From assembly GCA_964255105.1 (NCBI GenBank), contig CAXUWE010000002.1, forward strand, positions 1 to 52,827: DNA of 52,827 nt, in the 5' to 3' direction. This stretch comes from Porpidia crustulata (Eukaryota). Below, piece by piece: positions 1-52,827 of this stretch (positions are counted from its first letter, which is position 1; every line of letters begins with the position of its first letter). A program made the translations under genes and the position numbers. A model generated the notes under the pieces. The model had not been told where the DNA came from. It searched no databases and saw only the letters and a list, made by a program, of their open reading frames with translations.

Positions 1-18
1 ATTGAAAGGGTGGTGTAC

Positions 19-32
19 GGGTAGGGTAGGGT
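19..32. promoter_or_regulatory. GGGTAGGGTAGGGT tract, Homol E-like promoter motif
   Basis: Contains AGGGTAGGGT, the Homol E consensus of fungal housekeeping and ribosomal-protein promoters. TGTGAC (partial Homol D) occurs nearby at about 46 and 96. The target gene is unknown and may lie left of the window. Confidence 0.3.
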
Positions 33-292
33 GGTGTATCGTTATTGTGACCCTTAATTAACGTACTTTAGATACGATCAGGGGTCCACGGGCTTTGTGA
101 CATTTCCTGGATATCTGGCGGTTACGGCGCTGTTATTGAGCTGTTCCCAAGACTTTTGGCGCTAACTGGGGCTAAGGACGCGGCCTCCAAGCGCCGAGCT
201 TTAGCAGCTTCCCTTTGCCGATGCAGGAGAATGCGTATGTATCAGTTTAGATTTCTAAGTCGCCCCTCCGCACTACCGATCAGATAGTTGCT

Positions 293-2735
293 ATGGAGAA
301 TGGAGATTTCAATGGTCGCTTGTCTGATGAATCTGCTGCAGTAGTGATTGCTACTGACGGCGCACCAAATGGCGAGAAAGGACCACGAAGGAGTGGAGAG
401 GGACCACCCCAGCCTCTGTCCAAAGCTATAGCCACTGAATCCTCTCCGTTAGTTGATGGTGTTATGCAATCCGATGTTGGCCTCCTTTGCTTCTCTCTGG
501 ATGATCACCATTGTTAATATCCAAGTAGATTGGAATCAATACTTTGCTCATACGCCTGAAGCAAAGCGTAGCGTCTGCACGAGTCTGTGCGCCTTTCCCT
601 GCATCAAGAAGACATTGGTGACAAGCGTGCAGGAGTTTGCGGCCTTCCTGAAGAAAAGGTCGATCCTCGAAGAGGAACATGCCCAAGGACTCAAAAAACT
701 CTGTAAGAGTAGCCATGATTCTGCAAGACGGCCCGACAACAGACAGGGATCATATGCGCAAAGTTACGATGAAGTCATTCGAATTCACGACCGAATGGCT
801 GACAATGGGATCCAATTTGCATTGTCCTTGCATCAGATGCATGAGGACCTTCATGATCTTGCTGCAAATATCGAACGGGGTCGCAAATCTTGGAAGCAAA
901 CCGGATTAAGTGCGGAGAAGAAAGTGCAGGACTCTGAGTCCTTAATGGAGAAGGCGAAAGCCAAATATGACTCATTGGCCGAAGATTATGATCGGGCTCG
1001 CACAGGGGACAAGCAGCCTGGTAGGGTATTTGGATTAAAAGGACCAAAATCTGCAGCTCAACATGAAGAAGACCTTCATCGAAAGCTACAAGCGGCTGAC
1101 ACAGATTATGCATCGAAAGTACAGACAGCACAAAGTCATAGGGAAGAGCTTATCAACACTTTGCGCCCTCAGACAGTGAAGGCTTTACGTGATATCATCA
1201 GTGAGTGCGACTCGGGCCTGACTCTCCAGCTTCAAAAATTTGGTGAGTTCTTGAACCTGAGCAGACTAGCTGCTAAGTGCTAAACCTCGCCAGCGTCATT
1301 CAATGAGAAACTACTGCTGGGTAATGGGCTTTGTGTGAGCCCCTTGAGTGGGAGAAGTGGCCAAGGACCTCGAAGCCTGCGGGACGTAATCTATCATATC
1401 GATAACACAAAAGATTTTGACAGCTTTGTGTCAGGCTTCTCATCTCAGGTCGTACCCAAACCCACAGATATTGTATATGAGCATCATTCGGTGAGCTCTC
1501 ACATCATAATCTAGGCGCTGTAGAATTAGCTCGATGTTTTGCTGATAATCCTGCAGACGTTGACCAATGTGCAACAAGCGCCACCATCTGCTAATATTCG
1601 GTCTCAGCCTGGACAAAGTTATCAGCCCCCAGTGACTGGAACGACGCCAGGTCAGCCGCCTCAGTATGGCGAACTTCGTGGCCCACATTATGGTCAAGAT
1701 ATAAGTCAGCCCTTGGCATCTGCCGCCAATGTTTCAGCAGAAAAGAGCGGCATCAGCTTGCTACAGCAGCAGACGTCCTCATCTGCGGTTCAAGTAGGCG
1801 CACCGCAGCTACCTTTGCCTACATCATCCGCTCCAACATATTCGCAATCGACTACACCGAGTAGTACATCTCAAAATTTGGCTTCTCATGATGAGCTGCC
1901 TTCGCTGAGGCCTGTTTTTGGGGTATCTTTGGGAGATTTGTTGGCCAGAGACGGCTCTGCGATCCCCCTTATTGTGTACCAGTGCCTGCAAGCTGTCGAA
2001 TTATTCGGATTGGATGTCGAGGGAATCTATAGGCTTTCGGGCTCCACCGTACACGTTTCAAGGCTTCGTGCACTGTTTGATAACGGTACGTATTGCCCTA
2101 CATTTCCCTCTCAGACCAAAATTTATTTTTTCAACACAGATGCTACGCAAGTCGACTTCCGCGATCCCGCGAATTTCTTTCATGATGTGAATAGCGTTGC
2201 AGGGCTACTCAAGCAATTCTTCAGGGATCTGCCGGACCCTCTGCTCACACGAGAGAACTATCAAGGCTTCATCGAAGCTGCGAGTAAGTCTTACCCTCCT
2301 TCGAGCGAACCGAGGCTATCGATAAGGTATCTTATTATCCTCATAGAAATTGACGACGATATAACTCGCCGGGACTCGCTCCATGCTACCATCAATAGCC
2401 TTCCCGATCCGAACTATGCTACATTGCGAGCTTTGACTTTGGTGAGTAGCCGATGCGTCAATGTATCGCCCTAATCCACCGAGAAATTGACAACGAACAG
2501 CACCTTAATCGCGTTCAAGAACACTCGAGTACTAATAGAATGAACGCCGGCAACCTAGCTATATGCTTTGGGTACAGCCTCCAAGCTCTTCACTCCTCAC
2601 ATCTACTAATTTGTCGTCATTAGACCCACGCTGATGGGCTCCAATACCAGCCCCAACATTGCCGATGCTGGGTGGCAAGCCCGTGTGATTGGCACCATCT
2701 TGCAGAACACCTACCAGATTTTCGATGATGATTAA
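293..2735 (+). CDS. RGD1: F-BAR/FCH domain RhoGAP (Rgd1-like), multi-exon
   Basis: Spliced N-terminus VMQSD/IGINTLLIRLKQSVASAR/EFAAFLKKRSILEEEHAQGLKKL is FCH/F-BAR-like. RhoGAP motifs: VFGVSL, GLDVEGIYRLSG, VAGLLKQFFRDLPDPLLT, NRMNAGNLAICFG/PTLMG. Ends IFDDD-TAA at 2735. Confidence 0.88.
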
Positions 2736-3702
2736 GTCGATCAAAAGCTCATGGTTAGCAATGTTTTTTGTATTCATCACCTGTGATTTATGGCATGTTT
2801 CATGGTCGTAGCTTTGCAAGACGTTAGATTTGAGTCGCGAATCAAGATTCTAAAGTGAGAAGCTGTAAACGCTCGAACGGTCCGAACAAAGTTACCGAGT
2901 CAGAAACGGGCAGCGTGACCATACCACAGCATCTCGATTTTGTAGTGACGTGGAATATATATACGACATGCACTTTATGGGAAAAACCTCCTCATCTGTC
3001 TAGAACGCCTACCCTCGGATCTGATGCCTTGGCGATGCGCAATGGATCGTCCAGACTAGACAAACGGCGCTCACGATAGATACGATGGATGACATTTTGA
3101 CATGCACAAAGTATTTCCTGATACTGTCTCGATTGCTGGTAGAATTAGAATCTCTATTTGGAGTCCTCTACAAAACATTGCCTGGTCCCATGATCCACTT
3201 GTAGCTCTCGCGCTTTGTGCCATCTCCTAATTCAGGTATTTGCTCGGCTCTCAAACCTACTTTGGTAGTCAAGGTAAACATTGAGATGTGTAGGGGAATA
3301 GCGGCATGAACGAAGGTATACTGCAACGCTTACGTTGATTCAAAGCACAAAAGCCTGATGCCGCTCGCTGATAGGCAGAACGGCCGGGTGTAGAGGAAGA
3401 AAATATCCATCTGTAGAGAAGGACCTGTTTCGTTGAGAATTACATTATAGTACCCCGTGGTGAGCTCTGCCACCACTCGGCCCCTGTGCTTGGATACGTT
3501 TGATACATGGACTGCGTACAACATTTACACTGTAGCTGTCCAGAATATATTTTTAACAAAAATACGGTTTACCTAGTCTGTCCCCAGCTTGACCTACCAA
3601 ACCTATCCCCCGAACAATACCCAAAAATGCCGCTATAATCGTCTTAAAGTATAATATCGTACATTCATCAAGTCATGGATAGGAACGCGTAGGACTTCGC
3701 GT

Positions 3703-6700
3703 CTACAGGACGGCCTTCCTCGCCCCAAAGAGCGTTAAATTAAGACTAGTATCGTTCTCTGTGACCAATGGCGTCGCATCCTGCATCATTTCCCATCTAC
3801 GCAAGGGAAAAGGCTGCAAAATAGTCGATGTAGTCTTTATAGCTGACCCGGGGGTTGCCCCAATAGCTTTGCAGTCGGAGGCTGACGAAATTGGCATACA
3901 CAGGAGCTGTAACCATTCCTGTTTTGCACTCTCGGAATATCCAAATAGAAAGAGCAGGCGGGGGTCTTTTATTCTATGCTGTTCGCGAAGGACGTGGATA
4001 CATCGTGAGCGGGTCTCCTCCGAATGGAAATCGGTGAGGAGGGCCAAGGTATCAAAGACATAAGATGGAAGTGAAGGGTGGGAGGATACGATAGGGTGGA
4101 TGAGGAGGAGGCTCAAAGCTAGGAGGAGGCGCTCGAGGATGATTTGTGAGATTTTGGGCTCTTGAAGAGTGGGTTGATGAAAGAGAAGGAGGCGCAAGAT
4201 TATGACGATAAAGTCGGGGCTGATTTCCAGTCGATTTTTGGGATTGTCTGCAGCGAGCTCCCCAGTCAAGGGCTGATTTGCCGAGAGCTGTGGTGGTGTG
4301 AGAAGTGCGGTCATTCTATCTGCAATCTGAAAGACTACAGAAGACGTGCCCTTATCATTTATACTGAAGGTAGTTGCCTCAATAATCGACAGTAGGGTCT
4401 CGGTAAGCCGCTTTTTGGGAGCCGGATCCAGATTTGCTCCATATGTATCCGATATGAGCTCAGTTTCCGCTTCTTCCCGAATGCGAGAAGCTTGCTCTGT
4501 AGTAAGACCTGATACCAGTGTCGGCCAGTAGTGGAAAGATCGGGTTTCACTCGACATCTCGGCTGTTTCTAGTAGAGCAGTCATTATAGTATTTGCAGCG
4601 TTTTCAGAACTCCTCACTGCTGCGCCAAAGGCTATCCTAAGCCTAAGCTGGCATAATGGAATATTAAAATCACACATAAGTTCCAAAATCTGTGAGATTT
4701 GGCTGCGGAAATCCAGATCTGACAGGCGTCTTGGATTAGATGGGTAAATTATACCGTCTACAGCAACTTGAATCTGATGTATAGAGGAGTTGGTGTCGAA
4801 GGCACTGCTAATTTCAGACAAGTTTCTGCCGTCCTGTAGTAGAAGATTCTGTATTAGTGTCCTAAAAGCGGGACCTGCGATGAAATACCGAGCTTTGACG
4901 CTTGGCGAATCTTCCCCAACATAGGCAGTGAGTGCAGCGTGAACCAAAAGTAATATCGAAGAAGCCGATGCAGTCATGATGAGCTGCTGCTGTACTCGGA
5001 ACCGGTATAGTCTGTAAGCAATCGGAGGCGGATAGCCCAGATCTGTAAGGGTCAAAAGATCCAAAGTGTCTATGGCTACTTCTGCCAGCCTGCCGGAATT
5101 CCTTGTGCCTTGTAGAAGAGCCACGGCTTGAGTGAGCACTAAGTCTAGGGTTAGAGCATGGGTACAGATCAGCGGCGGTAGTATTGTCCCAAGTGAAGGC
5201 CGCGTTGTCGAAGATATTATGTTCCCAAGCCACTCTGTAATTAGAGAGTCGAAAGTCCGTGGATCAAAAGATCGCAAACGGACCAGGAATTGGGCAAAAT
5301 TGACGGATGGCTCTGTAGGCTCTTGCCACGAGAGCTCAAGTCTTTTAGTGATCGCCTGAAAAACCTGCGACAAGATCGGCTTATCCATGCTGGTACCGCT
5401 TGCCATCAACTGGTCAATTTCGTCTGGAAAAGTTGAATCAGCGGACTGCAAAGCTTCAGCCATGTGGTCTGAAATTGGAGAACATGCAGCAGCTAAGATC
5501 GTCTGCTCGTAGAGTACCAGTCTCTTTTCTAGGAACCGGACTTGCTGCGTTGCCTTTGGAAGTCGCCTGCCCAAATCGATTAACGATTCGATGAAATACT
5601 TTTCGACACGTATGCAGCTATGAATGGCTTGGTACTGCTGCCACAAAGCTTGGAATAAATTCTCCACAGCGCCAATGGCTGTCAAAGTGTCAAAGTGATG
5701 ATTAATCGTGTCGGTGATAGCGGCCAATATCAGATCATCTGTGCTGTCTGATAATATTTTGAGGACATCGGCTATTATGACAAAGTCATCCATCCTCTCA
5801 AGAACAAGTTGTATTTGATGATACTGGTCCAAGGTGATGCTATCGGACGATTTGACATCTATTTGAGGTTCTTTCCGAAAATTGCACTCGGTCCGGCCGA
5901 CATTATTTACAATGCAAGGCGATCCAAAATAGGCAGTAATAGCTTGACGTACCCAGCGACTGATACTCGATTTCACGGTTTGGCTCAGTTGCGTTTTTTC
6001 CCAATTTTGCGGCTCTTGTCCTGATGCCGCGTCCTGAACTGTGAAAATTCCCGGAATATTAATAGAGATCCAGAGCTTCACGGAAATAATCGTAATTCTC
6101 TCCTCAGCAACAGAAGCACCCATGGAAGCGAGAAGTCGTGTTCTCAAATTCAGAATAGGAGTTGACAGATTGTGGAGAGGTAGCTCAAAGAGAAGGCGCA
6201 CGTCGCAAGGACCATCCTGTATCATTTAGTAATGAAAGTCAGTCGCAAAGCAATATACATACCCGACTCGGCCTTCCGCTTCTCGTCAGCGTCCCTCGGG
6301 CCATTAGCCATTGTAGGTATTTCCCAACTAAAAAGTGTCTCGATATAACCAATTCTGCGAGGAGCCTATAGACGTTGTCCTTGCTGACTCTCACCAAGCT
6401 TGCGCTGTTTGTAAGAAAGGTCAGAATCGGCTTTTGAAGCTCATAACCCCTTTGGGACCATCTGCGCAACATACGAGCAGCCAAGTATATTCTGGCATGC
6501 CCAGATCTGTATAAGCTTGAGGCCCACTCGAGGCACGTGATCACTAGTAAATCACTGTCATCTGCTGCCTTCAAGCAGTCATCGGTGGATTTGGTTAGGC
6601 TGGCCCAATCCGCAGCGCTGTCAAGCAAGGTGATGAGCTTTTGTCTCGGAGACTGTATCCGGTGTCCATATTGTTCTTGGTGATTTTTTGCAAGGCGCAC

Positions 6701-8354
6701 ATTACGTTTCGAAATAAGGTCGAAGTAGGAAATAGGATTGTCGTCGTACTGCTGAAAATAGTCTTGAAGCATTCTTTGATGTTTAATCCAGTGGTCAGGC
6801 ACAAGAAGGCATGCTGGAGCAGAAACGAGAAGTAGTCTCAGAATCTCGATCATTTCGTTTTCCAGAGAAGCAAAGATTCCCTTGTCGGCTTGCTGATTTA
6901 CCTGATTGGCAAATTCAGTGAAGCACGCGTATATAATAACACCATCCAGCTACCTACTGTAAATAAATGGTCCATCATAGCTTCAGCCAGTCTTCGGCCT
7001 CGCTGTCGGTGCTCGAGTATCTCCTCCCAATGGATTCGAATCACAAGAAGCCAGAGAGGTGCATTGTTGAGATCGCTCATTCGGACAGATGAAAGAAGCC
7101 AATCGATATAATGCTCTTGATCGAGAAGGTGTTCTGAAAAAAATTGCGTGACAAGTCGTAGACTAGTCACATACGTTTAGCAGCTTCCCAAACGGAAGGC
7201 TATCAGGCCATTCAGATAATCGGTGGCGTGAATACTTACCCATAGTCAACCCCGGACCTCCATTCCGGAGTACCGCACTGGGCGAGGATCATCTCTAGAA
7301 ATTGCTCCACGTTTATTGTCCAGTCCTTGATCCACTTTGTCTCTCCTCCGACTGCAAATGCGCCACTAGCTCCTTTTCTCTTGAATGCGCGAATTTCGTT
7401 TGCCCCTACACATTTGGCGAGCCATATAGCTCTCATGATAGGAATTCGCTTGACCAGACAGTGATCGAGAAGGACCTTACCCCGAATGCCATGTGGTATG
7501 GTTCGACTTAGGCGGCGCAATGGGATGGACGGGTTTGCGAGATCCCGTAGCCAAGCTTCTCGTTTTGTATCAATTAATGTCACGCGTGGAGGAGGTTTGA
7601 ATGTAGAATTGGCCGTGATTATGCCATGAGCTTGCCTTTGATCGAGGATTGAGACAAACAGAGAGGATAATATTTGCAAGCCCGATTTGTGCTTGAGGCT
7701 TGACCAAACCGAGGGTCTGGCAGTACTTGACTCTGCCTGAGTGCCCTGCATCTTGTCAAAGTACCCTTGCTTAATCGTTGCTTCATTGAGAATGTCTTCA
7801 GGATGGTTTCCGGACCAGGGGAAAAAGTCTGCGGGAAGACCTTCTTGAATTCTGGGGGCAGAGGAAGGAGGCTCCGCGACATAGGATCTTATTTTGACGG
7901 CCTCTTTAAACCCAAGATTTGCGGAAGCTTCAATGTTCATAGGATAGATATACGCACTCCTCTCAGGTCGTCTAGGAAAAAAGGGATCTTGGTGAATGCA
8001 AATCTCCAATTGATCACGCTCTTCTAATAAGCCACTTGACTGTGAGGGAGTGCCCTTCGCCAAAACATTGGTTGACACCTTTTCCTCCATACTTCCTGGA
8101 GCAATATCTCGCCTCACGTAGCTTGTTCCACTTTCAAGCACATTGTTACCTACAATATGCGTTCTCCCGTCCAGCTTTTGCTTCTTGATCGATGGTCCTG
8201 CTGCCTCCTCCCTAGTTGTTCCAACGATAGGGTCAACGGTGGCTTGCCACTGGACAGACCGGGGTGTCTGCTGTGATGAATATTGACTCTGAGGCCGGGC
8301 AAAGCCGGAATTGGGATTCCGGAGCCGTTGTGCACCGGCTGATTGACTGGTCAT
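3703..8354 (-). CDS. SRB8: Mediator kinase-module subunit Med12/Srb8, 4 exons
   Basis: Med12 domain FKPPPRVTLIDTKREAWLRDLANPSIPLRRLSRTIPHGIRGKVLLD...RAIWLAKCVGANE. C-terminal PFPLRRWEMMQDATPLVTENDTSLNLTLFGARK. Four ORF pieces are joined by GT-AG introns. First ATG is at 8354. Confidence 0.92.
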
Positions 8355-8427
8355 CGTTCGGTCATTTTGATTGTCTGGGTGTAGCAATTGAAAGCATAAG
8401 GGGGCCGCCTGCTCATCTGTAATACAT
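8351..8427 (-). promoter_or_regulatory. Cluster of upstream ORFs in front of MED12
   Basis: ATGs at 8427, 8416, 8397 and 8365, all out of frame with the main ATG at 8354. Their stops overlap downstream ATGs as ATGA. Only relevant if they lie inside the transcript. Confidence 0.4.
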
Positions 8428-9353
8428 AGTGTTGGAGCCTCTCGCGAGAGCGCTTCGTGATCGCTACTTGGACTTTAGATTTTTAGAAAATATGACTTGG
8501 GTTGTTTAGCTGACTGTGGGAGCGTTGATGTACGGTGGCATGGCGACTTTGTATCAGCCAATCAAAGCTAAATCAAGGTGGTAAGAGTTTGTAATGCCGT
8601 GAAGTGTGGAACAGAGCGACACCTCATCGCCTTCCTACCAGTCCTGATAGGTGGGCAGTAAGGTTACCTTACTAAATGCTGAACATGAGATTTGATTAAA
8701 TACTTCGATCTTATCTACGTTCCCGCCTGTCTCCGGGGTACGAGACGCAAATCACAATTTAAGGTACTCTAGCATATAGGCACCAACTATATGAGGTTGG
8801 TGCTTACCACCCTACGATTAAACAGTAGGTACGTAGCATGGTAGATAGCGTAATTTATCAAAGGTATTAAATTGAAATGTGCCCAATGATATCGTGCGCT
8901 CACTGTCGTTTTATTTTCTAAAAATCAGCCTCAGGATTTTTCATTATCATTTCAATTGACAGCCCAATCGATGAACTTCAATGACTTTTGGCCCCCCATT
9001 GTGATTGAGGAAACGACATTACCTAAGCCAGGAACGAAAAAGGTAAGCGTGAGTAGGTACCTTGTTGTTAAACAATAACGTTCAGACCTAGTGTCTATTG
9101 TTACTGTAGGTAGCACCTCATTCAGACATCGAACTTACGTAACCCCGCAAAATTTGCTGAGTCCTAAACTTTTTGGATTTAGTAAAAGACACGGTGGGTG
9201 CGTTGGCTGGGAGGCATCGCCCTGCTTAAGATTTTTGCTCTATCCCATGTTCAAGGGGACTTTCTCTCTGAACCCCTCTGAAACAATCGCAGGATAGAGC
9301 GTGGTGTCTGTCGACTTATTGCAACCTTTTCCTCGTGGCTTACCAAAGTAGCG

Positions 9354-10043
9354 ATGGCGTCGAAGAAGGACATGCGGAGGGATGACCTGGGTATTACTTG
9401 CTCTAGTAACGTGGCCAAGCTGATGCTGAATGGGGCTCCAGTGATACCGTATAGAGAGCCGACCAAGGATAAGAATGAAGGGGACATGTCAAGTACGATG
9501 GCAAGCACACTACCAATGGCCGCTGTAAGTACCGGCTAGGCTGTTGTCGATGTCACCGTAGCTTATTGGCCTCGTTAGATGTTTACCAGAAATAAGTAGG
9601 TCTATGCGTGGAATAAAGTCGAAAGGTGGTATTTCTTGCTCATTTGTCACTTCCTATTACAGAATGATTGGCTGGTACGTCCTGCGGGCCTCTTGCCTGA
9701 CTACAAGATATTTCATTCTGACCAGGAAAGGGCGTCACTGGTGTTCTCGTTACAAACCTGGCTTGCGGAAACTCCTGAGCAAACACGCAAAGGAGGGACG
9801 CCTGGCTATATCAGTGTGGGCATGGCTTGTAAGATTCCAGTCTTCGTTGTTCTGCTTCCGTATCGATCACCAATACTAACACGCTCTAGTAATGGCAGTT
9901 ATAGTGGTAGGGAGGCCTTTCCCAGATGCACTATAGATCGATTAATCTCTCTATTCTAGACGTATCTTCCCTTATTCATGCCACCTCCGCCAGGGAGACT
10001 GGCGACTGGTACGGAAGCTCCCGGTGCAGCGCCACCATCCTGA
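9354..10043 (+). CDS. Small membrane protein of the Asterix/PAT10 (UPF0139) family, 7 exons
   Basis: Spliced product MASKKDMRRDDL/VIPYREP...MASTLPMAA/MFTRNK/MIGW/ASLVFSLQTWLAETPEQ...VGMA/LMAVIV/TYLPLFMPPP. Consistent GT-AG introns with three 12-17 nt exons. DMRRxDL and the terminal YLP motif are typical of the family. Confidence 0.75.
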
Positions 10044-10711
10044 AGACTTGGGGGTAAAGCGTGGACAACAATGGAAAGTAGCCATCTACATCCGAGACTA
10101 AGGATACCCAGTAGACGCTCTGTGGAGCTTGTACTTGTCATATGGATTAGCAAGAACTACATCTAACAGGAATCGACCAGCTGTCCCAATATACTCTTTG
10201 GATGGTGAGAGATTACATGTGTGTATGGTTTCTAGATACAATGTCAATATGGAAGTTATCCTTATCAAAGATATGCTGCAGTGAACCCAGTCCTGAAAGC
10301 AAGACTTCTCATTGTGCAGCTACTCAATGACCTTAATGAAAGCCATATCAATGTCTAGTCTACTATGGCACGTATGGCTATCACAAGGAGTGGTCAAAGT
10401 CATTGCAACGTTTAGTCGGGACACTCCTAAGACATTCGTGTGATGACTTTCCTAATCGATTGGTGACTTGTGGATCCCAGGTATATGATTAGTCAGCATA
10501 TGTAATATTTTCACTCCTTAGCTCACTTTTAATTTACACCCCTCCCTCGAATCCCGTACACAAGTTGAGTACTACAGACAAACTCCTTAACTCCACTCTT
10601 CTTATTTAACTTAACGCATAGAGATATCCAACATCTTTCGCATAGCTTGTAAGCGTATTGCTGTCTCAATCACTACCAACAGACCCAAAGGAACCCAGAG
10701 GGAACGAGTTT

Positions 10712-11448
10712 ATGTCAATCGAAAACCTTAAGACCTTCGGTAAGTTTCTTCCCGGCATTGCCCTGGCATGACTCTGTCCTGTGCTGGGTGTACTCGACGT
10801 ATCTGGCGTAGTATTTACAAGATACATCATGTTGTTCGAGATTTGATTTTATGATGACGGTGCATTGACTGTCCCCCTTCTGCTCGTCGCCCGCACTGCG
10901 ACTGAATTCCTACTAACCTCTTTCGCTAGACCCCTTCGCCGAAGCCGACGAAGACACTGGGGAGACTAAGCAGTCTCAAAATTACATTCATATTCGTATT
11001 CAGCGTATGTGACACCTGAACCGGACAGCCTTAGACACTGAGGGCCTGCCTCTGCTCGTGACATCATACTCACGAATATCTATAAGAGCGTAATGGTCGT
11101 AAGACCTTGACGACTGTTCAGGGCCTGCCCAAGAAATTCGACCAGAAGAAGATCCTCAAAGTTATCAAGAAAAAATTCGGTCAGCCCCTTATATCCTCAA
11201 CTATTGCTCGGGGCCTACGGCTAATGCCCGCATTTCTAATACAGCTTGCAATGGCACCATCGTCAACGATACAGAGATGGGCGAGGTGATCCAACTTCAA
11301 GGCGATCAGCGCAAGGATGTTCAAGAATTCCTGGTGGACAAGAAGGAAGGGCTCGAGCTTGATGCAAAAACTATCAAGGTAGATGGCTACAGTATTGTTA
11401 CGATAGGGAATTCCTAACACAATTACCTCTCAGGTCCACGGATTCTAG
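10712..11448 (+). CDS. SUI1: Translation initiation factor eIF1, 5 exons
   Basis: MSIENLKTF/DPFAEADED...NYIHIRIQ/QRNGRKTLTTVQGLPKKFDQKKILKVIKKKF/ACNGTIVND...IQLQGDQRKDV...IK/VHGF-TAG. Confidence 0.98.
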
Positions 11449-11759
11449 TACTTCTCAACCGCGCCACACTGGCACTTCTTCAGTGGGTCACTAGGAGTCC
11501 CCTCGGCAATCATGTATCTCTTACTCCTTGGCTGGTTTGGTATGGGTCAAGGCATAACGTACGACGGGGCGTTGGTTGATACCCACTGAAGAATGAATAT
11601 AAAGGCTACGGACAAAGGGGCTTTTTCTGTGTTTGCTGTACGATGGATACGTAAACCGTAAAGCACTAGCAGTACCAGAGCTTAAGAAAGCTCCAATGAG
11701 AAACGATCAGTTGAACCAAGTGATACTAGACTCAATATTTTCTGATTTTACAAATTTGC

Positions 11760-12716
11760 CTAGTTGGACGCAACGCCTAGTTTGAGCAGAAACTCCCACA
11801 CGTTTCTCAGCATCATAAACAACGGTACAACTGGGTCGTTGCTGCGAGTCAGGTGCAACTGGAGAAGCAATGAACACATGGTAATGAAACTAGCAATAGA
11901 GAACACACTGATTGACGCCGAGGTCTCCTTCCTGATATTGATCTCCCTTTGAGTGAGATGATAGAGCACTGTGAGAGTCTATGGTCCTATCAGCATTCTG
12001 AAGTGGTAGCAGAAGCTTAGTGTGTGGCTCACTGTCGCTATCGAAACCCAGGCGGGAAGGAGCATGCGTGGATCTTGTGAAGCACCGGATAGCCAGAGTA
12101 CCCAGCTCGTGATATAAGCGATAAGAAGGTTTGTCGTCAATAATCGAAGCACGGTCGCGGAAGGGGTATAGAAAGAAAGCCTGGTCTGGTATTAGCACCC
12201 GCCGAGCTATGAGGCGCGAGCCTTCCGAGCAAATTCTGACCATCGTGACATGAGGCAGTCGGTAAAGAAATACGAGAGGTACGCCGACGCCGAACACTAG
12301 ACGTCAAGTATGGTCAGTCAACGGCTTAAAATTATCAGGCATATGGCGCGTCCCAATTAATCCCAAGAGGACCGGGTAAAACTCGCCCATAGAATTGCCA
12401 AAAACACCTCTGTCACCCTGAATCTCTTCTCCACCGTCCATGCCTCGCTCTCTCTCAACCCCATGCCATCACTTCCCAGCACTAGATCGCCCAGGAATGT
12501 GAAGGCGCACCTGAGCCCCCACCACGCTGCCGGGGCGGTGCTTAAAGCGCGGCATATCAGGAGGGGAATATTCCAACGAGAATTCACGCCAAGCTGCACG
12601 GCTATTCGGGGGTGAAACCGAGTGGGCGGGGAGGAGACTTGGATAGCCAAAGTCTTTACCACAGGGGCAGAAGTGGCTTCGTAGCGAGGAGGGAGCGGGG
12701 AAGCCAGGTGGATCAT
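11760..12716 (-). CDS. EOS1-family ER membrane protein (N-glycosylation/oxidative stress), multi-exon
   Basis: CRALSTAPAAWWGLRCAFTFL...EVFLAILW/CSASAYLSYFFTDCLMSRW, and a last exon LYHLTQREINIRKETSASISVFSIASFITM. SAYLSYFFTDxLMSRW is characteristic of the EOS1 family. The start codon is uncertain. Confidence 0.72.
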
Positions 12717-13100
12717 TGGTACGGCATATGCTGCCACATTTACAATGGTTGGAAGGCACCGCAGAAAGAGATAAAGGATTCTCAAGGAAAGATACTGGTA
12801 CTCGACCTCTGGAGAGCTGGCGGAGGACCTCACGTTGTCTGCTCCTGGAGTGTACGAAATTATGTGAGATTCTTTTCGGCCCGATGAGTCGAGTCAATTG
12901 CGGCTCCCCGGCTTTCGCCTAGAGTACGGAGACATTAGCTAAGTTTTGCATGGGGCATGACATGGGTGTTTATGTCTAAACGATACGCCCCAAACGCCCG
13001 TAGACCATCGTAGAGTAAGTGTGCTGTTTGGCATTCCCTGAACATATACTTCCTAGCGGCTCTCGATTGGTGTTGCTCCCCGCCGTTAGGCCTCTCTACC

Positions 13101-14188
13101 ATGGCCCAGCGGTCTCTGAAGCCATCCTTGTGCGCCTTCCTCTACCCTTTCAGGAGGGCCCCACGGCATCGCTACCTCTCGACCAGCGCGGTGTGCTATG
13201 CTTCTAAGACCCAGGTCCGCGCAGAGTACCGAGAAGCGAACCTAAAGAGCTTGGGGATCTTGAAGAATTCGGGTTCTTCAACGCAATTGACCTCTGACAT
13301 AGGCCTTGTCCCAGGTTCGCCATAGGTCCTCAACATGAAAGGTGGAATACAAGTCTAAGTTGTGCAGGACTCTTCGTCATGCCGACGGGCGCTAGCATAC
13401 CGTCCATCTTCACCTCGCCCCTACGGCGTCTACGCTTGGAGTGGTACAGACTTAAGATGCGAGCGCAAGACACGATTTCGTAGGTCTGTCCGTACCGCAG
13501 CCCCCTCACCTCCCCCGGCTGCGACCCCATAAATACAAGAAATGCAGGTCTGAATCTAGACTCCAACAGATTTTGGTCAGGCTACAGGACAGCCAAAGAT
13601 GAAAAACCCAGACCACGGCGAGCGCGCCGAACGCTCGTTCCCACCGCCAAAGCATTGCACAGGCAGATGTATACTGCGTTTGCCGAGTAGGTCGAACCGC
13701 TCTTTTCAATTTACCGGCAGCTACAATAAAGTTCCTGCTGACTAGCACGAAGAGGGGACCGAACAACCCTTAAGACCATCTGCACCGACGGGCTCTCCGA
13801 CTCCTTCAGCGCGCGTATCGGCGCCCGCCACCCCCGCGAGCACTTTCGGTGGAATTTGAGCAAATACATCGGATTCCCCCGTGTGGTTGCCGATCGCTGT
13901 GTCATGCTCCCAGTCAAAGGCTCTGCGCTTCGCCAGGTCGTTGTGCGGATACGATCGAAGCAAATCCTCACGAAATCTATACCTGCGACGAAGGAACACA
14001 GGGAATCTGTTGTGGAAGGAACAGATCAGGAGAAGGATATAGGTGAATATGTGGTCATACAAAGGAGGATTATGCAGGGTCAAGAGGAGCCATGGCTCGT
14101 ATGGGGGACGACGCAGGAGACAAGTGTAGACGAGGTACTGGGGAGTGTGGCATCAAAATTGGGAAAGAAGGAGGCGGAGGTTGCATAG
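13101..14188 (+). CDS. Mitochondrial Mba1/mL45-like (Tim44-like domain) protein, multi-exon
   Basis: Arg/Ser-rich presequence-like N-terminus (FRRAPRHRYLSTSAVCYA). C-terminal RQVVVRIRSKQ...EYVVIQRRI...PWLVWGTT is typical of the Tim44-like fold. GT-AG introns join the pieces. Confidence 0.62.
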
Positions 14189-14402
14189 CAACATTAAAGT
14201 CATCAGGTTTGCCATAAATACGTACAGCATGAGGACGATCATAAGAAGCCATACAATACTTTATTGGACATTGCATGTGCTCCGGAGTCAATGAGTATCC
14301 GGTTCCTTGTCGTGTACAACTTTGCAGCTATGCATAAGCCTGCCTCCATCTCGGTTCCCTGTTTGCCGCGCCTCCATCTGCCATGATCATCTCGGTGTGG
14401 CA

Positions 14403-16732
14403 TCAGAAGAATCTGCCGCTGGCTGAAGAAGCCACCTGGTTTGTGACTGGCTCATGATTTTCGTTGGAACCAACCTCGGGATCTACCAAGGAGGTAGCAG
14501 CCAAAGCGGTGGGATTATCAAAAGGATTGAACCTGCGTCCTCTCGCCTTGGCCATAATCCATTGGATGCTGACACGAGAGGAGAAGGCGCTAATGCCCCA
14601 GAGTAAGCCTCCAACCGGCGCGGCGACGAATGCACCTAAGACATAGTCAGTCGAACTGATACTAATCTCTTGGTTAGAGAATGTAGTACCAAAGACACTC
14701 CAATCACTGGCGTATAGTCCACCTTCTAGCAGCAACAAGTTCGCACCGTCCCTCGCATTGCCAAAGTAAATGGTTCCAAAGATGAAAACGGTGAGCAGGC
14801 CCCCAAGGCCGCCAACAACAACCTCAAATCCCCGCCACCAATAGCACCTATCGCTCAAGCCGATGAATAGCACCGGGATAGAGCTTGCGCTGACCAGATC
14901 ACTAATTAAATAAATCTGTAGTACGCTAGGCCGCTTCAACGCCACGACAACGACGGGGAATATAACCAAAATGACGGCCAGACGAATGTACCACAGGTTA
15001 AGCGTATTTCGAAATAGGTCATTAGAGCCCGTGGATACCATACCGGACTGCAGACTATCAAATGCAGCAGTACTGAGAGAGATAGTCATGACAAGTATTA
15101 TGCCAACAACCCAGGCCGGAAGCTGTTCTAGCATGAGGAAAAAGGCAATACTGCCTGATTGCGGTGGATCGCCGGGCCAAGCGCCCGTCCAGGTCGCAAG
15201 GAGACCTGTTATACCCACGAGGATGAGAATAATTGTCAAGACTACTGTAGCGACAGAAGTACCAATGACCAGGTCTTTGTCCGTTTTGGAAGCGAAAGTG
15301 CGCATCCAGAAGCCGGAGATGAAGAAATCGTTGGTCAAGATAGCCACGGGTAAGATATAGATCAGTTGCCAGCCTAGTAAGCTTGAATTCAGGAGCCCAG
15401 AGGAGTCGACGAGCGATCTGTCGATGTGGGTTTCTACGCCAACAGTGATGGCACCCAGGATAACGAGGCCAACGACCATGGCGCCTTGGATGTTGTCGGT
15501 AATAAAGGAGATGCGGAAACCACCAAGAGAGGTGTACGTGGTCGTGACAGCACACTCGACTATTATTGCAGGGAGGCCATCAAGACCAGTCAAGGCTTTG
15601 ACAATCTGCCCAAGGGCCGAGAGTTCGGCAACCATGTAGAGGAAGATTGTCACAAGTCTGAGGGACCAATTCATCAGCTTGCGTTACGATGGTCAATTAC
15701 TTAGAGTGCCTACGTCAAAAGACTCAGGTACAAAGCGGTCACAATCCCATATCTCTGCCTTGTCCACTCGGTAAGGACAAATCCTTCGGGGCATTTCTTC
15801 CTAATTATAGGCCCGAGGAATCCAAAGACCAAAAGCGGCAAGGAAGACGACAAAGCATAGATGACCAAGCCTTGGACGCCAGCAACGGTCGATATCTCGG
15901 GATAAGAGAACAGAATGGCCGAACCGAGAGCTTTATCGAAGGGTCATAGCCTACAATCAGCAATTTGTTCTGCCACAAGGAAGGATAGGGGGAAGCGGCA
16001 GCACGTTCCTCACGCAAGCGTTAACTTGATCGAGTAATCACGGTACAATCTCAGCTTCATGTAGGCAAAGGTATATGGATCTCTCGGACCTAGATGGTCT
16101 GAGGTGGATGCATGACCATTGTGTACAATCTGCGCCCGTAGTGAAGCCGCGCTGCACCGCCACCTACGACCGCCTCACTCGAAACAGTCTTTACCAGAGG
16201 TATACAGACGTGACAAGGTCAGGAGGCCGTGGGTAGCAGTGTGCGTTGTTTCCACAGATACGAACCTGGATATTTTGTCCAGCAATTTCCAAATCTCCAG
16301 GCTTCCAGCCTTACACGGCGATATCTAGCATCGTGCACATGGAATACTTGGTGCGTCGTAGGAACCGCTGCCGCTTCATGTAGTACGGCGAGCCTGTGCA
16401 CTCACCCGAGGCTATGAAGTTTAAGGCAAGTGGGAATGCTATCTGAATGTTAGTGACGGCTCCTCGATGGGTGCTGAGCACACCGATCCATAGGGACCAA
16501 GCGACTAATGATGCCTCATTGAATTGCTCCTGACCCTTTTGCGTCCGGTTGCTTGCCAAGAATTGTGACTTCGACTGATGCCTCCACCGCCATGCGATGT
16601 AGAGACCCGCAGCGCTGAAATTGGACTTCAGTATCGAGCCAGCTCGTTTGCGAAGGAGTATCTATCGTACAGAAATGTTCCATAGGTCAGGTAGATTATG
16701 GCATTCGATGCCGGAGACGAAGGTTGTCCCAT
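14403..16732 (-). CDS. Sodium:solute symporter family transporter, DUR31/NCU01977-like (probable thiamine or thiamine-precursor uptake)
   Basis: MGQPSSPASNAIIYLTYGTFL/...FLASNRTQK/AFPLALNFIAS/ALGSAILFSYPEISTVAGVQG...CPEGFVLTEWTRQRYG...YTSLGGFRISFITDNIQG...FWMRTFASK. Many hydrophobic segments. The third intron (16405-15931) is long and holds a TPP aptamer. Confidence 0.9.
15995..16150 (-). ncRNA. TPP (thi-box) riboswitch aptamer within the transporter intron
   Basis: Minus strand reads ACGG-GC-GC...(long P3)...GC-UGAGA-UUGUA-CCGU-GAUUA-CUC-GAU-CAAG-UUAACG-CUUG-CGU-GAG-GA. It has the invariant UGAGA, P2 ACGG/CCGU, P4 CUC/GAG and P5 CAAG/CUUG. Location in an intron of this transporter family matches known fungal TPP riboswitches. 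The 5' boundary (P1) is approximate. Confidence 0.92.
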
Positions 16733-17663
16733 GGAGGATTTTGGTTGCAAACGCACGATGCCGAGACTGCTAATTGCTGCTCGCTGGCTGCTCTGGATGA
16801 TAAAGGACTGTAAAACAGCTACGGTCCGTTTCCAGTATGGGAAAATAAACATCTATCGACTTTACCCCTCGTAGCCCTCCACAACTCTCGGATGTGCGGG
16901 CTAGAGAAGTCAGGATGCACTGACAGAACCCTGTAAAATATTCTAAAAAATCATTGAACAGGAAATCACTTTGCATCATATCTATGTGCCGAGTCATACA
17001 ATACTGAAATATCAAAAGAGCGAACATTTGAATCCAAGACCTGTATTTTGTCTAATCCATTTACTATACAGGCTCGCATACCATTAGTATATAATTCTAC
17101 GTCACTGCATCGTGATTAGATATCTCGAATAATCCCAGCACATGAACCAAAGCTTTCACATAAACATATCCCAAAGATTCGAAGACAATGAGCTAATCTT
17201 GTATTCGAAATCATGATTTTTGTTTTCTAGCTAAGTGGCATATTTTACAATAATCTGTTTCTGGTCTGGCTAGCTAACATTGAGCAGAATATGTGCGAAT
17301 ATGAAAGCTTACATGAAGGCACTCGTGTGAACGCTATGCCATGTGAAATATCACGAGCAACCGAGATCTGGAAATATACCACGCTCGTGTCGATGTCCAC
17401 AACAGTCCAACGATGATGCGGTGATTTCTCGGAGGATGAGACAGTGTCCGCTACAAATTTGAAGACAAACGAAACCAAAGGAAAATTTTCGCGCATCTCC
17501 GACGTAACGATTGAAGTGGTGACTGTGATGAGACTATGAGAAGAGAAGAGATAGGTTGATGCCGCAGCAGTGAACGCCGAGCGATTACCAGCGACGTTTA
17601 CAGTATCCATGCCTGTGCTAGCATAACCAATGAGCCAGTGGCCTGGGCCCGTGGCTGAAGCCA

Positions 17664-20118
17664 CTACTGAGGCTCCAAGCTGTTGGAGGCGGTAGAAGCG
17701 GTAGTGGGGGCGGAACCCGTAGCGGTGTTCGAAGCAGTAGCGGAAGCAGTGATTGTGTCGCCAGGGGCATTGGCTGGCGGCCACTGGTATTTCGGACGCT
17801 GCGAGGTCGGTTGATATTGAACGTAAGTCGGCGCCTGAGGGTACTGGAATTGGCCCATTACTTGAGGCATGTAGCCACTGCCGTGTGTTTGCAGGCTAGC
17901 TGAGACATCATTGTCCATCTGTGAGCCAACGTACGGTCCGTATGGCAACTGATTGTATGGTTGATAGTACGCATACGGAGCGAACGCTGGAGCTGGCGAT
18001 GCCTGAGCCTGAGCAGCAGCCGCGTTGGCCATGCCGATGGAGACACCGCGTTGGAAAAGCACTGCCATTGCCTCCTGAGATTCAGCGTAAGAGCGGTCTT
18101 GAGGACTTCCTCCAGGTTTCACAGGGCTGAAGCGGCGAGAGGCTGGATCGACCCATTCCTTACGCTCAACACGCAGACGAACACCAGCAAGCGCGAAGTT
18201 TCCTTGTACAACATGAGCTGCCTCTTCTTGGGTGTAAAACTCGATGAAGGCGAAAGCATTAACGCCATTTGCTATCTAGAATTAGTCATCGTCCTTTCCA
18301 GAATGATCCACTCAAAACTCACCGTTGACAGACGGCTTACGAACAATCTCAACTGAATTGATACGGCCAAATTGCCCGAAAAGCTGTCTCAACTCCTGCT
18401 CATCTGCACTCGGCGGAAGATTGCCGACAAATATTGAACAGACATCAGTAGCACGTCGCATGACTCCCTGTGGTGAAATAAGATTGGACCCAAATTGGCC
18501 AGGCGAGCGCTGCATAGGAGATGACTGGTTTGAGCGGCTTCCTATTCGGTAGCGAATATCATCTGGCATTCTCGGCTGTTCAAGACGGTAGATGGGGTCA
18601 TCTCGCAAACCCTGTGTCTGATAAATCATGCTCGCGCTACGGAAGGCAGATGACTTACCACTTGAGCATCGCGGCAGTCCTGGAAGAATGCGAACATGAC
18701 CCAAATTCCCTCTGGCAAGCGGAACATCTCCTTGTCGGTCTGAGAGCAGTACCAGACCTTCTCAAGCGCTCCGTAACGAGCCAGCACTTGACGGGCCTCA
18801 CCCTCGGAGATCAAACCACCAGTAACCTTCGAGAGGTAGAGCGAGCCTACAAGAAAAAATCAGCCTGTAGTATGCTTAACTCATTAGAGCAGCCTCTGCA
18901 TACGATTTACTTTCGCAATCTCTGTGCGGCATGGACGCCCGTCGATGATCATTCCACGACCAAGTGTGATAGCACGCTGTGCATCAGATACATGCTTGGA
19001 TCATTAGTATGGTATTACACGAGCTTCAGCTACGTGACATACTTCATATTGGCAAAAAGCAAAGGGCATGCCCTTGCTGTCGCGACGAATCTTGATGTAG
19101 ACTGTACCAAAGGTCTGGAACACGTTCTTGACCGCAAGCTCCAGCTGGTCATCGGTACGCGCTGACACAAGACTACTGGTCGTCAGTAACCTTGCGCCTG
19201 ACCCTGGTACTGTACTTGCTTTGCGACGAATACACAAGCGTTTGGCGGCAGCACAGCTTGTGCAGTATCACCAGATAATGCAACGCCTGCTCTATCCTCG
19301 CGGGGATGAAAGACTGTATCTGTGGTCAATGACGTCAAGTTGATATTGCCGATTAAGGGGAGGGAAAAACGACCTACCCGGACTCGAAGCATCGCCAGTA
19401 CCCGAAGAGACGAAAGGATCATCTACATGAGCTTGAACATGACGTACAAAGCTGTCTCCTCCACGACGCCAAGATGGACTCTCCATGATCTGTTGGTGGC
19501 GCTCTGCATTTGGAGAGGAATTTGCAGAAGGTAAGGTGAAATTTCCAATGCTTGCAGATTTTGATGGGCTAGAGTACGTGTCACGGATGTTTCCATGATT
19601 GAAGTCTTCTGAAGAGGGATAGTGCTTGGTATCGCGGCTCACAGCCGAGGAACTGGAGATACGCTCGATAGAGTCATCAATCTGTACGGCGCGCAGAGAA
19701 TGAAGCAAGGCTGTATTCGAATCTTCGCACGCGTAAGCTGGATGCTGCACATCACTAAAGGCGAGCGAGACAAGGTGTGCAAATAGATAGCGAAACCAAG
19801 TACAACATCTAGCGAAATAAATAACGTGAAAGACCGAAACACTGATTGAGTCGGCACGAAGTGCAGCGAGACAGACGGAAGGGCATCGACTCATTCTCCA
19901 CCGCAATACTCAAGGGGCTGCTTACCGATCGGAGTAGCAGGGACGCTGTCACCGGCAGCCGTCTCTCCATAGGTGCTAGCTGGAGAAGGCTCGTGGAGAG
20001 GGGTTTGCTTGTGTATGACGTTTGCTGCACGCTTCTCCTTGGACAGAATATCCGACTTGGGGATGAAGTCTGAGACGCCGTGACCAGGACGAATTGGGGT
20101 GGCAGGCTGATGAGACAT
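17664..20118 (-). CDS. Rim4-like RNA-binding protein with three RRMs and a low-complexity C-terminus, multi-exon
   Basis: RRM1 PPNACVFVANL...DDQLELAVKNVFQTFG...IRRDSKGMPFAFCQY...IDGRPCRTEIAKVNR/SLYL parallels yeast Rim4 (CIFVASL...DDEL...PYAFVQY...GRRLRCEPAKVNRTLYL, from memory). RRM3 SIFVGNLP...AFAFIEF. The tail is Q/Y/P/A-rich. Confidence 0.75.
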
Positions 20119-21717
20119 CTTGTGCCTCGTGAGCGGTTTCTCGATCTGATCCTACTTATACAATATGCCGGAGGTAGTCAAGGGACGACTTAAGTGATGG
20201 ATCGTTCGCACACCAATTGACAAAGGTGATTGAATGCTTTTGGCCTGCAACGCAGTCGAAGCAGAGCTGGATGAAGATGTAGAGAAAAGATTTACTGGAA
20301 AACTCTGACGAACTAAGTAAATGTGGGCACTCTATCGAGCCCTAGCAAATTATACTAATTGTAACACTATTACCTATGATCACTTCTCACCATTGGGCAA
20401 GGCATGAGGCCTAAGGTACTGATTGGGAAATAGTGGCATGATGAATTCCCAAACGATACTCGAAAGTGCGGCTTCCGAGATAGGCGGATCCCAGTTCTAG
20501 GCGTTGGTGACTGCCTAGACTTGAAGCTATCGAGTGTTTTTGAGATGATATGCCCATGTTGCCGATAATCGTCTCAACACAAACGAATCTCTTCTCAGGC
20601 GCAAGAGTGGAGATTGATGCGCATTTGAAATTTATTTTGAAACAGCCCCGCAATGATGGCCGCTTTGGGTAAGCAGAGACTGGTGAATGTTTGGTGAGTA
20701 ATGCCCTGAAGAAGTCTCTTGGCGCTTGTAAGGTCATTCCGCTAGCGCGCGTTTATCGGAACGGGCCGATGCAGCGATATTCTTCCCGATACGCACGAAT
20801 GCTCGCGGGTGTTGATGGTGCACTCCCATCGCCTTAGTGACAGTTCATGGTTCACGTTCCTGTTCCTGCAACGTTCCAGGAGCCTCTTAAAGGTGAGCAC
20901 GCAGACCAAATAACATGGCCAGCGTGATAGTGATAATCAGTAGTGTAGAGGGACGTAAGGATGATGATCATCTGGCTGTGCTGAAAAGCACAATCTGACA
21001 TTTAAAAAACAGAAGTACGAGTAAGCTGGAAACGAGAAATTCGCAACGACTTTTTGAGCACTCTCGGTAAGGTATTTACAATAAGATACCTTAATGTAGG
21101 CAAGAAAAGCATATACCTTAGTCATCATGTTTCTGCATACACACTTTATTAGCAGGTACTTAGGAATAACGGCGTTGCTTCGAAATTACGATAAGGTCTC
21201 CCACAAACTCACATTCATAAAACCCTATAGTGAGAATCCTCTCACGATCGCTCTAATAGGAAATACGGATAACTTCAAAGGGATCATAGTAATTTAGATT
21301 GGAAGTAAGATTCCTGGCGACTTTCCTAGACAGTGTAATCGTGGCATGTGCACGGGCTAGCTTTGACTAGCTTTGCAAGGGCATGGGGAGGATCTTCCTA
21401 GCGTGGAACGCCACTAAATTACTGCCGCGACAAGGTTACCCGTGGGCCGTTGGTACCTTTGTCCACGATGGGAGTACATGAAGCATCTACCTTAATTAGT
21501 AGTGCAGGTAGAGATACATTATTCCTTTAATTCGATGCTCATGGCAGTGCCGACGTTCGAGACCTCTGCATCCGATCTTGAGTCTCATTGAGTACTGCAG
21601 CTTGCAGTCTACCTCGCTAAACCACCATACCACCATACCTACATGCGATTGCTTGGTAGGTATACTTAGGTACTTTAGCTATCTTACCTAGGTATCTACC
21701 AAAACCTACCGACTGCA

Positions 21718-22571
21718 ATGCATCCGTCGTCGCGTCTACTCGCACCTGGCTTCATGAAACGCAGCCTTGACGAGTTTAAGAGACTATCGAATATTGGTAT
21801 GCCGTAATGCGCATAGCTTAGCAAGCGCTGCTCCAAGGCCCTCAATCTTGTTACACCGAACAATGGCTAATGTTCGCCGTTGCAGCGCTAAAGTCAGAAG
21901 GTCTTCGGACGCCCACAGCACCGTACGTTTTACTCAATTTCTCGGAGCCTGAGTCCATCTCAGCGTGTAAAGTTATGTCGGACGTCGACATTGGCGGCTT
22001 TTCCAAAGGTGCTTTAGACTACGTGCCAAACCGAGTTTCGGAACCAGCCCACGCTCGATTTCATGGCTCAATATCGACCGACCTTCCTCGGAACAGGCCA
22101 CGAATCCAACGCACTGGCTATGCGGCATGGAGGAATCATGACAGGGGCCCTACCATATTTGGAAAGAGCCTGTGGGATGTCGATCCATACGCATACCTTG
22201 CACTGCGGGTTAAATCAGACGGTAGGAAGTATTACGTTAATATACAAACCGAATCAGTTGTCTACACAGACATACATCAGCACCGCTTGTACGCACGAAA
22301 GCCTGGCCAATGGGAGACAATCCTGATCAAGTGGCGTGATTTTGTTAGAACGAACTATGGAGAGGTTGTAGAGCCGCAAGCCGAAATGTTGACGCAGAAA
22401 GTCCGGACAGTTGGTATCGGTCTCACGGACCGTACTCCAGGACCGTTTGGTCTCTCAGTTCAACGGATTTGGGCGTCTAATGGATTAAGCGAGACGGAAA
22501 AAGTCGAGGACAAGAGGCGAGAGGAGGATACAGAGCCAAAGCCAACAGCCGAGAAGGTACCAGTAGTGTAG
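21718..22571 (+). CDS. CIA30: Complex I intermediate-associated protein 30 (NDUFAF1 family), 2 exons
   Basis: MSDVDIGGFS, ARFHGSISTDLP, RTGYAAWR, LALRVKSDGRKYYVNIQT, HQHRLY. Exon 1 is MHPSSRLLAPGFMKRSLDEFKRLSNI. A known MAT-region neighbour. Confidence 0.93.
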
Positions 22572-22854
22572 TCCATAATTGAGTATGAATTTTAGATATT
22601 GCTCAACAAGCATACGATCTACAATTATTCCTCCCGCAATCTTACATTGAAGCTGAATAAATCGTCGTACTCTTCAAACGCCTCACGCGATCTCCTGATG
22701 CTGATGTGTTCAATGACCTGAGAGTGTCGAAATTTTTGCGTATCATGACATGGGCCTAGGAAGGAACACTAGGTGCTGCAGATTCGATGGAAGTAACCCA
22801 GAAGCAAGTTCGAATTAGGACATCCATCGTTGCACTGTTTCATCGTCCTACAGC

Positions 22855-25478
22855 ATGTCGCGTTATTTGACCCCACCAAAGGTCGGACTACTTGCTCTGA
22901 TATCTTTGTATTGCGAGTCCGTCATTCCGTCAACTGCAACGATACCTGTACTTTCATTTCTCGTCTCTCAAATCGTCCCGGTCAACGCTGCAGTGTCCAG
23001 GGGAGAACCATCGACCGCCGATCAGAAGTCTGTGGCTGCTATCGAAGTTTTTCAGAAGGCTACAATTATCCTGGTTTCAGGAATACCTGGCCGTACAGTC
23101 TGGGATTTGTTACTGAAGAAGCTCTGGGATGTGAACTCGCTTGATGCGCTGAATGTGTTCTTTGATGGTCTTTCATTATTGCTCGAAAAGAGCCCGGAGA
23201 AGCAGCAGAAAGATGCCGAAGAAGGCATTGCACCAGCGTCAAATCGCATGCTACTTTCTAGAAACTCTCCACTAGGAGCTTTCGTGAGAAGATCTCAGCT
23301 TGAGTTCACAAGACTCCAAATCCATGATAGCGTCACGTTGTGGAAGAGCTTCATCAAATACCGCGAGCCGACCTTGCCTCTATGGAGGAAAAGAAACCCC
23401 ACAGCTGGGAGAAACTCTTTTGATACCAATCTAGAAGATAGGAATATTGGCTGGGGGAACGCGCTTAGGAAGATTGCTTACAGCGACTTTGACGATAATC
23501 CTAGTAAAGAGGCCATCGTCAGTACTGATGATGTTGAGAAGCTCCTGGAGTACCAAGTTGACCAAATGCAAAGTACATTGCAAAATACTTCCTTGCTATA
23601 TGGTCCGTTGAACTGATTCGGACTTTAGAAATGGGCAACAGGCTACCACAAGGAATGAAGAACCGACTTCGCAGCATTGTCGAATCAGGCGTTACGGTTC
23701 CCAGCCTATCTCATTATGTGGAGTACGTTCAACATCGGCCTGATGCCCATTGATAACCTAATGAACTAGTAGATTTCTCGACTCGTGGAAAGCTGGTGAC
23801 TATCCATCCTCATTTGATAATTTGCATCGTTACTTTGATTACACCATGCACAATCGAGACAGGACTTTTTACCAATACGCACTACTGAACCTAGCCATCC
23901 TGCAGGCGGACTTTGGCTGCTTCTCCGAAGCATTGGCTGCAATGCAGGAAACCATCTCGACAGCAAGGGAGAATAATGACATGGCTTGCTTGAACTACAG
24001 TCTCAGCTGGCTATATCATTTTGGCAAGGCACATCCCTCACAAATGGATGAGATTCGTGGCAGGGGAATTCTGGGCATCGAGAAGGAGGCTTTAGCTTTC
24101 CTCAAATCTAAGGCGAAGGAGACGAGCATGTGGAGCCTCTTGAGTACTTCGTTATTGAGCGAAGCCAGACTTACGCTGAGCAAAGTATGATATATGTCTG
24201 CGGTATCCGTAAAATGCCATACTGACGTATTGTGTCAATATTCCAGGGCGAAAGCGTGGCGTCGGCATTCGAGAGCGTTGTCAAGTCCTCACATTTGAAT
24301 GTCACAAAGAATCTCGTCAATACAATCGGCAGCCAGATGATGATGCAGTCCTCCATTTATGGGAGAATTGGTACGTCAATCAAAGCCAGTTAAACCCACA
24401 TGCTGGCTGTGATTGACTTGCGATGAGGTGTGAGTTGCCAAGCTTGGCTGTACGGCGAGCTGTTCACTCAATGTTACAGTACACACTCTCCTGTGGAAGA
24501 TGTGATGAATTCTTTGTGCAGAGGTGCTTTCCTCGTAAGCTAACATACCCTAGCTTGTACCGCTCGAATACTTATGCGTGCATGTAGCTGGCCCAAAGAG
24601 GCCGATACACAGAAGCTATCTCGCGGATGGATGACGCCGACCAAGAAACACTGAGGACACTCAAGTATCAACAATACTGGACCACTAACCTAGGTATTCT
24701 TAAAATGCAAAGGCATTTACATAGGTGGGTATCTTGTTCTCCCACGGAAACATATCGCTGAAAAACCAACAGAGATAATCTAATCGCAGCTGATCACGTC
24801 CTCTGCCAACTCCGAGCTATTCCAACAATGGGTCAAGACACCTCTTTCAGTATCACGATCCTCGAAATTGATCTTCATATCCGGCGTCAAGATTACCCCA
24901 CGGCGATGAGCGTCCTTGAATGTCTTGCCACGAAACTTGACGAGGAGGAGGCAGACATCCTGCAACGAGTCAAGCTCATGATCCTCAAGGCACGTGTTTA
25001 CGATCGAGCAGGCATACCCCAGAAAGGATTTTCCGTCGCCCTTCGCGCCGCCACTCTTGCACAGAGCGCTAGGATTATGCCTATTCTCTGGGAAGCCATC
25101 TGCGCCATATCCCGCATCCTGATCAGCCTCAGAGAGTTCGAAGCCGCTGCAAAACTCCTCTCCGCCGTCTTGCCGCAAGTCTTCGAATGCGAGGATTGTG
25201 ATTTGGCTGGCCACAGTTTCTCTCTTCTGGCCGACGCACACATGGGCATGGCAGGACAAGCAAGTGCAGACACGTTACAAAGGAAGGAGCACTTGACGAA
25301 AGCATTGGAATGTATTGATAGAAGTTTCGATGAATTCTCGAGGTTGGGAGATATCAGGGGTCAGTGTGAAATGATGGCGAAGAAGGCCACGATCATGCAT
25401 CTAAATGGGGACCCGGTGCTGGCCAATGATTGCGCGGCAAAGTATCTAGACATCAAGAGGGCTGCAAAGGAAGATTAA
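22855..25478 (+). CDS. APC5: Anaphase-promoting complex subunit 5, multi-exon
   Basis: MSRYLTPPKVGLLALISLY, SPLGAFVRR, FDNLHRYFDYTM...YQYALLNLAILQADFG...ETISTARENNDMACL (Apc5 motif). Syntenic with COX13-APN2. Confidence 0.93.
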
Positions 25479-25800
25479 TAAGGCAATACAACAAGTGTTG
25501 ACGTCTGCAAATGCAGCGATACATTAAGACGCTAGCGCTGACCTTGATATCTGTTGTGCTTGTACCACCAGAAGCTCCGAAAACCTAATGCCAGCTCCAC
25601 ATAGCAAGTTGTTTCAAGGAGAAGACCAAGATATAGTTATACCTGCGAGAAGCTCGAGACAGGGCACACCAAAATTGCTGCCTGCATCACTTGATATATG
25701 CATATCGATTTCACTAATTCGCGCAGCCTTCCAATGCAATAAATCCCCAAACGGCTTGCGTGACTAACCCACATGCCATTTACCAAATCCAACATTTCGA

Positions 25801-26640
25801 CTAGTCCTTCTTGTGATAGTTCACCTTAGGATTCCAGCTATATCGATGTCAGCAGCCGTATTCCTCAGCAGATTCCAGACCCGCTCCAAAACATTCCCAT
25901 CACATATCAATTTATGTGACGTCAATAGCATCACGCCGATTGATCGCTTCGCCCACACTCTTACTCCAAGGAAACTTCAATCAATTGCCCGACTCGACTA
26001 AGACAGCTCCTTAAATCCACGGCACTCTGAATTCCACATCCGCTCACATCGAAGGAACAATTCACTTACAAAAGAGTCTAAGCATCACGACTCGGTCAGT
26101 TCCTATCTCGGTGCGTTTCAGTTGTGTTGAGAGTAGACTTTACTTACCTTATCACCATTACCCCAAAAGAAATTCTTTGTCCTTATGTTCTGGTAAGGGT
26201 ATTCCACACGCTCCTCCAAGGGTGGCAGGTGCTCCCAATGTTCCCAATGCTCATTCCAGAGATTATAGGCATTGACCGCACTGAGTATCAGGCATGGGAT
26301 GCAAACACTAGTACCGTTAAATATCGCAATTCTCGAGGGCGCATGATGATGAGGGGCCAATACTAGATGGAGAGTTTCCGCCAGAGATCTATCAACAGGT
26401 AAGCCATCCCAAAAGTCTCGCCATCAATAGTAGAGGACTCCGTGGTTCCGTACCAGCTGATTCTGCGGCATGTGCCTTGACGGCCAGTCGCTCCCGATTG
26501 AATGCATTGTCCATGGGGCCCTCGAGCTTAGTGGGTAGTTGGTGGCTGGCAAAACGCTGCTGTAAATATTGACGAACAGTGGGAGATTGGGAGTTTCGAC
26601 TGATACGCTGCGAAGCGCGCACTATCTGTTTTGGAAGCAT
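25801..26640 (-). CDS. COX13: Cytochrome c oxidase subunit VIa, 5 exons including an 8-nt exon
   Basis: MLPKQIVR...NAFNRERLAVKAHAAESA/DLWRKLSI/...HWEHLPPLEERVEYPYQNIRTKNFFWGNGDK/TLF/WNPKVNYHKKD-TAG. Confidence 0.96.
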
Positions 26641-26844
26641 GCTGGTTCTGGTGATGGCAATAGCTCGAGAACGTTGAGATTGGTTAGGCGTCGGAAGCCA
26701 TTCACCCATTGCACCTGACTTGTGGCACTCCTGTGCGTAGCCGAGGATTGCTGACATAAGCGAACATGGTGGCAGGCCTCATACTTGCGATACTTGGTGG
26801 AGGCTCTGGAGGGCCATGAAGCGTCGGAAATCTACGGGGGCAAC

Positions 26845-29142
26845 ATGGGCATCCGTATCACCACATGGAATGGTATAATGGTTTTACATGCTTTGGAAAT
26901 TATTGCTGATTGGAATGTTAGTAAATGGTATTCGGTAAGTCACCGTCCGTCCCTGGAGCCATCAACTTTACGTCTAGCTCCAGTAAACTCATATCAGGAG
27001 GATGTGCTACTGAATGCTTCTGTCAGAAATCCATTCGGCTACCAGCCATGGCGAGAGCAGCGTTCGTTCGCGGTAAGCTTCCCAATGTACTAAGCCTAGA
27101 CGGTCCCGAAAGCTAAACGGTGTAGGCAATGTTCGATATCCTCGAGGCTGATATCGTGATTTTTCAAGAAACCAAAATCCAGCGTAAAGATCTCGATGAT
27201 GGTATGGTGCTGGTGCCCGGATGGGATTGCTTTTTCAGCCTGCCCAAACATAAGAAAGGTACACGGGAGACATCGAGGCCCTCGGGCTATAATAGTGACA
27301 TATTCTAGGCTATTCAGGCGTAGTCGTGTACACGAGGCAGTCCGTCTGTGCCCCTATTCGCGCCGAAGAGGGTATCACAGGGCTACTATGTCCACCGAAT
27401 TCGTCTGCAGACTTCTCGGAGCTTCCAGAGGAGCAGCAAATTGGAGGCTATCCTACAAGCGCACAACTGTCCGCCTCTCCAATTGATGCCGTAACTCTAG
27501 ACTCAGAAGGACGGTGTGTGATTGTGGAATTCCCTGCTTTTGTACTCCTGGGAGTCTACTGTCCGGCGAATCGTGACGAGACAAGAGATGATTTTCGCCT
27601 CGGTTTCCTTGATCTTCTTGATGCTCGTATCCGAAACCTGATTGCAATAGGCAAGCGCGTCTTCCTGGCAGGCGACTTGAATATCTCTAGGGAAGAACTT
27701 GACACCGCAAATCCTGAGAGTGCGTTGCGCAAGCATGGTCTGACGGCGGAAGAATACGCTTCAACACCCGGGCGCCGTCTTTTCAATCAAATGCTGGAAG
27801 GTGGGAAGGTGTTTGGGGGGAAAGATGAAGGGAGGGAGAAGCCAGTTATGTGGGATATTTGCCGAGCCTTCCACCTAGGACGCAAAGGCATGTTTACATG
27901 CTGGGAGCAGAAGACCAACGCACGACCTGCAAATTGTGGTGCTCGTATCGACTACGTGCTTTGCAGTCTCGCCATGAAGGAGTGGTTCTTAGAGTCCAAC
28001 ATACAAGAGGGACTTATGGTAGTTCCCCTGCGCCCAAGTTTGTTGTGGAATGCTAATTCGAGTTGCAGGGGTCAGATCATTGTCCAGTGTATGCCATCAT
28101 CAACGATAAGGTATCCATTGACGGCGTAGAGGTGGATGTATGTGACGTTATGAATCCACCAAAGATGTTTATCGAAGGCAAACGTCAGCGGGACCATGCT
28201 AGGAAAGACTTATTGCCATTGTCGGGAAAGCTGATCCCAGAATTTGACGGTCGAAGAAACATAGGCGATATGTTTGCCCGTAAACCTTCTGTTCCACTAT
28301 TGCAAAGCGCAATCGTCTTGAAGTCGGGATTAGACGATGCTCCATCTGCAAAAAAAAGACTCGGCACGGTGACCAAAGATTCTACTCCTACAGCAAGCGC
28401 CGCCCTCTCTCCAAGCTCTGAGGGTGCAACTACGCCGGCAAGCCCATTGCCATCGCCAAATCGAAAGCGGTCTTCGACTGATGTAGCTCCCAGTAACACG
28501 CCCAAGCGCATGAAACCCGGAGTTGCGTCAAAGCCACGTTCTACAGCCGTCAAGGGGCAGCAAAGTTTACGGGGTTTCTTCACTTCAAAGGCTACTCCTA
28601 GTCCAAATACTGGGGGCAGTGTATCTGAACAACAAACCACGCCTTTGCGCTCCGAGGATGACACTCCGCACCATATCCTTGTGCCGGTTCTTAATTTGGT
28701 AGAAGGAAGCCCGACTACTAACTTGGGCAGCCAAACATGCGTAGCAACAAGCTCTACACAAGGTGTAGTCTGCGCACCTTCAATCAAATACCAGATGGAC
28801 GGCTTTGAATCTTCCGAAGCATCTCCATTGACCGGTGGTGCAAGCACATTCACAGAGAATACTGTGCATGATCCAATCGAGAGCAAAGAATCTTGGACGA
28901 AGCTTTTCACGAAGCCAGCAGCTCCCAGATGCGAAGGGCACAATGAACCGTGCATTAGCCTTCTTACAAAGAAAAGCGGCATGAACAATGGGCGGTCTTT
29001 TTGGATGTGTCCTCGACCGATTGGCCCAACTGGAGCGAAGGAAAAGAACACACAGTGGCGTTGCCAGACATTCATATGGTGCAGCGATTGGAACCCGAAT
29101 AGTCTTGAACCTGCACCCATTGGTCACGCGTACAAGTCGTGA
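26845..29142 (+). CDS. APN2: AP endonuclease / DNA lyase Apn2, multi-exon
   Basis: MGIRITTWN/VNGIR, DIVIFQETK, K/GYSGV, LDSEGRCV, GVYCPA, AGDLNIS, ARIDY, GSDHCPV. PIP-like QQSLRGFF and a C-terminal GRF zinc finger (CEGHNEPC...GRSFWMCPRP...CQTFIW). Confidence 0.97.
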
Positions 29143-30390
29143 ATATTTACCGAAGAGGATTTGCTGGCTAGCAGCATATTTGGCAGGTGACTACCTACCC
29201 TTTTATGCCCTCCCTGCAACTCTCGACAGATTATACCTGTCCTAGGTGTGTACGAGCAAGCCTCCATCTGCCAAGTATGACAGCCACTCACACATTCATA
29301 GTCAGCATTACCGCTTTGGACGCAACAAGAGTGAGGATTAATCTATGAATGGCCACGCTGGCAAGCCACGCAGCAGGACGAGTGATGGTAATGGGCCTAC
29401 AAGGGAACTTGTCAAGACCGGCTGGGAAGCCGTGACACCTTCGGTTTGGCTACTGGATACGGGATAGCTGGACCGGATAGAAGCGTTCAATGAATACTAG
29501 AGGATGAGAGTAAAGGAACAAGATTTAGATATATCGCCTGCAATATAGACGAAGCCACATGGATTTTAAAATTCTCCCTCAAGTCTAAAAATTCTCAACG
29601 CATGTACAGAGATGGTAGCAGCACGCAAGAGTGACCAGCAAAACTTCCCGATGGGTTTACAGGTTGCAGGATAGTTGTCCAGTCCCTCGGCTGCCCCCTT
29701 ACCAAAGCTATCGTGTTTCATAGAAAGATTGACCTGGGACAGATGCCGGCTATGAAAGGGCAGGCGGGTTCAGCGGAGGTAGCGCTCGATCCCTCGTACT
29801 GCCCTAAGGCGCCCCTCCGGATCACCGCGGCTACGAGATATGCCGTTATTTCCTAGGCCCTCGACCAAACGCAAGAAGATGAGTTGCGGATAGGGGCGTC
29901 TGTAGTTTTGCTCAAGGGTGATGCGCCGGTCTTGGCCTCTCCAGATCGAGCAGCGGGAGGGGTTGAGACTCTGGTGAATGTTCAATGTGCTAAGGATCTT
30001 CACGAGGGGGGGATCGCATGATCAACCCGATCGAGTCATGTCCCAAATTTTCACTCCTCTGACACTGACAATCATAGCCAATTAGCGAAGGATGGTCTTG
30101 TGTGACTTACATTGAGGTGAATGAGTTTGTATTCACCGACAGTCTGGTAAAGCACAACAAAGGAAACCAAATTACTAGCAGGCTCTTTCGAGGCTAGTGT
30201 GCATAGCCCCGACAAAACGCCTCTCGGGACAAAGGCATGTGATTTCCTAGATCGTGTTTGACGTTTGCACTGGTGATGGTGTCGGAGGTTTTTTTGCGCA
30301 ATCGGAAAGTGCTCGGATTCACTTCATGTGGGCCGGGGGTAAAAACAACGTAATTGCCCCTGATGTCCGTTTCTCTTCCAATTCCATCCA

Positions 30391-31673
30391 ATGACCGAAA
30401 TGTCCAACGAAGTGATCATGGAGGATTATGAATCCGCTTCCCAAGCTGCGGAAAGCGATGCAGACTCGGATGTTCCGTTTGATAAGGGGGATGTTCGTAG
30501 TGAGTACTCCTTGCGTCAACCCCAAGATTGGCCTGGTACTTACAGGCCGTTTCCAAGCTGGATCTCCATGCAGCCACGACTTCTTGCAAGCAATCATAAG
30601 CGTGTTGCAATCAGTCATCGTGCTCTACGAGATGGAGGATGACACTTATTACAACGCAAAAAACGAAGATACATTGGTAACGGTCAAGAAAGAGCTGCAA
30701 CGCCTTGAAGACCATCCAGAGCTGTACCCAAGCGCAGCTGAGAAATCCGAATTCTTGCAAATCGTCCATGTGCTCTGCGACTTCATGGTGGAAGAGCTGA
30801 TTCCCCACGAAAGCCAAAATTATGAATTCATCAAAAAATTCGTGGACGACTACAACAAAACGCTTATCCTGCCGGCTTACGATGGCGAGCGGACGTCGTG
30901 GCAACAAGTCTTCCACACTCGAGCGCCGGGCACAGGTTTCGATGTCGGTCAAGTGGATGGGAACTCGAGCAGCCAAATAGTGCCGTACGGTGGCTTCAAA
31001 CTCCAGCTCAACCTACGTCGCCAGTTCCAAACCGCTAAAGATGAAATGCAGCGGGTAGGCAAAGTCCCTTGCGACGTGATCAGCTATTGATTGCTAAATA
31101 CAAATCCAGCTACACGGCGATATTGTAGCATCTGGGGCATTAGGAGCGCCAACGGCAGCAGGAATGGGAATGATTGCAGGAAAGGTACGACCTGATTTAC
31201 AATCTTGGCCCAGTAGCATCGCCATCACTAACTTTCTGTAGCGCTCTAATTTCGAAGGCATAAAGATGTCTGAGTGCAAAATGCGAAAGCCTGTTGGAAC
31301 AGTTCGTAGTCTGAACCATAAGTTCTATGATTATGCTTACTTTCTACAGGTGCAGCTCCCTCTTCGAAATTTGACGGTATGTATCTCACAAGTTCCCATT
31401 TCACGATCAACGGACTCACCACTGAAAGGGATCTAAGAGAGCTCAAGAAGCCCAGGGGATGACAAGTCTCGAAGAATTGAACAGAGATTACGGTAGGGAA
31501 ATTAATATCCGTAGATTCTGATGCAATGCTAATTGCCCCGAAAAGCTATGTTGGACGGACGGCCTCCAACTCCAGAGTCTGTAAACCCAGCCTTACTTGT
31601 CCAGGATTTTGATTTACCCGCGGGATACCTGAGGCGCCTTATAGCTGCTAGAGCACCTTTCGTGTGGAGGTAA
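30391..31673 (+). CDS. Auxiliary MAT1-1 idiomorph gene (MAT1-1-7/MAT1-1-5-like by position only), about 319-335 aa
   Basis: Exons 30391-30499, 30558-31054, 31110-31184, 31242-31301, 31350-31376, 31429-31492 and 31546-31673 splice into one open frame with GT donors, branch-like motifs and AG acceptors. Lies between APN2 and MAT1-1-1, co-oriented with MAT1-1-1. No recognisable domain. Confidence 0.72.
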
Positions 31674-32107
31674 TTTAATTAGTATGCAAGCTTTAGTGTT
31701 AGGATCGAAGGCCGCAAGGTACCAATCTGTATCATGGAAGTGCAGGAGCATTTTGTCAAACATGTCTTCTAAGTGAATTGACCAGAATGATTACGAAACA
31801 GGTTTGGCTGGTCTCTTTGTGAAGTGAATAAAGAAACTTGACTCACCTCACCATTTTTTTCTCTACACTAGCCCAACACAACCATCTGGTCAAAACAACT
31901 TCAGTACGTGACCTAAAAATTCTCTTCAAAATAACATTCCCAACATAATCAAACTCTTACCGTCATCAGGTTCTCGTCACATTAGCAGGCTGTTGAGTTG
32001 ATTACTTAACTCTGCACATTGATAATCTTTTCACTGCTTTTGGCAGCTCATACCAACCTCACATTTGTCGCAATCTGATCTTACCTCCTCGACTCAAGTA
32101 AGTCAAT

Positions 32108-33177
32108 ATGAGCATCAATCTAGCTGGCCAGGATTTATCCAGTACTCACAAAGATTATCAATACACTACCACCGTATTCAATCAAGCCTCTGGATCTAAG
32201 GCCACCAAACCTTTGATAAAGTACACGGCATTTGTAAAGACCAAGATGAATGATAGCGCCGATTCTGATACTTCAGCCAAGACAACTCGACCTTTGAATT
32301 CTTGGATGGCGTATAGAAGTATGGTATCTTGGTGACTATTCCTAAGACATCCGCTGACTTTATCTCAGAGTATTACTCTATCTTGTTCACCAAATTTCAG
32401 CAGAAGGATATCTCTGGAGTCCTTACCTTCATGTGGCATAACGATCCTTTCAAGGCAAAGTGGGCTATTCTCGCAAAGGCTTATTCAGTCATCCGTGACC
32501 ATGAGGGAAAGGAGAACGCCCCTCTTGGCAAGTTCCTTCTGATCAACTCCGACTTCATCGGTATCGTGGCGCCAGGTTCTTATATGGCTGTTCTTGGCTT
32601 CGAAATCTATACGAACATCGATGGTCAGCTTATGCTTCGTCGCGAATCTATGACCAACAATTTCAGCTCACACTTGCTCACAACCGACAAATCTGTCAAC
32701 GATGTCATCAAGAATAGCTACCAGAATGGTCTTGTCACGGGCTGCCCGTCTCAACCTGCGGTCATCGGTAACGGACCAGTGCTGACAATGGCCATCTCAG
32801 CGCAGCCATCCTCATTCCATGGTACCACCAATGGAGATCATAAAGGACAGCTTGGGGACGCGAACACTGGATCCAAACAACAGACCGCATCGGGCAATGG
32901 AGGCATTCAAACTCAATTGAAAATGAGTTCAATGTTCAACCCGGAAAATCTCACTCCATTGTTGTCACATTACATCAATACCTATGGATCTAGTTCCAAA
33001 ACGGATCCAGCAGTCTCCACCTTGGGAAATAGTGTGTTCCGCCTCGAGGGAGAATATCCCTACCTTCCCGAGTTCGATCCCTCGCTCCCCAGCCAGGTGT
33101 ACAATCCATTCATTGGCAACCACTTCAATACGTTCAACATGAGTGATTGGGTAGACGAGGATGCTTTCGAACGGTGA
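32108..33177 (+). CDS. MAT1-1-1: Mating-type alpha-box transcription factor MAT1-1-1
   Basis: Alpha box RPLNSWMAYR/KYYSILFTKFQQKDISGVLTFMWHNDPFKAKWAILAKAYSVIRD, with the conserved intron at 32319-32368. A possible further intron at 33174-33220 would extend the CDS to 33350. Confidence 0.97.
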
Positions 33178-33594
33178 GTTTTCTTTGATTCTTCAAGAAA
33201 TGGAAGCTAACGTATTGCAGAAAATGCTTTACTTGGAACAAAGGCACGGGATACGCTGGGTATTTTTGTAACTCGTTCCCAATAAACATAGATCAATTGG
33301 AGAGGCTAGTAAACATGATCAACAACAATTTGATTACCAGATATTTATGAACGATGATGCCGAGAATGCATTAAAGATAGCTTACATATTCAAATAAATG
33401 ACTTGATGATAACAAATACCGAGACCATGTAACTCATTCGTATCATTGTGAGCATCCTCCAGATCAGATAATCGGAAAAGTTAAGGTGAAAAAGTAGCTT
33501 CGTTCTATTATAAGCATTCGAGAGCTTGCTGACTTGCATCAGAAGACTCAAGCTTCCGAGTCAGCTGTTCGACATATATCTCTAGGACCCTACC

Positions 33595-34036
33595 ATGCGT
33601 TTGAATAATCAAGCGCTCTTTGATCAACCCCACAACGCTCACAAGAAGCTCAACGAAGCAGAGAAGACCTTACTGGCCCGAGTGGAGCGTGTTACAAGGA
33701 CGTTGTCGAAAGCTGGTGTAATTAGAATCATAAGCCGTGATTGACAGTAATCGGCTGACTGGTCGAATACTGGTCGAAGCAAAGGAGTCCCGAATGCGTG
33801 CAGTTACGAAGATGGAACAGGTGACCCTACGCACGCTCTGGCGGATAGACCGTTCTTGCGTTGCTCGATATCTGAATCCTGGAGCGGAGAATTACAAGCC
33901 CAAGAAATCTGTTCTCATTCATTGAGATCACCGTGTTGGGCGGTCAACAAAGAAGAACGACTGGGCAATGGCTGTTTCGACTAAGATGAGGAGTTTCGAC
34001 CTGAAACAGGTCGTTGTCAATAGGATTGATGAATAA
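33595..34036 (+). pseudogene. Possible decayed coding sequence downstream of MAT1-1-1
   Basis: Protein-like frames MRLNNQALFDQPHNAHKKLNEAEKTLLARVERVTRTLSKAG and ...TLWRIDRSCVARYLNPG...VLIH*DHRVGRSTKKNDWAMAVST..., with intron-like signals (GCTGAC branch motifs) and an in-frame TGA at 33923-33925. No family recognised. Confidence 0.3.
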
Positions 34037-34974
34037 GGAGAGTTGTATGACGAACCATAAGCCGTTACGCCAATGACCTCTCATATCTTTGGTCCCTCAT
34101 ATTTTTACATTAGATGTGATAGCCTCTAAGAACCATTGAGGTCTCTGAGTTCCGATGTATTCAATTGATCATATGTGTATCACGCCCCAGAATTTAGTAT
34201 CACGAATGGGTAAGGCAGCTCGCAGCAACTATTCTGCCTTGAAGAGCGGCTTGTATGGCCAAGCTGAGCTTCTAGCCACCATGCACTGTGCGGACGAACA
34301 CTATAAAGAGAGATTTCTTCTATCATGTATCTTGCCATCAGAGAATCAAGATCAGATATTCTTTTCTACTCTAGAGATCTGCAAAGGCTTTCTTCATGGA
34401 ACGGCAGTACAGCGTATCAAACTATAATTGACCATATTCTTTCCAGGATGTTGGTATATACGATCCAAGAGTACTACGTTTTGGATTGTGGGGAGCGGGA
34501 GCCATGTAATATCGAGATGCTACACCTACGCACGATGAGCATGCTGATCTAGATTTGCGCAGTAATGGGCTTGCTGACGAATTTGTTGACATGGTGCGAG
34601 TTTCGTAGATGGCGAAGTTGCTAACCATAGTACGTCGCGCTTAATGCGAATCGCTTCTAGCGATGGCATCGCGGCTTTCCCCATTTTCCTATATACTACT
34701 ACAGAATCTCAAGTGATGCAGTCTCGTCGCGTCATTTGTTCTGCCTCCTGGTTTTGTAGGTGTTATAGTTACCCGTTATCCTACCTAGTTCTTCGGTGGG
34801 TTATCAAAAGCTTCTGTTGATTTGGTACTCTATATTCTAAAGCAGAAGACTGTCATCTATTTACATCCTGTTTCAATTTCAGACGACTTCATGATTTACT
34901 GCACTCGGTATCTCCCTCCATCACTTGAAGAATCTATTGATCTTTCTTGAGCCCCATTGATGGGACTCTATCTC

Positions 34975-35519
34975 TTCACGAGTAAGCGTCAGCCACCCGC
35001 GTTACCCTATGTCTACATATACAGCTCTTTCCCAGTGGGGAAAGCCGGGATGAACCAGAAATTCCGTAGGTAGAGTATACGCCCGTTCAAGGCAATTTTG
35101 GCTAAAAGTCTAGTTCATCTCAAATACAGAAGCGGGACCGCTCGCTGAGAAATTCACCGAATCACACGTTCACCTTCAAACGGTTTGAGGCTTCATATCA
35201 GAGCGCGAAAAGCACTTGGACAAAGTATTCCGCAGGTCTTTTGTAGATTCCTTCTCATTCTTCGTGACTGGTCGTTCTATCTTGGTTGATCTGTATCCGC
35301 TCCGAAAGCAGACAGTTGACTTGATTCCGCTCCCAGCTATTAGATTTACCTCCAGAGAAACGCTGCGGGCGACTGGTGAGAGTCATGTCAGTAGGAGCGA
35401 TGGTGGAGGGTTGTGGGTGGATTTGGTTGTTAGCAGCAGACGACAGAGTGGTGTGGAGTAGATCGATAGTTTCAGCGCCAACTTCAAAGGTAATATATGG
35501 GGCTGAGTTACATAAACAT
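34975..35519 (-). pseudogene. Possible decayed gene divergent from REV3
   Basis: CT-rich leader, ATG at 35519 and an intron-like segment 35511-35373 (GTAACT...ACTGAC...CAG). The frame RPQRFSGGKSNSWERNQVNCLLSERIQ is then broken by stops. Later FSQNCLERAYTLPTEFLVHPGFPHWERA is followed by GTATAT...GCTGAC...AAG. Confidence 0.28.
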
Positions 35520-35826
35520 AATAAGACGGTAGAATATACAACAGATGATGTGTTGTATTAAGAATCGGAATTCTTTGGAAAGTGCCGATGCCGGTAGAGA
35601 AGAAGATTGTTAGTGTTACGATGTAGTGACGGGCAGGGCTAACCGGCCCGTGATGCCCGCGTCTACATACCTTGTTATTTATAGATACCTTAGATATATC
35701 TACAATTATATTAGGCGACACCCTAACCAAGATTGAAAGCCTTCGAGTCGCAACATCTAAAATCAACATTCTAGCGCCTTGCTCCAGAAACATCACCTTG
35801 ATACCGCTGTGCCTCGCTATCTCGCC

Positions 35827-35876
35827 ATGCACTCGAAACGCTTTCATGTTGTGAGCTCCGTGCACCCAATGATGCA
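35827..35876 (+). promoter_or_regulatory. Out-of-frame upstream ATGs of REV3
   Basis: ATGs at 35827, 35869 and 35872 share one frame that is open to 36099 and overlaps REV3 exon 1. A fourth at 35846 reads ATG-TTG-TGA. All are out of frame with the ATG at 35877. Confidence 0.55.
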
Positions 35877-38800
35877 ATGGACCGCTTTCGCATCAGGCTC
35901 AACTGCATCGACTACTATCAAGCAACGCCTACTGATCTTGATCCTGACTTACCGAGAAATAATGGAAGCGCGCAACGGCAGCCGCAGCCTAAGGTACCTG
36001 TTATCAGAGTCTTTGGAGCTACCGACACAGGAGAAAAGGTTTGCGCCCACATTCACGGCGCTTTTCCCTATCTCTACATCGAACATATTGGAAGTTTAAT
36101 CCCCAACGATGGTATGCAAAGCTATTGAGAATCTCGCTGGATCTCTAACAGACTCATAGTGGAGACATGCATAAACCGACTTCAACTTTCAATCGACTAC
36201 GCTCTTAGTGTAAGCTATCGCCGTAAATTGCATAGCAATGAGACTGCTTTTGTGGCGCATATCACTCTCGTCAAGGGAGTGCCCTTTTACGGTTACCATG
36301 TTGGCTATAAGTTCTTCCTAAAGGTATACTTACTCAATCCACTTCATATAAATCGATTAGCAGATTTATTGCGGCAAGGCTTGGTATTGAAGAGATTCAT
36401 CCAGCCATACGAGAGCCACATGCAGTATATACTACAGTGGATGTGTGATTATAATTTATACGGGTGTGCTTACATTAATTGTAGTCAAGTAAGATTACGG
36501 GAGCCTGTATCCGATCAGCTGAACACAAACAGCTCTACTCATAAAAATGTTGATCGGACGATGCCTAATTCATTCATATCCAGTGCAGATGCGTTGCCGC
36601 GACAGAGCCATTGTTCTATTGAAGTCGATGTGCACGTTCAGCACATACTCAATAGGCTCGATATCGAAGCCCGTCCTTTGCACCACGATTTCCTCGAGCG
36701 GAAGAAACCCACGACACTCGATGAGAAGCTAGTGCATAGTATGGCTGGACTTTGGCGAGATGAGACAAGGAGGCGGAAGCTAAAGATAGGAGACACGCGC
36801 TCTGATAGCTCCCCTTTTCCCGCAGACGTCCTGATTTCTATGTCTGCGGACCCAAGAAATTCCCAGCCAGGCGGGTGGATACACGAGCAGGAATACAAGG
36901 CACAAATAAACAATATTGTGGAACAAGAGAGGGCGGAGACTGATGGCCAGATTTTGTCATATGAAAAATTTGTTAAGGAACCGCCATTCGAAGCATGGAT
37001 TAAGACTAGTTTCGAAAGTGTTGAGGATCTCTTTCCCCAAAATCTGGAATATCTAGCCACATTACGGAAGGCAGCTGTTATCGATGATACGGACTTACAC
37101 ACACCTGATCATCAGGAAGCAGACGTCGACGAGAACCGGCTTTTGTCGTATGAAGAACAAGACTCTTCGTTTGAACCCGATGAATACCTAGCTTACGACA
37201 TGGAAAGATCGCAGGCAAAGCATGAAGACTATTCTGCGAATCACGTTGCGAATGAGTACAATGTTGGAATAGATATTCATCCTACCGTGGGACTGGAAGC
37301 CGAGAATTTCAGTAAGCAATCACCGGATCGATTGGAGCTGGTATCTTTCGGCGAAGCCCAAGGCCCCACAAGCTCCATAGAACTCCACGCGTCAGGTATC
37401 AGAGTTGGTGGAGACTACAGCCGCATTGAGGAAGATATGTTCGAAGTACCCTCAGACTATACGAGCGACCTCGCTGTCCCTATCAAGCTTCAGGCAACAA
37501 AGGGAAAGCGAGATCCGAGACCAGAGCCTCTTCAAAGAAAGCCTAGGGTTTCACATGGTGGCCACCGGGCGAGCATTGATACATCTGAGCTTCGCTCGGG
37601 TATTCGCCCTAGCGGGAGCAATGATTACGCTGCAGCAAATAATTCTCTGAGGCCGTTCAACTCATCTGAGCGCCGTGATCTTCCTGTGCAACGAAAGGAA
37701 TTTTTAAAAAGAAGACCCTCTTCGTTCAATTCATATCTGGACAACGGAGGCGAAAGCAGCGGCGCAAGGAGCAGAAACGGCCTATCCCTTCCACTCGAGA
37801 AAGACCTGCGATCTCCCAAAATATTACATAAGCTGAGCCAGCCATATAGCTCACCATTCGAAAGCTCTCAATCCTCCAAAACTAGATCAGCGCCGTCCGA
37901 TTTATCCTATAAGTGTGACTCTGTTTTATCTAGTGTTTCAAAGGACTCTTCCATTGAACGTAAATCGCCAATATGGCTCCCCTCGACTCAATTCATTGAA
38001 GTCGCCTCAAGATTGCAGTGCGAATACAAAGCGTTAGTCACAAGAAGCGTACTGTGGTTCGCGAAAGCGCCACCTACCGCTTTGAATGTAGCGGAAGATT
38101 TCGGGATCCTCGACGTCCCTGCAATCATATACCAGGATGCTCATTACAGTCAGGAGACAGACGTGCCCGAGCGTGCGAGAGAGTATGCAGGGAAGGAATT
38201 TAAGCTCGAAAGCACTACAGTCACATATCTTCCAGAATTCGACCTAACAGGAAGAACACTTGCTTGTCGGGGAGAGAAGCCTCGCATTGTTGTGGATAGA
38301 GGAATCGAGGAAAGGTTATATCGGCAGCATAGGACAGCATGCGACTTGAAGGCTTGGGAATTGGACAAGCAGCCACCGACAAGATCAGACGTGGAACGAT
38401 GGCTTGAAGAGAGCGACATTCTGGTAGACGTTAAGGCTAAAGAGGCCCTCTTACTGGCACCAAGGGAGGAACTGTCGCAAATTGTTGGCGCAACACAGAA
38501 AGACCGCCATGGCTTCAAATATTCGCAGAAGCAGACATCAACGAGTGTTCAGCACGAAACTCAATACATGAGCATCATGAGCCTCGAGATCCATGTCAAC
38601 ACAAGAGGAGAATTAGTGCCTAATCCAGAGGAGGACGAGGTCAGCTGTGCGTTCTGGTGTATACAGTCTGACGATGAGGATCTTGAAGTGAATGGTTTCA
38701 ATGGAAGAACTCATGTTGGTGTCCTTGTCTTATCGGCAAACGGCCAGCTCGGTTGTAGGATTGCAAAGCAGACAGCTGTCGAGGTTATCGAGGAAAGTAA

Positions 38801-41105
38801 CGAGCTCGACCTTATCAACCGGATGGTAGATATCGTCAGATACTATGATCCGGACATTCTCACGGGCTATGAGGTCCATGGTGGATCTTGGGGATATATG
38901 ATCGAGCGAGCACGGTGCAAATACGATTACAATCTCTGCGACGAGTTTTCTCGAATGATGTCGCATTCGCATGGGCGCTTCGGCAAAGAAGACGATCGAT
39001 GGGGGTTTAATCATACCTCCACCATCAGGGTGACTGGGCGACACATGATCAACATCTGGCGTGCAATGAGTGGTGAACTTAATCTATTGCAGTACACGAT
39101 GGAGAATGTTGTCTTCCACCTTCTACACCGGCGCATACCCCATTTCCAATTTCCAGATTTGACTGCCTGGTATTGCAGTGATAAGCCCCGAGACCTGTCC
39201 AAGGTTCTCACTTATTACATCACACGCGTGCAGCTCGATCTCGAAATCCTGGATCAAAATGAATTGATTCCAAGGACAAGCGAGCAAGCGCGCTTGCTTG
39301 GGGTTGACTTCTTTTCAGTCTTCTCAAGAGGGTCTCAGTTCAAGGTTGAGTCTCTAATGTTTCGTATTGCGAAACCAGAGAATTACATTCTACCGTCACC
39401 GAGTCGAAAACAAGTTGGCCAGCAAAATGCGTTGGAGTGTTTACCCTTAGTAATGGAGCCGCAGAGTGCCTTCTATAATAGTCCACTTGTAGTCCTCGAT
39501 TTTCAGTCATTATACCCTAGTGTAATGATTGCATACAACTACTGTTATTCTACCTTCCTTGGTAGAGTCGTCAGTTGGCGTGGTCTCAACAAGATGGGCT
39601 TCACGGACTATCAAAGAGAGCAAAGACTTCTTGAACTCTTTGGAGACCAAATCAATATTGCCCCGAATGGCATCATGTATGCAAAGCCAGAAATAAGAAA
39701 GTCTTTGCTAGCCAAGATGTTGGGCGAGATCCTTGAAACTCGAGTGATGGTAAAAAGTGGCATGAAAATTGATAAGGATGACAAGACGTTGCAGCGTCTG
39801 CTTAACAACAGACAGCTTGCGCTGAAGCTCATTGCAAATGTTACGTACGGCTATACTTCTGCGTCGTTCTCTGGACGCATGCCGAGCTCCGAGATCGCTG
39901 ATAGCATTGTACAGACTGGCCGCGAGACGTTGGAGAAAGCTATTGCACTTATCCATTCCGTCAAGAAATGGGGAGCTGAAGTTGTTTATGGAGACACCGA
40001 TAGCCTGTTCGTTTATCTTAAGGGCCGTACAAAGGAGAAAGCTTTTGATATTGGTAACGAGATTGCGGGGACGATCACCAAGATGAACCCAAGACCCGTG
40101 AAACTTAAATTTGAAAAAGTATACTTTCCTTGCGTGCTTTTAGCTAAGAAACGATATGTGGGCTTCAAATACGAAAGCAAGGACCAAAGAGAACCCGAAT
40201 TTGATGCCAAGGGCATCGAGACGGTTCGCCGAGATGGCACTCCTGCTGAGCAAAAGATTGAGGAGAAGGTTCTGAGGATCCTCTTTCAAACTGCCGATCT
40301 TAGTCAAATCAAGTCTTACTTCCAACGCGAGTGTGCAAAGATAATGAAGGGCAAGGTATCCATCCAGGATTTTTGCTTTGCAAGGGAAGTTAAGCTCGGC
40401 ACCTATAGTGATAGAGGACCTCCCCCACCAGGGGCGCTCATAAGTACGAGGAGGATGTTAGAAGACCCTCGCGCGGAGCCCCAGTATGGCGAACGAGTTC
40501 CTTATGTTGTCATCACTGGCGCGCCAGGTGCTCGATTGATAGACCGTTGTGTCGCTCCCCACGTACTTTTGCACGACGAACACACTGAATTGGATGCTGA
40601 ATACTATATTTTGAAAAATATTATACCACCACTCGAACGAATATTGAATCTTGTAGGAGCTAATGTCAGACAGTGGTATGATGAAATGCCAAAATTCCAG
40701 CGTGTGCGCCGCGTCGAGGCCGGCGCTCTTTCGACTGGAAGAGAGATGATGATCTCGAGGAAAACTCTCGAGTCTTACATGAAATCTTCGTTGTGCTTAG
40801 TGTGCCGTGAAAGGTTAGAGGAAGAAATTGCCATATGCAGTAAGTGTCTGCGCCATGCAGACACTTCACTACTCAAACTGCAGACAAAGCTCAATAGAGC
40901 AGATCGGAAAGCCATAGACCTCGAAAATGTCTGTCGATCTTGCGCCAATTTGTCATGGGGAGAAGACGTCAAATGTGATAGTAAGGACTGTCCGGTGTTC
41001 TATTCAAGGGCAAGGAACATTTCGAGTCGGCAGAGTTTTAAAAATGTCGCAGAGCCGATCATTGGTGTTTTGGAAGAGTTGGGAAAGGAGCGGCTTAGAT
41101 GGTAG
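35877..41105 (+). CDS. REV3: DNA polymerase zeta catalytic subunit, 2 exons
   Basis: MDRFRIRLNCIDYYQ...VPVIRVFG...HIHGAFPYLY; intron 36112-36159. B-family motifs VLDFQSLYPS, QLALKLIANVTYGY, YGDTDS, KKRYVG. C-terminal CysA/CysB metal-binding motifs. Confidence 0.98.
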
Positions 41106-41510
41106 GCAGAACATCGACTCAGATATGGGCTTAGCATTGCAGGCGCAGCATCTGGTATACCCTGGGATATTTTACCGTTTGGTTTCTATCATGGAGTCTG
41201 TGGACTTCACAGGACTCACGAGGATGGCTCTTGATTCTAGCATAGTTAAATAGCACGGCGGAGCGGGTTTTCTTCTTACTTTAAGAACCGAATCTGTCAA
41301 TATCTAAAACAGAGACACCTTGAGCACTCTTGATTTTCTAGTAATCTCAGGAGATCTCTGGCCTAGAAGATCCTGTTTAGATATTCAAACACTCGAATAA
41401 TAGAGATCTGACAATGAGGATTCGCGTATCGTTGATGGCATCCATCTCTACATCTGGGTAACGTGTTTGACACACCACCATGCGCTTGAGCTTCAGGTAA
41501 TCATGACGCG

Positions 41511-44177
41511 ATGGGCAGTTTTATCACATATGTTACTATTTACATCATCGGTGGTTTGACTCTTCTTCCCATCGTTTTCTGCCTACTACTGCTACTTGTA
41601 TATTTAACATCCCCAAAGCGCCGATTCAACCCTCACCCTGCTCTGGATACTATCCACGATCCCAGCGATGACGGTCATAATATCAGCTCCCACCCAGGTG
41701 TCTCGACACTGGCAAAGCAGTTCCAGCGAGGTCACGAGCCTGATGTTGCCGCGGGCTACTTTGCGGTGTGCCGTGAGTACGTTCCCGGTGGTATCAACGG
41801 AAAACCACCGGAAAGGACTACACCGGCGGGAGCTGTAGTCGCTACGGAGAGTCCAAGTGTATATCAGAGCATGTACAGAACCATATTCGACAAGAAGCAG
41901 GCGCCAACAATAGATTCTGGTAAAGGGAATAGCAAAAATATTCGGAGAGCTCGGAACGTATTTTTCGTCGTTCTGAGACATGGTCACCTCATGCTCTATG
42001 ATGACTCCGAGCAAGTGGAAGTCAGGCATGTCATATCTCTTGAGCACCACAACGTCAGTGTATACAATGGTGGTGAGGAGATTCCCGAGGGCGAGCTATG
42101 GATTAAGAGAAATGCCATACAACTATCACGGAAACCTAGCATTGAGGACGCTTTATCTAGCACGAAGCCATTCTTCTTGTTCTCTGAGGATTGTTCCGAA
42201 AAGGAAGATTTCTACTTTGCTTTACTACAGAACCAGGATGTGAAGCCTGATGGGTTGGACAACCCACCTAGACCGTTACAATATGACGTGAAGCATATTA
42301 TCACGCTGGTACAAAAGTTGCATTCTTCCGAGGAGCAGCTACAGACCAGATGGGTCAACGCTCTACTGGGAAGATTGTTCTTGGCTCTATATAGGACCCA
42401 AGAAATTGAGGATTTTATACGGAGGAAGATAACCAAGAAAATCTCGCGGGTCAACAAGCCAGCCTTCCTCTCGGGTATCATTCTGCAAAAAATACATATG
42501 GGAGATAGCGCACCCTATATCACGAATCCTAAATTGAAAGATCTTACAGTAGACGGCGATTGCTGCGCTGAAGCAGACTTCAAGTATAGCGGCAATTTCA
42601 GATTAGAAATTGCGACCACCGCTCGCATTGACCTTGGAGCTCGCTTCAAAGCTCGGGAGGTGAATCTAATCCTCGCTGTAGTACTGAAGAAGCTCGAGGG
42701 CCATGGCCTAGTACGATTTAAACCACCTCCCAGCAATCGTATCTGGGTCGCTTTTGAAACAATGCCCGAGATTGAGATGACAATAGAGCCAATTGTCAGC
42801 TCGAGGCAGATTACATACAGCATCATTCTTCGTGCAATCGAGAGCAGGATCAGGGAGGTCATAGCTGAGACTTTGGTATTGCCCAACTGGGACGATGTAC
42901 CCTTCACCGATACCAGGCGCCAAAGATTCAGAGGAGGTATATGGGCAGGCAGAGACGACTCTGCTTCGTCTACAGTACACACCGTGATACCGGATGAGGA
43001 GGCTCTGGACGACCATGGGCATGATACTACTGCTGGCTCTGAACGTCGCTCGTCATCACATTCCAAAGACGACGACAGGACATTCAGTCTGCCTGTCCTT
43101 TCAGACACGTCAGTGCTAGGCGTTACGGCGCGGAAATCAGCCGAGCCTTCTCAAACACTCGTCAACAAGACAGAGAATGCAATTTCTACGGGGAGCCAAA
43201 GAAATCCTCAGCCCCCAAAAGCTATGAGGTCGCGATCCTTCGCGTCCGCAGCGGAGCCTCTCGTAACCAAGAACAACGCAAATGTGGACTCCGCGAAGCA
43301 TGATGCGAAAAAGAAGCAGCGCAGGGATGCTACAAGTACATTTATAGCCATCTCGAATCGCTCCCGGCCCACATCGCCCACTGAGACGCCACTTGGATCA
43401 CCCGCTGACCCTTCAATATTATGGGATAACACCACGCCTTCCGTACAATCGTCCTCCCACACATCGGTGGGAGCCAATGGCGTGGCAGATGAATCCTTGA
43501 CTGATAGTAATTTGGACAGCCCCAGTATATCTTCATTTGCTCCAGCGCATTCGAGCGCAAGCTCTCGCTCCTCGATTGTGGGCTTCGGGAATGATGAGCA
43601 GTACTCCAACTCACTGAATTCAGAGTCTCGATCGATGGGTATGTCGGAGAAAAGACAGTCACTTGCATCGATAGGAGCGGCTGCAGCTGCCGCAAAGAGT
43701 TGGGGCTGGAATGCTATAAGCCGGACTAAAGAACAGAGAGCGCTCGCAAGCCTTTCTCCTGCTGTGAACCGGGCAGGAACCCCCGACCATCCTATAGGAC
43801 GTGGACGTCCATTACCTCCCCCAGGCCAACCACTGCCGCCACCTGAGCGGCCGAGCACAAAGGTTCCGCAAAACAGTGTGCCGAGAAGGAAGCCGTTGCC
43901 TCCACCAATACTGTCAGACTGGCGACAAGATGAGACGGTTACCCGGCCTATACCGGTGCCTCCGCGTCCAACGCGAAAGACTTCGTATAATTCACTTCGA
44001 AGCAATACTGCTGACGAAGGTCTCATGGTCGTTGAAGCCCCACAGCCCGAACCAGCAACTCCAACAAACGACGACCAGCCACTTTCCGGAACTCTAGTCA
44101 GGAACACACATGATGGTGATGGTGAAGCCGAGTTGAAAAGTACGGCCAGATCCGTCTCCACTCATGACCGTGGTTGA
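41511..44177 (+). CDS. NVJ2: TM-PH-SMP membrane contact site protein (Nvj2/Tex2 family)
   Basis: N-terminal TM (YIIGGLTLLP), PH-like FFVVLRHGHLMLYDD...LWIKRNAIQL...EKEDFYFAL, SMP domain TRWVNALLGRLFL...FKPPPSNRIW...ETLVLPNWDDVPF, and a disordered tail. Confidence 0.88.
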   Translation: MGSFITYVTIYIIGGLTLLPIVFCLLLLLVYLTSPKRRFNPHPALDTIHDPSDDGHNISSHPGVSTLAKQFQRGHEPDVAAGYFAVCREYVPGGINGKPPERTTPAGAVVATESPSVYQSMYRTIFDKKQAPTIDSGKGNSKNIRRARNVFFVVLRHGHLMLYDDSEQVEVRHVISLEHHNVSVYNGGEEIPEGELWIKRNAIQLSRKPSIEDALSSTKPFFLFSEDCSEKEDFYFALLQNQDVKPDGLDNPPRPLQYDVKHIITLVQKLHSSEEQLQTRWVNALLGRLFLALYRTQEIEDFIRRKITKKISRVNKPAFLSGIILQKIHMGDSAPYITNPKLKDLTVDGDCCAEADFKYSGNFRLEIATTARIDLGARFKAREVNLILAVVLKKLEGHGLVRFKPPPSNRIWVAFETMPEIEMTIEPIVSSRQITYSIILRAIESRIREVIAETLVLPNWDDVPFTDTRRQRFRGGIWAGRDDSASSTVHTVIPDEEALDDHGHDTTAGSERRSSSHSKDDDRTFSLPVLSDTSVLGVTARKSAEPSQTLVNKTENAISTGSQRNPQPPKAMRSRSFASAAEPLVTKNNANVDSAKHDAKKKQRRDATSTFIAISNRSRPTSPTETPLGSPADPSILWDNTTPSVQSSSHTSVGANGVADESLTDSNLDSPSISSFAPAHSSASSRSSIVGFGNDEQYSNSLNSESRSMGMSEKRQSLASIGAAAAAAKSWGWNAISRTKEQRALASLSPAVNRAGTPDHPIGRGRPLPPPGQPLPPPERPSTKVPQNSVPRRKPLPPPILSDWRQDETVTRPIPVPPRPTRKTSYNSLRSNTADEGLMVVEAPQPEPATPTNDDQPLSGTLVRNTHDGDGEAELKSTARSVSTHDRG

Positions 44178-44706
44178 TAGATTTAAGAGTCGACGAATAT
44201 CAGGCATCGATCGAATTCACCAGGGTGGATTTGAATTCACAAGTAACCAACCTTTGTGAGGCGGGAGGCTGAACAGAGGTCCAGGGGCATTTACACGCAA
44301 ACTTCTACTTGTACATGATTTGTTAAGGCTCCTACTCTATCGTCAACTATGACATACTTTACGCAGTCATTGCCTTTCTGTGCTTGTCATCCCGTCCTGT
44401 CAGCTCCGGTGTAGAACACCAATAAATTAATCGCGGGCTAATTGAAGCTTGAGACAGGGTACCAAAAGTCGTCGTAAGTTTCCAAAGACATCGGTTGAAA
44501 CTCTCTTCTTTGCAACATGAGCGGTGATGAGAAGACCAATTGTTACTTTGGCGTGAAAGCTTTCTAGGTAACCTGAGCATGCAAATATTTGATCGTATCA
44601 ACAGTACAATCATCTTAAGGCCTTGTGTGTATTATCAAAGTTTCGTTGCTCAACCCTAGTACCAGGTGTTGTCAGAAGTCCTGCTCGGTGCAGATTGCTA
44701 TCTCCT

Positions 44707-44803
44707 TACTCGTTTCCACCCCTCAACGGACCACCCCAAACAAAACTAGTCGGTATAACCCTAACCCTAGGTAGAATGATCCGTTGAGGGGTGGGAACGA
44801 GTA
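44707..44803. mobile_element. 97-bp MITE-like element with 24-bp inverted ends including flanking TA
   Basis: TACTCGTTTCCACCCCTCAACGGA (44707-44730) is the reverse complement of TCCGTTGAGGGGTGGGAACGAGTA (44780-44803) with one mismatch. TA at both outer ends fits a Tc1/mariner-type target duplication. The 49-nt core contains TAACCCTAACCCT. Confidence 0.62.
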
Positions 44804-45114
44804 CGTAAGCGGCCAATTTCGAGGCTCCAGTCCAGAATGGAATATTAGATATTGACGTGGACTCACGAAAGAACCATTATTGCCTGGACGTCCGTAAATG
44901 CCCAATGAATTTACGCTTGGCTGTAGAAGATTCAAGGCGACAAGGCCATCAATGATATAAATGCCAGTCAACTGTTTGCGTAACCAGTGTTCACGGCAGG
45001 CGTCAGCTTTTTGCAGGCTCACACATTTGCCTGCCTGATATCTCCATTTCTCTTGTCGTAGGATCAACGTTAATTCTACTGCTATGCGCTCTCAGCATAT
45101 AAGTCAAAGCCGGA

Positions 45115-48100
45115 ATGTATAATCACGGTGGAAACACCACGCGCAATGTGGATATAAGCAAGTGAGGCCTCCTCATGCTTCACGAAGTTATGGAAGCTCG
45201 GAAATCATCAGCGAGCTGATATAAAGACCAGATCTGAGACCGAACTGGCCATCAATATTCGCAAAGCTACGAGTATAGGTCAGCGATACCTAGATCTTTG
45301 ACCATTACAAGAAGCCAAGCTAATCCCTCTATCTTGCTCAGAGGAAACTGCCCCCAAACGTAGATTATTCGCATCTATAGCCTATGAAGGAGGCCCTGAG
45401 CTGATAGATACTAGGCAAACACGTTCGCGCCTCTATTGTTTACACATGGGACCACAAGTCTTCGCAGTCGTTTTGGGCGGGCATGAAAGTGTGGGTCTAC
45501 AAGAGCTCGACTCTGTTGAGTCCCCCAAAGGTGCACTTGATCAGACCATGCTGACCGAGCTCTTATTCTTTCCTTTCTAGGCAGCCTATCCTTGCCGACG
45601 AAGTCCAGACCTTCAAAGCCCTGATCACCGTGCACAAGGTAATGCAGGAAGGGCATCCAATTGCAGTCAAGGAGGCCCAGGGGAACGTTAATTGGCTGGA
45701 AAGCTTGACAAGAGGAGTTTCGGGAGAAGGCCCTAGAGGTTCGTTTTTATAAAGCTCTATAGCTATCCCGAGGATGAGAGTTCTTCATAGGAAAAATCCC
45801 ATACAACAGGGCGAGACTGACAACGTGATTAGGATACGGACCTCTAATCAGAGAATATGTCTATTTCCTGCTTGCAAAACTGGCGTTCCACAGGCAGCAT
45901 CCTGAGTTCAACGGTCTCTTCGAGTACGAAGAATATATAAGCCTGAAATCGATTAACGATCCCAATGAAGGATATGAGACAATATCTGATCTGATGACTC
46001 TTCAGGATCAGATAGATTCCTTCCAAAAACTCATTTTCTCCCATTTCCGAAGTGGCGCAAATAACGAGTGCAGAATATCAGCATTAGTACCGTTAGTCCA
46101 AGAAAGCTATGGTATTTATAAATTCGTTACAAGCATGCTTCGAGCAATGCACACCACGACCGGAGATAATGAGGCTCTTGAGCCTTTGCGCGGGAGATAT
46201 GACACACAACACTACCGACTACTCAAATTCTACTATGAGTGCTCTAATCTTCGATATCTGACTAGTTTAATTACAGTGCCTAAGCTACCGCAAGAGCCAC
46301 CCAGCTTACTTGCAGAGGACGAAGACAAACCAGCTTTGCCTAAGCGACCAGCTAAGGAACTCGAGGTCAGGGATGCTCCAACATCAACGCCTCCTGTGAC
46401 GTTAGCACGAGATCCTGAACCCATCAATGAATTTTGGAAAGTTGAACAGCGACGGCTGCAGGATGAATACGATGCGGAACAGCGAAGGTTGCAAGAACAG
46501 TGGAACCAACAACAATACCAGCAACAATTAGCACAGCAGCAAGCAGAGCGAGAGTTTGAGGAACAGCGGCGCTTGCAAGCTGAGCAGCAACAGTTAGCCC
46601 AAGAACAATTGATGCGTGACCAATACCAACAGCAGACGCAAGGCCGAATGGCTGAATTAGAACGAGAAAATCTCAATGCTCGAGCACAATACGAACAAGA
46701 CCAGCTAATGCTCGAGCAGTATGATCGAAGGATGAAAGATCTTGAGAATCAACTAATTCAATTGAACAACAATTTCGGTCAACAGACTTCTTCCAAGGAT
46801 GACCAAATTCGGGCACTGCAAGAACAGGTCAATACGTGGCGTAGCAAGTACGAAGCCCTGGCAAAGCTGTATTCCCAGCTACGCCATGAGCATCTGGATC
46901 TCTTGCAGAAGTTCAAGGGAGTTCAACTGAAAGCCGCTTCAGCTCAAGAAGCAATCGACAAGCGAGAAAAATTGGAGCGCGAGATCAAGACGAAGAATCT
47001 GGACCTTGCGGATATGATCCGTGAGAGAGACCGAGCTCTACACGAGAAAGACCGATCCACTGGAGGACATAGAGAAGAGATCGAGAAACTCAAGCGCGAG
47101 CTTCGCTTTGCTCTCGAGAAGGCGGAAAATATTGAACGTGCGAAGGGCAATGAGTTGTCTTCCATGCTATCAAAGTACAATAGGGAAATGGCGGACCTCG
47201 AGGAAGCACTACGAAATAAGACCCACGCTCTGGATGATGTTCATTCGAAATTTGGAGAGCGAGACGGCAATCTCGAGCGCCAGTTGCGCGATAAGGAAGA
47301 AGAGCTTGAGATCTACAAATCAGGGATGGACCAGACTTTGCTTGAGCTTAACGAATTAAGAATGAACGGCGGGGATACCGACAAGGCCTTCGATGCCCAA
47401 ATTGATCAAGTCCTCCTGGGCAACATCCAGAAGATCAACGACATAATCGATTCTGTCCTACAAAGTGGTGTGCAGCGTGTGGATGATGCGCTCTACGAGC
47501 TTGACTCCTCGATGCAAGCAGGGAACCAAAATGCTTCAGCACCATATGTATTATCACAAATCGAAAGAGCATCGTCAAGTGCCACCGAATTCTCCACTGC
47601 TTTCAACAACTTCATTGCAGACGGACCCGATAGTCCCCATGCTGCGATTATCCGTACGATCAATGTCTTTGCTAGCTCCATTGCAGACGTCCTCAGTAAC
47701 ACTAAAGGACTCACTCGATTCGCTACAGAAGAGAAGAATGCAGATCAGCTCATAAACGCTGCTCGGGAATCAGCACTCTCTACTGTCAAATTTTTTCGTA
47801 ACCTCCAATCTTTCCGTCTCGAAGATTTAGAAGCTACTAGGAGAACAGATGTTGTCATCAATAGCAATCACGAAGTCCTGATGAACCTCCAGAAACTCTC
47901 GAAACTTGCCGATGTTTTTGCTCCTAAGTCAAACAAAATCACCAACGCTTCTGGAGATCTCGGGGACCTTGTAGATCGCGAGCTCATTAATGCTGCGAAA
48001 GCCATTGACGCTGCTGCTGCGCGCCTAGACAAGATGATGAAGGAACCCAGAGACGGTTACAGTACCTACGAGCTTCGTATCCACGACAGTATTCTCGAAT

Positions 48101-48763
48101 CCGCCATTGCCATTACTAACGCTATCGCTCAATTGATCAAGGCTGCTACTGCTTCCCAGCAGGAAATCGTCAAAGAAGGCCGTGGCTCTTCGTCCCGGAC
48201 GGCCTTTTACAAGAGAAATAATCGTTGGACCGAAGGCCTCATCTCCGCAGCTAAAGCCGTTGCTTCCTCCACTAATACACTTATAGAGACTGCTGATGGC
48301 GTCATCAGCGGTAGGAATAACCCGGAGCAGCTGATTGTGGCAAGTAACGATGTCACAGCGTCCACTGCACAGCTTGTGGCCGCTAGTAGGGTTAAGGCCA
48401 ACTTTGGAAGCCGAACGCAGGACAAACTCGAAGCAGCGAGCAAGGCAGTCGGTAAGGCCTGCAGAAGCCTAGTAAGGCAAGTACAAGATATCGTTGCCCA
48501 GAAAAACAAGGATGAGGGTGACGATGTGGATTATGGTGCATTGAGCGGGCATGAGTTCAAGGTCCGAGAGATGGAACAGCGGGTCAGTAGAATCTCAGGC
48601 AATTTTCTCTCCGCTGCAGGAACACAGTACGCGCTTGGCCGAAGTTGGATTTTCGCTAATATTCTACTCCATACAGGTCGAGATTGTCCAATTGACGAAT
48701 AGGCTCGATCAAGCAAGACTAAGGTTGGGCGAAATGCGAAAGATCTCGTACCAGGAAGATTAG
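45115..48763 (+). CDS. SLA2: Endocytic adaptor Sla2/End4 (ANTH, coiled coil, I/LWEQ), multi-exon
   Basis: SETELAINIRKATSI/EETAPK/RKHVRASIVYTWDHKS, QPILADEVQTFKALITVHKVMQEGHP, FYKRNNRWTEGLISAAKAVA, STAQLVAASRVKA. Ends RLGEMRKISYQED-TAG. Confidence 0.97.
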
Positions 48764-49310
48764 CGGAACGTCTCGTGGGTGTAGATGAATGTACTCTGTA
48801 GCTTGTAAATAGAAACTATGGCTTTGTTTATGCTATGCATGATTCGAATCCAATTTCTTGTTTAACATGTCAAAGCGTTACGAGCTTCAACCGCACGCGT
48901 CAGTATAATAATGAATTTCCCACCCATGATGGTTGTAATTTACTCCAAGGTAAATTACCATTCTACGTACTATACCGATTACTGATCTCACACTAGGCTG
49001 CAAAGGTATCGTATTGAAGGGCACATGCAAGTCATATTCTGATAGAGAAGACTTTCTAAATAGAGAATAACAGTATCTACCGCCAAGCAGGCAATCTAAT
49101 CGGACGACTTTGGCCTGAAATACGGTTAAGTAAGGTATTTGTCCAGATATGGCTTATAGATCATTGAGTTCGTACACCACCTTAACTTACGAAACCTCAC
49201 CATCTCTCACTTAACGACCCACGCGCTCTTTGATCAGAATGCTTCTCTAAATCTCCGCGCTGTACAAGACATTCGCTTCACCGCTCTCTCAACCTTACAC
49301 AATATCCGTC

Positions 49311-50771
49311 ATGTCGCGCAAACCCGCCGAAGTTGCCTCGAAAGAAAAAAACGAATACATCCCCAACTTCATCGCCAACAAACCCTTCTATCTCCAATCC
49401 ACTGACTCCGAAAACGACTATCTCGAGCATCAACGTCTTCAGAAAGCTGAGACAGACCAGTCGAAATGGTACGACCGGGGTAAACGGCTCGGGCCCGCCG
49501 TCACTAAATTCCGCAAGGGCGCTTGCGAGAATTGTGGAGCGATGACCCATAAGACGAAGGAGTGTTTGAGCCGACCGAGAGCGAAGGGAGCGAAATGGAC
49601 GGGTAAGGATATTCAAGCGGACGAGGTGGTGCAGAATGTGGAACTGGGGTGGGATGCGAAGAGGGATCGGTGGAACGGGTATGATGCGACAGAGTACCGC
49701 GCAGTGATCGAGGAATTCGAAGAACTGGACAGCTTGAAGAAGAAATTGAAGGGAGATGGGGAGGGACAGCAGAGACTACTGATGGAGGATGCGGAGGAGG
49801 GACCTAATGGCGAACAAGAAGAAGCCAAGTACGCAGAGGAATCCGACATGGGCCGTCAACAGAGCACAGCTACCCGAAACCTGCGGATACGAGAAGACAC
49901 CGCTAAGTATCTTCTCAACCTCGATCTCGACTCCGCCAAATACGACCCAAAGACCCGCTCCATGGTCGACATGGGCGTCCAAGCCGACCAAGCCGCCGCC
50001 CTCGTCGCCGAAGACAATTTCATGCGCGCATCCGGCGACGCCGCCGAATTTGAAAGGGCCTCCAAGTATGCTTGGGAGTCTCAAGAACGCGGCGACAAGA
50101 ACAAAACCCACCTGCAAGCTAACCCCACATCCGGCGAGTATTTCCGGCGCAAAGAGGGAAGAGAACGCGAGGAGAAGAGGGACGCCCAGCGCAAGATGCT
50201 CTTGGCAAACTACGGCGGAGACGAGCATATTCAGCCTAAATTATCTCGCGATGCGATACCGGTCGAGAACGAGCGATATGTGGAGTACGACACTTCGGGC
50301 GCGATCAAGGGCGCCCCAAAACCGGAGTCCAAGTCCAAGTACCCGGAAGATGTGCTCATCAACAACCATACCTCGGTTTGGGGAAGCTGGTGGAGGGATT
50401 TCCAGTGGGGCTACGCCTGCTGCCACTCGACGGTCAAGAACAGCTACTGCACTGGCGAGCAGGGCAAACTCGCCTTTGAGGAAGCAAGTAGGATGCGGAC
50501 GGTTGGAGAGCTGGATGCAGTGGCAAATGCGAAAGCGATCGAGCAACATGATGAGTCCTACAGGGAAAACGCTGGGTCCGAAGCCGAGGATGCGGATCTT
50601 AAGGAGGAGGGGGACAAGATGGGCAAGCCCGTGGTCATGGCGAAGAAGAGGACGTTGATGGAGATGAAGGGGGGCGTGAGCGAGGAGGAGCTGGAGGCTT
50701 ACAAGAGAAGTAGGGCGGTGGCTGACGATCCCATGGGAAACTTTTTGGGCAGGGATGAATTAGTGAATTGA
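49311..50771 (+). CDS. SLU7: Pre-mRNA splicing factor Slu7
   Basis: [14 protein letters not shown], zinc knuckle [58 protein letters not shown]...WGYACCH. Confidence 0.96.
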
Positions 50772-51082
50772 GGGGGTTGCTTTGGATGCATAGCCATGGC
50801 GTTTCAATCGAGGGCTTTCAAGGGGCTATTGGGGCATTTTGTAGCTGGAGGCGTTTATACCACCTTGTACCACCATTGAAGGTTGGATGGTGGTCCCAAT
50901 GCAGAACCTTACTCGAGATGAGCATCTCTAGGATGATAACGTGGAAAGATGATTCAGATGCCATCTCTAGGTGTGATTATCTACAGCAGCAGTGCCTAGC
51001 CATTTGAAAGATCAACCATCGTTGCGGCCGCTGTCTTGATAAATGTTGCCCTGCTATCAAGACCACACACTTCACGGCAAAT

Positions 51083-51913
51083 CTACTCCTCTTCCTCCTC
51101 GCCCGCATCGCCACCTTCATCCTTCTTCTCCGCAGCTTTAGCCTTCTTTCTCCTCACACGACCAGGACGACCTCCACCGAATGGCGAGGTAAGCGCGAAA
51201 TCGATGTGCTTCTGCGAGTCGAGACGAACGACAAAGGACGGGACGTTGACAATTTGCTTTCCAACGCTTGCATCACGGAGCTCTTAGCTAAAATTTTAGG
51301 AACATTAGGACGATAGTGTAAATCCTACCGGATATGTCTCTGCCTAATTAAGACACGCGCGTGGTGAATACTCTTCGCCAAACCGAGCTTGTAAACGCAA
51401 GTCTGTAGTCTTCGCTCCAAGAAATCCTCGACCTTGAGCGCCAGCACGTAATCGAGCTTCATGCGAGACTCATCGAGCACGCCGACGCGGACAAGACGAC
51501 GGATGAGGGCATTGCCTTCAAATAGTCGCTTGGGATCTTTTTCGTCGAGGGTAAGAAGTTGACTGATATATTGTGAGCCACTTTTTCTCTGAGTAGGCAA
51601 GCACTGGGTGTAGTAGCATACCGGGCAGCACGACGGATTTTGGATAGAGTGAGCATCACGCGCCACACCTCACGCTTATTACGAAGGCCATATTCTCCGA
51701 CTGTTTTGAGCTCGGCGTCGCTGATGAGGGTCAGTGCGTGACAACGACATAAGCAGAGGCAAGCTCGTGCTCAGTGGCCGGAAAATACTGACAGACGAGC
51801 GGACTCGAACGCTGCGTGGGTGATTAGAACCAATCAGGAAAATCGCTCTGGTATGGATAGTGCTTACGGCGTCTAGGGACCTTGTAGGTCTTTGAATACG
51901 ACCGTGGTGCCAT
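51083..51913 (-). CDS. RPS9: 40S ribosomal protein S9 (uS4), 5 exons
   Basis: [42 protein letters not shown]...[15 protein letters not shown]...LERRLQT...[36 protein letters not shown]. Confidence 0.98.
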
Positions 51914-52093
51914 TGTTGCGACGTCTGGAATCTTAAGTTGGAGGTGAGGGTGTAAGTCGATTTTGGCGGATGAATCTGTGGACGCTAGAGGGCTTAAACG
52001 AATACTAGCGCCATCTTGACCACAAACATTTCGGTATCACGACGACCTCAGCGATGACAATTAAATCCGACATCATAACCACCAACCGCCGCA
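51914..52093. promoter_or_regulatory. Shared bidirectional promoter of RPS9 and RPL21
   Basis: Only 180 bp separate the two divergent start codons. Confidence 0.7.
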
Positions 52094-52826
52094 ATGGGTC
52101 ACTCAGCGGGTCTTCGCGCTGGTACTCGGGTACGTACAAATTTCTGAAGCTGGCACTAGAACCACTACATTCCCCTTTGCATCCTGCAGGCCCTGGGCCC
52201 TTGACTTGAAAAGCTCAAGGAGGAGATACTTGATAAGGCCTTGTTGCTGACCTAGTCGCAGTATGCCTTCTCGAGAAATTTCAAGCAAAAGGGCATGATC
52301 AAGCTTTCAACATACTTGAGACAATACAAGGTTGGAGACATCGTCGATATCAAAGCCAACGGGGCCGTCCAAAAAGGGTGAGCCTGCTGCTGGATCCCTG
52401 CGCCCCACCATACATCTCCCTATATTTCCTCTCCACCGAAAACGGCCAGATACCCAATCACCCCAATCCACCGTGTCTAATATCTCCCCCAGCATGCCCC
52501 ACAAAGTCTACCACGGCAAAACCGGCGTCATCTACAACGTCACCAAATCCGCCGTCGGCGTCATCATCTACAAGCGCGTCGGGAATCGCTACATTGAAAA
52601 GCGTGTCAACGTCCGGATCGAGCATGTCTCGCTATCCCGCAGCCGCGAGGAGTTCCTCAACAGAGTTAAAGAGAATGCGGCAAAGATGAGAAAGGCGAAG
52701 ACGGAGGGTGTGCACATGCATCTGAAGAGGCAACCAGCGATGCCAAGGGAGGAGCGGACCATTGATGCGAAAGGGGCACATGCACCGGAGACGGTGACGC
52801 CGATTCCGTATGAAACGACGATTTAG
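52094..52826 (+). CDS. RPL21: 60S ribosomal protein L21 (eL21), 3 exons
   Basis: [73 protein letters not shown]...[11 protein letters not shown]. Confidence 0.98.
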
Positions 52827-52827
52827 G

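Follow-up and report, generated by a model that had tools for sequence, protein, structure and literature searches.

Introduction

Most Lecanoromycetes carry, at one and the same location of the MAT1-1 idiomorph, an auxiliary gene named MAT1-1-7, as stated in PMC10512270. The same paper, together with the nomenclature appendix of its preprint, assigns one auxiliary gene to each idiomorph of Letharia, MAT1-1-7 and MAT1-2-14, respectively. MAT1-1 and MAT1-1-7 of Cladonia grayi lie between Apn2 and Sla2 (PMC6652019), and MAT1-1-7 of Stereocaulon is located upstream of MAT1-1-1 in the same direction (PMC11515122). An auxiliary gene ("Aux_MAT1-1") was reported in every MAT1-1 Lecanoromycete by PMC6414310, where Fig. 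S1 gives the order APN2, hypothetical protein, MAT1-1-1, SLA2, and Table S3 lists sizes of 681-2974 bp and 1-7 introns for these genes. Two statements, one in the body of PMC6414310 and one in the PMC11515122 Discussion, locate it "between MAT1-1-1 and SLA2", which contradicts the figure and results of the same papers as well as the metagenome loci described below. In the view of the authors of the Letharia work, the lichen gene has homologues in other classes, namely MAT1-1-4/MAT1-1-9 in Eurotiomycetes and MAT1-1-8 in Diplodia (bioRxiv 10.1101/2020.12.18.423428).

The second system of interest is MAT1-1-2 of Sordariomycetes (SMR1, mat A-2, SmtA-2; PPF/HPG domain, Pfam PF17043), likewise an auxiliary gene of MAT1-1 whose product has no DNA-binding domain. 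Its hallmark, according to PMC3961304 and PMC3125171, is a set of invariant His/Pro/Gly and Pro/Pro/Phe residues, and these papers and PMC6562746 describe it as required after fertilisation and not in mate recognition.

The window analysed here is the whole 52,827-nt stretch of Porpidia crustulata DNA. It includes a seven-exon gene between APN2 and MAT1-1-1, which we consider, with a probability of roughly 85%, to be this fungus's orthologue of MAT1-1-7. This estimate, based on position, taxon range and gene structure, refers to the identity of the gene and does not extend to its mechanism.

Gene order in the window and in lichen metagenomes

Pfam searches of the long open reading frames revealed the order CIA30, APN2, the candidate gene, MAT1-1-1, a spacer, REV3, a PH-domain gene, SLA2 and SLU7. 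CIA30 was recognised at 21.8 kb. The DNA lyase gene APN2 occupies 27299-29142 on the (+) strand (Exo_endo_phos, E = 2.7e-11; GRF zinc finger, E = 8.5e-4; the 5′-end was not modelled) and is followed on the same strand by the candidate gene at 30391-31673 and by MAT1-1-1 at about 32102-33177, so these three genes are consecutive and all (+). An intron near 32330 interrupts the alpha box of MAT1-1-1: the MATalpha_HMGbox profile matched the ORF at 32317-33177 (E = 1.8e-27), while "TRPLNSWMAYRS" is encoded within the ORF at 32102-32335; the start codon of this gene was not fixed. Downstream of its 3′-end lies a 2.9 kb spacer with no Pfam matches, then REV3 (DNA polymerase zeta, 36.1-41.1 kb), the PH-domain gene (41.5-44.2 kb) and SLA2 (45.8-48.7 kb), all on the (+) strand, and SLU7 at 49.3-50.8 kb. 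A search of the window for HMG-box genes or remnants was negative (best E = 0.33). The assembly is backed by two Logan contigs covering 28500-37626 and 37620-46500, which have zero differences to the window; they come from the one sequencing run in which the locus was found, from which the assembly itself was probably made, hence the agreement is not independent.

The candidate gene shares with MAT1-1-7 the slot between APN2 and MAT1-1-1, the strand of MAT1-1-1, the lack of any known domain and the occurrence in lichen-forming fungi. Both genes are about 1.1-1.4 kb long and have several short introns, a large conserved exon near the beginning and a variable C-terminus, and no structural difference was observed between them. 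With its span of 1283 bp and six introns the gene also falls within the range of Table S3 of PMC6414310. An intron-rich auxiliary gene next to MAT1-1-1, as anticipated by the sequence-only reading, is borne out. The kinship proposed there with a set of auxiliary genes agrees with the lichen literature as well, where the gene at this position goes by MAT1-1-7, one of the names listed in that reading. From the position, and from the published idiomorphs of Letharia and Cladonia, we infer that the gene occupies a slot inside the MAT1-1 idiomorph.

Scanning metagenome contigs with the invariant motif of the family gave 138 candidate stretches, 14 of which were confirmed as relatives, and by their match values these 14 loci represent six distinct sequences (L001/2, L003-6, L007, L008/9, L010-12 and L013/14). 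When the neighbours in the window were used as tblastn queries, the arrangement APN2(+) - homologue(+) - MAT1-1-1(+) was found in 8 of the 14 loci, and two further loci contained APN2 and the homologue on contigs that ended before MAT1-1-1. In 10 of the 14 loci the gene preceding the homologue was 47-84% identical to APN2 of the window. In six loci MAT1-1-1 is directly followed by SLA2(-), which differs from the window, where MAT1-1-1 is separated from SLA2(+) by REV3 and the PH-domain gene. The spacers of the window (29143-30390 and 33178-36128) showed no similarity to any of the 14 loci by tblastx or blastn.

The remaining four loci, L003-L006, which represent one species and are >99% identical to each other, have neither APN2 nor MAT1-1-1 as a neighbour. 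Here the homologue and an HMG-box gene that is split by an intron are arranged tail to tail, and neither an alpha box inside 6 kb nor an alpha-box remnant (best E = 1.5) was detected. In the protein tree this homologue falls into the same well-supported 11-row clade as the window gene (SH-aLRT 99). A further HMG-box gene was found in L013/L014, between APN2 and the homologue. Homologues thus adjoin MAT1-2-1-type HMG genes in two of the six distinct loci, which raises the possibility that the gene belongs to a shared MAT flank present in both mating types, that is, that it is MAT-linked and not a MAT1-1 gene. One of these two loci is uninformative on idiomorph specificity, since L013/L014 also contains MAT1-1-1 and resembles a fused locus of the homothallic type. 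Moreover, the gene was reported inside the MAT1-1 idiomorph in Letharia, Cladonia and Stereocaulon, with a different gene, MAT1-2-14, reported in MAT1-2, and its rapid evolution (the nearest relative is 50% identical) is typical of genes in idiomorphs. Considering both sides, we regard a location in the shared flank as unlikely and MAT1-1-7 as the better description of the gene.

Exon-intron structure

Splicing by coordinates joined seven exons at 30391-31673 (+) into a single open frame of 972 coding nt including the stop codon, which encodes 323 aa. All six introns are of the GT..AG type, with lengths of 46, 55, 57, 48, 52 and 53 nt. The seven exons of the sequence-only reading were reproduced in one frame, with every peptide string quoted there present in the translation. 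The length of 319 aa given there, against 323 aa here, corresponds to an intron 1 acceptor located 12 nt downstream of the one that is favoured by the conserved residues "FQAG".

Exon 1 (30391-30499) begins with the ATG, encodes the acidic N-terminus and ends with "...FDKGDVR" plus one base (phase 1). An acidic first exon is present in L001, L009, L011 and L013 as well, and the donor A|GTGAGT is found at an identical offset past the "[KRNEG]-G-x-x-x" peptide in seven of seven sequences. Intron 1 (30500-30545; 46 nt, GTGAGT...TACTTACAG) has an alternative in-frame acceptor at 30557/30558. The acceptor giving an exon start at 30546 is more likely, because the residues "FQAG", coded right after it and preceding "SPCS", are kept in the relatives ("FQPGSACS" in L001, "SQAGSACS" in L004). 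Exon 2 (30546-31054) encodes the conserved domain in 169 in-frame codons from 30548 and contains "ELQRLEDHPELYPS" and "RTSWQQVFHTRAPGTGF"; its donor is conserved in all seven sequences. Intron 2 (31055-31109; 55 nt, GTAGGC...CAG) has a branch-like TGCTAA, and the column where it starts is "V" (GTx) in all unspliced database ORFs of the relatives.

Exon 3 (31110-31184) is a Gly/Ala-rich segment of 25 codons, which is open, in frame and flanked by canonical splice sites, and it is followed by intron 3 (31185-31241; 57 nt, GTACGA...CACTAAC...TAG). No counterpart of exon 3 was recognised in six-frame translations of the six other loci, and it is the least certain exon of the model; the frame would be preserved even if it were skipped. 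Exon 4 (31242-31301) encodes "...EG-x-K/R...T", which corresponds to "[ED]G[NT]xRxxxT" in the relatives, and its donor is kept in seven of seven sequences. The in-frame intron 4 (31302-31349; 48 nt, GTTCGT...CTACAG) would, if retained, yield the 335 aa mentioned as an alternative in the sequence-only reading. The donor position is conserved and read-through in the relatives meets stop codons, therefore splicing, not retention, is the conserved form.

Exon 5 (31350-31376) is a 27-nt micro-exon encoding "VQLPLRNLT", comparable to "L-x-P-x-x-A/T" in the relatives and "QLPPHHTA" in the Agyrium protein P0041. After intron 5 (31377-31428; 52 nt, GTATGT...AAAG) exon 6 (31429-31492) encodes "GS...TSLEELNRDY" plus one base, and its counterpart "GS...[DS]LExLNxDF" with the same phase-1 donor was found in all six other loci. 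Intron 6 (31493-31545; 53 nt, GTAGGG...TGCTAAT...AAAG) precedes exon 7 (31546-31673), which encodes "AMLDGRPPTPE...APFVWR" and ends with a TAA stop codon. The beginning of exon 7 was found again in L001, L004 and L013 as "[AP][MG]L[SD][GR]R", and the exon is collinear with the C-terminus of P0041. The donors of introns 1, 2, 4, 5 and 6 occupy the same position and phase in seven of seven sequences (the window and the six distinct metagenome loci); exon ends were matched by eye on six-frame translations, post hoc, and the phase agreement is exact. The 323-aa model is also collinear over all conserved exons with P0041, the annotated protein of Agyrium rufum, which is likewise 323 aa long.

These data bear on the idea that the gene is decaying or mis-modelled, with exon 2 alone being real and the downstream micro-exons arising as an artefact of frame stitching. 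Exon 3 is without a counterpart elsewhere and the published MAT1-1-7 models differ at the C-terminus, according to PMC10512270, both of which would fit such an artefact. However, each of the six loci again shows the peptides encoded by exons 4 to 7, with donors that agree in place and phase, these peptides are also present in the annotated Agyrium protein, the splice sites are canonical throughout, the frame is open to the stop codon and the family-invariant residues are retained, which make this explanation very improbable.

Members and distribution of the protein family

The 169-aa product of exon 2 was scored against 1.84 billion representative proteins. The search returned 81 representatives at E <= 1e-3, comprising the window's own product and 80 others, with 18 at E <= 1e-10 and two at E <= 1e-30 (the window's product counted), and the best match besides the window had an E value of 1.3e-46 and 50% identity. 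These matches are far beyond chance expectation. Thirty matches were looked up, and an organism name was available for 12, all of which are lichen-forming fungi, 11 Lecanoromycetes and Candelaria: Pseudocyphellaria, Blastenia, Villophora, two Letrouitia, Agyrium, Gyalolechia, Lecanora, Candelaria, Xylographa and Gallowayella, the twelfth being a second Gyalolechia that appeared as a cluster member. All 12 are annotated as "hypothetical protein", and none of the 30 bears the label MAT1-1-7. A profile search, in which 8000 candidates were scored and 10 matched, brought in two further proteins, both from the rock-inhabiting fungus Elasticomyces (Dothideomycetes). By NCBI taxonomy the family is therefore represented in Lecanoromycetes, Candelariomycetes and Dothideomycetes. 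The extension to Dothideomycetes through Elasticomyces is a point of likeness to MAT1-1-8 of Diplodia; no Eurotiomycete or Diplodia sequence was among the matches that could be named.

Two relatives, P0029 and P0071 (630 and 651 residues), are single models in which the family domain is N-terminal and an alpha box follows downstream. A domain and an alpha box in one model are typical of a gene-caller merger of adjacent same-strand genes. Longer proteins related to exon 2 were sought by a word-indexed search and none was found, the ESM Atlas returned only unnamed or unrelated clusters with low recognition, and no Pfam family matched the gene at E <= 0.1. The dN/dS ratio of exon 2 was 0.32 between L011 and L013; the conserved exon is under purifying selection in the relatives, which is not tight, and it is fast-evolving.

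That the gene is an orphan of this lineage or an entirely new MAT gene, as the sequence-only reading had it, might be suspected from the lack of a Pfam family and from named relatives that are all "hypothetical protein", but this is refuted by the 80 other representatives in three fungal classes, the synteny in 8 of 14 loci, the conserved intron positions and a literature that already describes a gene at this position.

Conserved domain and predicted fold

Three parts can be distinguished in the protein: an N-terminal tail, which is acidic, the conserved domain, which is helical and comprises ~165 residues, and a C-terminus built from micro-exons, which shows little conservation. No alpha box, HMG box or any DNA-binding domain was found in the gene product, which confirms what had been read from the sequence on the first two points. 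In the alignment of 19 sequences the invariant columns of exon 2 are E49, R52, L53, L59, F69, R115, W118, Q120, H123, P127 and G130, and G128 is near-invariant; the window sequence reads H-T-R-A-P-G-T-G-F at this place, and the window gene keeps all the family-invariant residues. They form two patches: the first, "ELxRLxxHPELFPS", coincides with the end of helix 2, and the second, "RxxWQQFLHxxAPGSG", with helix 4 and the loop after it.

The AF2 model of the conserved domain has five helices and a mean pLDDT of 84.6. A profile search of PDB sequences gave 0 matches at E <= 1 and Foldseek gave no match against the PDB at E <= 0.001. The best hits of a wide VIA-align comparison were generic three-helix bundles (best Z 8.2), a score too low to mean anything for a helical model. 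A helical bundle is thus confidently predicted for the domain, and these searches gave no specific relative among solved structures.

Possible relationship to MAT1-1-2

All 85 members of the family alignment were scanned against Pfam. The profile PF17043 ("Mating type protein 1-1-2") was matched by four of them, Pseudocyphellaria, one other relative and the two Elasticomyces proteins, with E values of 0.013-0.12 and scores of 12.5-15.6 bits, all far below the gathering threshold of 26.3 bits. Each of the four matches spans the WQQ..APG motif, with the invariant W falling at profile positions 96-99. PF17043 gave no match at E <= 1 with the window exon and none in six further members. DUF6852 was likewise matched by four members, three of them in the clade of named Teloschistales-type lichens and the fourth outside the tree; this match, together with those of DUF7708 (two members) and DUF7176 (the window exon, E = 0.18), is weak and was judged to be due to chance.

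The two groups are alike in being auxiliary genes of MAT1-1 without a DNA-binding domain and in having a short invariant motif with His, Pro and Gly, which reads H-x-x-A-P-G in the lichen family and whose residues may correspond to those of MAT1-1-2. In such a correspondence the first Pro of "PPF" would be Ala in the lichen family. No paper linking the two was found in the open-access literature searched. Homology between the lichen family and MAT1-1-2, as suggested by the weak but mutually consistent PF17043 matches, is possible, and we put it forward as a tentative proposal with somewhat less than even chances. At the same tentative level, the MAT1-1-7 family might be a distant counterpart of MAT1-1-2, with "W-Q-Q-x-x-H-x-x-A-P-G" as its version of the HPG motif. 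It would then represent an ancient helical companion of the alpha box dating from early Pezizomycotina, which would not be strictly bound to the alpha box because it adjoins a MAT1-2-1-type HMG gene in two metagenome species.

The mode of action proposed for the protein is based on this possible homology, and the function-tested side of the pair is MAT1-1-2 only. The lichen protein itself would not bind DNA; it could act as a protein-binding helper in post-fertilisation sexual development, like its possible distant relative MAT1-1-2, and we give this role a chance approaching one in two. The two invariant patches are predicted to form the binding surface.

Discussion

Taken alone, the identification of MAT1-1-7 in the window is a routine annotation, which adds one more species to those with a known lichen mating-type gene. 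Its value lies in a comparatively validated seven-exon model, where the published models disagree at the C-terminus, and in the definition of a conserved helical domain, including its two invariant patches, in a family that Pfam does not cover and whose members are labelled "hypothetical" in every database record that could be named. If the link to MAT1-1-2 is true, the knowledge gained in Podospora, Neurospora and Sordaria would become transferable to fungi whose genetics is near-impossible.

Gene order in the MAT flank

The gene order of the MAT flank is rearranged at 33178-48702 of the window. MAT1-1-1 is separated from SLA2 by a 2.9-kb spacer at its 3′ side, in which no recognisable genes were found, followed by REV3(+) and a PH-domain gene(+). 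In six metagenome loci SLA2 lies on the minus strand about 1-2.5 kb after MAT1-1-1, whereas in the window it is on the plus strand, beyond REV3. The difference would be accounted for if a block comprising SLA2, the PH-domain gene and REV3 had been inverted. One Logan contig covered 28500-37626 of the window without differences; it came from the only sequencing run containing this locus, which is probably the source of the assembly itself.

Structure of MAT1-1-1 and fused gene models

The C-terminus of MAT1-1-1, well away from the alpha box, is a strongly conserved acidic/aromatic tail, 'EFDP..PSFVFDPF.GN.FD.F.MSD', which was common to 8/8 aligned sequences and was located at 33040-33177 in the window and in the MAT1-1-1 frames of the metagenome loci L001, L007, L009, L011, and L013. 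In L007 (7385-8761), the alpha-box intron is in frame and devoid of stops, thus the entire gene forms a single 459-codon frame. In P0029 (630 aa) and P0071 (651 aa), publicly available gene models of Teloschistales lichens, the MAT1-1-7 homologue and MAT1-1-1 are joined into a single protein, and this merger is most likely an annotation error.

MAT1-1-7 relatives beside HMG-box genes

In the metagenome loci L003-L006, which represent one species, a MAT1-1-7-family gene (+) and an HMG-box gene interrupted by an intron (-; 8256-9291 in L006, where the example region spans 5953-9291) converge tail to tail. The alpha box, APN2, and SLA2 were all absent within 6 kb, and the flanks contained few genes and a remnant of a Tf2-type retroelement. 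In the tree, the MAT1-1-7-family gene of these loci was united with that of the window in an 11-row clade (SH-aLRT 99).

Both types of MAT gene occur in the metagenome loci L013 and L014 (1-12453). There, APN2(+) runs to 1730. Next comes, on the minus strand, a MAT1-2-1-type HMG-box gene that is split by an intron (2674-3656), and after it the MAT1-1-7 homologue (+) at about 5600-7200, the alpha-box gene MAT1-1-1 (+) at 7521-8681, and finally SLA2(-). The HMG gene is absent from L011, the nearest relative of this locus. Primary homothallism was reported in none of 39 Lecanoromycetes (PMC6414310). The L013/L014 locus looks like a fused, homothallic-type MAT locus.
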